In this document: positions 1 through 64,000 of the stretch, in pieces | How the letters are laid out: each line of letters opens with the position of its first letter | Position numbering within the stretch: position 1 is the stretch's first letter | Source: Elusimicrobium minutum | GTDB lineage: Bacteria > Elusimicrobiota > Elusimicrobia > Elusimicrobiales > UBA9959 | Direction of reading: 5' to 3' | DNA: 64,000 nt | Assembly: GCA_020723765.1 (NCBI GenBank) | Contig: DYIF01000001.1 | Location: 7,127 to 71,126, forward strand | Made by a program: the position numbers and the translations under genes | Notes under the pieces: model-generated | The model's input: the letters and a program-made list of their open reading frames with translations, nothing else | Told to the model about the DNA's origin: nothing | The model's database searches: none

Positions 1-1879
1 TCGCCATTTCGGCGGAAAACGAAGATTTTAATCCCAATATGTTTAAATTTTTGATCTGAATGTCGGAATCGTAAACAAATATGCTTGAGGCTATGTCGTT
101 AATCGAAGGAGCTCTCTGAGATCTGGCCGAGCCCTGATAAAGAGCGGTAAAGCCGACCGTGGCGTTATTAAATATATCGTACGATAATCTTCCGCCGGCA
201 AGAGTCTGGTTGGATGAGCCGAAAGGAGAAACCTCGTAAACTATATCTATAGTGCTTGTCGGAGTTATTTTGTCCGTATTATAGAAGGTCAAAAATCCAG
301 CGTCGTAATCTATATAATAATCCTGGTTTTTATTGAGTTTAACTCCGTCTATTTTTATAATTTCTGAATTAAGAACTATGTTTGGCTCCAAATAAAAAGT
401 TTTTATTCTGTAATAATACTCGACGTGAAGTATTCTTTTGGCTATGGGACTCGGTGAATAAGTTATGGGGTCCGGAGTCAAAGGGTCGGTATCGGAACCG
501 AAAGGAGACAAAAGATGGATAACCCCTTGCTCGAAATCTATTTCTATGGTTTCCGGATATTTTTGAACCGGGTTTAGCGAAGAGCCTATCTCCTGCCTGT
601 TAAGATTTTGAACTTTAAATATGAAATTACCCTGTCCGTTGTCTCTGACTATGTTTGTTTGACCGATATAATAATAAGTTTTAACCTCGTTATTCCATCC
701 TTTTTCCGAAGGATTGGATATATATATGTCGTCCTTTGTCTTTAATAATTTATATCTTCCGGATCCGTTTTCGTCCCTTAACCACGAACCGTTTGAATTT
801 TGATAATCTATTATTAAAACGTCCTGCGAATTTAAGTTCCTTGAAAAAATGACAAGCCCTTTATTATAATCTATGGTATAATCTATACCTCTTACAAGCT
901 GTTTAAATCTTCCGGAATAAACCGTGGAAATAGAAGACAAATCGTCGGCCGTTATAGAAGATATTATTATCCCGTCCACGACTTCGTTTGTTTGCTGGTC
1001 TATGTATATTTTTTCGGTACCGGGTTTTATAGGCAGTCTTGAAACCTGAGAATAAGTAATATCGTAATACTTTCTTCTTATATAAGAACTATCCATTATA
1101 TCTACGGTTTGGAATTGAGTGTTGCCGGTAAACTGTTTTGTTTTAGTCTGACCTTTGGTTCTCGAACCTATTAAAGTAGCTTTAAATCTGTTGGCTTTTA
1201 TATCCGCTCTTATTCCGAACAACTGCTTATTATAAGAGACAAACTCGGTTGAGGGAAGAGATAAGTCTATATCTCCGAAGGATATATTTTGCACCACCTC
1301 CTGCGGGTCTCCCTGATATGTAACGGATATGTCCTGTTTGTCCGTTTTGGTATCGTCGTAGTCCACGTTAACGGTAATCTTTTCGCCTATTTTTCCTTGC
1401 ATTCTTATTTGCAACTGCTGGGTTATATCGAATAAACTCGTGGATTTTTCTCTGGTAGTATTTGTTTGTTCGTTTATGTATCTTTTGCCGGAGTAATTAA
1501 CGGATATTACCTTTCTTCCGGTAACGCTCAATGAAGTTCCGCTATCCAAAAATTCGATCTGAGGAGCCATAGCTAAAGGCTGAGTGGAAACCGAAACGGT
1601 CGAAACGGAAATTTTTTCGTCTTCGATTTCAATTTCGCCGTTTTCCATTTTGTTTAAAAAATTTCTCCACTTCCCCTCGTCCCAGTCGAAATTGCCTTCC
1701 TCGGTTTTTTTTTCTTTTTTCGTTTTTTTATCGCTTTTTTCTTCCAATTTAATATACTCGGTGGTTTGAGGTTTTAACTCTTCGTAATCCGAAATATTAT
1801 CGATAAAGTCCGAAAAATCGAAGGAATAAGCCTTAAAACTTAAAAATAAAATAGATATAAAGCACAAAAGCTTTTTCAT
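1..1879 (-). CDS. Large exported beta-rich protein, C-terminal part lies beyond the window start; SprA-like (T9SS translocon family) by motif memory
   Basis: The minus-strand frame is open from the ATG (cat at 1877-1879) to position 1. I checked the translation by hand at both ends (MKKLLCFISILFLSFKAYS... and ...LGLKSSFSAEMA). It has a signal peptide and a K/E-rich linker. The stretch QLQIRMQGKIGEKITVNVDYDDTKTDKQDISVTYQG...FGDIDLSLPS...QLFGIRADIKANRFKATLIGSRTKGQTKT recalls the SprA N-terminal signature. It is absent from the ORF track because it runs off the edge. Confidence 0.55.
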   Translation of the reverse strand, partial: MKKLLCFISILFLSFKAYSFDFSDFIDNISDYEELKPQTTEYIKLEEKSDKKTKKEKKTEEGNFDWDEGKWRNFLNKMENGEIEIEDEKISVSTVSVSTQPLAMAPQIEFLDSGTSLSVTGRKVISVNYSGKRYINEQTNTTREKSTSLFDITQQLQIRMQGKIGEKITVNVDYDDTKTDKQDISVTYQGDPQEVVQNISFGDIDLSLPSTEFVSYNKQLFGIRADIKANRFKATLIGSRTKGQTKTKQFTGNTQFQTVDIMDSSYIRRKYYDITYSQVSRLPIKPGTEKIYIDQQTNEVVDGIIISSITADDLSSISTVYSGRFKQLVRGIDYTIDYNKGLVIFSRNLNSQDVLIIDYQNSNGSWLRDENGSGRYKLLKTKDDIYISNPSEKGWNNEVKTYYYIGQTNIVRDNGQGNFIFKVQNLNRQEIGSSLNPVQKYPETIEIDFEQGVIHLLSPFGSDTDPLTPDPITYSPSPIAKRILHVEYYYRIKTFYLEPNIVLNSEIIKIDGVKLNKNQDYYIDYDAGFLTFYNTDKITPTSTIDIVYEVSPFGSSNQTLAGGRLSYDIFNNATVGFTALYQGSARSQRAPSINDIASSIFVYDSDIQIKNLNILGLKSSFSAEMA

Positions 1880-1961
1880 AAAAAAATCCCGACCCTTAAG
1901 GTCGGATATATATAAATAATTATATATAATAGTTATTAAGTTTATATGAAATATTTGTTTT

Positions 1962-3074
1962 ATGTTTAAACTTAAGCCTTATAAGGTAGAAACCGTTTTT
2001 GCAGATTGTTTTATAAGATATCTTATGGTATCGTTAGTAATATTTTCATCGATATTTTTTATATACTCTTTCATACAAATAATCAACGAAAAAGACATAG
2101 TAAAGGGAATATCGGGATACTACTTCGCAAAAACACTATTATATCTTATACCTTCTATAATCTCCACCTCGCTTCCTTTTTCGATAATATTCTCGGTTTT
2201 TTTTGCGGTAGGGGAATTATCTTTGCGAGGAGAGCTTAACGCCATAAGAGTAGGCGGATATTCTTACGGCGAGATATCGAGAACTTTCGTAATTTTTATG
2301 ATTATTCTTACCGGAATATCCTATTTTCTCATAAACGACATAGCGCCCAAATACAATTTAAAATCAAGAGAATATTTAAGAACCATGATAAACAGGGTAA
2401 CCAACATAAACCTCAAATCCGGCTCATTTGAAAATATATCTTCTTTCACAATATACTCGGATAAAATTTACGGCAACGAAATGAACAAAGTATCCTTGTT
2501 TGAAAACGGCCGAACACATTATGACTCTGATTTCTTTATAAAAATAGAAGCGGAAAAAGGGATTTATAATATACTTAAAGAAAAGGGGATATCCATAACT
2601 CTATACGACGGTAAAATATACCACATAGACAAAGAAAAATACCACATATTAAACCTCGGCAAATTCGAAGAGTACTTCGCTTTTATCCCCTTTGAAATAA
2701 CGCAAAAAGATTATTATACCCCTCCCAAATACCTCAAAACTTCAGAACTAAAAACAATTTTAAAAAACAAACTCGAACCCAAAGAAATTTACAAGATAAA
2801 AAAAGAAATAACTCAAAGAAGATCGGCGGTAGTATCGATAATAATATTCGGAGTAATATCGGCGATACTCGCATTTTATTTTGAAAGAGACAGTAAATAT
2901 TTCGCTTTTTTATCGAGCCTTGGAATTATATTATTTTATTATGCGGTAAATATTTTTTCCAACATAATAGCCGAAAAAAATCCCAAATTTACGGGAATAG
3001 TTTTTTTCGCCTCTCCATTTCTTATGGGTGTATTGTCCTCATATTTCTATATTTTTAAATTGAGGAATAAATGA
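1962..3074 (+). CDS. LptF/LptG (YjgP/YjgQ) family LPS export permease
   Basis: 370-aa polytopic membrane protein with a central periplasmic beta-jellyroll-like insert. It overlaps a paralogous second permease gene by 4 bp, as in lptFG pairs. Confidence 0.75.
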   Translation: MFKLKPYKVETVFADCFIRYLMVSLVIFSSIFFIYSFIQIINEKDIVKGISGYYFAKTLLYLIPSIISTSLPFSIIFSVFFAVGELSLRGELNAIRVGGYSYGEISRTFVIFMIILTGISYFLINDIAPKYNLKSREYLRTMINRVTNINLKSGSFENISSFTIYSDKIYGNEMNKVSLFENGRTHYDSDFFIKIEAEKGIYNILKEKGISITLYDGKIYHIDKEKYHILNLGKFEEYFAFIPFEITQKDYYTPPKYLKTSELKTILKNKLEPKEIYKIKKEITQRRSAVVSIIIFGVISAILAFYFERDSKYFAFLSSLGIILFYYAVNIFSNIIAEKNPKFTGIVFFASPFLMGVLSSYFYIFKLRNK

Positions 3075-4102
3075 AGAAAATATCTTCGTATATAACAAAA
3101 AAATTTATTTTTTACTTCATAGCGATAACCCTGATAATATCATTATTCGTAGCGGTTATAAATCTATTCGAAACCGCTAATATGATGACGAGAAAAGGAG
3201 AAGATATATCGTTTAAAAGCGTGCTATTTCAAATACCCTATTATCTTCATCTTATAACCCCATTGATAACCATGCTCTCGGCGTTTATGACATTCAATTA
3301 TTTCGTCTCGACAAACGAGTATAAAGCCATCTACGCCTCCGGATATTCGAAAACGGTTTTCCTATATCCGCTAATAGCGCTGTCTTTGGCGATAATGCTT
3401 TTTTCTTTGCTGTTTGCGGATAAATTTTCCGCTCAACTATACAGAAAAGCGAAAAACAAAAGCGAAAAACCGGAACTTGCAAATTTATATATAAAAAAAG
3501 ACAACTTACTTATAGGAGCTCAAAAAGCGGATACTTCTGGCATCCTAAAAGACGTATATATAGAAGACGTATCGACGAAAAGAAAAATAAAAACGGATAC
3601 GCTTAGATGGGACAAAAAACAAAACGCCTGGAAAGCCCGAAACGGAATATTAATAGAAGAATCAAGCCGGGTTAAAACTTCTTCTTTCACATCCATAAAC
3701 ATAGATTTTATACCTGAACCGAATATAATAATAATAACCGATCTAACGGACGGAAACTCTTACGGAATATTTGAACTTATTTCGCGAATAATAAAACTAA
3801 GAAATCTTTCCATGAAAACGACAGAGGAAACCGTATTCGTATATTTTAAAATCTCACTTATACTAATAAATTTCATAGCCGTAATAATCGCTTTCATTTT
3901 CGCTCAAACCGATATAATAAAAAATAAAAGCTTATCGGCTTCGGTAGCGATGCTAATATCTTTCATAATCTGGTTTGGGGTGATAGCCGCAAAAAGAGTG
4001 GCGGATATAGAAGTTATAGAACCGTATATGGTAGCTTTGATTCCTCACTCGATATTTATAATCGGATCTTTATATATAATATACAGGAAAAAGCTGATAT
4101 AA
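3071..4102 (+). CDS. LptF/LptG (YjgP/YjgQ) family LPS export permease, second subunit
   Basis: 343 aa with the same architecture as the upstream gene. ATGA start/stop overlap at 3071-3074. Confidence 0.75.
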   Translation: MKKISSYITKKFIFYFIAITLIISLFVAVINLFETANMMTRKGEDISFKSVLFQIPYYLHLITPLITMLSAFMTFNYFVSTNEYKAIYASGYSKTVFLYPLIALSLAIMLFSLLFADKFSAQLYRKAKNKSEKPELANLYIKKDNLLIGAQKADTSGILKDVYIEDVSTKRKIKTDTLRWDKKQNAWKARNGILIEESSRVKTSSFTSINIDFIPEPNIIIITDLTDGNSYGIFELISRIIKLRNLSMKTTEETVFVYFKISLILINFIAVIIAFIFAQTDIIKNKSLSASVAMLISFIIWFGVIAAKRVADIEVIEPYMVALIPHSIFIIGSLYIIYRKKLI

Positions 4103-4104
4103 AT

Positions 4105-4782
4105 TTATTTTTTAGCCGCACATATCGCGACAGAGCCGGGTAAAAGATTTTTCATATAAACTGCGTAAAAATGGAAAGAAAGTTTTTCGTTAAATTTTTC
4201 CGCTTTAAAAGAATATATTGAGCTTTTAAGAAAGGAATAAGATTTATAAGAACCTGGCAAAAATATTTTTATTGCAAGCAAAACCGTTTCAAGATAAATT
4301 TTAATTAAAAATTTAAATAAAAAATTCGCCGGCATCGACGTTTCCACGTTTACGAAAAATCCTCCTTTTTTTAAAACTCTTTTAATTTCGTTTAAAGATT
4401 TATCGAAATCGCTTGCAAAAAATAGGTTTCTTGTCGCAAAAGATACGGTAACCAAATCGAAACTCTCGTCATCGAAAGGAAGATTTGAAATATAAGAATT
4501 TAAAAAATTCGCTTTTATGTTTTTCTCTTTGGCTATTTTAATCATATTTTCGTTGGCATCCACTCCGGTAACGACCGCACCCGGAAATTTCGAAACCAAA
4601 AACTCCGTAAAATCTCCGGTTCCGCAACATATATCGCATATACTCAAAGGATTTGAATTCAATAGCCTAATGTATTCAACGGTTTTTCTTCTCCAGTATT
4701 TATCCAATCCTAAAGTCATCAGCGAATTCATTAAGCGGTAATGAGAATATATTTTATCGTAAAGTTTTACAATTTCGCTCAT
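4105..4782 (-). CDS. Class I SAM-dependent methyltransferase, UbiE/MenG (demethylmenaquinone methyltransferase) family
   Basis: N-terminal YDKIYSHYRLMNSLMTLGLDKYWRRK matches the UbiE/MenG YDxMNxxxSxGxxxxWR signature. SAM motif I is DICCGTGDF. Confidence 0.75.
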   Translation of the reverse strand: MSEIVKLYDKIYSHYRLMNSLMTLGLDKYWRRKTVEYIRLLNSNPLSICDICCGTGDFTEFLVSKFPGAVVTGVDANENMIKIAKEKNIKANFLNSYISNLPFDDESFDLVTVSFATRNLFFASDFDKSLNEIKRVLKKGGFFVNVETSMPANFLFKFLIKIYLETVLLAIKIFLPGSYKSYSFLKSSIYSFKAEKFNEKLSFHFYAVYMKNLLPGSVAICAAKK

Positions 4783-4820
4783 AAATAAAATTGTATAATA
4801 ATTTAAAAAAGGGAGGGTAT

Positions 4821-5330
4821 ATGAAGAAAGCGGCGATGTTTATAGCTTTTAAAGGATTTAGAGACGAAGAATACGCCGAGCCTAAAAGAATAATGGAAAA
4901 AAGCGGGGTAAAAGTGGAAACCATATCCACATCAAAAGGAAAAGCCGTCGGTAAAATAAAAATAACCGCGGACGTGGATAAAACCTTAGAAGAAATAAAT
5001 CCTGATGATTACGAAATACTCGCGCTTGTGGGAGGTCCCGGAGCTTTGGCGGAATTAGATAACGAAAAGGTCAGAAAAATATTTTCCGATTTTTATTTTA
5101 AATCCAAACCCATAGCGGCGATATGCATATCTCCGGTAATACTGGCCCATGCGGGATTGTTGAAAGGGAAAAAAGCGACCGTATGGCCGGACGGCAAAGA
5201 CGAACTTGTTAAAAACGGCGCGATATATACGGGGAATCCCATAGAAATAGATTCCGGCATAATAACCGCAAACGGACCTCTTGCGGCGAAAGAATACGGG
5301 GAAGCTATATTAAAACTAATCTCAAAATAA
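4821..5330 (+). CDS. DJ-1/PfpI family protein
   Basis: AICISP nucleophile-elbow Cys motif and LVGGPG, typical of DJ-1/PfpI. I moved the start to the ATG at 4821, which sits behind a GGGAGGG SD (track ORF starts at 4791). Confidence 0.8.
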   Translation: MKKAAMFIAFKGFRDEEYAEPKRIMEKSGVKVETISTSKGKAVGKIKITADVDKTLEEINPDDYEILALVGGPGALAELDNEKVRKIFSDFYFKSKPIAAICISPVILAHAGLLKGKKATVWPDGKDELVKNGAIYTGNPIEIDSGIITANGPLAAKEYGEAILKLISK

Positions 5331-5333
5331 AAA

Positions 5334-5359
5334 GGCCCGCATAAAGCGGGCCCATTTTA
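5334..5359. terminator. Bidirectional intrinsic terminator between convergent genes
   Basis: ggcccgc-ataaa-gcgggcc 7-bp GC stem, with an A-run on the left and cattttat on the right. Confidence 0.6.
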
Positions 5360-5379
5360 TAAAAAAACCGACAAACAAA

Positions 5380-6291
5380 CTATTTCTGAACTCTGTTTGT
5401 CTCGCCTTTATCCATATAAGTATCTTTGGATATTTTTCCTATTCTCGAAAAGCCCCATTCTAAATAATAACCTCTGGTTTCAAAAAGTTTATCCGAGCTT
5501 CTATAACTATCGTTATTATTGGTTTCCGGTTTTACAAGCTCGTCTTCGGAAAATTCCATCGAATAGTTATTGGAAACATCGAATGTGAATTCTTTGGTGC
5601 CCAAAGAAGAATCGAACCAGTTGGCTTTATCCTTTTTAAGCTCTATCTTTATTTTTACTTTTTCTCCGGCGTATTCTTTCGCCCATTTATCCGATACCTT
5701 AAATGTATATTTCTTGGTATCTTTGTTGTATGAAAACTCGCTATAGTTAAGACCTTCCAAATCCGGCTTCATGGCTACTTTATACTCCGGATAAAGCTCA
5801 AACACCACGTCGTTATATCCGACCTGTTTGGTTTTATATTTATATCCCGCTTCTATGGTATATATATCGAGCCATCTTCCTTCCAAACATACCTCGAAAG
5901 TTTCTTTTTCCCACGGCAAGAGTTTTCTTTGTTTTATGTTTATTTGAGCCTGGCTTCTATATGTTTGATAAAGCCTTTCGTAGCAATGTTGCTGAGGTAT
6001 CTGCTGGCCGTTTGGACCGGGAACGTATGTCGTATAGCACTCGGTTCTGTATTCGTCGCTTCTAAGCCATACCTTATCGCTCATAATTTCGTTGTCGCTC
6101 GGACCAAAATTGAACCTTGCGCAGTCTCTGGTGGTTCTTATGCTTTGGGGAACCCCGTATTTCACGCCGGGAAGCGGCGCATAAGTAGAATCTACAACGA
6201 CCTTATTGGTATTTACTCCCTGGTCGAAGTTAACCTCGGCGTAAGATGCCGATGTTAACGATAATAATACTATACTTATTAACATTTTCAT
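5380..6291 (-). CDS. Secreted protein of unknown function, paralog A (resident-type C-terminus)
   Basis: Signal peptide MKMLISIVLLSLTSASYA. The first ~135 aa are nearly identical to the 7108-7827 product, and the C-terminal 170 aa are unrelated to it. AGGAGG SD. Confidence 0.7.
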   Translation of the reverse strand: MKMLISIVLLSLTSASYAEVNFDQGVNTNKVVVDSTYAPLPGVKYGVPQSIRTTRDCARFNFGPSDNEIMSDKVWLRSDEYRTECYTTYVPGPNGQQIPQQHCYERLYQTYRSQAQINIKQRKLLPWEKETFEVCLEGRWLDIYTIEAGYKYKTKQVGYNDVVFELYPEYKVAMKPDLEGLNYSEFSYNKDTKKYTFKVSDKWAKEYAGEKVKIKIELKKDKANWFDSSLGTKEFTFDVSNNYSMEFSEDELVKPETNNNDSYRSSDKLFETRGYYLEWGFSRIGKISKDTYMDKGETNRVQK

Positions 6292-6388
6292 TATTACTCC
6301 TCCTGTTAAAATATTTCAAAGATTTTGCCCATCTAATTATATTATACGATAAAAAAAGATTTTTTCAGCTTAAAAAAGTCCTAAAAAA
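5879..6388. repeat. Copy 1 of a ~510-bp direct repeat (5' part of the secreted-protein gene plus its promoter region)
   Basis: Hand alignment with 7415-7923 gives about 11 substitutions and 1 indel. Positions ~6060-6320 are identical to the other copy. Confidence 0.9.
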
Positions 6389-6442
6389 AATCAAAAAAAC
6401 TTACTATACAAAATTAGGACTTTGGGGAAACGAGATAACCTT

Positions 6443-7111
6443 CTATCTGCTTATAAACTCAAATGTTTGAATAAAAAATGCAAATAGATTTGCAAGAAAA
6501 TGGATAAAAAAATTTATAAATTTATTCTTTTCTTTTTCATAAACATAACACAAAAAAAAACCAATATAAAAAGCAAATAAAAACTTATTTAAATGCCCTA
6601 TTGAAAAAAGTAACGAAGAAATCATAGATGCTTTTAAAAAACTAAATTTAATATTTCTCAAATGATTAAAAATTACAAACCTAAAAAACAGTTCCTCCGA
6701 AAAGGGTACTACAATTAAAATTAAAATAAAGTAAAAAAATATGAAATTAGCATTCTTAAAATAATCATCATAGTATTTTTCGCTTTTTAAAATAATATTT
6801 ATATCAAAATTTAATAAAAAGAGAAGCGATATTAAAACAAATAATGGGATAATTATCATTATAAAATATTTAAGAGAAATCCAAAAATATTTTAACATTT
6901 CATATTTAATTTTTAGTAAAACGATAAAATCAAACATTTTTTTGTGTTTAAATTTATAAGAAAAATAAAAAAAAATTATGTTTTGTATATAAAGAAAAAA
7001 CAAATTAGATATAGAAAACTTTAATATTTTTTCAAAAACGACTAAAACTATAGCAATAGCAAAATTAGCAAAAAATGCAGGGAATATCAGCTTTTCAAAA
7101 AGCAAACTCAT
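6443..7111 (-). CDS. CPBP family intramembrane glutamic endopeptidase (CAAX protease / Abi bacteriocin-immunity-like)
   Basis: Polytopic, very AT-rich gene. Motif 1 is PFSEELFFRFVIF (EExxxR) and motif 2 is FSIGHL (FxxxH). The start overlaps the upstream stop as ATGA (7108-7111). Confidence 0.75.
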   Translation of the reverse strand: MSLLFEKLIFPAFFANFAIAIVLVVFEKILKFSISNLFFLYIQNIIFFYFSYKFKHKKMFDFIVLLKIKYEMLKYFWISLKYFIMIIIPLFVLISLLFLLNFDINIILKSEKYYDDYFKNANFIFFYFILILIVVPFSEELFFRFVIFNHLRNIKFSFLKASMISSLLFSIGHLNKFLFAFYIGFFLCYVYEKEKNKFINFFIHFLANLFAFFIQTFEFISR

Positions 7112-7827
7112 TTACTATACGCCCTTTGAATTCCATGCAAAACTTCCATCTCTTGAGAGGTTAAACCATCTGGAGTATACGTTGATTCACAATATTCTTC
7201 CCAAACTTCTCCTGCTAAGCATTTAACACAATCATATATTATACCATCTCTTATAACTCTATAAAAATATTTACACAAACCAACTATCGCCGAGGCATTT
7301 TTATCAAAAATTTTTCTATTGTTAGGATGTAATTCTAGAATTTCTTTATAACTCAAATTATTTTTAATTTTATAATTGTAAACGCTATTCAACATATAAA
7401 CTTCGATATATTTCCCTTCCAAACATACCTCAAACGTTTCTTTTTCCCACGGCCAGAGTTTTCTTTGTTTTATGTTTATCTGAGCCTGGCTTCTATATGT
7501 TTGATAAAGCCTTTCGTAGCAATGCTGTTGGGGTATCTGTTGTCCGTTTGGACCGGGAACGTATGTCGTATAGCACTCGGTTCTATATTCGTCGCTTCTA
7601 AGCCATACCTTATCGCTCATAATTTCGTTGTCGCTCGGACCAAAATTGAACCTTGCGCAGTCTCTGGTGGTTCTTATGCTTTGGGGAACCCCGTATTTCA
7701 CGCCGGGAAGCGGCGCATAAGTAGAATCTACAACGACCTTATTGGTATTTACTCCCTGGTCGAAGTTAACCTCGGCGTAAGATGCCGATGTTAACGATAA
7801 TAATACTATACTTATTAACATTTTCAT
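7108..7827 (-). CDS. Secreted protein, paralog B, with an alternative Cys-rich C-terminal domain
   Basis: Same signal peptide and N-terminal 135 aa as paralog A. It has a distinct ~105-aa C-terminus (…GLCKYFYRVIRDGIIYDCVKCLAGEVWEEYCESTY…) encoded by CpG-poor DNA. Confidence 0.7.
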   Translation of the reverse strand: MKMLISIVLLSLTSASYAEVNFDQGVNTNKVVVDSTYAPLPGVKYGVPQSIRTTRDCARFNFGPSDNEIMSDKVWLRSDEYRTECYTTYVPGPNGQQIPQQHCYERLYQTYRSQAQINIKQRKLWPWEKETFEVCLEGKYIEVYMLNSVYNYKIKNNLSYKEILELHPNNRKIFDKNASAIVGLCKYFYRVIRDGIIYDCVKCLAGEVWEEYCESTYTPDGLTSQEMEVLHGIQRAYSK

Positions 7828-7923
7828 TATTACTCCTCCTGTTAAAATATTTCAAAGATTTTGCCCACCTAATTATATTATACGATAAAAAAGATTTTTT
7901 CAGCTTAAAAAAGTCCTAAAAAA
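7415..7923. repeat. Copy 2 of the ~510-bp direct repeat
   Basis: See 5879-6388. It includes the identical SD, the TATAAT-containing upstream region and the first 135 codons. Confidence 0.9.
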
Positions 7924-8000
7924 CCAAAATATTTTTTCCTATCCTTTACTGGGACTTATGGGACTTACGGACCAAAATTAAAAATAAAAGATAAATCAAA

Positions 8001-9071
8001 TTACTCTATAACCACTTCTTTGGGTTCGGTAAACTCGCCTTCAAATCCTATAAGGTCTATATAAGATATTCTGAAATAATACTTGCCCTTGGGAACATAA
8101 TTTGAAAGATTTAAGTTTTTAAAAACGTCGAATTTCCTATCTAAAACTATGTTTTTGAACTCCTTATCTTTCGCCACCTGTATTCTGTAACCGCTAACGG
8201 CTTTGCTCAAATCTATGTTTACGTTATTGGTTAATTTTAAATTTTTCGCTTTGGACTGATCCCTAACCTCCACGTCGTCGGTTTTGGCGTCGGCATATTT
8301 TACCGATATGACATTTTTTTGAACGTTAAAATCTATTTTCTGGTTCTTTACCTCTTGAATTATATCGGGCATTTTAGAAGGCGCGGAAGGAACCGAATTA
8401 AGTTTAACCTCGGTTGCAAAACCTTCTTTTAAACTTACTTTTTCGCCCTTGGCTTCAACCTCCGCTTCTCCTTTGTATACCTGAACCACAGTGGAGAGGT
8501 CCTCTTTTATCTTTGCGGCAAGTTCGGTATTCTTCGTTTTCGGCGTAATTTTAGCCGATACCGTTATAATCGAAGTATCTTTCGCTCTTACCTGACCCGA
8601 AAGAAGCCTTATATCGGTATCTTTGGTTTCCGGGGGCTTTAAGATTACCATAGAATTTGAAAATAGATTTAAAACCTGCCCGGTGTAAAATCTGACATCG
8701 GCGTAAGAATTTGCGTTTGTTCTTACGGTATCTCCTTTAAAAAGAGCTTTTACCTTAACGCCCTCGTCCCACTCCGATTTGCCCACGGCTCTTACTCTTA
8801 CGTCTCCGTTAATTTTTTCAAAATGAGCGGCTCTATACTCTTCTTTAATCAAATTTACCGGAACCTTTAATTTTTTTCCGGTAAGAGGCTGATAAGGATC
8901 TGGAGGAAGATTATTATATCTTATTATCTCGTCCCATTTCCTCGGATCTTTAAGATATATTTGAGAAATCTCCCATAAGGTCTGTCCGGGTTTTGCTTCT
9001 ATAGTTTGAAATTCGGCGGAATTCAATTTAAAACATAAAAAAAAGAAAAAAGAAATAACGAATAATTTCAT
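8001..9071 (-). CDS. Exported LysM plus FecR-domain protein
   Basis: Signal peptide, then LysM-like GQTLWEISQIYLKDPRKWDEIIRYNNL and FecR-like INGDVRVRAVGKSEWDEGVKVKALFKGDTVRTNANSYADVRF. Confidence 0.65.
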   Translation of the reverse strand: MKLFVISFFFFLCFKLNSAEFQTIEAKPGQTLWEISQIYLKDPRKWDEIIRYNNLPPDPYQPLTGKKLKVPVNLIKEEYRAAHFEKINGDVRVRAVGKSEWDEGVKVKALFKGDTVRTNANSYADVRFYTGQVLNLFSNSMVILKPPETKDTDIRLLSGQVRAKDTSIITVSAKITPKTKNTELAAKIKEDLSTVVQVYKGEAEVEAKGEKVSLKEGFATEVKLNSVPSAPSKMPDIIQEVKNQKIDFNVQKNVISVKYADAKTDDVEVRDQSKAKNLKLTNNVNIDLSKAVSGYRIQVAKDKEFKNIVLDRKFDVFKNLNLSNYVPKGKYYFRISYIDLIGFEGEFTEPKEVVIE

Positions 9072-9329
9072 AATAATATTGTAGCAGAGGTTTGAAAGAT
9101 AAACAAGAGAGTATTTTAGGGGTTAGAGAATAGGCAATAGAAATAGAGAGGTAAGGATTTAGTATGGGATATGGGGCCAAAGACCTATTTACAATTGGGT
9201 CTTTTGGAGGTTGAGACGTTGATTTTTATCAATTAAATTGTATTTAGTTGCTTGTAATCTTCAAGATTGGTTGAAGAGCATCCACCTAAAGACCCACATC
9301 TTTAGTCACCAGGCAAAAGGAAGGTATTT

Positions 9330-10331
9330 ATGCCTTTAACCAATCTAATCAAAAACATAGCAAAACTGCTACTAACGATTTTTTTATTTCAATATTACTC
9401 CGATTCCGCCGAAAGTATAGAAACATTAAAATCAAACCAGTATCTTTCTTATAGTAGTTATGTAAATAAAAGCAAAATATTTTCAGACTCCATCCCCATA
9501 GCCTCGCCGGAAGTCGATACGACTACAAAAACCTCCTGCGATTTTAAGGTTTATTTCATAGACGTAGGACAGGGGGATTCAGAATTTATACAACTACCCA
9601 ACTGCAAAACGGCCTTAATAGACGGGGGACCTTCGGCGTCTAAAACATCCAAATTCGTCTCTTTTTTAAAAAGCAATAATATCAACTCCATAGATTATGT
9701 TGTTCTGACCCATCCTCACGCCGATCACTTCACGGGACTCGGATATGTATTCGATAATCTTAACGTTGCCAATTTTTACGATACTAAAGAAAACAACCCG
9801 AAATCTTCCACTCTTCAAAAAGTAAGAGAAAAAGCGAAAAACAAAGAAGGGCTCAACATTATTTATCCGTCCGCCGGAGATACACTTAACTGGGACAAAG
9901 ATGTTTCGGTTAAAGTTCTTCATAGCTGCGACGTTCCCGGAGAAAGCTCTCAGGGAGACGTTTTAAATAATTGTTCTATAGTAATAAAAATGACTTATCA
10001 AAACACTTCGATACTTTTTATGGGAGACAGCGAAGAAGAAGTCGAAAAAGAGCTTATTTCCAAATACGGCGAAGAACTCAGAGCGGATGTGATTAAAGTG
10101 GCTCATCACGGAAGCGCCACAGCATCCTCCGCGGAATTTTTGAAAACAGTCAAACCGAAAAAAGCATACATAGAAGTTGGAAAGAACAGCTACGGTCTAC
10201 CTGTGACGGATATAATATCCAGAATAGAAAGCTACGGCGCCACAGTTCATAGAACAGATATCGAAGAAACAATGGAATATAGAATAATTAAAGCCGTAGA
10301 AAACGAAAACATCCCCGTAGAAGAAAAATAA
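9330..10331 (+). CDS. Exported MBL-fold metallo-hydrolase (ComEC C-terminal domain-like)
   Basis: VLTHPHADHFTGL (HxHxDH) and VIKVAHHGS motifs. YFIDVGQGDS is typical of the ComEC/Rec2 lactamase_B domain. Confidence 0.75.
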   Translation: MPLTNLIKNIAKLLLTIFLFQYYSDSAESIETLKSNQYLSYSSYVNKSKIFSDSIPIASPEVDTTTKTSCDFKVYFIDVGQGDSEFIQLPNCKTALIDGGPSASKTSKFVSFLKSNNINSIDYVVLTHPHADHFTGLGYVFDNLNVANFYDTKENNPKSSTLQKVREKAKNKEGLNIIYPSAGDTLNWDKDVSVKVLHSCDVPGESSQGDVLNNCSIVIKMTYQNTSILFMGDSEEEVEKELISKYGEELRADVIKVAHHGSATASSAEFLKTVKPKKAYIEVGKNSYGLPVTDIISRIESYGATVHRTDIEETMEYRIIKAVENENIPVEEK

Positions 10332-10371
10332 ATCTTTGTTTTAGCTTTAAATTATTGCGCAGTTAAAAACA

Positions 10372-12468
10372 TCATTTTGACGATATAACTTTCCCGAATT
10401 CGTCTTTTGAAAGATTTATCGGAAACTCAAAAACAAACTTGGCTCCCATATTCGGCCTATACTCCGCCCATATCTTACCCAAATGAGCTTCGGTTATATG
10501 TTTTGAAATCGTAAGGCCGAGCCCCGTTCCGCCGGCTTTCTGGCCTTTAACCTGTTCGAATTTCCCAAAAACTTTGTCTATGTACTCTAAAGGTATTCCT
10601 TCTCCGGTATCCTCTACCCAGGATTTAAATTTCCCCTCATGTGTCTCAAAACCCACGGTTATCGTTCCGTTATCGGGAGTAAATTTAATGGCATTTCCTA
10701 TAAGATTTATATAAAGTCTCTCGATGAGATTTGCGTCAGCGTTTATTTCGACATTGCTATCGCCTTTAATTTCAAATTTTATAGCTTTTTTTTGAGCCAA
10801 AGGCGCCATCAAATCTACGGATTTTTTGACCAATTCATAAACGTTAAATTTGGTTATATTAAGCTCCATCTTTCCGGATTCCATTTTGGCTATGTCGAGT
10901 ATGTTATTTACCATCTGCAAAAGCCTGAAAGCTGCCCTGTCTATTGAAACCACCATATTCCGTTGATTTTGATTTATCGGTCCCGCTATCTCTTTCAACA
11001 AAAACTCCGCGAAACCCTTTATGGCGCTTACAGGGTTCCTAAGGTCGTGGGTTATGGAATGCAAGAAATCTTCTTTTATTTTTTCGAGTTCCTTATCGTA
11101 TGTAATATCGTAAAAAGTTATAAGATATCCTATGGTATCTTCTTTATCTTTCATTTTTATGTCGTTTATAAAAACCCTGTAAAATCTTTTATAATTTTTA
11201 TGCTCCAATTCGAATTCATACTGTTTTTTATCGGAATTTATAGCCGTTTTAACCGAATCTTTTACATGCTCGTTTTTTATCGATTCGAATATGTCTTTAC
11301 CTTCTAAATTTTCGGACTCCGCTCCTATTATGGATACGGCCTTTCTGTTTATAAGTTGTATTTTGTTTTGAAGATCCACCATTATTATTCCTTCTTCGGT
11401 CGAATACATAACGGCCTGAGTGTTCTGCCTTTCCATCAATATCTTCTCTATCTGCATTTTGGAATATTTATCCAGCTCGGACACCATTAGATTAAAATTT
11501 TCCGCCAGATCTTCAAGTTCGTCTTTCGTAGACACCTTAACGCTTACCGAAAAATCTCTTTGGGCTATTCGCTTGCTCGCCTCTATAAATTTTATTATTG
11601 GATTTGAAAGTCCTTTAGACAGGAAATAAGAAACGAATACGACTATCAAGGAAAAGGTTATAAGAACCGCTATCGCTTCTTTTTTAATGCTCATGGCGTA
11701 TTTATAGGCGTCCGAAACCTCTTGAATGGATATTATCGAAACGTTTATATCGGAAAGATTCGATATGGCTCCGAGATAATCGTTTTCGGCGTAGCTCATC
11801 TCCACCGTTCCGTCGGCTTTGTTTGAAATGTAATTTATTATGGGTTCGGATTTAACTATATCTTCCCAGGATAATTTTTGATATCCGGATATTTTAAAAA
11901 GCACCTTTCCTTCTCGGTTTACTATCAATAATCCGCTTTTTTCCCCTATATTTTCGGCGCCGATGTCTTTTAAAAATTCGTTTTCGTCTATTTCAATTTT
12001 TATGAAATAGCTTTTTTTAAAAAAAACAAAGACCATTCTTCCGTTTTCGAAAGAAACCGCTTTGCCGTTTTTGCGGCTTAAATCGAGCAAAGATTTGGTT
12101 ATATTTTTGGATTCGTATTTCTGACTCTTTACTATTTTTATTATCTCGTCCCCGTCATTATTTAAAAGAGAAAGAGAAGATATTTCATCGTAAGAATTAA
12201 ATAGGGACGATAACATTTTTTGTCTTTCGTTCCATTCCCCGCTTGTCCTAAAAAACTCGTCTATGCTTGCGACCATCTTATCGTAATAATCGATTTTAAG
12301 CGTAACCGATTTTTTTATTCCCTCTACCCTGTTTATGTGAAGCTCCGAAATTGGAGTTTTTATTCCAAACTGCGCTTTATTTATCAGGCTTATTCCGAGC
12401 CATATAAGAGGGAAAAGAGTGAAAAAGAGAATCAAGAAGAGAAATTTATAAAAAATTTTAAACTTCAT
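10372..12468 (-). CDS. Sensor histidine kinase (extracytoplasmic sensor, HAMP, PAS, HisKA, HATPase_c)
   Basis: H-box SITHDLRNPVSAIKGF, N-box LIGNAIKFT, G-boxes DTGEGI and GGTGLGL. Two TM segments flank a ~250-aa sensor domain. No response regulator is adjacent. Confidence 0.85.
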   Translation of the reverse strand: MKFKIFYKFLFLILFFTLFPLIWLGISLINKAQFGIKTPISELHINRVEGIKKSVTLKIDYYDKMVASIDEFFRTSGEWNERQKMLSSLFNSYDEISSLSLLNNDGDEIIKIVKSQKYESKNITKSLLDLSRKNGKAVSFENGRMVFVFFKKSYFIKIEIDENEFLKDIGAENIGEKSGLLIVNREGKVLFKISGYQKLSWEDIVKSEPIINYISNKADGTVEMSYAENDYLGAISNLSDINVSIISIQEVSDAYKYAMSIKKEAIAVLITFSLIVVFVSYFLSKGLSNPIIKFIEASKRIAQRDFSVSVKVSTKDELEDLAENFNLMVSELDKYSKMQIEKILMERQNTQAVMYSTEEGIIMVDLQNKIQLINRKAVSIIGAESENLEGKDIFESIKNEHVKDSVKTAINSDKKQYEFELEHKNYKRFYRVFINDIKMKDKEDTIGYLITFYDITYDKELEKIKEDFLHSITHDLRNPVSAIKGFAEFLLKEIAGPINQNQRNMVVSIDRAAFRLLQMVNNILDIAKMESGKMELNITKFNVYELVKKSVDLMAPLAQKKAIKFEIKGDSNVEINADANLIERLYINLIGNAIKFTPDNGTITVGFETHEGKFKSWVEDTGEGIPLEYIDKVFGKFEQVKGQKAGGTGLGLTISKHITEAHLGKIWAEYRPNMGAKFVFEFPINLSKDEFGKVISSK

Positions 12469-12941
12469 AATACGGAAAGATTCTGAGACAATCCTTTCAA
12501 ATAAACCTCTATCCTATAAATATAATATTCCAATTTATAAATCGTTTTTTTAAATTCCGATTTTTGATTTATCTTATTTTTAGCCTCTTTTATCGCCGAA
12601 GAGGTCTGATCCAGCTCGAACTTTATCTGATATATCTGGGATTTTATCTCGCTTTTATTTACAGAGGAATAAATCGAATCCAGCTTCTCCACTGTTTTCG
12701 GTATTATCTTTTCTATCTCGATTAAATCGGATTTTTTTATGGATTCTATTTTATTGCTTTCTATGGCTTTTTCTATTTTAAGTTTATGGGAGGCGTAAAC
12801 GCTTGAAAGCTTTAAAACCGATATATAATCCCTGGACTCGAAAAGATTTTCGTAAGCGATATTTGACAACTGAGAATAACCAGAGAACCCAAAAAACAAA
12901 ATAGATAAAAATAAAAAAAACGATATTTTAAATACGCCCAT
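12465..12941 (-). CDS. Small exported coiled-coil protein, unknown function
   Basis: N-terminal hydrophobic signal/anchor. ATGA overlap with the kinase gene and overlap with the rdgB 3' end indicate operon membership. Confidence 0.5.
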   Translation of the reverse strand: MGVFKISFFLFLSILFFGFSGYSQLSNIAYENLFESRDYISVLKLSSVYASHKLKIEKAIESNKIESIKKSDLIEIEKIIPKTVEKLDSIYSSVNKSEIKSQIYQIKFELDQTSSAIKEAKNKINQKSEFKKTIYKLEYYIYRIEVYLKGLSQNLSVL

Positions 12942-13545
12942 AATATATCACTCTTTCCAGATAAGGTTTTATAAGTTCCAGAGCTTTTCTTCTATGGCTT
13001 ATTTTATTTTTTGTCTCAAAATCCATTTCCGCCAGAGTTTTATCCAGAGCCGGAACATAAAAAACCGGGTCATAACCAAATCCGTTTTCCCCTCTTAAAT
13101 TTTCGGCTATATATCCTTCTATTTCCCCGACCTCGGTATGGGTATCGCCATCAGGAGAGGCTATGGTAATCGCGCATTTAAAAACGGCTTTTCTATCCTT
13201 AAATTCTACGTTTTTAAGAGCGTTAAGAAGTTTTCTGTTATTGTCCGCATATGTGCAACCCTCTCCCGCCCACCTGGCGGAATATACTCCCGGCTCTCCG
13301 CCTAAGACCTGGACAAAAAGGCCGGTATCGTCGGCTATGGAATAAAGGCCCGTAAATCTAGCGACTTCCACCGCTTTTTTCATCGAATTTTCTTCTATTG
13401 TCTTGCCGTCTTCCAGCACATCCGGGATATCGGGATAATCCATAAAACTTTTTAATACGACATCCCCGGAAACGATGTCTTTTATTTCTTTTATTTTGTT
13501 TTTGTTTTTACTCGCTATCATTATCTCTTTGGTAACTATTTCCAT
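12928..13545 (-). CDS. rdgB: RdgB/HAM1 family non-canonical purine NTP pyrophosphatase
   Basis: IASKNKNKIKEI, SIADDTGLFV, GGEPGVYSARWAG, GENGFGYDPVF and SHR motifs are typical of RdgB/ITPase. Confidence 0.85.
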   Translation of the reverse strand: MEIVTKEIMIASKNKNKIKEIKDIVSGDVVLKSFMDYPDIPDVLEDGKTIEENSMKKAVEVARFTGLYSIADDTGLFVQVLGGEPGVYSARWAGEGCTYADNNRKLLNALKNVEFKDRKAVFKCAITIASPDGDTHTEVGEIEGYIAENLRGENGFGYDPVFYVPALDKTLAEMDFETKNKISHRRKALELIKPYLERVIYYGRI

Positions 13546-13588
13546 AATAATTGCAAAATTCGGCTTAAAAAAATATAAAATTTAAGTA

Positions 13589-15643
13589 ATGCTAAACTTA
13601 AACAACAATAACGACACAAATCAAATTTTAAATAATTTTAAGAAAATTTCAAAACTTTATTCTCCTTTAACCGAAATTCAAACGGATAAAATACCCCTTT
13701 TTACCATAAACTCCCAAAACAAAATATTTTTTTCGACGCAAGAAATATTCCCCGCTCCATACTATTTTGCCGAACCTTTTAAATTCCTATATCTCGTTTT
13801 TAATACCCCCGGGGTAAACGAAATAATCTTAAAAACAAAAAATTCCGAAATATCGATAAACAAGGAAACGATTTCTTTAATATTGGGTTTTTTAACAGAC
13901 TTAAAAGAACCTCATATGACATTCGAAAAAGCCATAAGCTCCGACAAACCGCATCTGGCTTTTTATCTTTCTACGATACAAAAAATAGACCCGATTTCTC
14001 TCTCCTTTGCCTGCTTTCGGCTCGGTTTTTACGGAAAAGCCATAACCGAATTAAAAGACGCGACGGACGAAAAAAAATGGATAATATTATCCAAAATTTA
14101 CAGAAAAATCGGCGAGCTAAAAAAATCTTTAGAGGCTCTTAACGAAATTAAATCCAAAGAGTTAGAAGTGGATAAAAATCTGGAATACGCATGGCTTCAT
14201 CTTTCGACTAAAAAACCGGAAAATGCTTATAAAATATTCAAATATTATTCTTCCGAAATAAACGACTCAAGATTATCCGATATATACATTGGAATGGCGA
14301 TGTCCATTTTATCCTTCGATAAAAATCCTCTTCAAGCGGCGGATATTCTAATAAAAATAATCGAATCCGATTTGCCCGACAAAACGGGAGCTTTAAAATT
14401 ACTTTCGGACATATATCTGGAAATAAAAGATTACATTAAAGCGGAAGAGGCCATAATCAAACTTATCTCTATAGAACCATCCCCGCAATTGCTTTACGAA
14501 AAAGCCGTATGCGAATTTAATCTTTCAAAAGACGAAGAGGCTTTTAGGGATTTAACCGAATCCGCGGTATTTATTTCGGAAAAACCCGTTTCTTTTTTAA
14601 AGTTGGTTTCGGCGGAAAGAATCAAAAAAACGATATCCGAAAACATAGTATTAAAAAAAGAAGAAAAAAAAGAAGGCGTAATAGAAGCGGTTCTATCCCC
14701 CGAAGATATATCATCCACTCCCAACATAACAAAACCGACTCAAAAAAAGCCCGAGTTTGTTTCGACATTCGAAATGTCAGAGTTAAAATACGAGATAAAA
14801 AAAGAAGAAGGGGACGAACTGTCGAATATGGCTTTTTCTTTTTCCAGGATCCTCGAAGAAGAGTTTAACAAAAAGGTATATTTCAACTACGAAGGAATCG
14901 ACGACATAGAAAGGAAACTCAGATTAACCCACATGACCGAGATATCCGAAAACGAAAAAAACGAAGTAATAAAATTAAGTTCCGCTTTTTTATTGTTTTT
15001 TTTAAAAGAAAGATTTAAAGCTAAAATAATAAAATATTCCGATATGGATATGTGGTCCTGGCCGGCCGTAATAAAAAACAAATCCGATATGGAACTCGTC
15101 ACATATCCAGCGGCAAGAGCCTATTTGATAGATTCTCCGACTCTGCCGGAACAGGGTTGGCTTAGAAAATATATAAATTACCTTTCCGAGTTTATGAATT
15201 TAAAAGAAGAACCCCCCGCGGGATCGCTGGCCGTAAAAAATAATATAAAAAGCAACGAACAAAAAATTTTCGACGCAAAAATAGAACACAAAAAAATACT
15301 TCTAATATCCCAGGACATAGAAGAATCTTCAAATATTCCTCACAACTCCTCCGCCCTGCACAGGCTGGAAACGGAGATAAAAAAAAGATACAAACCTCAG
15401 ATACCCCCGACAACCGAGGGTTGGAAGATTTTAAGATGTTACGCGCATATATTTCTGGAAATGATAATAAAGGATTTTTCTCCGGAGTGGTATAATACCG
15501 AAAAAAACGACGGACTCTGGTCGTTTAAAATATCTCAGGATACATTCATATTTCCCATAGGAAAAGTTTACAAAGCCGCATCGGCCGGAGAAAGTCTAAG
15601 CGAATACTTCGAAACTTTATCAAGAAACTTCAAAAAAAGATAA
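13589..15643 (+). CDS. Hypothetical 684-aa protein with a TPR-like helical region
   Basis: Long ORF with core-like composition. No motif I can assign beyond TPR-like helices in the central third. Confidence 0.5.
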   Translation: MLNLNNNNDTNQILNNFKKISKLYSPLTEIQTDKIPLFTINSQNKIFFSTQEIFPAPYYFAEPFKFLYLVFNTPGVNEIILKTKNSEISINKETISLILGFLTDLKEPHMTFEKAISSDKPHLAFYLSTIQKIDPISLSFACFRLGFYGKAITELKDATDEKKWIILSKIYRKIGELKKSLEALNEIKSKELEVDKNLEYAWLHLSTKKPENAYKIFKYYSSEINDSRLSDIYIGMAMSILSFDKNPLQAADILIKIIESDLPDKTGALKLLSDIYLEIKDYIKAEEAIIKLISIEPSPQLLYEKAVCEFNLSKDEEAFRDLTESAVFISEKPVSFLKLVSAERIKKTISENIVLKKEEKKEGVIEAVLSPEDISSTPNITKPTQKKPEFVSTFEMSELKYEIKKEEGDELSNMAFSFSRILEEEFNKKVYFNYEGIDDIERKLRLTHMTEISENEKNEVIKLSSAFLLFFLKERFKAKIIKYSDMDMWSWPAVIKNKSDMELVTYPAARAYLIDSPTLPEQGWLRKYINYLSEFMNLKEEPPAGSLAVKNNIKSNEQKIFDAKIEHKKILLISQDIEESSNIPHNSSALHRLETEIKKRYKPQIPPTTEGWKILRCYAHIFLEMIIKDFSPEWYNTEKNDGLWSFKISQDTFIFPIGKVYKAASAGESLSEYFETLSRNFKKR

Positions 15644-15670
15644 TTAGCAGTCTTGACAAGCGACTGCTAA
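15644..15670. promoter_or_regulatory. CIRCE-type inverted repeat 1 (putative HrcA operator) overlapping the -35
   Basis: TTAGCAGTC-N9-GACTGCTAA versus the CIRCE consensus TTAGCACTC-N9-GAGTGCTAA. There is one compensated change per arm and the palindrome is perfect. Confidence 0.75.
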
Positions 15671-15681
15671 TCTGCTATAAT
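15653..15681 (+). promoter_or_regulatory. Sigma-70 type promoter of the hsp20 operon
   Basis: TTGACA (15653-15658), 17-nt spacer, TATAAT (15676-15681), preceded by TGc. Confidence 0.75.
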
Positions 15682-15685
15682 ATTA

Positions 15686-15712
15686 TTAGCAATCAATAAT
15701 GTTGATTGCTAA
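15686..15712. promoter_or_regulatory. CIRCE-type inverted repeat 2 just downstream of the -10
   Basis: TTAGCAATC-N9-GATTGCTAA. Perfect palindrome with CIRCE spacing. Confidence 0.7.
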
Positions 15713-15747
15713 ATAAGATATCTAAAAACTGTCAAAAGGAGGAGCTT

Positions 15748-16170
15748 ATGAAAAAAGAGTTATTCCCTATCATAAGACCCGCCGAGATAGACAGGTGGTT
15801 TGAAGACATATTCGAACCCGATTACGGACTCAGGGCCGTAGCGGACAAATATCCCAAAATAGACTTAAAAGAAACCGAAAAAGAACTTATAGTAAACGCC
15901 GAAATTCCGGGGGTCGACAAAAAAGACATTAAGGTGGACGTAAACGAAAACATATTAACCATATCTTTTGAAAAAAAGCAGGAAAAAGACGAAAAAGATA
16001 AAAACGGATGGAGAATAATGGAAAGAAGCTACGGAAGGTTTTCAAGAACCCTAACCCTGCCTCAGGCGGTAAAATCCGAAGGAGCGAAAGCTTCTTATAA
16101 AGACGGGGTTTTGAAAATAACACTTCCTAAACAAAAAGAAACCAAGACAAATACGGTAAAAATAGATTAA
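15748..16170 (+). CDS. Hsp20/alpha-crystallin family small heat-shock protein
   Basis: Alpha-crystallin domain (PKIDLKETEKELIVNAEIPGVDKKDIKV...ERSYGRFSRTLTLP...ASYKDGVLKITLPK). I moved the start to the ATG at 15748 behind an AGGAGG SD (track ORF starts at 15706, inside the operator). Confidence 0.85.
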   Translation: MKKELFPIIRPAEIDRWFEDIFEPDYGLRAVADKYPKIDLKETEKELIVNAEIPGVDKKDIKVDVNENILTISFEKKQEKDEKDKNGWRIMERSYGRFSRTLTLPQAVKSEGAKASYKDGVLKITLPKQKETKTNTVKID

Positions 16171-16183
16171 AAAGGAGGTATGT

Positions 16184-16624
16184 ATGAGAGAAATACAAAG
16201 ATTTTCAAACGAACTCAACAATATGAAAAAACACATAGACAGGATAGTAAATAATTTCTGGAGAGAAGACAACGAAGGGAGCGAAAACGGGAATATTCAA
16301 ACGACTTTTACCCCTCCGGTAAACGCCGTAGAAACCGAAAACGAAATAAAACTATACGCCTTAATACCTTTCGCAAAGAAAGAAGAAATCAATCTTAACA
16401 TAAAAGAAAACGTAATATCCATAGAAGGAAAAACGAACTTCCACATCTCGGAAAAGGACGAGCTATTAAGAGACGAAATACCTTACGGAAACTTCTCAAG
16501 GACTTTCAAAATAGGCTATAACATAGATTCCTCAAAAATAAAAGCGAGCTTCAAAGAGGGAATTCTGGAAATAATACTTCCCAAAAAAGAGGAAGCCAAA
16601 AACAATAAAATCACGATAGAATAA
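16184..16624 (+). CDS. Hsp20/alpha-crystallin family small heat-shock protein (second copy)
   Basis: PPVNAVETENEIKLYALIPF...IPYGNFSRTFKIG...ASFKEGILEIILPK. AGGAGG SD. Confidence 0.85.
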   Translation: MREIQRFSNELNNMKKHIDRIVNNFWREDNEGSENGNIQTTFTPPVNAVETENEIKLYALIPFAKKEEINLNIKENVISIEGKTNFHISEKDELLRDEIPYGNFSRTFKIGYNIDSSKIKASFKEGILEIILPKKEEAKNNKITIE

Positions 16625-16633
16625 CTACAATCG

Positions 16634-16665
16634 CCGGGGAGGACACCTCCCCGGTTTTATTTTTC
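16634..16665 (+). terminator. Intrinsic terminator after the second hsp20
   Basis: ccgggga-ggacacc-tccccgg stem-loop followed by ttttattttt. Confidence 0.7.
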
Positions 16666-16675
16666 GGAGGGAAAA

Positions 16676-17272
16676 ATGAAAAAAAAGATTTTAATATTTA
16701 CCGGTTTATTAACGATCGTATTTTTATCCTCTTATCTTATAGCCCAAAAAAAATCGGAAAACGAAGCAAAAACATTTGAAGAAATGATAAAAAAAGAAAT
16801 AGAAAAGCAAAGAAAAATAGAAAAAGAATTTTTCGACTCTTTTTTCAACGACAGATTTTTTTCCAGAGAATACGACCCGTTTAAAGAAATAGAAGAGTTT
16901 AGAAACAGAATGAATAAAATAATGGGAAACGACGAGAAAATATTCTCCCATTACTTTAACAAGTGGTTCGACGACAGAATAGGAGACTCAAACATAAAAG
17001 TGGAAGAAAAAGAAACGGACAAGGAATACCTTCTAATAATAGATTTATCCGCTCAAAAAGACAAAAACATATCGGTTGAAGTAAAAAAAGATTATATAAG
17101 ATTATACAGGGAAGAAAAGAAAGAAGAGGAACGGGAAAAAGACAACCTTAAATATAAATCCTATTCCTCTTCAAAAACCGAAAGATATATTTCCATTCCC
17201 GATAATCTAAGAGGCAAAGAATACGAAATAGAAACCGAAAAAGATAAGATTACGATAAAATTCAAAAAATAA
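16676..17272 (+). CDS. Exported Hsp20-like (alpha-crystallin-like) protein
   Basis: Signal peptide MKKKILIFTGLLTIVFLSSYLIAQ. The C-terminal half is laid out like an alpha-crystallin domain (IKVEEKETDKEYLLIIDLSAQKDKNISVEVKKDYIRL...ERYISIPDNL...ETEKDKITIKFKK). Confidence 0.5.
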   Translation: MKKKILIFTGLLTIVFLSSYLIAQKKSENEAKTFEEMIKKEIEKQRKIEKEFFDSFFNDRFFSREYDPFKEIEEFRNRMNKIMGNDEKIFSHYFNKWFDDRIGDSNIKVEEKETDKEYLLIIDLSAQKDKNISVEVKKDYIRLYREEKKEEEREKDNLKYKSYSSSKTERYISIPDNLRGKEYEIETEKDKITIKFKK

Positions 17273-17320
17273 CCTATTTAAACGAAAGTTAAGTTTTTGT
17301 ATAATTTAATTATCTACGAT

Positions 17321-17391
17321 TCCGGGATGGTGTAACGGTAGCACAAGCGGCTCTGGACCGCTTTGTCTAGGTTCGAATCCTAGTCCCGGAG
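17321..17391 (+). tRNA. tRNA-Gln (anticodon CUG)
   Basis: Cloverleaf folded by hand:
- acceptor tccggga/tcccgga with a U1-A72 pair and G73 discriminator, a tRNA-Gln hallmark
- D arm gtgt-aacggta-gcac
- anticodon stem agcgg/ccgct with loop ctCTGga
- T arm ctagg-ttcgaat-cctag
CCA is not encoded. TGTATAAT lies 15 nt upstream. Confidence 0.9.
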
Positions 17392-17456
17392 AAAATCCCA
17401 AATAACCAAAAAAGCTAAATTTCCGCTCGCTTCTCATTTATAGTATAATTTATTTA

Positions 17457-18260
17457 ATGCCGAAGAAATATTCTTTAAGAAGATATAAACCTAAAGGAAG
17501 AAAGCTAAGGATAACAAAAACGATAAACTCCAAAAGTTTGTTGATATTCTTTTCTTTTGTCGCTTTTTCTTTTTTTTCGGTTTTCGTTTTTAAAAACACA
17601 TCCAAAATAAATCTTTCAAAATCCGCTTTTTTCTCAAACGTTATTCAATCCGTATCGATATCCCTCAAAGACTCGAAAATAGAAAAGGAATTAAATGAAA
17701 TAATAAGCCGATATAAGACCTCGGTCTTTTCCAAAGACATCAAGGAAGAAATAATATCGGGCATCAAGGCCAAATTCCCTTACCTTACTCAAATAGAATT
17801 AAAATTCAATCCGGTTACCGGGAACCTCAAACTTGAAGCGGAGATTAAAAAATCGATAGGCGTAATAGAACAAGAAGATTCGAAACTATATCTTTTAGAA
17901 GACGGTAGATATTCCAACGTCTCTTACAACGAAGACGATAACCTTCTAAGGATATCGGCAAACCCCCAAAAAAACCTGTCCGAATTTCAGGCGGAAACGA
18001 TAAAAAAGCTATATCTAAACAAAGAAAAATTCGGATTCGACTTTAAAATAAAAATAGACGGGGACAATCTTTATCTCTTATCAGACGATTATCAGATATT
18101 ATGGGGATCCTTTTTTTATTTCGACGAAAAACTTGAAAAAATAAAATATGTTTTGAAAGACGCAAAATCGAAAATAAACGAACCGCTTAATATAGATCTT
18201 AGATTTTTTGAAGAAGGAAAAATATTGGTTTCTCCTAAAAAAACAAATTTGCTAAAATAA
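17457..18260 (+). CDS. FtsQ/DivIB-like cell division protein
   Basis: Basic N-terminus, a single TM segment (LLIFFSFVAFSFFSVFVF) and a periplasmic domain. It sits immediately upstream of ftsA-ftsZ. The call rests mainly on architecture and synteny. Confidence 0.55.
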   Translation: MPKKYSLRRYKPKGRKLRITKTINSKSLLIFFSFVAFSFFSVFVFKNTSKINLSKSAFFSNVIQSVSISLKDSKIEKELNEIISRYKTSVFSKDIKEEIISGIKAKFPYLTQIELKFNPVTGNLKLEAEIKKSIGVIEQEDSKLYLLEDGRYSNVSYNEDDNLLRISANPQKNLSEFQAETIKKLYLNKEKFGFDFKIKIDGDNLYLLSDDYQILWGSFFYFDEKLEKIKYVLKDAKSKINEPLNIDLRFFEEGKILVSPKKTNLLK

Positions 18261-18325
18261 ATTAAAGAAGATTTTTTCTTTCTTAATAAAATTTTAACTT
18301 AAGAGTTCCAAACTTCGGAGAAATT

Positions 18326-19570
18326 ATGGACAAAGACGAAATAATAACCGCTTTAGACATAGGAAGCGACTCTGTCGTATGCGCGGCAGGCAAAGTTATG
18401 CCCGACAACAGGATAGAGCTATTATACGCCTCTTCAAGACATTCCAAAAAAGGGCTTAAAAACGGAGTCGTGATAAACATTTCCGCATTATCCAATACGT
18501 TTAAAGATCTGATAGAAGAAGTCGAAAAAGAAGCCGGAGACATAAGAATAACCGAGGTCTACGCCGGAGTAAGGGGTTCTCATATAGACTCGATGAACAA
18601 CCAGGGAGTCTATACGGTGACAAGAAGCGACAAAGAAATAATAAGCGAGGATGTTTTCGGTGTTATAGAAAATGCAAAAGCCATACACCTTCCCAATGAA
18701 AGAGAAATAATTCACGTAATCCCTCAGGAGTTTTCGCTGGACAAAGAGAAAGGATTTGAAAACCCGGTGGGAATGGAAGGGAATATACTTGAAACAAACG
18801 TTCATATAATAACCGGAAACATTTCTCATTTAAACAATATATCGAAAACCCTGGCAAATGCGGGATTTACTTTAAAAGAACACGTTTATCACTTATACCC
18901 ACTGGCCGAGGCGGTATTAACCGATGAGGAGAAAAAATTGGGTTCTCTTTTAATAGACATAGGAGACCAAACGACATCCATAGCGATATATCACGAAGGC
19001 AAAATAAGATTTTCAAAAGACATACTGATCGGAAGTTTCCATATAACAAACGACATAGCTTTAGCTCTTCATATACCCTTTGACGAAGCCAACAAAATAA
19101 AAGAAAATTACGGCTATGCGATGAGCTCTCTTTTGGAAGAGGATAAAGAGATAGAAGTTTTATCCATGGACAGGACAAGCAAAAGAAAAATAACTCAATC
19201 CAATCTAATAGATTACATTAAACCGAGAGTCGAGGAAATTTTGCTGGAAATAAAATCGACCGTAGACAAAACGGATTACGCGGAATATCTAAACGGAATA
19301 GTATTGACGGGAGGAGGATCTTTATTGAAAGGAATGGATAAGGCGGTGGAAAGAGTTTTCAAAGCCCAGGATGTAAGATACGGTTTTGTAAATCCGGATT
19401 ACGTGGAAATAAAAGACAAAAAATACTTAGATCAGAAATACGCTACGGCGATAAGCCTTCTTTCTTATCCCGTAATAATCAAACCTCAGTTAGAACAATT
19501 TTCCATGTCCAACCTAGACTCTAACGGTTTTGAAAGATTTTTTTCCTGGATTAAAAATTTATTTTCTTAA
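18326..19570 (+). CDS. ftsA: Cell division protein FtsA
   Basis: Actin-like ATPase motifs LDIGSDSV, LLIDIGDQTTSIAIY and IVLTGGGSLLKGM. Located upstream of ftsZ. Confidence 0.9.
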   Translation: MDKDEIITALDIGSDSVVCAAGKVMPDNRIELLYASSRHSKKGLKNGVVINISALSNTFKDLIEEVEKEAGDIRITEVYAGVRGSHIDSMNNQGVYTVTRSDKEIISEDVFGVIENAKAIHLPNEREIIHVIPQEFSLDKEKGFENPVGMEGNILETNVHIITGNISHLNNISKTLANAGFTLKEHVYHLYPLAEAVLTDEEKKLGSLLIDIGDQTTSIAIYHEGKIRFSKDILIGSFHITNDIALALHIPFDEANKIKENYGYAMSSLLEEDKEIEVLSMDRTSKRKITQSNLIDYIKPRVEEILLEIKSTVDKTDYAEYLNGIVLTGGGSLLKGMDKAVERVFKAQDVRYGFVNPDYVEIKDKKYLDQKYATAISLLSYPVIIKPQLEQFSMSNLDSNGFERFFSWIKNLFS

Positions 19571-19582
19571 AAAGGTAAAATT

Positions 19583-20731
19583 ATGCCGGATTTAGATTCT
19601 TACGACCTTAAAGAAGCGGTTATAAAAATAATAGGCGTCGGCGGAGCCGGAGGAAACACGATTAACAACATAGTCGCTCATTTAGAAAAAAACACAACCG
19701 TAGTTTCATCCGACGACACAAAAAAATTTAGGAACATCGACGTAATAGCGGCAAATACTGACATACAAGTCTTAAGAAGAAACAAAGCTCCCATAAGAAT
19801 TCCGTTAGGCGAACAACTCACAAGAGGCCTTGGAGCCGGAGGAAATCCCGAAGTCGGCAAAAAAGCGGCTTTGGAATCTTTAAAAGACATTGAAATGTCG
19901 ATAAAAGGAGCGGATCTTTTAATAGTTACAGGAGGAATGGGAGGAGGCACCGGAACCGGCGCCATACCCATAATAGCGGAAACCGCAAAAAACATGGGAA
20001 TACTCGTAATGGCGGTTGTCACAAAGCCGTTCAAAGACGAGGGAGAATTCAAATCAAGGCTTGCCGAAGATGGAATAAAAGAGTTGAGAAAACACGTAGA
20101 CGCCATAATAACCATACCCAACGACAGAATTTTAACATTATCTCCCGATCTGACAAACAAAGAAGGATATAAAGAGGTGGATAACGTTCTAATAGAAGCC
20201 ATAACGGGAATAACCGATATAATAACCACGGCGGGTACGGTCAATGTCGATTTTGCCGATATTTCAAGCATACTTAAACAATCGGGAACGGCTCTTGTCG
20301 GAATAGGGAAAGGAAAAGGCGACAAAAGGAATATGGACGCAATTAAAAAAGCCATAAACTTTCCTCTGATAGAAGGTGCCGATATACATAATTCTAAAGG
20401 ATTAATAGTATATTTCAAATCTCCGGATAATTTTAAAGTGAAAGAAAAGCAGGAGATAATGGATTATATACAGAAAAAAGTATCCAATCAGTCGGTCAAA
20501 TTCAAATACGGCGAACATTTCGACAACTCCATACCGGAAGACGAATTATGGATAACTTTGATAGCCACGGGATTCGGTTACTGCGAAGAGCCCTCAACTC
20601 CAAAAAGAGCTCATTTAAACGAGACAAGAGAATTTGCGAAATCTTCGGCTAAAGATATCGAAAATTTTTACTCCGCCGAAAACAGAAACAAGCCGGCGTA
20701 TCTTAGAAGAAAAACCTCTTTTCTGGATTAA
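19583..20731 (+). CDS. ftsZ: Cell division GTPase FtsZ
   Basis: IKIIGVGGAGGN, tubulin signature GGMGGGTGTGAIP and NVDFADI. Confidence 0.95.
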   Translation: MPDLDSYDLKEAVIKIIGVGGAGGNTINNIVAHLEKNTTVVSSDDTKKFRNIDVIAANTDIQVLRRNKAPIRIPLGEQLTRGLGAGGNPEVGKKAALESLKDIEMSIKGADLLIVTGGMGGGTGTGAIPIIAETAKNMGILVMAVVTKPFKDEGEFKSRLAEDGIKELRKHVDAIITIPNDRILTLSPDLTNKEGYKEVDNVLIEAITGITDIITTAGTVNVDFADISSILKQSGTALVGIGKGKGDKRNMDAIKKAINFPLIEGADIHNSKGLIVYFKSPDNFKVKEKQEIMDYIQKKVSNQSVKFKYGEHFDNSIPEDELWITLIATGFGYCEEPSTPKRAHLNETREFAKSSAKDIENFYSAENRNKPAYLRRKTSFLD

Positions 20732-20733
20732 AT

Positions 20734-21834
20734 ATGATAAACTTAAACATACTTCTTAAAATAATGGTTCAAAACAACGCAAGCGACCTTCATTTAAGAG
20801 GCGACGCTCCCGTTTATCTCAGGATAAACGGCAAACTGGTATCTATAAAAGATTCGACGCTTTCTTCCTCTCAAATAAACGAAATGATGAGTCCTTTCAT
20901 GAACGAAAGACTAAAGAAATTGTTCGACGAAAATCACGAAGCGGATTTTTCTTATCAACTTGAAAACATAGGAAGATTTAGACTTAATTATTATATGCAA
21001 AAAGGAAAACCGGCGGTAGCAATAAGGCACATACCGTTTAATATACCCACATTCGAGCAGTTAAGATTACCGGCCGAACCTTTGAAAAAACTTCTTTCAA
21101 ACGACAGAGGTTTGATACTCGTAACGGGAGTCACCGGTTCGGGGAAATCTTCGACGCTTGCGAGCATGATAGAATACATAAATAACCTCTGGGAATCTCA
21201 CATAATAACCATAGAAGATCCGATAGAATTTGTTTTTAGCGACAAAAGAAGTATAATAAGTCAGAGAGAAATAGGAGCGGATACCAATTCGTTCGTAGAC
21301 GCTTTAAGAGTCGCATTGAGACAGGATCCGGATGTAATAATGGTCGGAGAAATGAGAGACCTTGAAACCACAAAAGCGGCGATAACCGCCGCGGAGACCG
21401 GGCATCTGGTCATGTCTACGATGCATACGTTAAACGCCGTACAAACGATATCGAGAATAATAGACCTCTACCCCCCTCATCAACAGACGCAGATAAGGCT
21501 TCAACTATCCGAGACTTTAAGAGGGATAATATCTCAAAGGCTTTTGGCGTCTTCCAAAGGCGGGAGAATAGTGGCGGTAGAGATAATGATCAATACCCCG
21601 CACATAAAGAAACTGATAGCCGAAAACAATCTGGACGGGGTTTATCAAGCGATATCCAAGGGCGGATATTACGGAATGCAAACATTCAACCAATCGTTGA
21701 TAAATATTTATAGAAGCAATCTGGCTTCGCTTGAAGACGTGGTAAGCGCCGCTTCAAATCCCGACGATGTGCTTTTGGCGGTAAAAGGAATAGAACAGGA
21801 CACTCAAACGCCGGGAATAGATATAGAAAAATAA
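20734..21834 (+). CDS. pilT: Type IV pilus retraction ATPase PilT family
   Basis: ASDLHL, Walker A GVTGSGKSST, ITIEDPIEF, Walker B VIMVGEMRD and the His box GHLVMSTMHT. Confidence 0.85.
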   Translation: MINLNILLKIMVQNNASDLHLRGDAPVYLRINGKLVSIKDSTLSSSQINEMMSPFMNERLKKLFDENHEADFSYQLENIGRFRLNYYMQKGKPAVAIRHIPFNIPTFEQLRLPAEPLKKLLSNDRGLILVTGVTGSGKSSTLASMIEYINNLWESHIITIEDPIEFVFSDKRSIISQREIGADTNSFVDALRVALRQDPDVIMVGEMRDLETTKAAITAAETGHLVMSTMHTLNAVQTISRIIDLYPPHQQTQIRLQLSETLRGIISQRLLASSKGGRIVAVEIMINTPHIKKLIAENNLDGVYQAISKGGYYGMQTFNQSLINIYRSNLASLEDVVSAASNPDDVLLAVKGIEQDTQTPGIDIEK

Positions 21835-21869
21835 ATTTTTCGTCGCGGTTAAAAAATTCGGGAGGTTTT

Positions 21870-22577
21870 ATGTTCGCGGAAGGATATATAGGAATAGCCG
21901 GCATAATAGGAGTCGGGAAATCCACTTTGACAAACGAGCTCGCCAAAGCTTTGAATTTCGAGCCGGTTATGGAAGAAGTGAGCGGAAATCCTTATTTAGA
22001 AAAGTTTTACTCGGACATGAAAAAATACGGCACTATAATGCAAATATGGCTTTTAAACCACAGATTCAGACAACACAGAGAGTTTATAGCGAGAATCAGT
22101 TTGGGCAAAATAAGAGGGGTTGTTCAGGACAGAACCATATGGGAAGACACCATATTCGCAAGGATGTTAAATCAACACCCGGAAAAAATAATAAGCGACT
22201 TGGATTACAACACCTATTTAGACCTCTTCGATAATATGGTTCTAAGAGAACTGGTATTCCCCCAGCTTATGATTTTTTTAGATTGCAGCGTCGAAACCGC
22301 GATGGAAAGAATAAAGATGAGGGGCAGGTCGATGGAAAAGACCATAACCGCGGATTACTTAAAAAGTTTACAGGAAAATTATTATCAGTTTATAGAAGAA
22401 ATGGAAGACGCGGGAGTAAGAATTCTAAGAATAGACTGGGAAACATTCAAGCCCACAAGCGAAGTCGTAAGACTGGTCCACGAATACTCTTTAAAGCCGT
22501 CGAGCTTTACAAAATGGGTAAGACCTTTAAGAAAACCGCCTCAGGAAACAAAGGCCCAGGAAAAGGTAAACGTTTGA
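21870..22577 (+). CDS. Deoxynucleoside kinase (dAK/dGK family)
   Basis: P-loop GIIGVGKSTL, EEVSGNPYLEKFY, VQDRTIWEDTIFA and an RGR lid motif. Confidence 0.8.
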   Translation: MFAEGYIGIAGIIGVGKSTLTNELAKALNFEPVMEEVSGNPYLEKFYSDMKKYGTIMQIWLLNHRFRQHREFIARISLGKIRGVVQDRTIWEDTIFARMLNQHPEKIISDLDYNTYLDLFDNMVLRELVFPQLMIFLDCSVETAMERIKMRGRSMEKTITADYLKSLQENYYQFIEEMEDAGVRILRIDWETFKPTSEVVRLVHEYSLKPSSFTKWVRPLRKPPQETKAQEKVNV

Positions 22578-22578
22578 T

Positions 22579-23271
22579 ATGAGAAAAAACGGGATAATAA
22601 TAGCCATAGACGGCCCCGCCGGAGGCGGGAAATCGAGCGTAGGCAAGATTGTAGCCGAAAAAATAGGTTATAAGTTCATTTCAAGCGGAAAGATGTATAG
22701 AGCGATAGCGTGGCTTTGCGTAAAAAAAGAAGTAAATATAGACGATGAAGAAAAGGTTTTAGAAATAGCCCGAACAAATCCGATAAGTTTCAAAGAAAAT
22801 TCCGGGGTTGAGCCTTTGCTTTTGATATCTAACACAGTTTTAGACAAAGAACTATACGACGAAAACATAGCCGCCGCAACAAGCAAAATAGCAAGGATGC
22901 TAAATTTAAGAAATTTTCTGGTGGAAGAACAAAGGAGACTTGGGCGGGATGGCGGGATAATAATGGAGGGAAGAGACATAACGACAAACGTTTTCCCGGA
23001 CGCCGAATTAAAGATTTATTTGGACGCCTCCGCACAAGCGCGAGCCGAAAGAAGGGTCGCTCAACTTAGAGAAAAAGGCATGGAAGCGAACTACCGTGAA
23101 ATCCTCGATATGATAATAAAAAGAGACGAGCAGGACGCAAAAAGAAAACATAACCCGTTAAAAAAATCCGAAGACAGCCATTACATAGACTCCACTAATA
23201 TGAAAAAAGAAGACGTCGTTAATCTAATACTAAAACTCTACGAACAAACCTTATCGAAAATCAAAAAATGA
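22579..23271 (+). CDS. cmk: Cytidylate kinase
   Basis: IIAIDGPAGGGKSSVGK, SSGKMYRA, MEGRDITTNVFPDAELKIYLDAS and ERR. Confidence 0.9.
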   Translation: MRKNGIIIAIDGPAGGGKSSVGKIVAEKIGYKFISSGKMYRAIAWLCVKKEVNIDDEEKVLEIARTNPISFKENSGVEPLLLISNTVLDKELYDENIAAATSKIARMLNLRNFLVEEQRRLGRDGGIIMEGRDITTNVFPDAELKIYLDASAQARAERRVAQLREKGMEANYREILDMIIKRDEQDAKRKHNPLKKSEDSHYIDSTNMKKEDVVNLILKLYEQTLSKIKK

Positions 23272-23858
23272 AAGACCTCGCCACTTTTCTAATAAGAATT
23301 TTCTTAGATATTTTTTATAAAACCGAAATAAGAGGGATGGAAAACGTGCCCTTAGAAGGCAAGGTTATAATAGCCTCTAACCACATATCCAACATAGATC
23401 CGCCGGCGATTTTATCCTATATAAACAAATTCAGAAACGATACGGCGGTACTTGCCAAAAAAGAGCTTTTTAAAAATCCGCTATTCGGGGCTTTTTTGAG
23501 AAAGATGGGAGCGATAGAGGTCGATAGGCAATCGGCGGATATAACGGCTTTAAAAAGATCGGTAAAAGCCCTAAACGAAGGGAAGCTTCTTCTTATATTT
23601 CCCGAAGGAACGAGAAAAAAAGAAGACAAAGAGATAAAACCCAAAACCGGAATATCCTTTTTAGCCAAACAAACAAAAGCCCGGATAGTGCCTACAAAAA
23701 TAGTTAATGTAAAAAACGGCTCAAAATTAGGTAAAATAATAATAGTATTCGATAAACCTATCGATACTGAGAAGTATGATTTCACAGACCGTAGAACCTT
23801 TGAAGAATTTCCGGAAATAATAATGAACAGGATTTATTCGATTAAAATAAAGGAGTAA
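23268..23858 (+). CDS. plsC: 1-acyl-sn-glycerol-3-phosphate acyltransferase
   Basis: Acyltransferase motifs NHISNIDP (HxxxxD) and FPEGTR. Confidence 0.8.
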   Translation: MKDLATFLIRIFLDIFYKTEIRGMENVPLEGKVIIASNHISNIDPPAILSYINKFRNDTAVLAKKELFKNPLFGAFLRKMGAIEVDRQSADITALKRSVKALNEGKLLLIFPEGTRKKEDKEIKPKTGISFLAKQTKARIVPTKIVNVKNGSKLGKIIIVFDKPIDTEKYDFTDRRTFEEFPEIIMNRIYSIKIKE

Positions 23859-23860
23859 TT

Positions 23861-25144
23861 ATGGAAATAAACGATAATTCTAAAGAAACGCTCAATAACG
23901 AAAAAGATTTCGAGGAAAACCATACGGAGGAGAAGGATATGAGCGAAATAGAATTGGAACAAACGGAAAAAGAAATTACCGAACAAATAGCTCAAGGTAG
24001 CGAATCTAACGATACCTCCATAGACGAAAACGAAATAAGCATGGAAGAACTTTTAAAAGCCGAGGATAATCTTTCCGAAAAGCTTTACAAAAACGAGCTC
24101 GTATACGTAAAAGTGGTCGCCGTAAACAACGAATTCGTATACGTAGACATCGGCGAAAAAAACGAAGGCATAATACCGATAAAAGATTTCGAAGGTTTTA
24201 AGCTTCCCAATGTCGGCACAAAAATAATAGCGGTGTTAGAAAGAAAAGGTTCCGGAGAAAGAAATACGGTTCTGTCTTACAGAAAAGCCAAAGAAGCGGT
24301 AACCCTTAAGTGGCTTGAAAAAGCTTTTCAAGAAAAGCAAAGAATAAAAGGCAGAATAGCCCAGCAAATAAAAGGCGGATACATAGTCAGCATAAACGGA
24401 GCCAACGCTTTTATGCCCCTTTCTTTATCGGAACTCGGAGGAGCTCCGAGGCATTATCTGCCGGTAAACGCAAAGGTTAAATTTTACCTGATAGATTTCG
24501 ATCCGAAAAACAAAAAGATAATAGTATCGAGAAGAGCGGTTTTGGAAGAAGACGAAAAAGCCAGAAGAGAAAAAATACTTTCCGAGACCAACGAAGGCGA
24601 TTATACCAGAGTGGTGGTCGCCAAGATAATAGACAGCGGAATGTTCGTAAGATACCAGGGAATGGAAGGGTTTGTAAAACTCGAAGACGTGGACTGGAAA
24701 AATCCAAAGCAGGCGTTGTCCGAGTATAAAAGAGGACAAAGGATAAAAGTAAAAATACTTTCCATAGACAGGGAAAAACAGCGAATAAACTTCGGAATAA
24801 AACAAACAAAACCCAACCCCATAGACATTTTAAGAAGGAAATTCCCCGTCAGATCTTCCGTTAAAGGGAAAGTGGTGGAAATAGGAGACAAATGGGTTAA
24901 ACTGCATATAGCGGAAGATATCTACGGAATAATAAACGAGGAAGATTACAGCTACGAAGGCGCCCCGGAAAAAGACAGCGTAGTGGACGCCGCCGTAGTG
25001 GGCGTAAACCCTGAAACGTACGAGTTAAAATTATCCATAAAGAGATACGAGCAGATAGAAAACAGAAAAAGAATAGAGCAGTATTCGAAACAAAGTCCTA
25101 AGATAACTTTAGGGCAACTTTTAAAAGATAGCGAGAATAACTAA
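23861..25144 (+). CDS. rpsA: 30S ribosomal protein S1-like (acidic N-terminal extension plus about four S1 domains)
   Basis: Repeated S1/OB motifs (VKVVAVNNEFVYVDIGEKNEGIIP; GRIAQQIKGGYIVSINGANAFMP; VVAKIIDSGMFVRYQGMEGFV; GKVVEIGDKWVKLHIAEDIYGII). cmk-plsC-rpsA synteny. Confidence 0.75.
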   Translation: MEINDNSKETLNNEKDFEENHTEEKDMSEIELEQTEKEITEQIAQGSESNDTSIDENEISMEELLKAEDNLSEKLYKNELVYVKVVAVNNEFVYVDIGEKNEGIIPIKDFEGFKLPNVGTKIIAVLERKGSGERNTVLSYRKAKEAVTLKWLEKAFQEKQRIKGRIAQQIKGGYIVSINGANAFMPLSLSELGGAPRHYLPVNAKVKFYLIDFDPKNKKIIVSRRAVLEEDEKARREKILSETNEGDYTRVVVAKIIDSGMFVRYQGMEGFVKLEDVDWKNPKQALSEYKRGQRIKVKILSIDREKQRINFGIKQTKPNPIDILRRKFPVRSSVKGKVVEIGDKWVKLHIAEDIYGIINEEDYSYEGAPEKDSVVDAAVVGVNPETYELKLSIKRYEQIENRKRIEQYSKQSPKITLGQLLKDSENN

Positions 25145-25159
25145 TTTAAACGTTTAAAA

Positions 25160-26719
25160 GTGAAAATTCTCAAAAAGCTACAAATATTCGTTTGTCACTT
25201 TCTTTTTTTATCCAATATTTTATCGGCGGCTTACCAGGATCCCCCAAAAACGGTATGGGAAGCGATAATGAAAGAACAAAGCAGGCTTAATCTTTCAAGA
25301 GGAATATCCCATATGTCGGAGGAGGAATATTCCAAAGCTTCGATAGAATTTCTAAAAGCCATAGAAAAAGATCCGTCGTCGATGGCCTATACGATGTATG
25401 CGGCCTCTCTTTACTGGATGGGAGACAACGAAGGCGCTTTGAAAAATTACGAAAAAGCCCTCGATTTAGACCCCAAAAACGATATAGCGTGGCAGTTAAA
25501 AGGCATATCCATGGCCAAAGACGGCAAGATAAAAGAGGCGCTTGAGTGTTTTAAAAAATCAGAATCTATTAACCCTTTAAGAAGCGACGTTTTGATGAAT
25601 ATCGGCTCGGTTTATTTTTCTCTGGGCAACATAACCGAAGCGGTAAAATATTTGAAGAAGGCGATAAAGTCGGACGAGAGAAATCCTTTATATTACTATC
25701 AATTGGGGCTCGTTTATTTCTCTACGGAAGATTTTGCCAATGCTATTAAAAATTTCGAAACCGCCCGTTCTTTAAAAGCGGATTACGAAGAGGCGATATT
25801 GTGGCTCGGGATATCTTATGAAAAAACGGGAGAGACAAAAAAAGCGCTCAGCGCTTATAAAAAAGCGATTAACATAAAACCTTACGATTATTTCGCAAGA
25901 TATAAATTGGCGGGAATTACAAAAGATTTAAAAGAAATAATACCTTGCTTTGAGCTCACCCCTCAAAACAACAACTCCTCCATACCCATTCAAATATCTT
26001 ATTCTCAAAATAATTTTAAAAAAACCGCGCATGGAGCAAATCCCATTACAAAAGCGCTTTACGACAATTTGATGGCGGTAAAAGAAGACGAAATTGCCCA
26101 TTTGAGCGTAGACATAATAGAGATGGAAAACATTACCTTGGAAAAGAAAAAAGAAGGGGAACTGGAGAAAAAACTTTCTCAAAAATTTAAGCCGGTTTCG
26201 TACAGAATAACCACCAAAAACTATACACTTGAAGGAACCGATTCAAAATCCAAAGAAATCGAAAAAATAATAGAAGACATAGAAAAAACGCTGTCGGACA
26301 AATCCAATTATAGAGTAAACTTCGACATTAAGACGACCAAGACGAACAAAAAAACGGCTCAATCTTTGACATACATACCGAGAAACATAGGAAACGACAT
26401 GGGGCTATGGATAATAGGCAATCCCTGGATAGCTTTGATAGAAGAAGATTTGGAAGGTTTTGAGGAAGAAAAAAATCCGACCGAAACGGCCATAAACGCT
26501 TTGGGAATGCTTTTGATAGGCGAAATAGACAAATCCGAAAAAGAATTTTTAAAAATACAAAAAACAATACCCGAGGTATCGGAACTGGCTATCGGCGTAA
26601 TAGATTATCTTAACGGCAAAAAGGAAGAAGCCGTAAAGAGATTTGAAAACGCGTTAAAAATAAATCCCAAAAACAAAACGGCTCAAAAAAACATAAGGTG
26701 GATAAATGGAAATAAATAA
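25160..26719 (+). CDS. Exported TPR-repeat protein
   Basis: GTG start, signal peptide, and several canonical TPR units (e.g. ALKNYEKALDLDPKNDIAWQLKG). Confidence 0.6.
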   Translation: MKILKKLQIFVCHFLFLSNILSAAYQDPPKTVWEAIMKEQSRLNLSRGISHMSEEEYSKASIEFLKAIEKDPSSMAYTMYAASLYWMGDNEGALKNYEKALDLDPKNDIAWQLKGISMAKDGKIKEALECFKKSESINPLRSDVLMNIGSVYFSLGNITEAVKYLKKAIKSDERNPLYYYQLGLVYFSTEDFANAIKNFETARSLKADYEEAILWLGISYEKTGETKKALSAYKKAINIKPYDYFARYKLAGITKDLKEIIPCFELTPQNNNSSIPIQISYSQNNFKKTAHGANPITKALYDNLMAVKEDEIAHLSVDIIEMENITLEKKKEGELEKKLSQKFKPVSYRITTKNYTLEGTDSKSKEIEKIIEDIEKTLSDKSNYRVNFDIKTTKTNKKTAQSLTYIPRNIGNDMGLWIIGNPWIALIEEDLEGFEEEKNPTETAINALGMLLIGEIDKSEKEFLKIQKTIPEVSELAIGVIDYLNGKKEEAVKRFENALKINPKNKTAQKNIRWINGNK

Positions 26720-27245
26720 ATTAGGAATAACATTCGTATCTCACAAACAAAAACAAATGTTGCTCGAGACAACCGTCCTTCCTTATAGAAATTTTATCGA
26801 AGGATATTATTCGGTAGAGTTAAGAGAAAAAAACAAACTCATCGGATACGACATAAATTTTATAAACGACAAAAAAATGCAATTCGCCCATAAGGATTTC
26901 ATCGGAGAAATAACCTTCGGGAAATATGCGATAAAAAGCAATGCCCTTGAAAAGATAAGCCAGAAGATTTTGAAATACTCGGAAATTCCGCATAAAATAA
27001 TAATGATAGAATTAGGCTCTATTTTTATATTAAATCCCCAATTTACACAAAACCTTTTAAAACTTTTTTCCACCGACAAAAAAATAATCATTCTTACCCC
27101 GAAAAACAAAGAAATAATTCAAACGATAAAGAACTTAGACGACTCGTTTATGATAGAGCTCAACAAAAAAGAAACCCAGGCCGTAAAAAAAGCGATAGAC
27201 AAATGGCTTGGAGAACTTGTAAGCAGAATGGAGATAAACGAATAA
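26706..27245 (+). CDS. THEP1-like NTPase homolog with degenerate Walker A and B motifs
   Basis: Collinear with my memory of THEP1/NTPase proteins (GYYSVELRE..IGYDI; GKYAI; IIMIELGS; KIIILTP). FVSHKQKQ replaces the GxxGxGKT P-loop and IELG replaces DEIG. Confidence 0.4.
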   Translation: MEINKLGITFVSHKQKQMLLETTVLPYRNFIEGYYSVELREKNKLIGYDINFINDKKMQFAHKDFIGEITFGKYAIKSNALEKISQKILKYSEIPHKIIMIELGSIFILNPQFTQNLLKLFSTDKKIIILTPKNKEIIQTIKNLDDSFMIELNKKETQAVKKAIDKWLGELVSRMEINE

Positions 27246-27246
27246 A

Positions 27247-28605
27247 ATGAAAAAAATATATTTCATAGGCATAGGCGGGATAGGAATGAGCGGACTCGCC
27301 GTAATCGCAAAAGAAAAGGGATATTCGGTATCGGGCTCTGACATATCCGAAAACTACATAACCGAAAAACTAAAAAAAGAAGGGATTAAAATTTTCTTAA
27401 AACACGATCCTAAAAACATAACAAAAGACATAGACCTTGTAGTAATAAGCTCGGCGATAAAAGACGATAACCCGGAACTTATAAAAGCATGGAGATATAA
27501 CATACCGGTGGTTAAGAGAGCGAAGTTTCTGTCTATGTTGTGCAAAAACTCGAAAACCGTAGCCGTAGCCGGAACTCACGGCAAAACGACCACGACCGGT
27601 ATGATATCCTCCATATTTGAAACGAAAAAAGAAAATTACACCGCGGTTATTGGGGGAATATCAAAGCACATAGGTTCCAATGTAAAATTTAAAAGCGGAG
27701 AATATTTCATAATAGAAGCGGACGAATCGGACGGAAGTTTCCTTTATTACTCTCCTCTAATAGCGGCTGTAACCAATATAGACGACGACCATTTAGATTT
27801 TTATAAAAACATAGAAAACATCAAAAAAACTTTCGTAAATTTCATAAACAAAATACCTTTTTACGGCAAAGCCGTTCTTTGCGGAGACGATAAAAACATA
27901 AAATCGGTTTTAAACCTTATAACCTCGCCTTATTATACTTACGGCTTTGGAGACAAAAACGACTGGAAGATAAAAAACATAGGAAACTCAAGCGATGGGA
28001 TATCGTACGAGGTATATTATAAAGACAAGAAAGAAGATAAAATAAAACTTAAAGTATTCGGGCCTCACAACGCTTTAAACTCATTAGCCGCTTACATAAC
28101 CGCAAGGTATCTCGGGGTGGAGAAAAAAACGATACTCGAAGGATTATATAATTTCAAAGGAATGAAAAGAAGATTGGATTTGATTTCAAAAGTCGGAGAA
28201 GTTTGTTTCTACGACGACTACGCTCACCATCCGACCGAAATAAAAACCACTCTATCTTCTTTAAAATCTTTCTATCCCCGAAATAGAATTATCGCCATAT
28301 TTCAGCCGCATAGATACACGAGAACCGCTTTTCTATACAAAGAATTTTCCAAATCCTTCGACGACGCAAGCGCGGTTTATCTGACCGATATATATCCAGC
28401 CGGAGAAAAACCGATAAAAGGCGTATCCCCGGAATTAATAATAAACGAAATCAACAAAAGAGGAAAAAAGGCTTTTAAATTTAAAACCGCTTTGGATTTA
28501 GCCAAATCGATAAAAGATAAAGACATAGTAATAGGACTCGGCGCCGGAGATATATATAAAATTTTAAACGAAATAAAGTTTAAATACGAGACAATAATAA
28601 AATAA
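27247..28605 (+). CDS. murC: UDP-N-acetylmuramate--L-alanine ligase
   Basis: IYFIGIGGIGMSGLA, AGTHGKTTTTGM, EADESDGSF and DDYAHHPTEI. Confidence 0.9.
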   Translation: MKKIYFIGIGGIGMSGLAVIAKEKGYSVSGSDISENYITEKLKKEGIKIFLKHDPKNITKDIDLVVISSAIKDDNPELIKAWRYNIPVVKRAKFLSMLCKNSKTVAVAGTHGKTTTTGMISSIFETKKENYTAVIGGISKHIGSNVKFKSGEYFIIEADESDGSFLYYSPLIAAVTNIDDDHLDFYKNIENIKKTFVNFINKIPFYGKAVLCGDDKNIKSVLNLITSPYYTYGFGDKNDWKIKNIGNSSDGISYEVYYKDKKEDKIKLKVFGPHNALNSLAAYITARYLGVEKKTILEGLYNFKGMKRRLDLISKVGEVCFYDDYAHHPTEIKTTLSSLKSFYPRNRIIAIFQPHRYTRTAFLYKEFSKSFDDASAVYLTDIYPAGEKPIKGVSPELIINEINKRGKKAFKFKTALDLAKSIKDKDIVIGLGAGDIYKILNEIKFKYETIIK

Positions 28606-29366
28606 TGAGAAGAAAATACAGCCAGATATTTCTAAAAGATACCCATATAGCAAAAAAAATAACCGATGTTTTCGCGGAAATAGCAAAAGATAATAGAGTG
28701 GCGGAAATAGGTCCGGGCAAAGGCATTTTAACCGATTTTTTGTTTAAAAAATACAAAGACAACTTAACCGTAATAGACATAGACCCCGAGATGATAGAAG
28801 GGATAAAGTTAAAATATCCGGGAATAAAATTTATAAATTCTGATTTTTTAAAGATTAGCCTCCAGGAATTAAATACGAGCTATTTCATAGGGAATCTTCC
28901 ATACCATATATCAACCGCCATAATAGAAAAATTGATAACCTACCCGAATTTTAAAGCCGGAGTTTTTATGCTGCAAAAAGAGGTATGCGAAAAAATAACG
29001 GCCGACGAAAAAAGCCCGGATTACGGATACCTTTCGGCACTTGTAAATTTAATATGCCGGACCGGTTATTTATTCGACGTTTACAGAGAAAGTTTCTCCC
29101 CCTCTCCGAATGTGGATTCCGGTATAGTATCGATAGAAAAAACAAAAGATCAAATTACCGACGAAGATTTTAAAAAATACTCCCGATTTATAGGATATGC
29201 GTTCAGGCATAAAAGGAAAACTCTCGTAAATTCAATAAACCTTTCCATAGGATATCCGAAAGACAAATTATCGGAAATACTTTTATCCAAATCCATATCT
29301 CCGAACGTAAGGGCCCAAGAGCTCTCGCCTCAAAAACTTTTAGAGATTTCGAAACTCGTAATATAA
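28605..29366 (+). CDS. rsmA: 16S rRNA (adenine1518/1519-N6)-dimethyltransferase
   Basis: YSQIFLKD, EIGPGKGILT, GNLPYHIST and RAQELSPQ. Confidence 0.9.
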   Translation: MRRKYSQIFLKDTHIAKKITDVFAEIAKDNRVAEIGPGKGILTDFLFKKYKDNLTVIDIDPEMIEGIKLKYPGIKFINSDFLKISLQELNTSYFIGNLPYHISTAIIEKLITYPNFKAGVFMLQKEVCEKITADEKSPDYGYLSALVNLICRTGYLFDVYRESFSPSPNVDSGIVSIEKTKDQITDEDFKKYSRFIGYAFRHKRKTLVNSINLSIGYPKDKLSEILLSKSISPNVRAQELSPQKLLEISKLVI

Positions 29367-29406
29367 ATTAACTATTTAGTATAATTATCTTAGAACGGGA
29401 GGAATT

Positions 29407-30447
29407 ATGGAAAACATTCATAAAATCAGAACCGCGGACGCCCAAAAAAAATTAAAAAAAGAAAAGATAGACGCTATTTTGATATCTTCTTTAAAAGAGG
29501 TATTTTTCGTATCCGGCTTTCATCAAGATAGAACCGTACTCCTTCTTACCCAAAACCAATTGTATGCTTTTTTGCCGAAAATGTTTGTCGATCATTTTAA
29601 ACATACATGCCCATGGGGAGAGATAATTATCTATGAAAATCTTTATGCCGATATAGAGAAAAAAATAAAAGATTTAAAACTTAAAAAAACGGTATTCGAT
29701 TCTTCTCTTTCATATTACGACGAAGCCAAAAAATTCGAGGATATGGGGATTAAAAGACTCAACGGATTTTTTAAAGAATTTAGAATGATAAAAAAAGGAG
29801 AAGAGTTTGAAAACATAAAAAAATCTTGCGAAATAGCCGCAAAAGCTTTTAATATAATAAAACCGAAAGTGAAAGCGGGAGTAAAAGAAATAGAGATAGC
29901 GAGGGAACTGGAATATACGATGCAAAAATTGGGAGCTTCCGCAAGGTCTTTCGAAACCATAATAGCCTTCGGACCAAACGCCGCTCTACCCCACCATGAA
30001 ACATCGGAAAAAAAACTCAAGAAAAACGAAGTGGTTTTAATGGATTTCGGATGCGTATATAAAAGATACTGCTCGGATATCACGAGAACCTTTTTCTACG
30101 GCAAACCTACGGAAGAATTTTTAAAGGTTTATTCCATAGTAGATAAGGCTCAAAAAGCCGGGGTAAAAAACGCAAAAGAAGGAGTTTTGACAAACGAAGT
30201 CGATAAAATATGTAGGGATATAATATCGGAAAGCGGTTACGGCCAGTATTTTACTCACGGTACCGGGCACGGAGTAGGGCTTGAAATACACGAGGAGCCC
30301 TATCTTAACACGAGAATGTCGGTAAAACTATCCGAAGGCATGACGGTAACGGTGGAACCGGGGATATATCTTTTCGGAAAATTCGGAGTAAGAATAGAGG
30401 ATACCGTATACATAACCAAAAAAGAGCCCATAGTATTAACCAAATAA
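29407..30447 (+). CDS. M24 family Xaa-Pro aminopeptidase
   Basis: Creatinase-like N-terminal domain plus a pita-bread domain. Metal ligands lie in LMDFGCVYKRYCSDITRT, HGTGHGVGLEIHE, TVEPG and RIED. Confidence 0.85.
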   Translation: MENIHKIRTADAQKKLKKEKIDAILISSLKEVFFVSGFHQDRTVLLLTQNQLYAFLPKMFVDHFKHTCPWGEIIIYENLYADIEKKIKDLKLKKTVFDSSLSYYDEAKKFEDMGIKRLNGFFKEFRMIKKGEEFENIKKSCEIAAKAFNIIKPKVKAGVKEIEIARELEYTMQKLGASARSFETIIAFGPNAALPHHETSEKKLKKNEVVLMDFGCVYKRYCSDITRTFFYGKPTEEFLKVYSIVDKAQKAGVKNAKEGVLTNEVDKICRDIISESGYGQYFTHGTGHGVGLEIHEEPYLNTRMSVKLSEGMTVTVEPGIYLFGKFGVRIEDTVYITKKEPIVLTK

Positions 30448-30488
30448 TAAAGAAAATTATGTATAATTTTAGAAGATAAGGAGGGTTT

Positions 30489-31055
30489 ATGACGATAATA
30501 GCGATAATAGTCGCGGTTTTAATATTCTGGGTAATCTTTTCATTCAACAAACTGGTTTCTTTAAGAAACCAGGTAAAAAACGCTTTTACTCAAATAGATA
30601 TACAGCTTAAGAGAAGACACGACCTCATTCCCAATTTGATAAACTCGGTCAAGGGCGCTATGAAATTCGAACAAGAAACCCTTACAAAAGTCATGGAGGC
30701 GAGAGCCAAAGCTATTAACGCTTTCCAGCAAGGCAACATAAAAGAAGGATTTCAAAACGAAAACATAATAACTCAGGCATTAGGAAAACTCTTCGCGTTA
30801 AAAGAAGCTTATCCCGAATTGAAATCAAACCAACAAGTTGCGCAACTAATGGAAGAACTTACCGCAACCGAAAATAAAATAACATTCGCAAGACAATTCT
30901 ATAACGATATAACCACCAAATATAATACCCAAATAGAACTCTTCCCGACAAACTTAATAGCTTCCATGTTGGGTTTTAAGGCTTTCGACTTATTCGAACT
31001 GCCCAAGGAATCAGCGGAAAGAGAAACTCCAAAAGTGGATTTAACAATAAGCTAA
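30489..31055 (+). CDS. LemA family protein
   Basis: N-terminal TM then FNKLVSLRNQVKNAFTQIDIQLKRRHDLIPNL...ARQFYND..TKYNT, typical of LemA. Confidence 0.85.
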   Translation: MTIIAIIVAVLIFWVIFSFNKLVSLRNQVKNAFTQIDIQLKRRHDLIPNLINSVKGAMKFEQETLTKVMEARAKAINAFQQGNIKEGFQNENIITQALGKLFALKEAYPELKSNQQVAQLMEELTATENKITFARQFYNDITTKYNTQIELFPTNLIASMLGFKAFDLFELPKESAERETPKVDLTIS

Positions 31056-31091
31056 TATTAAAATCTTAAATTTTAAATCCGATTCGGTTAT

Positions 31092-32087
31092 ATGAATATA
31101 TACGAACAGCAGTCCAAAAACAAAAAACTTACTTGGATAATGCTTTTCGTTTTTATAATATTCTTTATCGCCATAGGAGCGGGTTTCGATTATTTTTATC
31201 TGAGCTATACAAAAACAAAATATATAAACGATACCATAACGACGCAAAAGGAGTTTGTACCTTTCGCCACCATATCCTCGTTGATTATTTCCATAATACT
31301 GATAATAACATCCTTCTCAAACGGGATAAAAATGATAGTCTCCGCCACGGGAGCAAGGCCAGCAAACTTTGAAGACTTAAAAGAAAAACAGTTTGTAAAC
31401 GTAGTCGAAGAAATGTCCATAGCGGCCGGGATACCCAAACCGGCATGTTATATAGTGCCGGATAACGACTTAAACGCATTCGCGACCGGTTTTTCTCCCG
31501 AAAAATCATATGTATTTATAACTCAAGGGCTTCTGGAACAACTCAACAGGGAAGAACTTCAAGCGGTAATAGCTCATGAGATAAGCCACATAAGATTTTA
31601 CGATATAAGACTTATGACGGTAACAACGATACTAATGAACGCGATAGCCGTGATATCGGATATGATGGCAAGAAGCTCCAGAAGAAACTCTTATTCTTCG
31701 TCTTCTTCTTCAAGAAACAGAAATAGCGGAGGAGGAATTCTATTTTTAATATGGATAATACTCGTAATACTCGCCCCGATAATATCGAGAATGTTGGCTA
31801 TGGCCATATCCAGACAAAGAGAATATCTGGCAGACGCCGGAGCTGCTGAGCTTACCAGAAACCCCAAAGCTTTGATATCGGCGCTTGAGAAAATAAGGAA
31901 ATCGGTTCAACCGACAAAAAACATAAAAGAATCGGTGGCCCATATGTGCATAACCGATCCCAGGGGAAGCTTAATAGAAGAAAAGTCGGGCTTTATAGCC
32001 GACCTTTTCGCCACACACCCTCCGATGGAAAAAAGAATACTGGCCCTAAAAGTCATGGCTTATGAACAGAGCAAAGCGAACGCATAA
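31092..32087 (+). CDS. M48 family (HtpX-like) membrane metalloprotease
   Basis: HEISHI zinc motif, downstream REYLADAGA glutamate and 4 TM segments. It follows lemA, as is often seen. Confidence 0.8.
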   Translation: MNIYEQQSKNKKLTWIMLFVFIIFFIAIGAGFDYFYLSYTKTKYINDTITTQKEFVPFATISSLIISIILIITSFSNGIKMIVSATGARPANFEDLKEKQFVNVVEEMSIAAGIPKPACYIVPDNDLNAFATGFSPEKSYVFITQGLLEQLNREELQAVIAHEISHIRFYDIRLMTVTTILMNAIAVISDMMARSSRRNSYSSSSSSRNRNSGGGILFLIWIILVILAPIISRMLAMAISRQREYLADAGAAELTRNPKALISALEKIRKSVQPTKNIKESVAHMCITDPRGSLIEEKSGFIADLFATHPPMEKRILALKVMAYEQSKANA

Positions 32088-32090
32088 GCT

Positions 32091-33350
32091 ATGTCTTACT
32101 ATAAAAGATTGCAAAAGGACCTTAAAGAATGCGCCGAAAAAGGAATAATAACCGATTTACAGGCGCAAGAATCTTATAATTTTATTTATTCAAAAAAGAA
32201 AAAACTTCCGCAAGCTTCTCATATCGTAATAGCAGTTGGCGGTCTTTTGATATCTTTAGGATTAATACTGATAATATCTTTCAACTGGAATAAGATAGGA
32301 GATTTAACTAAAATAATATCCTATCTTCTAATATATTCTTTGATAGGCATATGCGCCATAAAATACTCTGAAAAAAGCTTAATAACAATACCATTAAATA
32401 TAATATGGTTTTTTATGCCCGCGTTAGGATTTGGGTTATACGGTCAAATATTTCAGTTAAGTTCAGACCCAGTAAAACCTTACATAGCATGGGCCATAAT
32501 TTGCGCTCCTCTCGTATGGTTTTACGCAAAAAAATATCTCGTATATCTATTTGAAGCTCTGGTATATGGGATAATAATATATCAATTTTTTGAAGAAAAC
32601 ACATCCTTTACCATACTTACATACAATATTAAAAGTTGGGATTTTATAAAATCTTTTATAATCATTTCCGTTTTTATTTTATTTATCAAGCTTTTACATG
32701 AAAAAGTTTTAAAAGAAAAGACTACCGAAAGAGTTTATTTTATTTCGATTTTAACTTTATATCAAATTATATCTCATTTCTTAAAAGACAGATTCTCTCC
32801 ATTCATCATAGTTTTCGCCATTTTTATGTTCATAAGAAAATATAATTTTTTATATCTATTAATACTTCTTTTGCTTCTTTATATATTCTCATTTAAAGAT
32901 CCTTATTCCCGCTATGATTATAATTACGAAATCGATACTTTTAGTTATGTTTTATCGTTTATTATATCTTTAATCGTATACCTTCTAACCTCGATTAAAA
33001 TTTTGAAAAATAAAAACTTATTATCCTATCCTCTTATCTCTTTGCTTTTAATCTCGTTTACAATTCCATTTCTGAATTTTGAAAAACAAATATTGGCTTT
33101 GATAATGAATCCTTTCATAGTTTGGTTTTCAGTATCTTTAATAATATTCGGAATAAATAATAGAGAGAAAAAAATAGCAAATCTGGCGATTTATTACACG
33201 GCTTTGATAATAATAACAAGATTTATAGACCTCTTTGGTTTTGCTTCTTTGTTAAAAAGCGGCATAGGATTTATAACTTCCGGATTATTATTAATCTTAA
33301 TCGCATTGGGATTAAACAAACTTAGGAAAAAACTTACGGAAAGTTTATGA
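32091..33350 (+). CDS. Polytopic membrane protein (DUF2157-like)
   Basis: Soluble N-terminal ~40 aa followed by more than 10 TM helices. It overlaps the following GDYXXLXY-type gene by 4 bp, the arrangement I remember for DUF2157/GDYXXLXY clusters. Confidence 0.45.
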   Translation: MSYYKRLQKDLKECAEKGIITDLQAQESYNFIYSKKKKLPQASHIVIAVGGLLISLGLILIISFNWNKIGDLTKIISYLLIYSLIGICAIKYSEKSLITIPLNIIWFFMPALGFGLYGQIFQLSSDPVKPYIAWAIICAPLVWFYAKKYLVYLFEALVYGIIIYQFFEENTSFTILTYNIKSWDFIKSFIIISVFILFIKLLHEKVLKEKTTERVYFISILTLYQIISHFLKDRFSPFIIVFAIFMFIRKYNFLYLLILLLLLYIFSFKDPYSRYDYNYEIDTFSYVLSFIISLIVYLLTSIKILKNKNLLSYPLISLLLISFTIPFLNFEKQILALIMNPFIVWFSVSLIIFGINNREKKIANLAIYYTALIIITRFIDLFGFASLLKSGIGFITSGLLLILIALGLNKLRKKLTESL

Positions 33351-33871
33351 ATAAATTGAAATTAACTCTTTTAATACAAATATTATTTTTCGCCGTATTC
33401 GGCGGATGGCTTTATATCAATAGAGAAAAATATATCATGGAGTTTTATTTAAAAACAATACCGGTGGACCCGAGAGATTATCTTTCGGGAACTTATGTGG
33501 ATTTAAGATTTAAATCCGAAGAAACCGCTTTGAAATGCCTTACCGGGAAAACACAAAAAGGCGTATACCATTACCAAGCATACTTAAAATTTGAGCCCAC
33601 CCAAGAAAAATTTAAAGACAAAAACGGAAAGGAATATTTTTTTCACGAAGTCGCGGACTGCTCTCTGACTCCGATATATGAAAAAAACTGGATCAAGGCG
33701 CAGATTTATACATACGACAACAAAACTTCGGTAACGATAACCAGAGGCGATAGGTTTTACATGAACGAAAACGACCCCAGAAAAAATATCCCATCGGATA
33801 AAACCGCCGTTAAAGTGAGAATACTAAGAGACAAGACTTTAGGCATAATAGATTTAATCGAAACTCAATAA
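33347..33871 (+). CDS. GDYXXLXY-domain-like membrane-anchored protein
   Basis: N-terminal TM then PVDPRDYLSGTYVDLRF, a variant of the PxDPxxxxxGDYxxLxY motif. Confidence 0.45.
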   Translation: MNKLKLTLLIQILFFAVFGGWLYINREKYIMEFYLKTIPVDPRDYLSGTYVDLRFKSEETALKCLTGKTQKGVYHYQAYLKFEPTQEKFKDKNGKEYFFHEVADCSLTPIYEKNWIKAQIYTYDNKTSVTITRGDRFYMNENDPRKNIPSDKTAVKVRILRDKTLGIIDLIETQ

Positions 33872-33911
33872 AAAACAGCCGCATATTTTAATAATTTAAT
33901 AGAATATTTAT

Positions 33912-35204
33912 ATGGATTTTCAAAAACTCGACTTGTTAATATGCCAAAAAAAATTAAAAATAGGCGTAATAGGTTTCGGATATGTCGGAATGCCGTTGGG
34001 GATAGAATTTGCGAAAAAAGGATTTAAAGTAACCGCCTTTGAAACGGATAAAGAAAAAATAAAAAAAATTAACAATGGAAAATCCTACATAACCGACGTA
34101 AAGGATAGCGAGATATATAACGCGGTTAAAAAAAATTTATTAAAAGCCACCGACGATTTTTCTTATCTAAAAGAACAAGACCTGATAATAATATGCGTTC
34201 CGACTCCATTAAGTAAGACCAAAGAACCGGATATTTCATACATTATATCGGTTTGCGAAAAAATCTCCAAAAATTTAAATAGAGGAGCCATAATAATACT
34301 CGAAAGCACGACATATCCCACTACGACCTCCAAAATCGTAAAACCCATACTGGAAAAAAGCGGATTAAAAGCCGGCAAAGATTTTTATTTGGCTTTTTCG
34401 CCAGAAAGGATAGATCCGGGAAACAAAAAATTTAACATAAAAAATACTCCCAAAATAGTCGGCGGAATAGACGAAACTTCGGGGAAGATCGCTCAAAAAA
34501 TATATTCTTTAATAATAAAAAAGGTGTTTAGAGTTTCAAACTCAGATGTGGCGGAGATGGTAAAACTGCTTGAAAACACTTTTAGAGCGGTAAACATAGC
34601 CATGATTAACGAATTCGCTTTGATATGCGATAAACTGGGAATCGACATATGGGAAGTAATAGATGCCGCCAAAACAAAACCTTTCGGTTTTATGCCCTTT
34701 TATCCCGGCCCCGGAATAGGCGGACACTGCATACCTTTAGATCCGATGTATCTAAGATGGAAAATGAAGAAGATGAATTTTAAAACGAAATTCATCGAAC
34801 TGGCCGACGAAATAAATTCTAAAATGCCCGAATATGCGATTAAAAAACTAAAAAAACGATTGAAACTAAAAAGTTTGAAAGGATTAAAAATACTTGTAGT
34901 CGGGATAACTTACAAACCGGATATAAACGACACCAGACAATCCCCGTCGATAGATATAATAACCATCCTTTATAAAGAACACGCCAAAGTTTTTTATTAC
35001 GACCCGTATGTAAAAGAAATAGAGATATGCGGGGGAAAAATGAAAAGCATAGACTTTAAAAATCTATCATCATACGATTGCGTCATAATAGCGACCGCTC
35101 ATTCCAAAATAAACTACAAAAAAATATTAAAAGAATCCCGCAAAATATTCGATACGAAAAACGCTTTAAAAGGATTAAAATCGGAAAAAATAATAACGCT
35201 TTAA
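33912..35204 (+). CDS. Nucleotide-sugar 6-dehydrogenase (UDP-GlcNAc/UDP-ManNAc dehydrogenase family)
   Basis: Rossmann motif IGVIGFGYVGMP, catalytic GPGIGGHCIPLDP and C-terminal KPDINDTRQSP. Confidence 0.85.
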   Translation: MDFQKLDLLICQKKLKIGVIGFGYVGMPLGIEFAKKGFKVTAFETDKEKIKKINNGKSYITDVKDSEIYNAVKKNLLKATDDFSYLKEQDLIIICVPTPLSKTKEPDISYIISVCEKISKNLNRGAIIILESTTYPTTTSKIVKPILEKSGLKAGKDFYLAFSPERIDPGNKKFNIKNTPKIVGGIDETSGKIAQKIYSLIIKKVFRVSNSDVAEMVKLLENTFRAVNIAMINEFALICDKLGIDIWEVIDAAKTKPFGFMPFYPGPGIGGHCIPLDPMYLRWKMKKMNFKTKFIELADEINSKMPEYAIKKLKKRLKLKSLKGLKILVVGITYKPDINDTRQSPSIDIITILYKEHAKVFYYDPYVKEIEICGGKMKSIDFKNLSSYDCVIIATAHSKINYKKILKESRKIFDTKNALKGLKSEKIITL

Positions 35205-35292
35205 CAACTTGACAATACAAGTGCCTTTGGAATCATATGTCAATGGTAATATTTTAATTGAAAACTTGCCGATATTAAATTAAATTTTAATT

Positions 35293-36636
35293 ATGATAAG
35301 GATTTTATCTATTTTAACATTCTTGATTTCAATCAATCTTTCGATCTTTGCTCAATTTGAAAATTTTAAAACTTTATCTAAAAACACTATTCCTCCCCAG
35401 CCAAAAATAAAAGAATGGACCATAGCCGTTTATATAAACGGACGAAATAATGTGGATATGTTCGCCTATAAGGATTTTAATAGAATAGAATCGGTAGGCT
35501 CAAGCGAAGATGTCAATTTGGTGGTGGAGCTTGGAAGAGCTCAGGGCTTTATGCCCGATGAATCGACCCCCGAGGTATGGAACGGGGTTAAAAGATTTTA
35601 TATTACAAAAGACAATGATTTTAATAAAATAAGCTCGCCCGAGATAGAAGACAGAAAAAATGCCGATATGGGCAATTGGGAAGAAGCGGCCGATTTTTTA
35701 AGATGGGCAAAAAAGAATTATCCTTCAAAAAAGATTATGTTTATAATATGGGACCACGGCTGGGGATGGATAGACCCGGTGAAAGAAAACACAAATTTAG
35801 CCGGTTCTAAATCGATATCTCATGATTTTGTTACGGGCAATTACATAAAAACTACGGAAATAAAAAAGATATTCGAAAAAGCCGGGAAAGTGGACATTTA
35901 CGCTTCCATGGCTTGTTTTATGCAAATGGCAGAAGTGGTAACCGAAATTAGAAATTACGCGAAAGTAGTAGTCGGCTCTGAGGAAGTGATACAACTGCCA
36001 AGTTTTAACTGGGAAGATTTTTTATCGCTCGTATTAAAATATCCTCGGTCAAACGAAGAACTTTTGGGCGTTTTCCTCGTAGACACATTCAAAGAAATGT
36101 ATTCAAGACCGGAGTATTTTCAACTTTTAATAGACGGGAAATACGGAACACAGCTATCGGCCATAAGAACGACAAAAATCGAAGATTTTTTAAGGATTAT
36201 AAAAGAAATTTCAAACATAATACCGCAATTAAAGGACAGAAACGCGATATCGAAAGCTAAAAGAGACGTATTAAGGTTTGAGGTAGGGGAGCTGGATACC
36301 GATCCGAATAAACTCGTATCCTTCTACGCCGATCCTTATCATTTTTTCGAACTTATAGAACAAAACTATTCTGATAAATCCGATCCGGTTTATTCGGATT
36401 TTAAAAACAAAGTTTCTCGATTTAAAAACATAATTAACAAAGAAATGATAATAAAAAACGTTTATCTCTATAAAGACAGAACCGACAAAGATTTTTCAAA
36501 CGCCCATGGCATATCCATGCACATTCCGGGAGCCAAAGGACATCTTATAGATTATTATCAAACCTACAACGAACTTGAATTCGACAAAATAACTCGATGG
36601 TCTAACGCGATAAAATTTTTGGAAGAAATCGAATAA
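35293..36636 (+). CDS. Exported clostripain-family (C11) cysteine peptidase
   Basis: Signal peptide. WTIAVYINGRNN, catalytic His context IIWDHGWGW, and Cys context IYASMACFMQMAEV. Confidence 0.65.
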   Translation: MIRILSILTFLISINLSIFAQFENFKTLSKNTIPPQPKIKEWTIAVYINGRNNVDMFAYKDFNRIESVGSSEDVNLVVELGRAQGFMPDESTPEVWNGVKRFYITKDNDFNKISSPEIEDRKNADMGNWEEAADFLRWAKKNYPSKKIMFIIWDHGWGWIDPVKENTNLAGSKSISHDFVTGNYIKTTEIKKIFEKAGKVDIYASMACFMQMAEVVTEIRNYAKVVVGSEEVIQLPSFNWEDFLSLVLKYPRSNEELLGVFLVDTFKEMYSRPEYFQLLIDGKYGTQLSAIRTTKIEDFLRIIKEISNIIPQLKDRNAISKAKRDVLRFEVGELDTDPNKLVSFYADPYHFFELIEQNYSDKSDPVYSDFKNKVSRFKNIINKEMIIKNVYLYKDRTDKDFSNAHGISMHIPGAKGHLIDYYQTYNELEFDKITRWSNAIKFLEEIE

Positions 36637-36720
36637 CACCCATACTCGACTCGCGCTAAAAACCAATCCTATATACCATACTCGAAAATAAAAGCTTTTA
36701 TTAATAAGCAATAAATAAAA

Positions 36721-36756
36721 AGGGGCCTATCCAAAAAGATAAGCCCCCTCTTTTTA
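36721..36756. terminator. Bidirectional intrinsic terminator between convergent genes
   Basis: aggggcctat-ccaaaaag-ataagcccct stem (one mismatch), with an A-run upstream and ctcttttt downstream. Confidence 0.55.
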
Positions 36757-36773
36757 CGACCGATAACTATTAT

Positions 36774-37244
36774 TTATTTTCCGGCGGGTTTGGTTTCCGC
36801 GGGTTTTGTCTCGGCGGGTTTAGTTTCCGCTTTCTTCTCTTCTTTTTTCATTTCCATTTTTTTATGTTCGTTCTTTTTAACTTCTTTTATTTCTTGTATT
36901 TTGCCTTCGACAAGTTTTACCTTGACGTTTTCTCCGACTTTAAGCTTTGCGATCTCCTTCGGATCTAACGGAAACACTTTTTCTTCTTTTTTTATTTTAA
37001 GAGTTACTTCGTTTTTCTCGTTATTGATATTGACTACTTCCGCTTTTACATACTCGGCTTTTTTAACTTCTTTTTTGGCCTCTTTTTTAACCTCTGCGGG
37101 TTTTGTAGCCTCGGCTTTGTTTTCCATTTTTACAGCCTGAACCTGAGGCTGGGCGGTAGGTTGTTGTGTCGGGGTATTGTTCTGAGCATATACCGCGACG
37201 CTTATGATAAGTGACGATATGCTTAACAATGTTATTTTTTTCAT
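36774..37244 (-). CDS. Exported Lys/Glu-rich protein with a C-terminal KPAET repeat
   Basis: Signal peptide MKKITLLSISSLIISVAVYA, a central OB-like segment, and a C-terminal ETKPAETKPAETKPAGK. Confidence 0.55.
   Translation of the reverse strand: MKKITLLSISSLIISVAVYAQNNTPTQQPTAQPQVQAVKMENKAEATKPAEVKKEAKKEVKKAEYVKAEVVNINNEKNEVTLKIKKEEKVFPLDPKEIAKLKVGENVKVKLVEGKIQEIKEVKKNEHKKMEMKKEEKKAETKPAETKPAETKPAGK
36784..36828. repeat. 3 x 15-bp imperfect tandem repeat (encodes the KPAET repeats on the minus strand)
   Basis: gcgggtttggtttcc / gcgggttttgtctcg / gcgggtttagtttcc. Confidence 0.85.
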
Positions 37245-37312
37245 ACTATCCTCCTGTAAAAATATTTTATAACATTAAGATTAAAGGAAGATTAAAACAA
37301 GATTAAAAAATT

Positions 37313-38773
37313 TTAATCTTTTTTCGGTATCGTTATTTTAAAAGCCGAACCTTTATTCGGCTCGCTTTCTATGGTTATTTTTCCGCCTATATTTTCTACG
37401 GCGGCTTTTGCTATGGAAAGGCCCAAACCGAACCCTTCGTTATTAGAAGAGTTTTCCCCTCTGTAAAATCTCTCGAATATGCGACCGATATCCTCTTTTG
37501 AAATCCCTATCCCCTCGTCTTTAATTTCCACGCAAAAAAAGGAATCTTCTTTATAAAGGCGAACAAAAACGTTTTTATCTTTATAAGAATATTTTACGGC
37601 GTTTTCCATTATATTGGATATCGCTTTTATCAAACCAAACTCATCGGCTTTTACGTAGAAATTCTCCGAAATACCATCTACTATAAGATTCAATTTTACG
37701 CTCTTCAATTCAGCATATTTTTTCACTAAATCCATAGATTTTTTTACCGCATTCAACAAATCGGCTTTTTTTGCTGAAGAATATTTGTTTTCGAGATTTG
37801 AAAAACGGGCAAGTACGATCAAATTTTCTATAAGTTCCGATATCCTGTTAATTTCTTCATAAACGCTTTTAATAATTTCTTTATATTCCATCTCGGTCCT
37901 TTCTTTTTTTAAAGCAACATCGATTTCTCCCTTAATTACTGTTATGGGTGTTTTTAACTGATGGGCCAGATCCTGAATAAATGTTTTTTGGTTTAGAAAA
38001 TATTTTTCTATTCTATCGAGCATCTCGTTTAAAAAGTTAGCCACATCCCATATCTCGTCTCTATTTTTGGGCAAAGGGATTCTAAGGTGCAAATTTTCAT
38101 CGGTTATTTGTTTTGCGGTCCTTGTTATGTTATTTATCGGATTAAGCGTCATTTTAACCATAAGCATTCCCAAAAACGCCGTAAACAAAACGGTTAACGG
38201 AATGGCGATGATTATGTTTCTAAGGGTAGTTTTAAGAGCCAGGTTAATCGTACTCATCGTTCTGATCGCCTGTATTATATAAGTTTTATCGTATATCCTG
38301 ACCGGCGCGGAGTAAATTCTATAAATTATCTCCTCGTCTTTTTGTTTTACCGACAAACCGTCGAAAACCGAAACGCCTTTAATCAAATCATTCAAAGAAT
38401 CTTTTAATACGAAATCGATTTCCGGAGAGTTAACGGACCTTAAAATATAATTTCCGTCTTTATTGAGAATACTCAAAGAGATGAGATTGAGATTCGGGTC
38501 TTTTATATCCGAATTTATAATATGAGAAACGAAATCGGCAAACCTTTTATCGCAATTAAAAAAATCCGCGCAAGAGGAGGACAAGGGGTATTCTTCTATA
38601 AAATTCAATATCGAATCTCTAACCGATTCCGCTTTCAAAAAAAGCATGTCGTCAACGCTATCGTATAAAGAAGTTTTTAATTTGCTATATAAATAGAAGC
38701 TAAACAAAGAAAGGATAATAAAAAGAGTAACCGAATACCATAAAGTTATTCTGAATCTTACTGATTTTATCAT
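37313..38773 (-). CDS. Sensor histidine kinase (2 TM, HAMP, HisKA, HATPase_c)
   Basis: H-box LAHQLKTPITVIKGE, N-box NIMENAVKYS, DEGIGI and GFGLGLSI. It overlaps the regulator gene by 4 bp. Confidence 0.85.
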   Translation of the reverse strand: MIKSVRFRITLWYSVTLFIILSLFSFYLYSKLKTSLYDSVDDMLFLKAESVRDSILNFIEEYPLSSSCADFFNCDKRFADFVSHIINSDIKDPNLNLISLSILNKDGNYILRSVNSPEIDFVLKDSLNDLIKGVSVFDGLSVKQKDEEIIYRIYSAPVRIYDKTYIIQAIRTMSTINLALKTTLRNIIIAIPLTVLFTAFLGMLMVKMTLNPINNITRTAKQITDENLHLRIPLPKNRDEIWDVANFLNEMLDRIEKYFLNQKTFIQDLAHQLKTPITVIKGEIDVALKKERTEMEYKEIIKSVYEEINRISELIENLIVLARFSNLENKYSSAKKADLLNAVKKSMDLVKKYAELKSVKLNLIVDGISENFYVKADEFGLIKAISNIMENAVKYSYKDKNVFVRLYKEDSFFCVEIKDEGIGISKEDIGRIFERFYRGENSSNNEGFGLGLSIAKAAVENIGGKITIESEPNKGSAFKITIPKKD

Positions 38774-39459
38774 CTGTTTCCAAAAGCGTCTTCTTCTTGA
38801 AGCATATACCCTTTTCCTCTAATCGTATGAATTAATTTTTTGGAACCGTTCCCGTCTATCTTTTTTCTTAAATAATTGACAAAAACATCTATTACGTTTG
38901 TTTCAGTATCGAAACCGATATCCCATACGTTTTGATAAATCATCGTCCTTGTAACTATTTTGCCTTTATTTCTTAAAAGATACTCAAGAAGAGCGTATTC
39001 TTTGGAAGTAAGGATAATTTCTTTACCCCCTCTTTTGACTTTATGGGATATTAAATCCATCTCAAGATCGTCGATTTTAAGTATCGTTTTTTCCACTATA
39101 TTTCTTTTCCTTAACAACGCCCTTATTCTGGCAAGCAGTTCTTCAAATGCAAAAGGTTTTGTAAGATAATCGTCGGCTCCGCTATCAAGTCCCTTCACTT
39201 TGTCCTCTACGCTGTCTCGTACGGTAAGCATTAAAATCGGAGTATTTACTCCGCTTTCTCTAAGCTTTTTGCACAAATCAAATCCGTTTATATAAGGAAG
39301 CATCAAATCCATTATTATCAAATCGTAAGGAGCGGAAACGGCGATTTCAAAACCGTCTTTACCGTTAAAAGCGGTATCCACCAGATAATTTTCTTCTTCC
39401 AGTCCCTTTTTTATGAAATTCGATATTTTTTTCTCATCCTCGATAAGCAGTATTTTCAT
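38770..39459 (-). CDS. OmpR-family response regulator
   Basis: Receiver domain (ILLIEDE, DLIIMDLMLP, KP) plus a winged-helix effector domain (LTSKEYALLEYL...VNYLRKKID...IHTIRGKGYML). Confidence 0.9.
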   Translation of the reverse strand: MKILLIEDEKKISNFIKKGLEEENYLVDTAFNGKDGFEIAVSAPYDLIIMDLMLPYINGFDLCKKLRESGVNTPILMLTVRDSVEDKVKGLDSGADDYLTKPFAFEELLARIRALLRKRNIVEKTILKIDDLEMDLISHKVKRGGKEIILTSKEYALLEYLLRNKGKIVTRTMIYQNVWDIGFDTETNVIDVFVNYLRKKIDGNGSKKLIHTIRGKGYMLQEEDAFGNR

Positions 39460-39490
39460 AGTTTAGATACTTATATTATAGAATATTATT

Positions 39491-40288
39491 ATGAACCTTA
39501 AATATAAAAAATCAAGCTTCTCCACCGCTTTTTTCTTTTTGAAAAAAGAACAAAAAGAAGCTCTTTCGGCGGTATATGAATTTTCAAGGATGGCTGACGA
39601 CGCGGCGGATGAGGAAGGCGAAAGAGAAGAAAAAATAAAAAAAATAGAATACTTAAAAGAGAAAACAAAAGAGATATACGCCGGGAAAAACCAGAATGAA
39701 GAGATATTTTCAACTTTATCCGAAATTGTTAAAAAATACGATATACCTGAATATGTTTTTTCAAAACTTTTATCGGCTATGGAAAAAGACATAAACGGAG
39801 TGAATATAAAAGACAGGGCGGAGCTTGAAGATTATATGTTTTCGGTTGCCGGAGTTATAGGGATAGCGGTATTAAAAATATCCGAATATAAAGGGAGAGA
39901 CCTTGAAGAAATCTCCGTAAATACCGGAAATGCCGTCCAGATGACAAATATTTTAAGAGATATAAAAGAAGATTTGAATTTAAACAGAATATATATACCC
40001 TTAAACGAACGGATGGAATTTTTAAAAACGGATCGGATAGATTTTAATTCTCCCGGTTTTGAAGATTTATTTAGATACGAGAAAAATACGGCCATCGATT
40101 ATTATATGAAAGCGGACGAGTTTTTCAAAAAAACCAAATCTCCAAAATTATTCGTAGCCTCGGTTATGAAAAATACCTACAAAGAATTGTTAAACGGAAT
40201 CGATTTTGATAATGTTCAAAAAAATCATAAAATATCTAATTATAAAAAGATTAAAGCCGTTTTAAAAAGTTTAATGGAAGTTTTTTAG
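39491..40288 (+). CDS. Squalene/phytoene synthase family protein
   Basis: [33 protein letters not shown] (first DxxxD-type Asp-rich motif) and [10 protein letters not shown] (second motif region). Confidence 0.7.
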
Positions 40289-40296
40289 GAGGAAAA

Positions 40297-40860
40297 ATGT
40301 TGAAATCCGACAAATGGATAAGAGAGATGTGTTTAAAGAATAAAATGATAACCCCTTTCGTCGAAGATTTGATAACAAAAGGCAAAATTTCTTACGGACT
40401 TTCTTCTTACGGCTACGACATAAGAGTAGCGGACGAATACAAGATATTTACGGATGTTTATAACACAGTGGTAGATCCGAAAGAATTTTCGCCAAAGGCT
40501 TTTGTCGACGTCAAAGCCCCGTATTGCATAGTTCCGCCTAACTCCTTCGCTCTTGCCAGGTCCATAGAGTACTTTAAGATACCGAGAGGCGTAATAGGGC
40601 TTTGCATAGGGAAAAGCACATACGCAAGATGCGGGATAGTCGTAAACATAACTCCCCTGGAACCGGAGTGGGAAGGGCATCTCACAATAGAAATTTCAAA
40701 CACCACCCCGATACCCGCAAAAATTTATTCGAACGAAGGAATAGCTCAATTGATATTTTTAGGCTCGGACCAAATATGCGAAACCTCTTATAAAGACAGA
40801 AAAGGGAAATATCAGTCTCAAAGGGGCGTAACGCTTCCCAAGGTAATAAAAGGCAAATAA
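40297..40860 (+). CDS. dcd: dCTP deaminase
   Basis: YGYDIRV, the [10 protein letters not shown] equivalent of GRSSxxRxG, and [14 protein letters not shown]. Confidence 0.9.
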
Positions 40861-40881
40861 AAACTAAAAAGGGGAAAAAAG

Positions 40882-42750
40882 GTGGAAATAAAACTCCGTA
40901 TCTTGTTTGTCTTATCTTTTTCTTTATGCTTTTTAAATTTCGATTTAACCGGCTCTTGCGTTAAAACGGATCTGCCGGACGAGTCGAACGTCTCCTGCAT
41001 AAACCTTTTAACCGACATAAAAGACCTAAAAAACGAAACCATAACGATATGTTCGGATATGGCAAAATCCGAAAAATGGGTCGGTTATCTATGTCTTTGC
41101 AGAATAAATACGCTCAAAAAAAATTTCGGCACCGCTCAGGCGGCATGCTTTAAAGCCAAAGAGAAAAATCCTTTTTCCCCTCATGTATACACCGAGATAG
41201 CAAATCTCTACATTTCAATGGGCAAAAACGACGAAGCGTTAACCGAGTCGGAGTTCGCTTTAAACCTTTCTACCGGAGATTTTAACGCAAACTTCATTTC
41301 GGCGAAACTTTTGGAAACCAAAAAACCGGAGGTCGCGCTAAAACTTTACAAAAGAGCGCTTGAAACGGCCGAAAAATCCAACTCAATCTACGTTTTCGGC
41401 AAAAAATCTTTAATAGAAGAAAGAATAAAAAATTTGGAAAAAGAAATTAAATCTTTAGAAAAAAAGAAAAAAGAGACCGAGTATTCAAACTGCGTTTCGC
41501 GGTATAAAGCCGAAAAAGACAAAGAAAAAGCTCTTCAAACTCTCGAAAGGTGCTTAAAGCTAAATAAAACAAACGACCCCGTTTTAAACTTTGAATACAT
41601 AGAGCTTTTATACTCAAATTCCAGGTACGGCGAAACGATAAAAAATAAATCTTTGATAATAGAAAACAATCTTAAAGAAGGCCAAAAAGAAAGATTTTAT
41701 TTCATTCTTGCCGATTCCTACGAAAAAACGGGAGATATAAAAAAAGCTCTAACCTATTATTCCAAAATATACCAAACTACTAACGACCCCAAAATACTAA
41801 AAAAATACGCCGAGGCTTTGGAAAAAGATAACAACAAAATAATAGCCGTAGAAGTTTATTCCAAATTATATTCCATAGCGCCGAACAAAAATTTATATGA
41901 AAAGATAGAAACTCTTAAATTGGAATCGATGTCGAGCGAAGAAATACTTTCCGACATGAAATCGAGAGGTTTCATAGAAAAAGAAAAAGTGGTTTTATCC
42001 CCCGAGGACAAAAAACTTTATTATTCCGTAAGGCTTTCCGAAAGAAAAGGGGCGGTAGAGTGGGTCAACTCGTCTTATCCGGGATATGCCAATATAACGC
42101 TAAAAAACTCAAAAGGCGAGTATGTTCTTATGCGAGACGGCTATAATTTGTATTTGAAATATGTTTCCCAACAAGCGATAAAACATCTTCAGAAAAACAA
42201 GGTAATACCCAATTTTCTTTTTAAACTTAGAGACGAAAACGGCGATATGATATTCGATCAAAAAGGAAGGCTTACATACGAAGGTCTTAAAGCTTATTAT
42301 AAGGCGGTAGAAACCAATCAAAAAACATGGTACTATTCCACCGAGGTCCCCAAAAAAGACCTGGAATTAAAAACATCTTACGAAAACAAAGAAAAAAAAG
42401 AAAAAGCTTTACAGGAAGAAAAAAAACTCGCCAAAGCCGGGTATGAAGAAATAGCCGAAACGGAGTATCTGTGGCTTATGAAGGTTACAACCTGTCCCGA
42501 AGAGGTACTATTAAATCCACCCTGCAATTTGAAGAAATTGGATTACGGAGACAGCGTAAAGTATTTCATATGCTCCAAAAATGAAATTTCCTGCGGCTCT
42601 ACCCCTATGACGCTTTTCTCATACATCGTATCATACAGAGCCGGAAATACCGACGTCATAGACACCAAACAATCGACCGCTTTTTTTGGAACCGGAGCGG
42701 TAAAAAAACACAGATTTTGCGAAGACGGCAAAATCTGGACCGGGAAATAA
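40882..42750 (+). CDS. TPR-containing lipoprotein, unknown function
   Basis: GTG start and lipobox-like LTGSC. The N-terminal third has TPR-like helices and the C-terminal part is Cys-containing. This is the last gene with core-like composition before the island. Confidence 0.55.
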   Translation: MEIKLRILFVLSFSLCFLNFDLTGSCVKTDLPDESNVSCINLLTDIKDLKNETITICSDMAKSEKWVGYLCLCRINTLKKNFGTAQAACFKAKEKNPFSPHVYTEIANLYISMGKNDEALTESEFALNLSTGDFNANFISAKLLETKKPEVALKLYKRALETAEKSNSIYVFGKKSLIEERIKNLEKEIKSLEKKKKETEYSNCVSRYKAEKDKEKALQTLERCLKLNKTNDPVLNFEYIELLYSNSRYGETIKNKSLIIENNLKEGQKERFYFILADSYEKTGDIKKALTYYSKIYQTTNDPKILKKYAEALEKDNNKIIAVEVYSKLYSIAPNKNLYEKIETLKLESMSSEEILSDMKSRGFIEKEKVVLSPEDKKLYYSVRLSERKGAVEWVNSSYPGYANITLKNSKGEYVLMRDGYNLYLKYVSQQAIKHLQKNKVIPNFLFKLRDENGDMIFDQKGRLTYEGLKAYYKAVETNQKTWYYSTEVPKKDLELKTSYENKEKKEKALQEEKKLAKAGYEEIAETEYLWLMKVTTCPEEVLLNPPCNLKKLDYGDSVKYFICSKNEISCGSTPMTLFSYIVSYRAGNTDVIDTKQSTAFFGTGAVKKHRFCEDGKIWTGK

Positions 42751-42772
42751 AACTAACGAATAGGAAGTGGTT

Positions 42773-43213
42773 ATGAAGATTAACTTATCAAAAAATCAAT
42801 ACATGAATCTTATAAAACTAATTAATATAGGAAACTGGGTAATAAATTCAATAAGGAATAAAGACGAAATAATTAAAGATTTTGAAGAATTAGAACAACA
42901 CATATACTCATATCATACATCCGCTGATTACAATGGAATAGAATACGATGAAAATCTTAAATCTTTTTTCCCATCAGAAGAACTTCTTTCAGAATTAGAA
43001 GTATATATTCAGGATTACGATAATGAAATTTTCTGGAATGAATTAATATCAAGGATGGTAGAAAAAGAACTATTAGAAAATTATACAGAGGAAGAGTTAG
43101 AAAAAATGAACGATAAAGAGTTTTATGATAAAAAATTTAAGCTTATGGACAAATATGAAGACGAGTTTGAAAAATATGGAATTAAAAGATTAAAAATAGA
43201 TAACAAAGAATAA
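42773..43213 (+). CDS. Small strongly acidic protein, unknown function
   Basis: 146 aa from the ATG at 42773 (AGGAAG SD; the track starts at the GTG at 42767). About 40 D/E residues by eye and no signal peptide. Confidence 0.5.
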   Translation: MKINLSKNQYMNLIKLINIGNWVINSIRNKDEIIKDFEELEQHIYSYHTSADYNGIEYDENLKSFFPSEELLSELEVYIQDYDNEIFWNELISRMVEKELLENYTEEELEKMNDKEFYDKKFKLMDKYEDEFEKYGIKRLKIDNKE

Positions 43214-43254
43214 CCAATCTGTTCACTATCTGCATGCCCACCTACAGCGAATAA

Positions 43255-43284
43255 TTGACATAAATCTTTTTTTTTTTTTACAAT
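43255..43284 (+). promoter_or_regulatory. Near-consensus promoter with a T13 homopolymer in the spacer
   Basis: TTGACA (43255-43260), 18-nt spacer containing T13 (43267-43279), then TACAAT (43279-43284). GGGAGG SD at 43298-43303 and ATG at 43310. Confidence 0.5.
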
Positions 43285-43331
43285 TTAATAAGATATAGGG
43301 AGGTAGTATATGAAAATATTCATATTGATAT

Positions 43332-44438
43332 ATGGTGTTCTTTTATAATATGGTTTTTTCTCAAAACAATGATTTTGACTTTGATGGAAAATCTTTTAAA
43401 AAGCAAATAGTTTTTGATGATATAAATTTTATAAAAACAGAAAAACAACTGGAATTACCAAAATATTGGAAGCCAGAGAAAAAATGGGAAGTTAGAACAA
43501 GTACAATAACAGAATGGACAGAAATCTTACCTACTAAAGTAACCGGTCCGACATTATACTATGAAATTGAATATGATCAAGTTAAGGAAATTAGATGCAT
43601 AGTAACTGTCAACTGGTATGATTCACCTTGCCCTGATTGTTTCTGGGAAATAACTATGGGATATACAGATGAACCGGAATTAGCAGGTCATAATCATAAG
43701 GACCCTCTTCCACCAGCAATTAAATCTTTATCCAATGATGATATAACAAAACCTATAGAAAGCGGTAGATTAAAATCTGGTCAAAAATTTACATTTGGAT
43801 TTAAACGCCCAATTTATAGCACAAGAATTAAATGGAATGGTTTCTGGCTTATTCTTGGAGGGAGACAATATTTTACTACAGATGTAATTGATATAAAAGT
43901 AAAAAATTTAGTTGAGCTATCAACCGGCACAGGATATTCTTTAGTTGGTCAAACCAATACTCATCCTTCAAATCATTGGGTAATTTCTGAGTTTAAAACT
44001 GACCTTGAAAATATAGGCAAATTATGGAAACAGGGATGTCCCAAGTCAGATGTTCTTTATTATAATGATGCGAGTCTTAAATGGGGAGGATTATTTGACA
44101 TAAAAGGTAACTGGACATCGCCTCATGATGGTCACGATGTTGGGGTTCATATTGATATATCAAAAAAACGGATAAGAAAAGGTAACAGGGAAAAGGCATT
44201 AAAAACAATATGTGAAAAAGCGATAGTTTATTCTGAGGGTGATGATCCTAAAAAAGATGAGGTTCCACATTACCATGTAATTTACAGAAATAGTCCCAAT
44301 GAAGTAATAAAAAAATTAGAAAATGATTATAGGTACATACCCTGCTGTTTTCCAAATATACCTCAAAAATGTATTGATTTAGAGTCAGGGGGACAGCCCA
44401 TAGAAGAGGTCGTGCCTACAGAAAGTGATTGTTTATGA
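43332..44438 (+). CDS. Secreted protein with LAS/M15-like Zn-peptidase motifs; the 5' end is apparently frameshifted from its signal-peptide start at 43310
   Basis: The SD-preceded ATG at 43310 opens a 12-codon frame (MKIFILIYGVLL*) that stops at 43346-43348. The long frame has a TGA at 43326-43328 and restarts at the ATG at 43332 with no SD. Loss of one T in the T4 run 43341-43344 would fuse them into MKIFILIYGVLYNMVFS|QNN.... Motifs: GHDVGVHIDI (HxxGxxxD) and DEVPHYHV (ExxH / HxH). Confidence 0.55.
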   Translation: MVFFYNMVFSQNNDFDFDGKSFKKQIVFDDINFIKTEKQLELPKYWKPEKKWEVRTSTITEWTEILPTKVTGPTLYYEIEYDQVKEIRCIVTVNWYDSPCPDCFWEITMGYTDEPELAGHNHKDPLPPAIKSLSNDDITKPIESGRLKSGQKFTFGFKRPIYSTRIKWNGFWLILGGRQYFTTDVIDIKVKNLVELSTGTGYSLVGQTNTHPSNHWVISEFKTDLENIGKLWKQGCPKSDVLYYNDASLKWGGLFDIKGNWTSPHDGHDVGVHIDISKKRIRKGNREKALKTICEKAIVYSEGDDPKKDEVPHYHVIYRNSPNEVIKKLENDYRYIPCCFPNIPQKCIDLESGGQPIEEVVPTESDCL

Positions 44439-45352
44439 AATTGAAAATAGTTTTATTACTAATTATATTTAACTTTCATTTAAACCTCAACATTTATTGT
44501 GAAGAAAATACATCATTTAATCTTTCATTTGAAAATAATAGGACATTTTTCCCTTCAAAAAGCTCAACCTGGATGAAGGTTAATTTATCACCTGAAGAAA
44601 AAGAGAGGAGATTTAGATATGAAATTACTCTCAGGGACTCATGGGGAAACATATTATATCAACCACAAATACCGATTACATTTTTAAAAAAAGGAGGAAC
44701 CACTTATATACTTTATGAAATCAATTTATCCACTGAGATAAAAAAATTACTTTATGAATATGACCCTGATTTTCAAATTCTTAACTACGATGATTATTCG
44801 GAAAAACTTGTTTCACTTTTTCCAACAACTCCTTATAATACCCCATCAGTTGTAATTGGTGATTTCAACGGGGATAATAGAGAAGATATTTTAATGGTAG
44901 GCAAAAAATTCATAAACAATAAACATATAGAAAAAGAAATTATAATTATTTCAACAAATTCTGCGACTAATTACACTATTTTAAAACTAAGAGAAGGAGA
45001 ATATTTCCCACAAAAAAGAGACGACATAAATCCAATAACCTATTCCCATGTTAGAATGGGGAAGAAAAAAATTGCGTATCTTTTTCAGCCGAGAGGAAGC
45101 AAGTACATATGTGGTGGGGATTATGGCAAAGATTTTAAAACTCTTACAAGAGACGGATATGCTATGGTTGAAATAAATGAAGACAAATTATATCTTAATG
45201 TTATATATCAATGGGATGATACTACAAAAAAATTTGAATTCTATTGCGTTGATATGTGGGGTTATTATTATATTCCTGCCTATGTATCTTTAAGAGAAAA
45301 TTATTACGAATATTACCAGGAAAACTCTAATAAACCCAATAATAAACAATAG
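44435..45352 (+). CDS. Exported protein with an FG-GAP-like motif, unknown function
   Basis: The ATG at 44435 overlaps the upstream TGA (ATGA); the track uses the TTG at 44429. Signal peptide MKLKIVLLLIIFNFHLNLNIYC. The GDFNGDNREDIL motif resembles an FG-GAP/VCBS Ca-binding loop. Confidence 0.55.
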   Translation: MKLKIVLLLIIFNFHLNLNIYCEENTSFNLSFENNRTFFPSKSSTWMKVNLSPEEKERRFRYEITLRDSWGNILYQPQIPITFLKKGGTTYILYEINLSTEIKKLLYEYDPDFQILNYDDYSEKLVSLFPTTPYNTPSVVIGDFNGDNREDILMVGKKFINNKHIEKEIIIISTNSATNYTILKLREGEYFPQKRDDINPITYSHVRMGKKKIAYLFQPRGSKYICGGDYGKDFKTLTRDGYAMVEINEDKLYLNVIYQWDDTTKKFEFYCVDMWGYYYIPAYVSLRENYYEYYQENSNKPNNKQ

Positions 45353-45525
45353 AAACTACTACCGCTCAAAAACATAAAAAATGATTATATTTTATACACT
45401 TTTTATGTGGATATCACTGTTATATGGCAACACATAACTAACGGTGAAAAAGTTCTAATCCAGCCACATATCTCACGCAAACTAAATACTAAAGATATTG
45501 ACTTAATTTATTGGTAGGCAAATTC

Positions 45526-45563
45526 CGTCCACCTACCCCTAAACCCAATGGGATTTGAACTCA
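45526..45563 (+). repeat. 38-bp perfect direct repeat, left copy (upstream of fic)
   Basis: cgtccacctacccctaaacccaatgggatttgaactca, identical to 46849-46886. Confidence 0.95.
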
Positions 45564-45574
45564 TTTAATTTGAA

Positions 45575-45600
45575 TGCAAACATAAAATGTTATATTTGCA
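45575..45600. promoter_or_regulatory. Inverted repeat TGCAAA-N14-TTTGCA upstream of fic (candidate operator)
   Basis: Read directly. A second, related palindrome lies 40 bp downstream. Confidence 0.35.
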
Positions 45601-45614
45601 GTTTTATGTTTATA

Positions 45615-45640
45615 TGCAAATATATAAAGTTGTATTTGCA
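45615..45640. promoter_or_regulatory. Inverted repeat TGCAAATA-N10-TATTTGCA upstream of fic (candidate operator)
   Basis: Read directly. It has the same half-site and the same 26-bp span as 45575-45600. Confidence 0.35.
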
Positions 45641-45670
45641 GTTTCATTAAAAATATGTTAATATAAAAGT

Positions 45671-46801
45671 ATGATAAAACTAAGTCAATTTAAAGCAGGA
45701 ACATATATACAGAGATATCAGTATAAAAGCTTTGAACCATCTTTCATAAATGACCAATGGTTAATAGACAATGAAGATATTATAATTCTTTTAAGCAGCT
45801 CTGATAAAAAATTAGGAGAGTTAAATGCATATTCTCAATTAATACCTGATGTTGATTTTTTTATTAAGATGCATATTGCAAAAGAAAGCACATTAAGTAG
45901 CCGCATAGAAGGCACACAAACTAATATTGAGGAAGCAATACAGTCAAAAAAATTTATTTCTCCAGAAAAAAGGGATGATTGGCAGGAGGTTCAAAATTAT
46001 ATAGAGGCAATGAATTATGCAATAAAAAGGCTAAATGAATTGCCATTAAGCAATAGACTTCTAAAAGAAACGCATAAGATATTACTCACAGGTGTTAGAG
46101 GCGAACATAAACAACCAGGGGAATTTAGAAAAAGTCAAAACTGGATAGGAGGAGCAACCTTAAATGATGCAGTTTTCATTCCGCCACATCATGAAAATTT
46201 AGATGAATTAATGTCTGACTTTGAAAAATTTCTTCATAATGAAAATACGAAATTACCACATTTAGTAAAAATAGCAATAGCGCATTATCAATTTGAAACA
46301 ATCCATCCTTTTTTAGATGGAAATGGTAGAATAGGAAGACTTCTTATAACACTATATCTTGTAAGCAATAATCTTTTAACAAAACCTACGCTTTATTTAT
46401 CCGACTTTTTTGAAAAAAATAAAAACTTATATTATGACAATTTAAACAATGTTAGACTGAACAATAATTTAACACAATGGATCAAATTTTTCCTTGAAGG
46501 TGTTAGAATAACATCAGAAAACAGCATAAATACATTTAGGAAGATAATTAAATTAAAATCAGAGATAGAAAATGAGTTAATAAAATTAGGAAGGAAACAA
46601 AGAATTGCAAAACAGCTTATAAATTATCTTTATGGCAAGCCTATAATAAACATAGAAGAAGCAGCCGATGTATTAAATGTAAACTTTTCTACAGCATCAA
46701 GACTAATAAGAGATATGACTAAAAACGGGATACTGATTGAAAAAACCGGCTTTGCAAGAAATAGGATTTTTGTTTTTGATAAGTATTTAAGGTTATTTTA
46801 A
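45671..46801 (+). CDS. Fic family protein (Fic_N inhibitory motif plus Fic core plus C-terminal winged-helix-like region)
   Basis: Canonical Fic motif HPFLDGNGRIGRLL. The N-terminal SSRIEG matches the (S/T)xxxE(G/N) auto-inhibition motif. Confidence 0.9.
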   Translation: MIKLSQFKAGTYIQRYQYKSFEPSFINDQWLIDNEDIIILLSSSDKKLGELNAYSQLIPDVDFFIKMHIAKESTLSSRIEGTQTNIEEAIQSKKFISPEKRDDWQEVQNYIEAMNYAIKRLNELPLSNRLLKETHKILLTGVRGEHKQPGEFRKSQNWIGGATLNDAVFIPPHHENLDELMSDFEKFLHNENTKLPHLVKIAIAHYQFETIHPFLDGNGRIGRLLITLYLVSNNLLTKPTLYLSDFFEKNKNLYYDNLNNVRLNNNLTQWIKFFLEGVRITSENSINTFRKIIKLKSEIENELIKLGRKQRIAKQLINYLYGKPIINIEEAADVLNVNFSTASRLIRDMTKNGILIEKTGFARNRIFVFDKYLRLF

Positions 46802-46848
46802 CTGAATAAATAAACTTTTAAAAATAAGAAAATCTTTAAAATCAATCA

Positions 46849-46886
46849 CGTCCACCTACCCCTAAACCCAATGGGATTTGAACTCA
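46849..46886 (+). repeat. 38-bp perfect direct repeat, right copy (downstream of fic)
   Basis: Identical to 45526-45563. Confidence 0.95.
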
Positions 46887-47036
46887 AAAAACAAAAATAG
46901 GAAGCAATATTTCCTGAAACTAAAAGGAGAAGCAGTTACTAATGTAAAAGTAAAGATGTGGCAACTAATATTTATTTCTTTATAGCTTTAGCGAAAAAGA
47001 ATCAGCGCAAGAATGTATTGGTTGAAGAAAAGAAAA

Positions 47037-48125
47037 CTATAATTTTTTCTCCACAAATTTTATACCATATCTATAGCAAAAATTTTTAAGCTCCTTTGGG
47101 ATATTCCAAGCTACTAAAAATGATTCCACATTTTTTGAGTCTATGTTTTCTTTTATTTCCATGCACTTTAAAACTTTATACTTCAGCGCTTGATATATTC
47201 CAGGATTAGGATCTATAGTTTCAATTTCAACAACAATATATTTATTTGATTTCATTTCAAAAAGCAAATCCGCCGTATCACCAGAAGGGAAAGTATATTC
47301 CATTTGTTTATTCTTTATTGTTTTAGGATCAATACCTATTTCTTTGGGATTGTTAAAAATCCACTCTTTTAATTTTTTATGGTCTTTACCTTCTCCACCT
47401 ATTCCATATTTTCTTGTCAAATATATATGCTTTATACTATCTTTACCATCTCTCATCCTATAGCCAGATGGTTTCGTTATTTTAATGTTTCCAATTATAT
47501 TATCAATAACTTTCTTAATTTCTTCATCCTGTGTGATTTTTCTAATATCATATAAAACTTGATTAACTTGTTCATCACTTAAATATCTCACGAGGCCAGT
47601 ACCCCATTTGGCTCCACCTTTTTTATTTTTATAATAGTTCCAGAAATACAGACCTTTAGCCTCATCTAAAGGAAGTCTTACCCTTACTTTAGGATTTGCA
47701 TATATAGTTGTTGGATATTCTTCATCATCATTTTCAACTGCGCTAATCTTAAAAAAACCTATAATTTTACGGTCTATTTCTTCATCATCAGGGAATCTTG
47801 TTGTGAGTATTGCATATTTATTTTTAACGTTTTTTGATAAATGAATATTTACACCTTTCCTTTTGCCTGTATGATAAGAACCGGCCCCATACTCCCATTC
47901 AACAAATAAAGCACTTTCATAACAAGGATACTCAGGTGGTTTTCCCTTAAAGCCCTTATCATAATATTTTCTACAACCACAATCTTCATTGCTACACCAT
48001 ACTCTTTTATTATCTATATTCCACTTAATAATATCTTCACTGCATGTCCCACTAAAGCCAACCAATTCATCCTCACCACCGTTATTATACGTACATTTTA
48101 TAGCAATATTCGCTGTTTCATCCAT
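47037..48125 (-). CDS. Two-domain protein: unassigned Cys-rich N-terminal region plus NucS/RecB-like PD-(D/E)xK-type C-terminal domain
   Basis: C-terminus: HKKLKEWIFNNPKEIGI...GDTADLLFE...YIVVEIET...YQALKY (D...ExE in place of ExK...QxxxY). N-terminus: CSNEDCGCRKYY and YPCYES Cys cluster. The GGGAGG SD overlaps the upstream stop, and the gap to the upstream gene is 9 bp. Confidence 0.55.
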   Translation of the reverse strand: MDETANIAIKCTYNNGGEDELVGFSGTCSEDIIKWNIDNKRVWCSNEDCGCRKYYDKGFKGKPPEYPCYESALFVEWEYGAGSYHTGKRKGVNIHLSKNVKNKYAILTTRFPDDEEIDRKIIGFFKISAVENDDEEYPTTIYANPKVRVRLPLDEAKGLYFWNYYKNKKGGAKWGTGLVRYLSDEQVNQVLYDIRKITQDEEIKKVIDNIIGNIKITKPSGYRMRDGKDSIKHIYLTRKYGIGGEGKDHKKLKEWIFNNPKEIGIDPKTIKNKQMEYTFPSGDTADLLFEMKSNKYIVVEIETIDPNPGIYQALKYKVLKCMEIKENIDSKNVESFLVAWNIPKELKNFCYRYGIKFVEKKL

Positions 48126-48134
48126 TATACCTCC

Positions 48135-48908
48135 CTACGATAAATCAATAATACACTTACACTTAGGATAATTAGAACAGCCCCAGAATTTTTTGCCAGC
48201 ATGTTCCCCTTGTTTTGCAACCCTCAATACCATAGGAGCATGACAATTCGGGCATAATATAACGTTTTTATCAGTATTTTTTTGAGTGTTTTCTGATTGT
48301 ATCTTATTTTTTGTCGAGTCTATTAAGTTAACTAATTTCTCCCTATTAATTAACTCAATTGGTTTTCCATAAGCAAATTCTTTTGCTGGTTCAGTAAAAT
48401 CTCCAGAAGTTATAACAACCGCTTTGCTTGCTTTTTCATCAACCATAAGTCCATATATTTCCCTTATAACTTTAACATCAACTTTATACGCTTTCCAGTG
48501 TTTACATTGAATAATTACTTTTTCATTTTCTTTTTTGGCAATTAAATCAATTCCACCATCAGCAGAATTATATCCCGTATGAATAACTTCATATCCCTTT
48601 TCCCTGTAATATGTCTCAATAATATCCTCAAATTCCTTCCATGATAGTTTTTTAATATCTTCTATTGACTTAGTGTTTTTAAGTAAGTTTTTATTTAGCA
48701 ATGTTCTTAAAGCTGACAATATACCAGCAATTAATAAAAAAATTGAAAATATTTTTAAAAAAGTTGAAATAACAGGACCTACAGATATTAATCCTGTATT
48801 TATGTTTTTAACAAAAAAGCTTAATATATATAAAACAACGCCAATAACAATTGTAATTTGCCATGGTGTTTCAAAAACTATAGTTTCAAAAAAACTTTTA
48901 TTCCTCAT
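48135..48908 (-). CDS. Membrane-anchored Mrr-type restriction endonuclease domain protein with a C-terminal topoisomerase-type zinc ribbon
   Basis: Two N-terminal TM helices. Mrr_cat-like core: WKEFEDIIETYYREKGYEV...ADGGIDLIAKKENEKVIIQCKHW...VITSGDFT. Zinc ribbon: CPNCHAPMVLR...FWGCSNYPKC. Confidence 0.75.
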   Translation of the reverse strand: MRNKSFFETIVFETPWQITIVIGVVLYILSFFVKNINTGLISVGPVISTFLKIFSIFLLIAGILSALRTLLNKNLLKNTKSIEDIKKLSWKEFEDIIETYYREKGYEVIHTGYNSADGGIDLIAKKENEKVIIQCKHWKAYKVDVKVIREIYGLMVDEKASKAVVITSGDFTEPAKEFAYGKPIELINREKLVNLIDSTKNKIQSENTQKNTDKNVILCPNCHAPMVLRVAKQGEHAGKKFWGCSNYPKCKCIIDLS

Positions 48909-49047
48909 AAAAACCTCTTTAAAACATTTTACAAATTTATATAAAATTTATTCTTAAATTTTATTAGCAAAAATTACCTATATTTTATAGCCATTTTTCC
49001 TTCCAGAAACGCCTTGTTTCCGCAAATTTCCTTGTAACAGGGAATAT

Positions 49048-49716
49048 TTAATTGTTATTTATTATTTTATCTAACTCAAACAAAAGTATTCTAAAGTTTG
49101 ATTTATTATAATAACTTCTTTTATCTGCCGGAAGTAATGAAGATAATTTGACTTTATAATCATTTATTTTTAGATTTAAGATTTTATTTTTTATTTTTTC
49201 AGCAGTGTTTTTGTCTACATTTAATTTTACCCCTCTCTTAATTAAAAACTCAATATCATAAGCATCTCTAATCTCACCTCTATCAAGAAAAGCATTTATT
49301 TTTTCAACCATCATATCTTCAAGCGATATTGCACTTAAAATTATTTGAATATTGCTATTAAGAGAATATGCTATAGTTTTAATTGGTTTTATTTTCTTTT
49401 GCTCTTTCCTTATTTCAATTTTTAACGTTCTTGGATAATTCCTACTTTTAAATTCAAACAACATTGTAAAATGCTTATTAAACACATCTTTTACCATATA
49501 ATTGTCATATATTACCTTTTTTATTCTATTAAAAACCTCATTTTCCTCTTTTTTATCTTTCAACCAGAAATCTAAATCAACAGAATATCTATCTAATCCA
49601 TAACATAATCTCAGCATTGTTCCACCAACAAATATTAATTTTGGCAATACTTTAGCATTATATAGTTTTTCTAAAATTTCCATTTCAAACTGCTCGTGTT
49701 TTATCAAATCTTGCAT
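49048..49716 (-). CDS. AbiEii/AbiGii family nucleotidyltransferase toxin (type IV TA / abortive infection)
   Basis: FVGGTMLRLCYGLDRYSVDLDFW matches the AbiEii (DUF1814) NTase signature. It overlaps the upstream antitoxin-like gene by 13 bp. Confidence 0.75.
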   Translation of the reverse strand: MQDLIKHEQFEMEILEKLYNAKVLPKLIFVGGTMLRLCYGLDRYSVDLDFWLKDKKEENEVFNRIKKVIYDNYMVKDVFNKHFTMLFEFKSRNYPRTLKIEIRKEQKKIKPIKTIAYSLNSNIQIILSAISLEDMMVEKINAFLDRGEIRDAYDIEFLIKRGVKLNVDKNTAEKIKNKILNLKINDYKVKLSSLLPADKRSYYNKSNFRILLFELDKIINNN

Positions 49717-50300
49717 ATTCTTTTAACAACCTCTATTGTTTTTTGCGGATATTTTTTTGCAATTTTAAATATTAAACTTTTATCAAGTTTTTTGATATCA
49801 ATTGAGCTTAAATCTAATGAATATTTGCCAAACGAATAAAGATAAATGGCATCTATAAAAGCCTTCTCTTTTTCCGCTATAAAATAATTATCTTTTTTTA
49901 AAAAACCATTAAAAAATTCTCCCTTAACTTTATAAAACTTAAAATTTTTATCTTTTATTTCATAGTTTTTAGTAGAAAGAATCGTTATAGATTCAAACCT
50001 ATCTTGCGGGACTTGCGTTGTTACCCCATAATAAGAAAGAGCGGTTAATAAAGAAATATATGAAGGAACCCTTAGGATAGAAGATATAGCAAAGAAATCC
50101 TCTTCTTTGTTTAAACCCCATCTTTGCTCAAAAGAATAACAATTCTTTTTTAATTTTATAAATATTTCCTTTTTTGACTGTCTTGTTACAAAAACCCTTG
50201 CAGATTCAATACTTATATCCAAAACTTTTGCGACATCTTCAGTAAAAAAATATGGTTTATTATACAAAACAGATAGTTTGATTAAATTTTCGCTAAACAT
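49704..50300 (-). CDS. AbiEi-like antitoxin / transcriptional regulator
   Basis: ~200 aa with an N-terminal wHTH-like segment (FTEDVAKVLDISIESARVFVTRQSKKEIFIKL). It lies directly upstream of, and overlaps, the AbiEii gene. The call rests on size, position and pairing. Confidence 0.65.
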   Translation of the reverse strand: MFSENLIKLSVLYNKPYFFTEDVAKVLDISIESARVFVTRQSKKEIFIKLKKNCYSFEQRWGLNKEEDFFAISSILRVPSYISLLTALSYYGVTTQVPQDRFESITILSTKNYEIKDKNFKFYKVKGEFFNGFLKKDNYFIAEKEKAFIDAIYLYSFGKYSLDLSSIDIKKLDKSLIFKIAKKYPQKTIEVVKRICKI

Positions 50301-50535
50301 ACTAAATTAACACTAATGATAATTTAATATATTTTGTATTAGAAGTCAATATTTACAAAGATTAATTTAAAAGGATTTCTAATTTATAAATTTTGCAAGT
50401 TGAACTTTCAAATTGTATAAGTTTTTTAATTAAATTTTCTAACATTAAGATTATTAGTTTGTGTTTAAATTTTTTACCAATACTAAAAATTATCACAAAT
50501 AATTTGACTTTATTATAAAAACTATAATAAAATTA

Positions 50536-51663
50536 ATGCTTCAAATAAAACTCCCCAAAAATAAATCGGCTTTCTTATGGGGTCCAAGAAAAACTGGAAA
50601 AACTACCTTTTTAAAACAAAAGTTTAAAGATGCTTTATGGATAGACTTACTTGATTATAATTTTTATTTTGAATTAAATCAAAATCCCGCATATCTTAGG
50701 CAGATAATTTCAGCAATCAATAAAAAAACAATCGTAATAGATGAAGTACAAAAAATACCTTCTATTTTAGATGAAATACACTGGCTAATGGAAAACAAAA
50801 ATATTCAATTTATACTTTGCGGCTCTAGTGCAAGAAAATTAAGAAAAATAACCGGTGGGCTTTTGGGCGGAAGAGCTTGGAGATATGAATTGTTTCCTTT
50901 TGTTAGCAAAGAAATAGGAATAGAAGAATTGGATTTGAATAAAGCATTAACTTATGGCCTTATACCGTCTCACTACTTATCCCAAAATCCAGAGATGGAT
51001 TTAAAAGCATATGTAAACGATTATCTAAAAGAAGAGATAAAAGCGGAAGCGCTTGTAAGAAAGATAAGCAATTTTTCTAAATTTCTTTATTATACCGCTT
51101 TTTCAAATGCGAATATAGTTAATTATTCCAATATTTCACGAGAATGTGGGGTTTCAGTAAAAACAGTAATTGATTATCATTCTATACTTGAAGATACATT
51201 AATTGGTCGATTTTTAATGCCCTGGAATAAAAAGAAAAAAAGAAGATTAATAGAGACATTTAAATTTTATTTTTTTGATACAGGAATAGTAAATGCCCTA
51301 TTAAACAGAAAAGAACTTATCAAGGGCACAACGGAATATGGACATCTTTTTGAACATTTTATAATAAATGAATGTTTAGCCTATTCTAAATACAGTGGAA
51401 AAGACTTCCCATTATATTTCTACAGAACAGCGTCAGGGAATGAAGTAGATCTAATTTTAGGAGAAGGCGAGGTTGCGATAGAAATAAAAGCATCGGAAAG
51501 TTCAAATTATAAAATAAAAGGCCTACATATTTTTAGCGATGAACACAAGCCAAAGAAAAAAATTATCGTATCGATGGAAAAGTTTCCAAGAAAAAACAAT
51601 GATATTCTGATATTACCATATAAAGACTTTCTAAAAATGCTTTGGGACGAAGAAATTATTTAG
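50536..51663 (+). CDS. AAA ATPase (AAA_14-like) fused to a DUF4143-type PD-(D/E)xK domain
   Basis: Walker A GPRKTGKTT and Walker B VIDEVQ. The C-terminal YFYRTASGNEVDLIL...AIEIKAS gives a D...ExK nuclease-like signature. Confidence 0.8.
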   Translation: MLQIKLPKNKSAFLWGPRKTGKTTFLKQKFKDALWIDLLDYNFYFELNQNPAYLRQIISAINKKTIVIDEVQKIPSILDEIHWLMENKNIQFILCGSSARKLRKITGGLLGGRAWRYELFPFVSKEIGIEELDLNKALTYGLIPSHYLSQNPEMDLKAYVNDYLKEEIKAEALVRKISNFSKFLYYTAFSNANIVNYSNISRECGVSVKTVIDYHSILEDTLIGRFLMPWNKKKKRRLIETFKFYFFDTGIVNALLNRKELIKGTTEYGHLFEHFIINECLAYSKYSGKDFPLYFYRTASGNEVDLILGEGEVAIEIKASESSNYKIKGLHIFSDEHKPKKKIIVSMEKFPRKNNDILILPYKDFLKMLWDEEII

Positions 51664-51717
51664 AATCTAAATATTTTAAAATCATTTACCTTTCTAATCA
51701 TAGGAATAGAATATTTT

Positions 51718-51788
51718 GATGACATATTTTTTATCTAACGACCTTATCTTCGATGACATTTTTTATTATCTAATGCGGTCTAATGCGG
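51718..51788 (+). repeat. Direct repeats at the right island edge / upstream of the next operon promoter
   Basis: gatgacatattttttatctaa (51718-51738) and gatgacattttttattatctaa (51752-51773), plus the tandem tctaatgcgg x2 (51769-51788). TGTATAAT at 51805-51812 follows. Confidence 0.6.
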
Positions 51789-51828
51789 CTCTATTTTTTT
51801 ATTTTGTATAATTTAATTTGGAGGATTT

Positions 51829-52029
51829 ATGGAATGCAAATCCGCTCGCAATCTTTCCAACTGCTCATGCACATACGAACCCTGTTCGAGAAAAGGCATT
51901 TGTTGCCAGTGCATAGAATATCACAAAAGAAACGGCGAACTGCCGGGATGTTTTTTCTCGAAAAAAGGCGAAGCCACTTACGATAGAAGCATTGAAAATT
52001 TTATAAGAGATTATAACGAAAACAGATAG
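51829..52029 (+). CDS. Small Cys-rich protein (DUF6485-like)
   Basis: 66 aa with 8 Cys (CSCTYEPCSRKGICCQCIEYH...GCFF). GGAGG SD. First gene with core-like composition after the island. Confidence 0.6.
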   Translation: MECKSARNLSNCSCTYEPCSRKGICCQCIEYHKRNGELPGCFFSKKGEATYDRSIENFIRDYNENR

Positions 52030-52037
52030 GAGATTTT

Positions 52038-52412
52038 ATGAAGGAAATCGTATCCACCGATAAAGCCCCAAAGGCAATAGGCCCTTACTCTCAGGCGGTA
52101 AAATCGGGAAATTTTATTTTCGTCTCGGGACAACTTCCAATAGACCCGTCAAATCAACAAATGCCTCAAACCGTTTCCGAACAAACCGAGATTTGCATAA
52201 AAAACATTAAAAACATACTGGAATCAGCCGGATTTTCGATTAAAGACATAGTAAAAACCACCGTCTTTATGACCGATCTTTCAAAATTTAACGAGATGAA
52301 TTCCAAATACGCCGAGTTTTTCGACTCTAACCCTCCGGCAAGAGCCACGGTAGAGGTAAAAGCTCTTCCAAAAGGCGCTACGGTGGAAATAGAAGCGATA
52401 GCGGTAAAATAA
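52038..52412 (+). CDS. ridA: RidA (YjgF/TdcF) family reactive-intermediate deaminase
   Basis: APKAIGPYSQAV..G..IFVSGQLPIDP...ARATVEV..LPKGA.VEIEAIA. Confidence 0.9.
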   Translation: MKEIVSTDKAPKAIGPYSQAVKSGNFIFVSGQLPIDPSNQQMPQTVSEQTEICIKNIKNILESAGFSIKDIVKTTVFMTDLSKFNEMNSKYAEFFDSNPPARATVEVKALPKGATVEIEAIAVK

Positions 52413-52413
52413 T

Positions 52414-53991
52414 ATGCACGAATTATTGAAAAACAAACATACAGGAGTTCTGATCCCTCTTTTTTCGATGTCTTCGCAATCGGATTTCGGCTGCGGAGAT
52501 ACTTCCTCGTTATCGGAATGGGCGGATTTTGCCAAAGAAATGGGTTTTGACATAATACAAATACTTCCTATAAACGAAATGCCTCCCGGGACAAACTGCC
52601 CATATACTTCGCTTACGGCATTCGCCATAGACCCGATATACTTATCGGTAAAAGATATAGAAAATTTAAAGCCCGAGTTGAGAGAAAAACTCAAATCAAA
52701 AGAATTTAAAGAAAAAATCAAAAACATAAAAAAGAAAGATTATATAGATTACGACGAAATAAAAAAGATAAAGTTTGAAATTTTATGGGAACAATACAAC
52801 TATTTTCAAAAGTCTTTTTCCCCGTCTTCCAATGAGAAAATAGCGTTTGAAGAATATAAAACAAAAAACGACTGGTGGCTCGATAATTACGCGGTATTTA
52901 GAAGATTAAAAGACATAAATAACTGGAAAAGCTGGACGGAGTGGGAAGAAGGGTTTAAAAACCCTCAAAGCGAAACAATAGCCCGATTTAAAAACGAAGA
53001 CGGGTTTAATATAGATTTTTTCAAATACATTCAATGGGAGTTAGACAAGCAATTTTTAAAAGTAAAATCGAAACTCCTCTCAAACGGCATAAAGCTTTTA
53101 GGGGACCTGCCTTTTATGGTAAATCAGGAAAGCTCGGATGTCTGGTCAAGACAGTACGATTTTAGACTGGATTTGGAATCCGGAGCTCCCCCCGACGCTT
53201 TTTCGGAAGACGGTCAAAAATGGGGAATCCCCGCTCCCAACTGGGATTCTCAATTATCCAACGAATTTGAGTGGTGGAGGCTTAAAATCAAAAAATTCGA
53301 GGAGTTATACGATATCTTCAGAATAGACCATATGGTAGGATTTTTTAGAACATGGGTAATACCCAAAGACAAAAATATAAAACCTCATTTCGACATATTA
53401 GACCCGCACCGGCAGGAAGAAAGAGGCAGAAGGTTTCTAAAAACCATAAAACACTCTACTAAAATGCTTGCGATAGCCGAGGATTTGGGAGTGATACCGG
53501 ATTATGTAAGAAAAGTTTTAAAAGAACTGGACATATGCGGATACAAAATAATGAGATGGGAAAAAGAAAAAGACGAAACTTATATAGACCCCAAAAACTA
53601 CTATCCCATATCCATAGCGACCACTTCGACCCACGATACCGAGCCTATGAAGACCTGGTGGAAAATAATAGATAAAGAAGAAAGAAGGATATTCTCGGAG
53701 ATGATTTACGAAATGGATATTAAAAAAATTCCCTCCGGTTATTCAGAGATAAAACGGGATGTCAATCTGAAACTTTTAAATTCTTCTTCGGTCATAGCTG
53801 TAATGAGCCTGCAGGACATAACCGGTACCGAAGAGAGAATCAATCTTCCCGGAACGACGGGAAACCACAACTGGAGCTGGAGAATAAAAACGAATTGGGA
53901 TAAATACTACAAAAAACATTTATCCGATTTTGAACCTTTAAAAAAAGAAATAAAAAGAAGGAATAATGAAAAAAACGATAAAATCGATTAG
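52414..53991 (+). CDS. malQ: 4-alpha-glucanotransferase (GH77 amylomaltase)
   Basis: GVLIPLFSM.S....GCGD, FRIDHMVGFFR, IAEDLGVIP, STHDT and PGT..NWSWR motifs. Confidence 0.9.
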   Translation: MHELLKNKHTGVLIPLFSMSSQSDFGCGDTSSLSEWADFAKEMGFDIIQILPINEMPPGTNCPYTSLTAFAIDPIYLSVKDIENLKPELREKLKSKEFKEKIKNIKKKDYIDYDEIKKIKFEILWEQYNYFQKSFSPSSNEKIAFEEYKTKNDWWLDNYAVFRRLKDINNWKSWTEWEEGFKNPQSETIARFKNEDGFNIDFFKYIQWELDKQFLKVKSKLLSNGIKLLGDLPFMVNQESSDVWSRQYDFRLDLESGAPPDAFSEDGQKWGIPAPNWDSQLSNEFEWWRLKIKKFEELYDIFRIDHMVGFFRTWVIPKDKNIKPHFDILDPHRQEERGRRFLKTIKHSTKMLAIAEDLGVIPDYVRKVLKELDICGYKIMRWEKEKDETYIDPKNYYPISIATTSTHDTEPMKTWWKIIDKEERRIFSEMIYEMDIKKIPSGYSEIKRDVNLKLLNSSSVIAVMSLQDITGTEERINLPGTTGNHNWSWRIKTNWDKYYKKHLSDFEPLKKEIKRRNNEKNDKID

Positions 53992-54778
53992 CTTAATCCT
54001 TTTATTATCCTCATGCTCCATAGACAAACTTGCGGTTAAAAAAACATCCGGCATAATAGAAAAAGGAATCCCTTCGATATATTCGGAGGCGAACTTAGAT
54101 TACGTAAAAAATTCTCTGCCGGCAAACCTTAAGTTAATGGAAATTTTATACCAAACCGAAAAAGACCCCGCGCTTGTTAAAAATATGACTATGGGTTTTT
54201 GCGGATACGCTTTCGCTTTTTATGAAGATATGAAAAACGAAAGAAACGATTTTTACGAACGAGGGATAAAATACTCAAACGAATATATAAACGACAAAAA
54301 ATTAAAAGAAAAAAAGAATTTATCCGATACCGATTTCGACATACTTTTCTGGAATATGTTTTGTAAAAGCTCTTACATAGATTCGAATAGAGACGACCTA
54401 AACGCTTTATCGTATTTAGGCGAGATAGAAGAAATATCTCAAAAACTATACTCCATTAAACCCGATTATTTTTACAATTCCATAGAAACGATAATCGCCT
54501 CCATATACGCTTCAAAACCAAGGATCGTAGGCGGAAGCCCCCAAAAAGCTAAAGAACACTTTGAAAAAGCGGTAAACGGAAAAGGAAAAGATTTTCTTAT
54601 GAACAAATATTTTTACGCCAAAGTATACGCGACTTTGACAATGGACGAGGAATTATTCGATAAACTTATAAACGAAATAGAAACCGCCGATTTAACCGAC
54701 CCTTCCGTATCCTTTTTTAATCAAATAGCCAAATTAAAATCAAATAAGCTAAAGGAGAAAAAAAATGAAATCTTTTAA
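53966..54778 (+). CDS. TRAP transporter TatT-component family lipoprotein (TPR-like)
   Basis: Lipobox LLLSSC. LPANLKLMEILY and MGFCGYAFAFYED resemble the TatT (T-component) family. It overlaps the DctP-like gene. Confidence 0.65.
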   Translation: MKKTIKSISLILLLSSCSIDKLAVKKTSGIIEKGIPSIYSEANLDYVKNSLPANLKLMEILYQTEKDPALVKNMTMGFCGYAFAFYEDMKNERNDFYERGIKYSNEYINDKKLKEKKNLSDTDFDILFWNMFCKSSYIDSNRDDLNALSYLGEIEEISQKLYSIKPDYFYNSIETIIASIYASKPRIVGGSPQKAKEHFEKAVNGKGKDFLMNKYFYAKVYATLTMDEELFDKLINEIETADLTDPSVSFFNQIAKLKSNKLKEKKNEIF

Positions 54779-55778
54779 AATTAAAACTATCTTTTATTTT
54801 TTTGCGATTTCAATAATTTTAAACATATCGCTTTATTCTCAAACGGTAATAAAATTCGCGACACTCGCTCCCGAGGGAACGACATGGACCAAAATACTTA
54901 GAGAGTTCGCAAAAGACGCCGAAACAAAGACTAACGGAAGAGTAAAGTTTAAGATATATGTGGGCGGAGTACAGGGGGACGAAAAGGACGTAATAAGAAA
55001 AATAAAAACCGGGCAGTTAAACGCAAGCGGTTTTACGGGATTCGGCATAGGCGAAATAGCAAAGGAGATGAGAGTATTGGACGCCCCTTTTCTTTTTAAA
55101 AACACGGCGGAATTGGACCATATATACAGGACATTCGATAAAGATTTTAGAAAGATATTCGAGAAAAACGGATTTATACTTTTAGGTTGGAGCGAGATAG
55201 GCGACGTTTATGTTTTATCTAAAAACGAAATAAAAAAAACCGCGGATTTTAAAAAATCTAAACTCTGGGTCTGGGAAGGGGACCCGATAGCGTTAAAAAC
55301 ATTCGAGAAATACGGGACAAAGCCGATTCCTCTTTCCATAGCCGACGTTATGACATCCATTCAAACCGGGATGATAGACACGGTCTACGCCACCCCGGCG
55401 ACAATAATACCTTTAGGGTGGTATAACAAGATGAACTACATTCTGGATATGCCGATAACCTACGCCTCGGGAGCGGTTTTGATTTCAAAAGAAACATTCG
55501 ACAAACTCTCCGAAGAGGACAAAAAAATAATCATGGATTTAAGCGATAAATATTTTTCAAATCTTAACAAATTAGCCAGAGAGGACAACAAAAAAGGAAT
55601 AGAATTATTAAAATCCAAACTCAAAGTTTCAAAACCGCAAAACCAAAACGAGTTTAAAGAGCTTTCCATCCAGGCGAGAAAGGAGCTTACCTCGGTCTAC
55701 GGAGCGGAGATGCTTGAAAAAATAGAAAAAGAGCTTTCCAATTTTAGAAATGCTAAAACAAAAACTAATAAAAATTGA
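54765..55778 (+). CDS. TRAP transporter substrate-binding protein (DctP family)
   Basis: Signal peptide and IKFATLAPEGTTW, at the expected position upstream of dctQ/dctM-like genes. Confidence 0.8.
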   Translation: MKSFKIKTIFYFFAISIILNISLYSQTVIKFATLAPEGTTWTKILREFAKDAETKTNGRVKFKIYVGGVQGDEKDVIRKIKTGQLNASGFTGFGIGEIAKEMRVLDAPFLFKNTAELDHIYRTFDKDFRKIFEKNGFILLGWSEIGDVYVLSKNEIKKTADFKKSKLWVWEGDPIALKTFEKYGTKPIPLSIADVMTSIQTGMIDTVYATPATIIPLGWYNKMNYILDMPITYASGAVLISKETFDKLSEEDKKIIMDLSDKYFSNLNKLAREDNKKGIELLKSKLKVSKPQNQNEFKELSIQARKELTSVYGAEMLEKIEKELSNFRNAKTKTNKN

Positions 55779-56232
55779 CGAAAAAATAGCGATAGTCGAA
55801 AAACACTTCGTAATAATATGCGTATTGTCAATGCTTTTCCTTTCTTTTCTGCAAGTTCTATTGAGAGTTTTTTTTCACTCCGGGATAAGCTGGATGGACG
55901 TATTTTTAAGGCATATCGTTATGATATCCGCCCTTTTTTCCGCCTCGCTTGTAAGCCATTACTCTTCTCATTTTAAAATAGAAATATTTGAAAAGTTGGG
56001 GGTTGAAGGCAAACTTAAAAAATATTTAAGTTTTTTATCATCGGCACTTACCATATTTGCCGTTTCAATAATATTAATCGCATCGGTCAAATTCGTATAT
56101 ATGGAGTTCGATTTGGATGAAATAAAAAATCTAACGCCAAAGCCGGAGCAGTTAAATCTGTTTCTTCCTTTGATATTTATCAATATGTTTATACATACTC
56201 TGGCATCTTTATTTAAAGAAGAAAAAAAATGA
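55750..56232 (+). CDS. TRAP transporter small permease (DctQ family)
   Basis: 160 aa with 4 TM segments, between the DctP- and DctM-like genes, with overlapping starts and stops. Confidence 0.7.
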   Translation: MLKQKLIKIDEKIAIVEKHFVIICVLSMLFLSFLQVLLRVFFHSGISWMDVFLRHIVMISALFSASLVSHYSSHFKIEIFEKLGVEGKLKKYLSFLSSALTIFAVSIILIASVKFVYMEFDLDEIKNLTPKPEQLNLFLPLIFINMFIHTLASLFKEEKK

Positions 56233-57464
56233 TAACCGCATTTATAATATCGGCATTAATACTTTTATTATCTGTCCCGGTTTTTTCTGTAATAACCATA
56301 CTTACAGCATATCTTTATAATCTTGAGGGAATAAGCATAACATCTATGGTTGTGGAATTTTTAAGATTATCGAGCATGCCGTCATTAATAGCGATACCGC
56401 TTTTTTCTTTCGCCGGTTTTATCATAGCCTCCTCAAAAGCCCCCGATAGAATTTTAAATCTTTTCTCCGCGCTTTTCGGCTGGGGGAGAGGCGGAATAGT
56501 TTTGGGCTCTATATTGTCCGCTTCAATATTCACGGCTTTTAGCGGAGCCTCCGGCATAACCATAATAGCGTTGGGCGGGCTTTTATTCCCGATACTTTTA
56601 AAATACGGCTACCGCGAAAAATTTTCTTTGGGGATAATATCCACTACGGGAAGTTTGGGGCTTTTATTCCCCCCTTCGCTTCCGATAATTCTATACTCGA
56701 TAGTCGCAAAAATAGACTTAAACCTTTTATTTAAAAAATCGCTCATATACGGGATAATAATAATAATATTTTTCTACATATATTCGTATATCGTTTCAAA
56801 GAAAAACGACATAAAACCGGAAAAATTCGATTTTAAAAAACTTAAAGAATCGGCATACCTGGCCCGATGGGAAATACCTCTTCCGTTTATAGTAATAGGA
56901 GGAATATACTCGGGAATGATCACCGCCTCGGAAGCGGCAAGCATAACCTGTTTCTACGCTTTTATAGCAGAATGCCTGATAAACAAAGAAATAAAATTCA
57001 ATCAATTGGGCGATATAATAACAAAAACAATGCTTTTAGTAGGCGCTATATTCATAGTTCTGGCCACGGCATTGGCTTTTACAAACTACATAGTGGACGT
57101 CCAGTTACCCGAAAGGATTTTCGATTATCTTTCCGAATATGTAAAAAGCAAGTATTTGTTTCTTTTAATACTCAATATAGCCATACTTTTGATAAACATG
57201 ATAGAAATTTTTTCGGCAATAATAATAGTGGTTCCGATTATGGTGCCTATAGCCGTAAGCTACGGCATAGACCCCATTCATCTGGCGATAATATTTTTAA
57301 TAAACCTGGAATTGGGATATATGACTCCGCCTTTTGGAATAAACCTATTCCTTTCTTCTATGAGATTTGAAAAACCTTTAAAAGAAACCTATAAAGCCGT
57401 GGTTATCCCCTGGATAATACTTTTTATAGTCCTTTTAACCGCAACCTACTTCCCGATAGTATAA
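56229..57464 (+). CDS. TRAP transporter large permease (DctM family)
   Basis: 411 aa, polytopic, with DctM-like segments (IPLFSFAGFI, FSGASGITIIALGG, LELGYMTPPFGINLF). Confidence 0.85.
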   Translation: MITAFIISALILLLSVPVFSVITILTAYLYNLEGISITSMVVEFLRLSSMPSLIAIPLFSFAGFIIASSKAPDRILNLFSALFGWGRGGIVLGSILSASIFTAFSGASGITIIALGGLLFPILLKYGYREKFSLGIISTTGSLGLLFPPSLPIILYSIVAKIDLNLLFKKSLIYGIIIIIFFYIYSYIVSKKNDIKPEKFDFKKLKESAYLARWEIPLPFIVIGGIYSGMITASEAASITCFYAFIAECLINKEIKFNQLGDIITKTMLLVGAIFIVLATALAFTNYIVDVQLPERIFDYLSEYVKSKYLFLLILNIAILLINMIEIFSAIIIVVPIMVPIAVSYGIDPIHLAIIFLINLELGYMTPPFGINLFLSSMRFEKPLKETYKAVVIPWIILFIVLLTATYFPIV

Positions 57465-57466
57465 AA

Positions 57467-58912
57467 CTACCATCTCAAATTGGGTTCTCTGGCCGCTTTT
57501 ACTTCGTCCAATCTTTTAACCGGCATTGTATGGGGCGCGTTTTTTAAGGTTTCAGGGTTGTTTATCCCTTCTTCATATATCTTTATCATAGTTTCTATGA
57601 AAGCGTCTATTGTGTCTTTGTTCTCGGTTTCGGTGGGCTCTATCATTATCGCCTCGTGAACTATCAAAGGGAAATAGACGGTAGGCGCGTGAAACCCGTA
57701 ATCCAAAAGCCTTTTCGCTATATCCAAAGTTTTTATCCCTTTTTCTTCCAATTCTTTTGAAGGAGTCAGGACGCATTCGTGCATACAAAACTCGTTTGCG
57801 TATGCCGGATAATACTTATTGAGTTTCGATTTAATATAATTTGCGTTTATTATGGCGTTTTCGCTTATCTCTTTAAATTCTTTTGGGCCGTGCATAATCA
57901 TATAAGTATAAGCCCTTAACAATACGGCGGTATTCGTAAAAAAAGCTTTTATTCTGCCTATGGTATTGGGCCTGTTTTCTTCCACCGAAAAACCGCCTTC
58001 TTTTTTTACCACTATCGGAACCGGCAGATAATCGGAGAGATGTTTTTTTACAAGTATTGCTCCGCTTCCGGGTCCTCCGCCTCCGTGTGGAGTAGAGAAT
58101 GTTTTATGAAGATTTAAATGCATTATATCCACTCCGAAATCGCCGGGCTTTACAAGGCCTATCAAAGCGTTCATATTCGCCCCGTCCATATAAACGAGCG
58201 TTCCGTTATCGTGGCATAGTTTTATTATATCTTCTATATGAGTTTCGAAAATTCCTAAGGTATTTGGAAGTGTTAGCATCAAAACAGCGGTTTTGGAGTT
58301 TAAGTTTTGTTTTAAAACATTTAAATCTATTCTTCCGTCGGCTCCGCTTTTTATATTTATAGTCTTAAAACCGGCCATCGTTACCGTAGCCGGGTTTGTG
58401 CCGTGAGCGGAGTCCGGGACTATTATCTCGTCCCTTAACTCCCCTTTTACTTCAAAATGCTTTTTAGCCACAAGCACCCCGGTAAACTCACCGTGAGCTC
58501 CGGCAACAGGCCATAAAGTAGCGTCGTCCATACCGCAGAGTTCGCATAATCTCGTTTTCATATCGTATATTATTTCGAGCGTCCCTTGAGCGCATTCCGT
58601 CAAAGCTAACGGATGAACCGAGGCAAAACCGGTCATAGAAGATGTTTCCTCGTTTATCTTCGGGTTATATTTCATGGTACAGGAGCCCAAAGGATAGAAA
58701 TGGGTATCCACTGAAAAATTCATTTTGGATAGTTTTGTAAAATGCCTTACCGCGTCAAACTCGGACATCTGCGGAAGTTTCGGTTCGGTTTTTCTTAAAT
58801 ATTTTGAGTCTATTGAATGGTCGTCTATGGTCCTTTTAAAATGAACCCCTCTTTTCCCGTCTTTAGATTTTTCTACGCTTAATCTCGTATCGAATTTCTG
58901 TATATCGTTCAT
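57467..58912 (-). CDS. gcvPB: Glycine dehydrogenase (decarboxylating) subunit 2
   Basis: PLGSCTMKYNP, and the PLP lysine context HLNLHKTFSTPHGGGGPG. Confidence 0.92.
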   Translation of the reverse strand: MNDIQKFDTRLSVEKSKDGKRGVHFKRTIDDHSIDSKYLRKTEPKLPQMSEFDAVRHFTKLSKMNFSVDTHFYPLGSCTMKYNPKINEETSSMTGFASVHPLALTECAQGTLEIIYDMKTRLCELCGMDDATLWPVAGAHGEFTGVLVAKKHFEVKGELRDEIIVPDSAHGTNPATVTMAGFKTINIKSGADGRIDLNVLKQNLNSKTAVLMLTLPNTLGIFETHIEDIIKLCHDNGTLVYMDGANMNALIGLVKPGDFGVDIMHLNLHKTFSTPHGGGGPGSGAILVKKHLSDYLPVPIVVKKEGGFSVEENRPNTIGRIKAFFTNTAVLLRAYTYMIMHGPKEFKEISENAIINANYIKSKLNKYYPAYANEFCMHECVLTPSKELEEKGIKTLDIAKRLLDYGFHAPTVYFPLIVHEAIMIEPTETENKDTIDAFIETMIKIYEEGINNPETLKNAPHTMPVKRLDEVKAAREPNLRW

Positions 58913-58924
58913 AAAATCTCCTTT

Positions 58925-60271
58925 TTATTTTTTCATTGCGGGCGATTTGGAGTATTCTTTTATTGCCGAAACATATAAATCTATCTCTTTTTCGTTTTTG
59001 GTTTCGGTAAAAGCGCTTATAACGGTATTCTTAAACTCCTCTCCAAGCTCCGACGCGGTTATTCCTATGTCTATCTTTTTAGAGCAGGCTATATTTTTCC
59101 TCAAAGATTCTGCGTTTTCGACGTCGAAAGCAAACTCGTTAAAAAACGGCTTATCGTACTTAGTTTTTATTCCCGCTTCGAAAAGTTTTTTCGAAGCGTA
59201 AACCGCCAAGTTATGGTTTAAAAGCGCAAGTTCTTTTAATCCTTCTTTACCTAAAAGCGTCAAATATATGGTAACCGAAAGCGCGCATAAGGCCTGATTG
59301 GAACATATGTTGGAAGGCGCTTTTTCTCTTCTTATATGCTGTTCTCTGGCCTGAAGCGTGAGAGTAAAACCTCTCTTCCCGTCTTTATCTACGGTCATGC
59401 CGCATATTCTTCCGGGCATCTGCCTTAGATGTTGTTTTTTGCAGGTAAATATTCCCAAATAAGGACCGCCGTAAGAAAGAGGAAGACCTAAAGATTGGCC
59501 TTCGCCGACCGCAAAATCAAAACCCGCTTCACCGGGAGTTTTTAAAATCGCAAGCGAAACGGGGTCCGCCATACAAACGGTCAAAACATTTTTCGATTTG
59601 GCTATTTTATTAAACTCTTCTATGTCTTCTATAAATCCTAAATAGTTTGGGTTCGATACGACCGCGCATGCGGTTTTATCGTCGAGAAGTTGGTTAAATT
59701 TATCTAAATCCACAGATCCGTTTTTATGAGGGACAGAGACAAACTCGTACTCTTTATTTCCCGCAAAATATGTCTTAACCACATCCATATACTTCGGATT
59801 TATAATCGAAGAATAAATTATCTTTGTTTTTCCGCTTATCCTAACGCAGGCCTTTACGGCTTCCGCCAAAGCGGTTGAGCCGTCGTACATGGAAGCGTTA
59901 GAATAATCCATACCGTAAAGCTCGGACATTAAACTTTGATACTCGTAAATTGTCTGAAGTATCCCCTGGCTTGCCTCCGCCTGATACGGGGTATATGCGG
60001 TTAAAAACTCAGTTCTTTGAGTTATATGCTTTACAACCGCCGGCGTATATCTTTCATAAACCCCGCCGCCTACAAAGCTTAAAAGAGCGTTGTTTTTTTC
60101 CGAAAGATCTTTCATTTTTTTATATGCCTCTATCTCGTTTAAACCGTCCGGCAAATTAAATTTCGGGTTTAAAAACTTCGAAGGGACCTGTTTTACAAGC
60201 TCCTCAAAACTTTTAACGCCTATCATTTTCAACATCTCTTTTTTTTCTTCTTCGGTATTGGATATAAACAT
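58925..60271 (-). CDS. gcvPA: Glycine dehydrogenase (decarboxylating) subunit 1
   Basis: FVGGGVYE, TAYTPYQAE.SQG.LQ..YE.Q and REQHIRREKA.SNICSNQAL. Confidence 0.92.
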   Translation of the reverse strand: MFISNTEEEKKEMLKMIGVKSFEELVKQVPSKFLNPKFNLPDGLNEIEAYKKMKDLSEKNNALLSFVGGGVYERYTPAVVKHITQRTEFLTAYTPYQAEASQGILQTIYEYQSLMSELYGMDYSNASMYDGSTALAEAVKACVRISGKTKIIYSSIINPKYMDVVKTYFAGNKEYEFVSVPHKNGSVDLDKFNQLLDDKTACAVVSNPNYLGFIEDIEEFNKIAKSKNVLTVCMADPVSLAILKTPGEAGFDFAVGEGQSLGLPLSYGGPYLGIFTCKKQHLRQMPGRICGMTVDKDGKRGFTLTLQAREQHIRREKAPSNICSNQALCALSVTIYLTLLGKEGLKELALLNHNLAVYASKKLFEAGIKTKYDKPFFNEFAFDVENAESLRKNIACSKKIDIGITASELGEEFKNTVISAFTETKNEKEIDLYVSAIKEYSKSPAMKK

Positions 60272-60350
60272 AACCTCTCCCTTAATTTCAACCTAAAAAA
60301 TAAAATACCCTACCAAGTCTATTCGGTTTTGTCGTTATAATTATTTAAAA

Positions 60351-60737
60351 TTAGTGAGCCTGAGTTTTAACGAATTCTTCGTAAGTTTTAAAATCCATAA
60401 GCGAGTCTAACTGGGATTTGTCGGATATCTTCATCTTACATATCCAGCCGTTTCCGTAAGGCTCCTGGTTTATAAGAGCGGGGTTATCGGAAAGAGCCGA
60501 ATTTACTTCTATAACCTCTCCGTTTACGGGCGAATAAATGTCGAAAGCGGATTTAACCGACTCTACGACGCATATCTGTTTTTCTTTCTCGGCTTTGGCT
60601 CCGACCTTCGGAAGGTCTACGAAAACTATGTCTCCCATCTGGCTCTGAGCGAAATCGCTTACTCCGATATAAGCGACATCCCCTTCGATTCCTATCCACT
60701 CGTGAGTTTTTGTATATTTAAGGTTTTCTTTATTCAT
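60351..60737 (-). CDS. gcvH: Glycine cleavage system protein H
   Basis: YTKTHEWI, and the lipoyl-lysine context VESVKSAFDIYSPVNGEV. Confidence 0.92.
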   Translation of the reverse strand: MNKENLKYTKTHEWIGIEGDVAYIGVSDFAQSQMGDIVFVDLPKVGAKAEKEKQICVVESVKSAFDIYSPVNGEVIEVNSALSDNPALINQEPYGNGWICKMKISDKSQLDSLMDFKTYEEFVKTQAH

Positions 60738-60760
60738 AATCTTCTCCTTTATTATTAAAT

Positions 60761-61876
60761 TTAACCCAACTTAAAATAGAAAACTCCGCCTTTAAAAAAC
60801 GGGATTTCGGTTATTTTAGCCTTCATCTTCTTATCCCTTATCTCTACCTCAACCTCCTCCCCTATGTTTAAGCCTAAAGGCATATAACCCATTCCTATGG
60901 ATTTTTTAAGCGAAGGCGAGTAGGTTGCGCTTGTTAAAACGCCAAGCTCTTTGCCGTCTTTAAAAACCTTATAACCGGCCCTCGGTATTCCCTGTTCCAT
61001 GGATATGCCGGTAAGTTTTCTTTTTATCCCTTCTTTCTTTTGTTTTTCAAACAATTCTTTTCCTATGAAATTGGGTTTTGAAAGTTTTACGACCCAGCCG
61101 TAATTTGCCTCGTAGCTTGAATGCTCGTCGTCTATATCCGAGCCGTATAAAAGATAACCCGATTCCAATCTTAAACTATCTCTCGAACCAAGCCCGCAGG
61201 GCTTTACCCCTAAATCTTTGCCCAATTTCATAAACTCTTCCCAAACATCGGCTATTATTGAGTGAGGCGCGGTTATTTCAAACCCGTCCTCTCCCGTGTA
61301 TCCCGTTCTGGACACATAACAATGTTGTCCCATAACCTCTTTTTCAACTATGCCAAAACGGGGATAGTTCAAAAGCTCCGGCACAAACTTTTTCATAATC
61401 TCCACCGACTTCGGCCCCTGAACGGCTATCATAGAATAATCGTCGGATTTATTGGATATTTTGACTTCAAATCCTTTGGAGTTTTCGACAAACCATTTAT
61501 AATCCTTATCGCTTGTCGTCGCGTTGACTATCACCAAAAACCTTTCCTCGTCTAAGCAAAAATTTATCACATCGTCCACTATCCCGCCTTTGCCGTTTGG
61601 AAGATGAGAATAAACCCCCTCTCCTTTTTTTAACTTAGCTACATTATTAGTATTGACATAATCCAAAAACTTCCTTGCGTCTTTACCGTCCACAAAAATC
61701 TGGCCCATATGGCTTACGTCGAAAAGCCCTACCGCTTCTCTTACCGTCATATGCTCCTTTATAATACCCTCGAACTGAACCGGAAGCTCCCAGCCGTGGA
61801 AATCGACTAACTTACCGCCGTATTTTTTGTGTATATCGTTTAAATGAGTTTTTCTGACCGTGGTATGGTGAGACAT
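60761..61876 (-). CDS. gcvT: Glycine cleavage system aminomethyltransferase T
   Basis: KLVDFHGWELPVQF, FDVSHMG, RTGYTGEDGFEI and GLGSRDSLRLE. I moved the start to the ATG at 61876 behind an AGGAGG SD (track ORF starts at 61936). Confidence 0.9.
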   Translation of the reverse strand: MSHHTTVRKTHLNDIHKKYGGKLVDFHGWELPVQFEGIIKEHMTVREAVGLFDVSHMGQIFVDGKDARKFLDYVNTNNVAKLKKGEGVYSHLPNGKGGIVDDVINFCLDEERFLVIVNATTSDKDYKWFVENSKGFEVKISNKSDDYSMIAVQGPKSVEIMKKFVPELLNYPRFGIVEKEVMGQHCYVSRTGYTGEDGFEITAPHSIIADVWEEFMKLGKDLGVKPCGLGSRDSLRLESGYLLYGSDIDDEHSSYEANYGWVVKLSKPNFIGKELFEKQKKEGIKRKLTGISMEQGIPRAGYKVFKDGKELGVLTSATYSPSLKKSIGMGYMPLGLNIGEEVEVEIRDKKMKAKITEIPFFKGGVFYFKLG

Positions 61877-61892
61877 ATCTCCTCCTAAAACT

Positions 61893-61920
61893 ATTATACA
61901 ACTTTTTGAAAAAACGGGAA
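61893..61920 (-). promoter_or_regulatory. Candidate gcv operon promoter (extended -10)
   Basis: The minus strand reads TTCCCG-16 nt-TGTATAAT, about 17 nt upstream of the SD. Confidence 0.4.
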
Positions 61921-62032
61921 CTTTTTCAAAAATCATTAAACTATAACCAAATTATCTTTTGGAATTTATTTGTACTATTATTCAAGATAAGTTATAAAAA
62001 TGAAAAAATATTTAATAATAAAAAATCAATAT

Positions 62033-64000
62033 TCAATCTTTTTTCTTCCAAAAACCATCACATGATTTTTTTAATATAAATTCTCCCCAATGTTCATTAT
62101 AAATAATAATTATATTCCGATCTTTCCATCTTAATGACCAAAATTTTTCTGATCCATATTTGGTTATTTCAGATAATGTAACTTTTTTGACAGCAGATTG
62201 TTGGTACTCATCATAAGCCATAGGAATCAAAATAATATCAACAACATAATCGCCTATTTTATAATAAGTAATTGTTCCTATTCCTTTAATTATTTTCTTA
62301 TCCTGTACAAAAATAATCCTTAGTTGAGTTTCATCTCTATATTTGCTATAGGTAACCCCACACCACTCTCCGAGAATAGTTAAGAGAAATTCCCTCATTT
62401 CCTTCTGTTGTTCATATCTAGATAAACTTATAGCTTTTTCTTCTGAATCTCTCATAAGTTTAGCATAGTCAGACTCAAGGCGACAATATCTAAAACCAAA
62501 GAAAGCTTGCCCAGTAATAGCTCTTTTTAGTTTATCAAGCTCCGCATCAACCCAATCCCCAGTCTGAAGAAAATTTTCAAGCATAATATTTTCTATTTCT
62601 TCTTTACTAAAACACACATGTCCTTCTTCTGAAGGGGTTTGGCATTCTTCTTCTGATAAGCTATGAATAAATAATAAACCAGAAAAATTTTCCTTAAGGG
62701 GAATACGTTTATTAATAGAATCAGGGAATTTTTCGCGAGACGAACATTCTTCAGGCAGTTTTAAATGTTGGGTGGCAAGCCATTCTGCTATTTTAACAGA
62801 CACGTTAATTTCATATTCATAATCTTTACAAATTAATCCTGTTTGAATAGCCTTTTTTAATATCCTTACGATATCAGGAGATAACATTTTTGAGTTCCCA
62901 TCTATTAAATTATATAAGTAGACATAATACATATCAGCAAGACATCCATTGTTTTCTTCTGTCGCTTTATAAATCATTTCAGTTAAAACAGGAAGCACTC
63001 GCATATCTTTTTGATATACTAAAATCCTTAACCATAAATCATCTGTTTTTTCTCTATTCAATATTTCCCATACTAAATTCTTGTTAGTTTCATTTAAAAA
63101 AAAGTTATTAAAAGAGGCCCAACTATAAAGTAGTGATCTCGCCGATTCTTTCCCTGGCCAATTATTATCTAAAGCTTTAGTAATAAGAATATTTATTAAT
63201 TTATCAAAAGATTCTCCTTTTACTAAACTTAAAGAATATAGACAATGATAAGCATTTTCTCTTACAATTTGATTCTCCTCTCCTAAGAAATATATAAGAT
63301 TTATAAAATGTTCAGTATTAGAAGTCTTACACAATTCAGATACTATTAAAAGTTTTTCAGCCGATTCTTTAGAAAGAATTTTTTGCTTATTTTCAAATTT
63401 TTCTATTAAATAAATTTTTCCATTTTTCCAAGAATATTTTTCAGTGATCTCTTTTATCCTCTCCGGCGGATTACTACCGATATCTTCACGCTTAATATTA
63501 ACTATTACTTCTCTAAGTCCACCCTCAATCCACTCGCCTTCTTTAATTTCAGCCCTATCTATATAGTTTGTAGTACTATCGCATCCATCTCCTTGCACAT
63601 GTTCAAACAAAGGAAAATCAAATATCTTATTAAACATCAATTGTTTTTCATCAAACTCAAAAAGCTCAGATTTCATCACCGAAAGACAATCATAATAATC
63701 ATTACATGAACCTTCAAATAAGACATAATCTTTAATTTTACTAAGGACAAATCTTTTCAGTTTTATATCACCAATAGATTGCCCTCCAAAAATTTTTACA
63801 GTTTTAGAATAAGGGAAATACGCTCCGGCTATATTAATTATAAATTTATCCTCTTCTCCATATATTTTGGCTATAAACAATAAATATTTAGTTTTTCCAG
63901 AAAAAGAAGTATAAGCAGAATAGGAAGAAATATTAACTCGAAAATTATTCAAATCAATTTCACGAATTTTATTGGTATTAATCAAATAACCTATTATTTC
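62033..64000 (-). CDS. Large (>650 aa) orphan cytoplasmic protein with a central HEAT/ARM-like helical region; the 5' end may lie beyond the window
   Basis: CpG-poor, island-like composition. The track start at 63985 is a TTG, and the frame stays open to position 64000 (…EIIGY-L-INTNK). No signal peptide and no catalytic motif that I recognise. Confidence 0.55.
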   Translation of the reverse strand, partial: EIIGYLINTNKIREIDLNNFRVNISSYSAYTSFSGKTKYLLFIAKIYGEEDKFIINIAGAYFPYSKTVKIFGGQSIGDIKLKRFVLSKIKDYVLFEGSCNDYYDCLSVMKSELFEFDEKQLMFNKIFDFPLFEHVQGDGCDSTTNYIDRAEIKEGEWIEGGLREVIVNIKREDIGSNPPERIKEITEKYSWKNGKIYLIEKFENKQKILSKESAEKLLIVSELCKTSNTEHFINLIYFLGEENQIVRENAYHCLYSLSLVKGESFDKLINILITKALDNNWPGKESARSLLYSWASFNNFFLNETNKNLVWEILNREKTDDLWLRILVYQKDMRVLPVLTEMIYKATEENNGCLADMYYVYLYNLIDGNSKMLSPDIVRILKKAIQTGLICKDYEYEINVSVKIAEWLATQHLKLPEECSSREKFPDSINKRIPLKENFSGLLFIHSLSEEECQTPSEEGHVCFSKEEIENIMLENFLQTGDWVDAELDKLKRAITGQAFFGFRYCRLESDYAKLMRDSEEKAISLSRYEQQKEMREFLLTILGEWCGVTYSKYRDETQLRIIFVQDKKIIKGIGTITYYKIGDYVVDIILIPMAYDEYQQSAVKKVTLSEITKYGSEKFWSLRWKDRNIIIIYNEHWGEFILKKSCDGFWKKKD

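Follow-up and report, generated by a model that had tools for sequence, protein, structure and literature searches.

Gene copies within one bacterial genome can evolve in concert through gene conversion over short tracts, as exemplified by the paralogues tufA/tufB, and silent-cassette systems such as pilE/pilS and vlsE serve surface-protein variation. CPBP/Rce1-like intramembrane proteases are usually polytopic, with 6-8 transmembrane (TM) helices, and sorting signals of the MrtJ/myxosortase type have a tripartite C-terminus comprising a signature motif, a hydrophobic helix, and a basic cluster. Polymorphic-toxin loci have been described as diversifying by recombination with orphan C-terminal cassettes (PMC3482391). 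A contribution to self-immunity has been proposed for the CPBP/CAAX genes of bacteriocin loci (PMC8692603). In the review of polymorphic toxins, a search found a single mention of CPBP, which presents it as distantly related to the PrsW peptidase rather than as an immunity protein (PMC3482391).

The locus analyzed here lies in a window (the whole 64,000-nucleotide stretch of Elusimicrobium minutum DNA). Positions are window coordinates, and every gene, like all other features given below, is on the minus strand. In transcriptional order, the locus comprises a LysM/FecR-domain gene that is its conserved left neighbor (FecR, 8001..9071), the chimeric geneB (7108..7827, 239 aa), a CPBP/Rce1-like protease gene (6443..7111, 222 aa), and geneA (5380..6291, 303 aa). 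The window most probably represents one allele of a three-state structural polymorphism, in which a long direct repeat arose as a by-product of homologous recombination.

As in tufA/tufB, copies within a genome were closer to each other than orthologues, tracts measured 100-300 bp, and surviving differences were nearly all synonymous. Unlike in tufA/tufB, conversion affected only a portion of a single domain in a chimeric gene, and what it maintains is the recombination arm of an accessory cassette instead of a pair of equivalent housekeeping copies. With pilE/pilS and vlsE the locus shares a promoter-less, 5'-truncated copy that has conserved segments in common, and exchanges sequence, with an expressed gene whose product is secreted or surface-located; it differs in having a single cassette instead of an array, a partner gene within that cassette, and, as outcome, a stable second gene rather than variation at one expression site. 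Orphan cassettes of CDI (cdiA-CT/cdiI) and Rhs loci (PMC3482391) likewise consist of a promoter-less, 5'-truncated fragment that shares a short segment with a full-length gene and carries a different C-terminus, followed by a small partner gene. In those loci, as would be the case here, recombination via the shared segment gives a full-length gene with a new C-terminus, and the cassettes are strain-variable and compositionally foreign. Unlike in CDI and Rhs loci, the cassette was found upstream rather than downstream of the full-length gene, and recombination appears to have duplicated the 5' part without displacing the old C-terminus. In place of a T5/T6/T7SS, Rhs, or filamentous carrier, an Ig-like protein of 300 aa that is exported via Sec serves as scaffold. 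The C-terminus consists of an orphan sequence of 67 aa that lacks a toxin signature, with a CPBP protease as partner. Only one cassette occurs per locus, and selection seems to act on the truncated ORF at the protein level. Class II bacteriocin loci with Abi/CPBP genes (PMC8692603) resemble the predicted gene layout of the window in that CPBP is located directly downstream of, and co-transcribed with, the end of a small Cys-containing polypeptide. However, the present locus showed no double-glycine leader, dedicated C39-ABC exporter, or peptide-pheromone genes, belongs to diderm Elusimicrobiales, and has a 'peptide' that forms the end of a 239- or 145-aa protein.

A Direct Repeat Brackets an AT-Rich Cassette

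An earlier note on this DNA had reported a direct repeat at 5879-6388 and 7415-7923. Pairwise alignment bore this out: the copies, of 510 and 509 bp, were 97.6% identical, with 11 mismatches and one 1-nt indel. Since identity dropped at once to 17-53% (30-bp windows) outside either end, the repeat was far beyond chance. Its content was also as claimed, with copy 1 (5879..6388) covering 97 bp of upstream sequence and codons 1-138 of geneA, and copy 2 (7415..7923) the corresponding upstream sequence and codons 1-138 of geneB. The upstream 97 bp hold an AGGAGG Shine-Dalgarno (SD) sequence and a TATAAT-like -10 element. Ten substitutions, nine of them synonymous, had been counted in the shared coding part. 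The actual number was 11, of which ten synonymous, because codon 138 sits just beyond the repeat as delimited in that note; the single amino-acid change (L125W) stood. All 11 substitutions fell within codons 81-138, in agreement with their reported clustering near the junction. The 5' coding part was indeed identical (positions 1-242), but the upstream region, which had also been called identical, carried one substitution at -40 and a 1-nt indel at -65. Over codons 1-138, comparison of the two copies yielded an omega of 0.02, as anticipated for purifying selection.

The repeat copies are separated by 1,026 bp of AT-rich DNA that encodes a different C-terminus and, coupled to it by ATGA, a CPBP protease. 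GC content of this insert was 15-24%. GC3 values of CPBP, the geneB tail, and geneB codons 139-172 were 0.17, 0.19, and 0.21, respectively, as compared to 0.37-0.45 for core genes and 0.40-0.46 for geneA. These values support the interpretation that the cassette is compositionally foreign. Of the description of this DNA as AT-rich and nearly CG-free, the first half was correct, but the scarcity of CpG was nothing special, as base composition alone predicts it (6 observed versus 5.9 expected in CPBP). Between the CPBP stop codon and the repeat, the cassette carries an 'X' version of an intergenic hairpin element (6389..6442), which resembled the FecR-gene spacer of a relative (L008, z=10.6) and was unlike the cassette-free spacer of this species. 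The cassette was presumably acquired horizontally from an unsampled AT-rich Elusimicrobia lineage; a search with the tail protein and inspection of the CPBP clusters found no donor lineage.

The CPBP gene had been recognized correctly. Its product matched PF02517 over residues 124-210 (E=1.7e-16; 60.7 bits versus a cut-off of 22.4), and its start codon overlaps the geneB stop codon at 7108-7111, which confirmed the proposed ATGA coupling. The motifs EExxxR, FxxxH, and HxxxN/D were all present, as EELFFR (139), FSIGH (169), and HFLAN (204), and all three were kept in the 88%-identical haplotype of L009 and L080. The protein was very hydrophobic throughout, with three strong TM segments according to a strict Kyte-Doolittle scan. 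Its NCBIfam scores were far below cut-offs for MrtJ (24 versus 75) and MroQ (22 versus 270). Only two close CPBP clusters (P0112 and P0113) were found, both inside this clade as far as examined. ATGA coupling and co-inheritance of tail and CPBP were observed in every cassette copy, and CPBP adjoined other members of the geneA family in none of 69 related loci.

geneB Combines a Mosaic Domain With an Orphan Tail

The geneA product carries a Sec signal peptide and two domains of beta-sandwich fold. Four of its residues (57, 85, 103, and 135) are invariant Cys. The protein family, which is spread Elusimicrobia-wide, matched no Pfam or NCBIfam model, and Foldseek matches of its N-terminal part (a Sec signal peptide followed by Ig/FnIII-like beta-sandwiches) were generic. 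About 100 of 110 family clusters showed one fixed architecture of ~300 aa without a tail. Three mutually unrelated Cys-rich tail types were found in the family. One of these, tail type 2, was carried by geneA-like proteins encoded in MAG BIN6 at the present locus and in L083 at another site, in both cases next to an ABC ATPase and a MacB-like permease.

geneB encodes a signal peptide, a mosaic version of domain 1, and an orphan tail. The alternative C-terminus of geneB had been taken to comprise 105 aa. About 67 of these were indeed unrelated to geneA, but the first ~34 are a diverged geneA homologue: the AT-rich segment 7312..7413 corresponds to codons 139-172 of geneA, which encode the final strands of beta-sandwich domain 1, with 15-32% identity to each member of the geneA family. 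Homology between geneA and geneB thus extends beyond the repeat end, to about residue 168-171. In structure models of both proteins, domain 1 spans residues 50-171 with pLDDT above 90. The junction at codon 138 therefore falls inside the beta-sandwich and coincides with no module or domain boundary, contrary to the proposal that a whole N-terminal domain was repeated.

The tail (7108..7311; geneB codons 173-239 and the stop codon that overlaps the CPBP start) contains four Cys, at residues 185, 200, 203, and 213. It had no homologues among 1.84 billion representative proteins and no matches in Pfam, PHROGs, or PADLOC. Its structure model was of low confidence, without a fold match and without a toxin-like fold. 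By inspection, the C-terminus, which ends in ...EMEVLHGIQRAYSK, lacked a hydrophobic helix, a C-terminal CAAX motif, and a basic cluster resembling those of known CPBP-processed sorting signals.

Three Alleles Occur at the Locus Within One Species

In related assemblies, three alleles were found at the locus within one uncultured Elusimicrobiales species (~96% ANI): a cassette-free allele, one with a truncated cassette, and the full-length form of the window. The cassette was absent from some strains of the same species and from all more distant relatives, which excluded a universally conserved housekeeping locus. The cassette is strain-variable and other tail types exist in the family; within the species, however, variation was limited to presence or absence of one cassette.

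In the cassette-free allele (contigs L084-L089; 13 contigs with the protein), geneA directly follows FecR. Positions 4-5413 of L084 aligned to 12831-7415 of the window at 95.5% identity, and positions 4905-10912 to 6388-380 at 96.2%. These two blocks overlap by 509 bp, exactly the repeat, and both flanks of the insert are collinear between the window and the cassette-free allele. The distal upstream region of geneB matched the cassette-free spacer (4/67 mismatches and a 9-nt indel), whereas that of geneA did not (19/45 mismatches).

In the truncated allele (L080, L081, and L082), the FecR stop codon is followed, after ~6 nt, by ATGTTAATGTTTAATG... and by geneA homology only from codon ~101 onward, then by the tail, CPBP, and geneA. 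Its first ORF would encode a 145-aa protein and has no promoter, SD sequence, signal peptide, or codons 1-100; it lies 6-7 nt past the FecR stop. In L009, the tail is split off as a separate 59-aa ORF. The truncated form occurred on two cassette haplotypes that differ by a dS of 0.26-0.29 and have correspondingly diverged junction sequences. Because its junction string is absent from the window, the truncated allele is no simple deletion of the full-length allele. One MAG (GCA_040753895.1) carried the window-type haplotype H1 on one contig and a second haplotype, H2, on another.

Comparison of the window with L081 revealed no differences in the 570 nt right of codon 101 (414 nt of geneB and the first 156 nt of CPBP) and no mismatch, in 100-bp bins, over ~900 bp left of FecR position 943. 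Differences were confined to the indel and seven FecR sites, six of which are in the last 40 nt. At FecR sites 1043, 1050, and 1059, truncated alleles of both haplotypes share one state; the window differs from it and resembles cassette-free strains and the outgroups L052 and L006. The patch that distinguishes the full-length from the truncated allele (~0.5 kb, 7528..8040) runs from ~40 nt before the end of FecR through the native 173-bp spacer to codon 100. It is arranged collinearly with the junction of FecR and geneA in cassette-free strains. Next to this patch, a geneA-like stub of 114 bp (codons 101-138, 7414..7527) is common to full-length and truncated alleles and represents the putative right-hand recombination arm. 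All comparison sequences are metagenome assemblies, in which strain mixing or bubble collapse in repeats could yield some of the mosaic patterns.

Gene Conversion and Purifying Selection

Gene conversion between the two copies, as proposed earlier, was confirmed by two comparisons. In L080, geneA and its own stub differed at 1/108 sites, while the L080 stub and geneB of the window differed at 9/108. The geneB sequences of the window and of L079, a contig otherwise identical, differed at seven clustered sites, at all of which (7/7) the window geneB equaled the window geneA; these sites define a minimal geneA-to-geneB conversion tract (7642..7784). A geneB with the geneA-type L125 (P0114) was also found. 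Paralogues clustered within genomes, and geneA and geneB evolve in concert, with within-genome copies more alike than orthologues and differences arranged in tracts.

Between the two cassette haplotypes, codons 139-239 showed 11 synonymous and 12 non-synonymous differences (binomial P=0.0015 versus neutrality), and CPBP showed 27 of each (P=1.6e-7; omega 0.19-0.20). The tail ORF and CPBP are thus under purifying selection (omega ~0.2). This includes the tail ORF without signal peptide, which is encoded by the probably older allele.

Origin of the Arrangement

The repeat is best explained by recombination through the stub, because the window is collinear with the cassette-free allele and differs from a truncated-allele strain only in the patch. 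The ancestral order would have been FecR, a spacer of 164-173 bp, the conserved Sec-exported two-beta-sandwich gene geneA, and DJ-1. In some strains, an AT-rich accessory cassette would then have been inserted directly behind the FecR stop codon. Its parts are a promoter-less, signal-peptide-less, 5'-truncated fragment of a very divergent geneA homologue (about codon 90-100 to 171), an orphan Cys-rich tail of ~67 aa fused to this fragment, a CPBP protease that is coupled in translation and retains its catalytic motifs, and a foreign version of the spacer hairpin. Within the fragment, the 114 bp with the highest conservation (codons 101-138) would hardly diverge from the resident geneA, owing to gene conversion. 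In the lineage of the window, a truncated-cassette allele would have recombined with a cassette-free-type allele through two crossovers, of which one would lie within the final 40-130 nt of FecR and the second within the 114-bp stub. The native spacer, promoter, SD sequence, signal peptide, and codons 1-100 would thereby have been set before the cassette, which would make geneB a full-length, independently promoted, exported chimera. geneA would have been left intact downstream, with the 510-bp direct repeat as by-product, and short conversion tracts (143-281 bp in the window) would have continued to homogenize both copies.

This scenario builds on the three observed alleles, their collinearity, the patch boundaries, the conversion signatures, and the selection on the tail ORF and CPBP. 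Its polarity, with the truncated allele older than the full-length one, is likely. Synonymous variants specific to geneB in codons 81-100 (positions 243, 288, 297, and 300) occurred in no sampled geneA allele, which points to either an unsampled donor allele or an ancestor with a longer geneB.

The high identity (97.6%) and sharp ends of the repeat, together with a dS of 0.13-0.2 that is near between-strain divergence, would also fit an in-situ tandem duplication of promoter and N-terminal domain, followed by entry of unrelated foreign DNA at the domain boundary, without any prior stub. This sequence of events is very improbable, as geneA homology continues past the repeat end within the AT-rich DNA, the junction sits within a folded domain, paralogues cluster within genomes, and sister-strain cassettes, on two diverged haplotypes, hold only codons 101-138 of the supposedly duplicated part. 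Metagenome-derived sequences and a block-mosaic divergence between strains, with one breakpoint inside the repeat, might instead raise suspicion that a repeat was collapsed or duplicated or that the contig is chimeric, an explanation with next to no chance of being right. Among independent contigs from different samples, L001 and L079 held all of the unique junctions geneB/tail, tail/CPBP, and CPBP/geneA-upstream, L080, L081, and L009 held subsets of them, and copy-specific variants in codons 81-138 recurred across assemblies. Because independent contigs from different samples span it wholly or partly, the arrangement is not an assembly artefact.

With recombination through the stub as its probable origin, the locus offers one site in three states (empty, promoter-less cassette, and cassette with complete 5' region) from natural populations of an uncultured phylum, with recombination boundaries resolved to tens of bases. 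It suggests that a short segment maintained by conversion can serve as a docking site through which an accessory cassette becomes a full-length exported protein while the resident gene is kept, and illustrates why such events leave long direct repeats. Newly defined are a secreted protein family that is spread across Elusimicrobia and has neither a Pfam nor an NCBIfam model, its three unrelated Cys-rich modules at the C-terminus, and the pairing between a specific small protein and a CPBP protease.

Possible Functions of the Tail and the CPBP Protease

The tail protein and CPBP likely work as a pair, either substrate and protease or effector and protector, because they are always co-inherited, ATGA-coupled, and co-selected. 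The likeness to polymorphic toxins proposed in the earlier note held structurally, in the orphan-like cassette, but found no support at the level of function, since no toxin, bacteriocin, or sorting-signal feature was found; toxicity of the tail and immunity conferred by CPBP are pure conjecture.

In a toxin- or bacteriocin-like system, the Cys-rich tail would be an antibacterial effector exported on a secreted scaffold and CPBP its self-immunity protein, with the truncated allele as a silent orphan effector/immunity cassette and the window allele as its activated form. Such a function, which concerns a different question and is compatible with the recombination history, is unlikely. It would agree with the gene order, in which a variable C-terminus is followed by a coupled membrane protein (the gene coupled by ATGA overlap directly 3' of the tail end is, however, one for a CPBP protease), and with the role proposed for CPBP/CAAX proteins in bacteriocin loci (PMC8692603). 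Strain variability and foreign composition of the cassette, the unrelated tail type 2 beside a different membrane system (MAG BIN6, L083), and the truncated allele as an orphan-like cassette re-armed by recombination through its homology stub also fit; truncated cassettes with such a 5' homology segment (codons 101-138) were found in L080, L081, and L082, and the window allele would be a recombinant through it. However, the tail has neither a homologue nor a recognizable toxin fold or family, PADLOC and PHROGs gave no matches, and Pfam and NCBIfam matched none of the N-terminal trafficking domains of polymorphic toxins (T5SS/T6SS/T7SS, Rhs, filamentous repeats, MafB), in whose review the search found CPBP not named as an immunity protein (PMC3482391). 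No double-glycine leader with C39-peptidase ABC exporter was seen: geneB has a Sec signal peptide or none, in a diderm organism, Pfam matched no ABC/C39 protein in six neighboring ORFs, and none was annotated within ~5 kb in L001 and L080. The rarity of tails in the family, the absence of CPBP from the 69 related loci, and the purifying selection on the signal-peptide-less form, which fits an intracellular protein better than a silent exported toxin, further weigh against a toxin.

By analogy with Rce1/CAAX processing, MroQ/AgrD, and CPBP-type 'sortases' of C-terminal sorting signals, CPBP might instead cleave or mature the tail-bearing protein, with the geneA-derived part as an evolutionary passenger. 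Conservation of the three catalytic motifs in both cassette haplotypes, the ATGA coupling and co-inheritance, and the persistence of the tail with CPBP on an exported scaffold, on a signal-peptide-less stub, or as a split 59-aa ORF would agree with this. The tail nevertheless lacks the CAAX motif, hydrophobic helix, and basic cluster of a myxosortase/MrtJ-type signal, MrtJ (24 bits versus 75) and MroQ scores were far below cut-offs, and a second substrate was not seen, which leaves a substrate-protease pair doubtful.

A broader and decidedly improbable possibility is an Elusimicrobia effector system, in which an exported two-beta-sandwich scaffold carries interchangeable Cys-rich effectors, each with its own membrane protector or handler (CPBP for tail type 1; ABC ATPase and MacB-like permease for type 2), stored as orphan cassettes and switched on by recombination. 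Gene conversion would then keep promoter-less cassettes recombination-competent, and the allele in the window would have been armed only recently. Should the tail and CPBP form an effector/immunity or substrate/protease pair, they would provide a tractable entry to the poorly understood function of CPBP in diderm bacteria; if not, the locus would still be a clean natural case of concerted evolution limited to part of a protein domain. An intrinsic-terminator-like hairpin (5333..5353) located 3' of geneA was the sole such site in the geneB-CPBP-geneA stretch.

Organization of the locus and composition of the insert

When the repeat, the ORFs, the ATGA overlap and the low-GC insert were each re-measured, the earlier note's description of the locus proved accurate. 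The minus strand of the window carries an intact gene for a secreted protein (geneA, 5380-6291, 303 aa), a CPBP ORF (6443-7111, 222 aa), a chimeric ORF (geneB, 7108-7827, 239 aa), whose stop codon overlaps the CPBP start as ATGA, and a LysM/FecR-domain gene (FecR, 8001-9071). Precise alignment of the direct repeats (5879-6388 and 7415-7923; 510 and 509 bp) yielded 11 mismatches and one 1-nt indel (97.6% identity). The edges of the repeat were sharp, with identities of 17-53% per 30-bp window just beyond both ends. Each copy comprises 97 bp of upstream sequence, with an AGGAGG Shine-Dalgarno sequence and a TATAAT-like -10 element, and codons 1-138. Where 10 substitutions (nine synonymous and one L-to-W change) had been counted previously, 11 differences were found in codons 1-138, all within codons 81-138: 10 synonymous changes and L125W (Nei-Gojobori omega 0.02).

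The C-terminus of geneB had been described as a distinct segment of 105 aa. This held for its last ~67 aa, which contain Cys at residues 185, 200, 203 and 213 and are unrelated to geneA, but not for codons 139-172: BLASTP aligned 168 residues of the two proteins, with similarity continuing past codon 138 at ~30% identity. In the AlphaFold model of geneB, the first beta-sandwich extended to residue 171 with pLDDT >90, which places the end of the repeat in mid-fold and not at a domain boundary. Codons 139-172 were equidistant from all members of the geneA family (15-32% identity), and their GC3 (0.21) was as low as that of the Cys-rich tail (0.19) and CPBP (0.17, the lowest among the 57 ORFs of the window). 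For comparison, GC3 was 0.40-0.46 in geneA and 0.37-0.45 in core genes of the window. The inter-repeat DNA, with a GC content of 15-24%, had been called nearly CG-free. CpG was indeed scarce, but observed counts equalled those predicted from base composition, and CpG depletion was therefore rejected.

Three alleles of the locus

Comparison of relatives for presence or absence of the 6443-7414 cassette revealed three alleles within one species, whose junctions include FecR-stop/TTTCGTATGTTAATG, CPBP-stop/AAGGTTATCTCG and the cassette-free spacer. Contigs L084-L089 showed the order FecR, 164-bp spacer, geneA and DJ-1, without a cassette; their geneA belongs to the same 90% cluster (P0121, a protein carried by 13 contigs), and their flanks were ~96% identical to the window. 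FecR also directly adjoins the gene, without a cassette, in more distant relatives (72-82% amino acid identity). L001 and L079 also carry the full-length allele of the window, as do P0116 and P0119 judged by protein sequence. A truncated allele was found in L080, L081 and L082 and in protein P0117. Here, ~6 nt separate the FecR stop from ATG TTA ATG TTT AAT G..., which opens an ORF of 143-145 aa without signal peptide, in which similarity to geneA starts only at codon ~101. This ORF runs on into the same divergent segment, tail and ATGA-coupled CPBP, followed by an intact geneA.

The cassette occurred as two haplotypes, H1 (window, L001, L079 and L081) and H2 (L080, L009 and the CPBP part of L004), which differed by a dS of 0.26-0.29 and had correspondingly diverged junction sequences. 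The truncated form was found on both haplotypes; the full-length form was observed on H1 only.

Probable recombinant origin of the repeat

Cassette-free contig L084 was collinear with the window in two blocks. Its positions 4-5413 corresponded to window 12831-7415, covering FecR and the spacer up to codon 138 of geneB, while positions 4905-10912 corresponded to window 6388-380, starting at position -97 of geneA; the 509-bp overlap of these blocks is the repeat. Far upstream of geneB, the sequence matched the spacer native to cassette-free strains (4/67 mismatches and one 9-nt indel), whereas the distal upstream region of geneA (6389-6442) carried another version of the spacer hairpin, one that belongs to the cassette and resembles that of relative L008. 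Between the window and truncated-allele contig L081, no difference was found in the 570 nt rightward of codon 101, nor in any 100-bp bin of the ~900 bp leftward from FecR position 943. Apart from a ~470-bp segment, present in the one and absent from the other, they differed only at 7 sites in FecR, of which six lie within the last 40 nt. At three of these six sites (1043, 1050 and 1059), one state was common to the truncated alleles of both haplotypes; the window differed from these and resembled cassette-free strains and outgroups L052 and L006. Because its junction string was absent from the window, the truncated allele is no simple deletion derivative.

Collinearity with L084, the spacer match, the comparison with L081 and the haplotype distribution together suggest that the window allele is a recombinant of a truncated-cassette allele and an allele of the cassette-free type. 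One crossover would fall near the FecR stop, in the 3' end of the gene, and a second one within the 114-bp stub formed by the geneA-like codons 101-138 of geneB. As to polarity, these comparisons make it quite probable that the window allele was derived by recombination from a truncated-cassette allele. Four synonymous variants specific to geneB in codons 81-100 (T243/A288/C297/A300) were present in no sampled geneA allele, so that either the donor allele was unsampled or the ancestral stub was longer.

An old full-length xenologue subjected to a large conversion was also considered; it was abandoned in favour of the recombinant origin because truncated alleles exist and cassette-free strains are collinear with the window. 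A recent cassette sweep, as an explanation for the zero divergence between window and L001, was rejected since the identical block reaches 7 kb beyond the cassette and the CPBP part on L004 was ~7.7% diverged from that of the window. The finding is real, and in its structure the locus goes beyond a plain duplication; it varies on three known themes, the accessory cassette, recombination in the orphan style and concerted evolution.

Gene conversion and mosaic divergence

In L080, geneA and its own stub differed at 1/108 sites, while this stub differed from window geneB at 9 sites; paralogues thus cluster by genome. Over 1.8 kb, L079 and the window were identical except for 7 sites at positions 44-186 of geneB, and at 7/7 of these window geneB matched window geneA. 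This pattern implies an A-to-B conversion tract in the window, with a minimum length of 143 bp and a maximum of ~281 bp. Both observations supported the homogenisation by gene conversion that the earlier note had suggested. Variants collapsed in metagenome assembly could also produce the window/L079 pattern, but are a less likely cause in L080, where the shared segment is only ~115 bp. Junction codons of L009 and L080 (GRHLDV) were intermediate between those of geneA (GRWLDI) and geneB (GKYIEV), and P0114 is a geneB protein with the geneA-type L125.

Divergence between strains was block-mosaic across window 1-13600, with stretches of 0% abutting stretches of 4-5% in comparisons with L001, L004 and L081. 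One breakpoint relative to L001 fell within the repeat, at ~6180-6250, and other patches relative to L081 were located at ~9000-9199, 10200-10399 and 12000-12199. This pattern indicates that either homologous recombination is frequent in the population or the metagenome contigs are chimeric. L081 and L004, which belong to one MAG (GCA_040753895.1), both end inside CPBP and carry different cassette haplotypes. The 5' part equalled that of the window, while the 3' part had a dS of 0.03 from L080 and of 0.34 from the window, suggesting a mixed-strain bin or a recombinant cassette.

Selection on and possible function of the tail/CPBP pair

CPBP was assigned to the CPBP/Rce1-like protease family (PF02517, E=1.7e-16), with three catalytic motifs kept (EELFFR at 139, FSIGH at 169 and HFLAN at 204). 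Its homologue search returned two close clusters only (100% and 88% identical); no match was found in JGI metagenome and viral contigs, and no CPBP gene occurred nearby at 69 related loci in GTDB species representatives. Exhaustive HMMER searches with the C-terminal 101 aa of geneB gave 0 matches among 1.84 billion representative proteins.

Between H1 and H2, with truncated alleles as both endpoints, codons 139-239 showed 11 synonymous and 12 non-synonymous differences (omega ~0.23; binomial P=0.0015 against neutrality), and CPBP showed 27 of each (omega 0.20; P=1.6e-7). This measure of purifying selection points to a functional pair of CPBP and the ORF without signal peptide rather than to a silent remnant. 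The geneB ORF of the H2 cassette is interrupted in L009 (100-330) by a 7-nt deletion; the tail there stands alone as a 59-aa ORF, which opens with an ATG overlapping the preceding stop (TGATG) and remains ATGA-coupled to CPBP.

The earlier note had likened the locus to polymorphic toxin loci. At the DNA level this likeness stood: the truncated allele resembles the orphan C-terminal/immunity cassettes of such loci, and the window resembles activation of an orphan cassette by recombination via a conserved segment (PMC3482391). Truncated alleles and stub recombination thus supported orphan-cassette-like behaviour of the DNA. A modular reading is further favoured by two additional, unrelated Cys-rich C-terminal modules in the geneA family, and CPBP/CAAX genes of bacteriocin loci are suspected immunity factors (PMC8692603). 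However, no toxin, bacteriocin-leader, sorting-signal, phage or defence signatures were found at geneB/CPBP, a dedicated trafficking domain is missing, most family members lack a tail, and the probably older, truncated form is not exported. Moreover, a search of PMC3482391 met CPBP only as a distant relative of the PrsW peptidase and not as an immunity protein. The pair is therefore unlikely to be a toxin-immunity system; that CPBP instead processes the tail is an equally doubtful reading.

The geneA family and its Cys-rich tails

The source organism is an uncultured Elusimicrobiota (Elusimicrobiales) bacterium. The geneA family comprises >110 protein clusters, and each cluster with a source name came from Elusimicrobia; nearly every member has ~300 aa and aligns over its full length. 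No member carried a Pfam annotation, and scans of geneA and geneB with Pfam, NCBIfam, PHROGs and PADLOC gave no match. AlphaFold models built from family alignments were confident (mean pLDDT 85 for geneA) and placed a signal peptide and disordered linker ahead of two beta-sandwich domains (~50-171 and ~181-300), with all four invariant Cys of the family within domain 1. Structure prediction had been proposed in the earlier note; Foldseek, run with both models against PDB and with that of geneA against BFVD, matched nothing beyond generic Ig/FnIII-like tandem sandwiches (TM-scores <=0.3). A 'lysenin pore' top match for geneB was rejected (probability 0.14). Foldseek matches were only generic and a family-profile search of PDB sequences was empty, so that this family of conserved secreted proteins from an uncultured phylum counts as uncharacterised. 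Around distant members, the conserved neighbours have housekeeping roles (among them a PLP-dependent enzyme) and were uninformative.

Profile comparison of the three tail types revealed no mutual similarity. Type 3, a conserved ~60-aa extension (C.L.MD..Y.C.Y.C.DGSYIS.PNPFP...HGC...), follows the full 300-aa body in about ten clusters; its carriers are P0034, P0037, P0043, P0045, P0047, P0058, P0064, P0082, P0083, P0110 and L002 (6001-6738). P0110 has the module straight behind domain 1 and is a 245-aa 'short form'. Downstream of type 3, no partner gene was conserved. Type 2 occurred in P0125 (L083 736-4595, GCA_026419275.1) as a ~85-aa extension (DCW.GNEV...CRLVCCLASP...VTC..DC) on a ~300-aa body that was, by inspection, closely similar to geneA. 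Downstream lie an overlapping 362-aa 7-TM ORF (no Pfam match), an ABC ATPase and a MacB-like permease, a gene set that could form a dedicated export or protection operon.

Type 2 was also found in MAG BIN6 (JAINCQ01; L052 3774-4765), on a 5'-truncated gene copy at the same FecR-proximal site; behind it, in both BIN6 and L083, come an ABC ATPase and a MacB-like permease. The cassette that BIN6, a relative at 78% amino acid identity, carries at this locus is independent and flanked by a duplicated 231-bp FecR 3' end. Gene order on L052 is FecR, a 50-nt spacer, the gene copy without promoter and codons 1-120, the type-2 tail and the ABC ATPase. Another BIN6 contig (L010 1290-2542) carries the MacB-like permease, a 231-bp duplicate of the FecR 3' end (98.7% identical), a full spacer and an intact gene. 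The two gene copies are identical in amino acid sequence over ~87 codons and then diverge. This arrangement looks like a Campbell-type insertion with conversion.

Spacer element and other inserts in the window

The spacer between FecR and the gene contains a conserved hairpin-like element (AAGTCCTAA ... TTAGGAC, then a T-run) in two diverged versions, X and Y (window 6389-6442 and 7924-8000; L080 7098-7295; spacers of L006, L008 and L011). In L080, X and Y lie in tandem upstream of geneA; in the window, Y lies upstream of geneB and X upstream of geneA. The duplicated hairpin matched no Rfam family and its folding energies were not significant (z-scores -1.5 and -0.2), so that no claim of an RNA element is made.

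A second AT-rich block (43332-51663) contains 8 ORFs with GC3 of 0.19-0.23, and two lone low-GC3 ORFs lie at 62033-63676 and 32091-33350, against core-gene values of ~0.37-0.45. With a composition like that of the CPBP cassette, these three regions may be further horizontally acquired islands. Between a histidine kinase and FecR, on the opposite strand, lies a gene (9330-10331) of the ComEC-type metallo-beta-lactamase fold, for which a signal sequence is predicted. It is a putative further lineage-specific insertion, of native base composition, because it is absent at the same position in relatives L007 and L008, in which the kinase directly precedes FecR.

Follow-up and report, generated by a model that had tools for sequence, protein, structure and literature searches.

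Two probably independent nuclease genes in a variable defence hot spot of Elusimicrobium minutum, one of them a predicted stand-alone modification-dependent endonuclease

Two adjacent genes in a 64,000-nucleotide stretch of an Elusimicrobium minutum contig (DYIF01000001.1; the window hereafter), here called gene 1 and gene 2 (Table 1), probably encode independent single-gene nucleases that form one transcription unit within a variable defence hot spot, and gene 2 on its own is predicted to be a modular, type IV-like, modification-dependent endonuclease. We assign this reading a probability of about 0.6. Under the mechanism proposed for gene 2, its N-terminal domain, stabilised by a four-cysteine metal site, would act much as YTH, EVE and ASCH domains do and recognise a base that is modified or otherwise non-self in nucleic acid, and its NucS-like C-terminal domain would cut the bound DNA. 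The preliminary description of this DNA had presented the two genes as a candidate coupled defence module, which is considered below together with the other alternatives.

Table 1. Features of the locus, with positions in the window
Feature	Positions	Strand	Basis and remarks
AbiEi/AbiEii pair	49048..50300	-	PADLOC; context only
Gene 1	48135..48908	-	ORF, 257 aa; membrane-anchored Mrr_cat nuclease with C-terminal Top1-type zinc ribbon
Gene 1 N-terminal hairpin, two predicted TM helices	48705..48863	-	About residues 16-34 and 44-68; hydrophobicity
Gene 1 Mrr_cat PD-(D/E)xK core	48321..48656	-	Residues 85-196; Pfam E 2.5e-34
Gene 1 Zn_ribbon_Top1	48150..48260	-	Residues 217-253; Pfam E 1.2e-10
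Gene 1/gene 2 junction, GGAGGTATA	48126..48134	-	9 bp; contains the Shine-Dalgarno site of gene 2; upstream cassette boundary
Gene 2	47037..48125	-	ORF, 362 aa; unnamed family (~360 aa); predicted stand-alone modification-dependent endonuclease
Gene 2 N-domain	47481..48125	-	Residues 1-215; four Cys and beta-barrel; putative zinc-stabilised PUA-like sensor
Gene 2 C-domain, NucS/RecB-like PD-(D/E)xK nuclease	47037..47432	-	Residues 232-362; Foldseek
Decayed 3'-end remnant of convergent gene	46859..47047	+	blastn, tblastn; gene intact in relatives; downstream cassette boundary

The junction reads ...TCG TAG GGAGGTATA ATG from the stop codon of gene 1 to the start codon of gene 2, and its sequence agrees with the coordinates on the 9-bp gap between two minus-strand genes that had been described. 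The GGGAGG Shine-Dalgarno motif does overlap the stop codon of gene 1, its first G being common with TAG, and the peptide strings quoted in the preliminary description all occur in the two ORFs at the positions given there. A scan for promoters and terminators gave a result no better than that on shuffled sequence and placed none between the two genes, which, with the 9-bp spacing, indicates that they are co-expressed here. The distance of 139 bp from AbiEii (end at 49048) to gene 1 (start at 48908) likewise holds. The AbiE neighbours match the PADLOC models of AbiEi (E 1.2e-22) and AbiEii (1.3e-88) and the Pfam model AbiEii (1.7e-21), and PADLOC further recovered SoFic (1.1e-120) and an AAA_14-DUF4143 gene corresponding to PDC-S01 (1.8e-56). 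These matches, along with a CpG observed/expected ratio of 0.49-0.70 across 44-50 kb versus 1.3-1.9 in the backbone and a GC content of 0.26-0.30 versus ~0.35, bear out the proposed defence-island setting. An Rfam scan of the island yielded no match, and no tRNA was found flanking it.

Searches with gene 2 recovered 151 homologs with a patchy distribution across bacterial and archaeal phyla, their contexts including a phage-like contig, an archaeal defence island and a position beside an EVE/NmeDI_C gene. The family escaped the domain collections: PADLOC gave 0 families at E values up to 0.1, the sole NCBIfam match was a sub-threshold one to NucS (16.6 bits versus 216), and the precomputed Pfam domains of the homologs listed comprised nothing except DUF8426 on one fusion. 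Sequence searches against solved structures with gene 2 and with profiles of its N- and C-domains returned nothing meaningful, a PHROGs search with gene 2 nothing useful, and a scan of viral contigs for its relatives found none. The AF2 model of the whole protein has a pLDDT of 92.4. The DUF8426 N-terminal extensions of the longer gene 2 homologs were also considered as membrane anchors paralleling that of gene 1, and this was rejected as the sequences are soluble and barrel-like.

The N-domain is modelled with a pLDDT of 92.8. The cysteine cluster noted earlier at the N-terminus of gene 2 is made up of four residues (C28, C44, C51 and C68) that are invariant in the family and might form a metal site, as judged from their conservation, and the barrel of the domain carries the invariant aromatic residues W77, W162, W174 and Y181. 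A Foldseek search of the PDB with this domain retrieved YTH, ASCH or EVE domains as all of the top 14 matches, though these were weak (E 5e-3 to 0.2, TM 0.3-0.4, large rmsd), and in a viral structure library an EVE protein came at rank three. The resemblance to PUA domains that had been suspected from the strand pattern is in keeping with these weak matches, all to PUA-like readers and with a best E value of 5e-3; a Pfam scan of the domain produced no match to EVE, YTH, ASCH or SRA. The best of these fold matches is the N-terminal YTH-like domain of Thermococcus gammatolerans McrB (6p0f; E 5e-3, probability 0.89), itself a weak one with a TM of 0.34-0.40 and an rmsd of ~10 Å. That domain is a modified-DNA reader on a type IV restriction machine, in which TgMcrB acts with a GTPase and McrC, whereas gene 2 has its own nuclease domain.

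Sequence analysis of the N-domain alone defined a family of 676 representative clusters with three architectures, in which it stands alone or shares a chain with either the NucS-like nuclease or a tudor-like domain of the PcrA/UvrD kind. Genes for the stand-alone form adjoin those for GmrSD_N, Nmad3 and DUF499. It is tempting, though distinctly tentative, to go further and regard the four-Cys barrel as a large unnamed superfamily of nucleic-acid modification sensors with at least three architectures and no Pfam model, and to see in the gene 2-type proteins a new class of type IV restriction enzyme made of one chain, in which the active site is ExE and the specificity lies outside the known readers.

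Foldseek comparison of the C-domain of gene 2 placed it in the NucS/EndoMS fold (2vld, E 6.6e-6; 5gkj, E 2.7e-5; probability 1.0). In gene 2 as in NucS (Pyrococcus abyssi numbering) the motifs run D...(E)x(K)...QxxxY, with a spacing of 14 residues from D to E. In sequence, however, gene 2 falls outside NucS/EndoMS: it lies below the Pfam and NCBIfam cut-offs (NucS_C at 13.6 bits against 24, with 14 of 22 members also sub-threshold), its N-domain has a different fold, Glu302 replaces the lysine, and its distribution is patchy and mobile. Eight residues of the domain (E245, D283, D286, E300, E302, Q312, K315 and Y316) are each retained by 162 or more of the 167 members. We take Glu302 to occupy the position of the catalytic lysine of NucS, mapping it by motif spacing; this residue is glutamate in 162 of the 167 members and lysine in 3, the latter fitting the canonical lysine position. 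The earlier recognition of a NucS-like C-domain with Glu for the catalytic Lys is thus upheld by both fold match and conservation, but the suggestion that this made the nuclease possibly catalytically altered is probably mistaken, since ExE is the strictly conserved norm of the family. As this conservation is family-wide, the ExE site is probably an active variant rather than a decayed one. BamHI offers a precedent for such a site, its active site comprising D94, E111 and E113, with a catalytically active arrangement that has Glu at the canonical Lys position. It shares this feature of a PD-(D/E)xK site with gene 2 and no sequence relationship, and serves as a precedent only, by which the replacement in gene 2 might be an active-site variant of the BamHI kind. 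The invariant K315, on the helix after ExE, may provide the positive charge. Versions of the gene 2-type C-domain are also found in other proteins, encoded beside Abi genes and within a restriction-modification cluster.

The organisation of gene 2 recalls that of Madara (PADLOC candidate PDC-S11), a fusion of a NucS-like nuclease and a sensor that restricts T4 with glucosyl-hmC (10.64898/2026.09.05.749240). Like gene 2, this single-protein type IV system combines a NucS-like PD-(D/E)xK domain and a distant EVE/PUA-like putative sensor in one chain and occurs as a stand-alone gene in defence islands. The order in Madara is nuclease followed by sensor, the reverse of that in gene 2, which in addition possesses the four-Cys sensor cluster and the ExE active site, and gene 2 matches none of the PDC-S11 models in PADLOC, so that it is no sequence member. 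Comparable modular proteins include END-Mag, a combination of NucS-like and iEndoIII domains that has been cloned for testing (PMC12191111), and fusions of PUA domains to nucleases, whose characterisation identified modification-dependent enzymes (Lutz et al. 2019, PMC6765204). END-Mag and the EVE-HNH proteins TspA15I and VcaM4I resemble the layout predicted for gene 2 in joining sensor and nuclease modules without a partner methyltransferase; their sensors belong to a different family from that of gene 2, as the Pfam results above indicate, and the HNH domain of TspA15I and VcaM4I is a different type of nuclease.

The same fold relationships could be read as pointing to DNA repair, with gene 2 a NucS-like endonuclease directed by its N-domain to damaged or mismatched bases. 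The closest solved relatives of its nuclease are indeed the repair enzymes NucS/EndoMS, some homologs have housekeeping neighbours, and the branch of the N-domain family that is fused to the PcrA/UvrD tudor-like domain is a large one. The tudor-like domain of UvrD and PcrA contacts RNA polymerase, and NucS has a PCNA-binding tail. However, a repair function appears unlikely given the patchy phyletic spread of gene 2, its status as swappable cargo of a hot spot (see below), the finding of homologs on a phage-like contig as well as within defence islands, the proximity of N-domain genes to GmrSD and Nmad3, and the lack in gene 2 of the N-terminal domain of NucS. We consider it rather improbable that gene 2 is instead an abortive-infection effector, in which sensing of a small molecule or a protein of the phage by the N-domain would lead the nuclease to degrade DNA or RNA indiscriminately. 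In Card1 and Can2, nuclease domains of the NucS-like type do act as effectors that a ligand activates, and the rest of the island is of Abi or toxin type (AbiE, SoFic), but the N-domain is neither CARF- nor SAVED-like, its sole fold matches being readers of nucleic-acid bases, and the genes it is associated with have to do with type IV restriction and the modification of nucleotides.

Gene 1 is a member of a very common solitary family. Its Mrr_cat domain scores 118.3 bits against Pfam PF04471 (cut-off 21), and Kyte-Doolittle averages over 19-residue windows exceed 1.6 at residues 10-20 and 39-54, corresponding to hydrophobic stretches at about residues 14-34 and 40-68, so that the membrane hairpin and the Mrr_cat core that had been proposed are both supported, the helices as predictions. 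Two hydrophobic segments are also present in 98 of 120 homologs, among which E94, D121 and Q134-C-K136 of the nuclease core and the zinc-ribbon cysteines C219, C222, C244 and C250 are invariant. The Top1-type ribbon is likewise recovered as a Zn_ribbon_Top1 match, but its second half is C244-x5-C250 rather than the CxxxxC that had been reported. Canonical Mrr proteins combine a winged helix, Mrr_N, with an Mrr_cat domain whose D...QxK motif is common to gene 1; gene 1 has the two-helix membrane hairpin and the C-terminal zinc ribbon instead, and produced no match to Mrr_N, placing it outside the canonical Mrr type IV enzymes, with the PADLOC mREase_IV match spanning its catalytic part only. 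This architecture might tether the catalytic and DNA-binding parts to the inner membrane, facing the cytoplasm. It is common to more than 400 homologs, the family being annotated as 'restriction endonuclease', and 520 plasmid records contain members. The idea that gene 1 always occurs with a downstream partner was considered and rejected, as the plasmid copies contradict it.

Comparison of the locus with related strains revealed that these have other cargo in the slot between the stop codon of gene 1 and the convergent gene. DNA homology to four related loci (L036, L034, L033 and L126) ends at window positions 48140-48147. In L036 and L034 it stops at the stop codon of gene 1 and returns 2-5 bp past that of gene 2 (blastn matches at 47032-46934 and 47035-47001, respectively), entering what remains here of the convergent gene, which tblastn and frame translations show to be interrupted by stops and frameshifts. 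Gene 2 thus behaves as a swappable cassette, as the homology breaks at one stop codon and resumes after the other. In L036 position 50466 of the window is joined to 49036, leaving 43 bp where the window has ~1.43 kb; AbiE is absent there, which argues that it is a separate insertion and forms no unit with genes 1 and 2.

This exchange could also be seen from the side of gene 1, as a conserved 'anchor' with interchangeable effector cassettes downstream, gene 2 being one option. At all eight metagenome or MAG loci of gene 1 that were examined, a gene in the same orientation follows within 4-77 bp, and several of the downstream products are nuclease-like, namely gene 2, a RusA-like protein and a combination of NERD and Zn_ribbon_Top1; the second gene downstream of gene 1 in L036 is a weak PDDEXK_5 match, and in L033 an insert flanked by housekeeping operons consists of gene 1 and a single unknown gene. 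However, the downstream products of the eight homologs have no detectable mutual similarity, one being secreted-like and one resembling a spurious ORF, gene 1 is solitary on plasmids, with a convergent gene downstream in 3 of the 4 copies examined, and members of the gene 2 family never need gene 1, all of which makes this version quite improbable.

A systematic survey of 112 non-self gene 2 loci, forming 87 clusters at 95% identity, found a gene 1-type neighbour at none of the loci and in none of the clusters. An HMM built from the 120 gene 1 homologs, a specific model that did not pick up the DUF8426-Mrr_cat gene of L031, matched only the self copies, L111 and L003 across all loci; the L111 match is a canonical Mrr that starts with a winged helix and lies two genes from the gene 2 homolog, not adjacent to it, and the L003 match is a weak one to an oppositely oriented ORF. 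A tblastn search with gene 1 of the first 24 gene 2 loci gave no match. Pfam scans of the immediate neighbours of gene 2 (74 upstream, 67 downstream) detected no recurrent family, Mrr_cat included: the commonest upstream were two AAA families and the UvrD-helicase domains, with 3 of the 74 neighbours apiece, and downstream every family occurred at most once. All-against-all clustering of the neighbouring ORFs recovered antisense shadows of gene 2 only. The pair as such is present solely in identical copies of one lineage (L037-L042), and the genes that come after gene 1 homologs of 83, 67, 66 and 64% identity are unrelated ones. The missing synteny largely refutes the coupled two-gene module of the preliminary description, which had named such an absence in advance as counting against it. 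An obligate system of a membrane-tethered Mrr nuclease and a reader-like partner with an altered or inactive nuclease would suit the 9-bp spacing, a Shine-Dalgarno site that overlaps the stop of gene 1, the lack of a terminator between the genes and the nuclease character of both proteins within a defence island, but is highly improbable in view of these neighbourhoods, of cassette boundaries that coincide with the edges of gene 2 and of catalytic residues in gene 2 too strictly conserved for a decayed nuclease. Comparative data alone do leave room for a functional interaction of the two proteins in this organism.

Thus, the proposed two-gene system falls, and there is no reason to clone or test genes 1 and 2 as a unit. 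The locus itself is a clean case of a defence hot spot, with precise exchange of single genes between the stop codon of a conserved gene and a gene convergent to it. For experiments, gene 2 by itself is a good candidate, as it represents a widespread unannotated family with members in bacteria, in archaea and on a phage-like contig, with a type of nuclease recently shown to act in modification-dependent defence and a confidently modelled putative sensor domain. If the specificity of this sensor is new, it would widen the set of reader domains available for the detection of modified bases, and the gene 2 family would close an annotation gap that has been missed by PADLOC, Pfam and NCBIfam.

Both minus-strand ORFs, which the preliminary description had joined into a candidate undescribed two-gene defence module beside AbiE, are present with every peptide motif quoted for them. 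The spacing proposed for them agrees with the junction sequence TCG-TAG-GGAGGTATA-ATG, in which 9 bases separate the genes and the GGGAGG ahead of gene 2 overlaps the gene 1 stop codon by one G. A consensus scan, which overall performed no better than on shuffled sequence, recovered neither a promoter nor a terminator in this 9-base gap, and co-transcription of the two genes in the window is therefore very probable. The end of AbiEii lies 139 bp upstream of gene 1, and the region is, as had been described, a CpG-poor island: over 44-50 kb the CpG observed/expected ratio is 0.49-0.70 versus 1.3-1.9 in the backbone, with a GC fraction of 0.26-0.30 versus ~0.35. PADLOC and Pfam identify its other genes as AbiEi, AbiEii, SoFic and an AAA_14-DUF4143 gene, the last being the PADLOC candidate PDC-S01. 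At the island edge a small Cys-rich ORF directly precedes a RidA-family gene (Ribonuc_L-PSP).

Features of the island and blocks of similarity to the related contigs L036 and L034 (window coordinates)
Feature	Position	Strand	Remarks
~115-bp element	45370-45486		intergenic, ahead of SoFic
Direct repeat, copy 1	45521-45563		43 nt; copies 95% identical
Near-palindromes	45569-45647		two of 39 nt in tandem (TGCAAA...TTTGCA), immediately upstream of Fic start codon
SoFic gene	45671-46801		
Direct repeat, copy 2	46844-46886		43 nt
L036 block 3	47032-46934		83% identity; 100 bp directly past gene 2 stop codon
L034 downstream block	47035-47001		
Gene 2	47037-48125	minus	ORF, 362 aa
Gene 1	48135-48908	minus	ORF, 257 aa
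L036 block 2	49036-48140		85% identity; gene 1 and upstream region
L034 gene 1 block	49038-48141		
AbiEi/AbiEii	49037-50465		1.43-kb insertion relative to L036 1320-1363
L036 block 1	51666-50466		80% identity; AAA_14-DUF4143 gene, in L036 divergent from gene 1 with just 43 bp of non-homologous sequence between
Cys-rich small ORF	51829-52029		66 aa; DUF6485 match, E 1e-9

The proposed module did not hold when conservation of the neighbourhood was examined across genomes. Genome and metagenome scans and exact-protein look-ups yielded 112 non-self gene 2 loci (87 clusters at 95% identity). No gene 1 was found by tblastn in the first 24 gene 2 loci, and a gene 1 HMM matched Mrr-like ORFs at just two of the loci: L111, where a canonical Mrr, its N-terminus a winged helix, lies two genes from the gene 2 homolog, and L003, where the match is weak and on the opposite strand. 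A Pfam scan of immediate gene 2 neighbours (74 upstream and 67 downstream) revealed no recurrent family; UvrD-helicase domains and two AAA families, the commonest, each account for three upstream neighbours, and scattered integrases, relaxases, methyltransferases, GmrSD, AIPR, AbiJ, HepT, PIN, Nmad3 and some housekeeping genes also occur. Synteny is likewise absent from the side of gene 1. The genes downstream of its homologs at 83, 67, 66 and 64% identity differ: one locus has an unknown of 305 aa together with a 162-aa gene, another a gene resembling RusA, a third an unknown of 242 aa, and a fourth a gene of 319 aa whose product looks secreted. Downstream of more distant homologs lie a gene with NERD and zinc-ribbon domains and genes of 165 and 112 aa. 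No similarity was found of these downstream proteins to one another or to gene 2, and three of four inspected plasmid copies of gene 1 have a convergent gene downstream. The pair itself was found nowhere but in copies of 100% identity, which come from five samples of the same lineage as the window. We place the probability that genes 1 and 2 are independent of each other at roughly 0.85.

Comparison of the window with L036 by blastn recovered three collinear blocks; this contig lacks the AbiE pair (~1.43 kb) and carries two other genes in place of gene 2. In L034 the arrangement is alike, the slot being filled by a RusA-like gene. The junction sequences bear this out: similarity stops at the gene 1 stop codon and restarts at TTTTCTTCAACCAATA, where the relatives have the 3' end of a convergent gene and the window has a decayed remnant, broken by stops and frameshifts. 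Gene 2, together with a ribosome-binding site of its own, is thus exchangeable cargo in a hot spot, and AbiE is a separate insertion. SoFic is flanked by the two copies of the 43-nt direct repeat, whose minus strand resembles the 3' end of a tRNA; this suggests that SoFic is also a separate inserted cassette or has att-like boundaries. The tandem near-palindromes ahead of Fic look like an operator. The ~115-bp element, found twice in L034 (3724-3838 and 6798-6914, ~78% identity), might represent a small repeated or mobile element tied to this hot spot.

Gene 1 belongs to a family that is already annotated and common. Pfam supports both its Mrr_cat core (residues 85-196, E 2.5e-34) and its topoisomerase-type zinc ribbon (Zn_ribbon_Top1, residues 217-253, E 1.2e-10), and the two N-terminal TM helices first proposed correspond to two predicted hydrophobic segments within the first 70 residues, likewise present in 98 of 120 homologs; the sole slip of observation was the second ribbon half, which is Cx5C rather than CxxxxC. 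Across the 120 homologs there is no variation at E94, D121, Q134-x-K136 or any of the four cysteines of the ribbon. Identification as a canonical Mrr was rejected because Pfam recovered no Mrr_N domain, and PADLOC matches are limited to the catalytic core (the ZorD nuclease part, PDC-S02 and mREase_IV). The architecture is common to >400 clusters, with source names such as "restriction endonuclease" and "restriction system protein"; 520 plasmid records match gene 1, 280 of them on conjugative plasmids.

For gene 2, no Pfam, PADLOC or NCBIfam family scored above threshold. Its 151 homologs at E <= 1e-3 are nearly all ~360 aa long and come from a wide range of bacterial phyla as well as several lineages of archaea; among the homologs listed the only precomputed Pfam domain is DUF8426, on one fusion. 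The AlphaFold2 model of the full protein, built on 43 sequences, has a mean pLDDT of 92.4, and in it the C-terminal third resembles NucS/EndoMS (2vld, E 6.6e-6; 5gkj, E 2.7e-5; probability 1.0), in agreement with the NucS-like domain originally perceived there, as well as the Card1 and Can2 nuclease domains by fold; Pfam NucS_C matches sub-threshold in 14 of 22 family members. Gene 2 is a two-domain protein whose NucS-like nuclease retains conserved catalytic-type residues: E245, H249, K253, D283, D286, E300, E302, Q312, K315 and Y316 are near-invariant in 167 full-length members, position 302 being Glu in 162 and Lys in three. Motif spacing, with 14 residues from D to E and then QxxxY, maps position 302 to the NucS catalytic Lys, and the remark that Glu stands where Lys is expected was therefore right. 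The strict conservation speaks for the ExE being an active variant site, for which BamHI is a precedent, and against its being degenerate.

The N-terminal domain is conserved, four-Cys and aromatic-rich, with cysteines 28, 44, 51 and 68 and aromatic residues W77, W162, W174 and Y181 near-invariant in the same 167 members. Modelled alone, these 215 residues reach a pLDDT of 92.8; their fold matches are weak, yet each of the fourteen best is to a PUA-like base reader. Weak matches include the McrB N-domain of T. gammatolerans (E 5e-3, probability 0.89), YTHDF1, YTHDF2, a Zymomonas ASCH protein and the EVE proteins 2gbs and 1zce, and a viral-library search placed an EVE protein third. A profile search with this domain recovered 676 representative clusters at E <= 1e-3, which fall into three main architectures: fused to the NucS-like nuclease (~360 aa), alone (210-265 aa), or preceded by a ~100-residue N-terminal segment (335-360 aa), the four cysteines again being invariant. 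Among the 68 proteins of this last set (A6, e.g. P0276), Pfam recognises the segment as a PcrA/UvrD tudor domain in seven. This large branch, with its tudor-like domain in place of the nuclease, hints at a possible RNA polymerase or transcription link.

Gene 2 is autonomous from gene 1 and occurs in mobile, conflict-type contexts. Stand-alone copies of its N-terminal domain adjoin GmrSD_N, Nmad3, DUF499 and GIY-YIG/DUF4357 genes. A 284-aa 'malate synthase' of Priestia megaterium plasmids (L123, 3653-4507) matches residues 70-225 of this domain in gene 2 and is probably a misannotated stand-alone or fused copy of it. Some full-length homologs carry an additional N-terminal DUF8426, a soluble, barrel-like domain, which is likewise the first domain encoded by a neighbouring Mrr_cat gene in the archaeal defence island L031 (with NERD, TIR and RE_MamI genes). 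Extra N-terminal domains occur in the 525-548-aa homologs P0020, P0031, P0015 and P0262; another extension of long homologs begins AVLAWGSLVWDP and resembles gamma-glutamylcyclotransferase/AIG2-like proteins. The nuclease domain alone matches hypothetical proteins adjoining Abi genes on a Chryseobacterium plasmid and, on a Rhizobium plasmid, one flanked by genes for a methyltransferase and for a restriction endonuclease of the BPTD_3080 family. One close gene 2 homolog lies between portal and capsid-protease genes on a phage-like contig, and another immediately follows a gene that has a precomputed NmeDI_C match and a sub-threshold EVE match.

The N-terminal domain might read a modified base by means of a PUA-like fold stabilised by zinc, and its binding would position or activate the nuclease, in a protein that, by analogy with NucS, would probably act as a dimer. 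Its target would be foreign DNA bearing a modification absent from the host, and gene 1 would attack DNA at the membrane independently of gene 2. We regard such a modification-dependent mechanism for gene 2 as an even wager. Modular modification-dependent restriction enzymes joining a PUA-type sensor to a nuclease are a known kind (PMC6765204; PMC12191111). Among tested systems the nearest analogue is Madara (PDC-S11), in which a NucS-like nuclease stands at the N-terminus and an EVE-like domain at the C-terminus; it restricts glucosyl-hmC T4, a defence abolished by a catalytic mutation (10.64898/2026.09.05.749240). Gene 2 differs in having no PADLOC match, and is therefore not a sequence member of the Madara family, in its opposite domain order with the sensor first, in a putative Cys-cluster sensor of no named family, and in its ExE site. 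Thus, the remaining interest lies in gene 2 alone, as a widespread candidate type IV enzyme with a putative sensor domain outside any named family.
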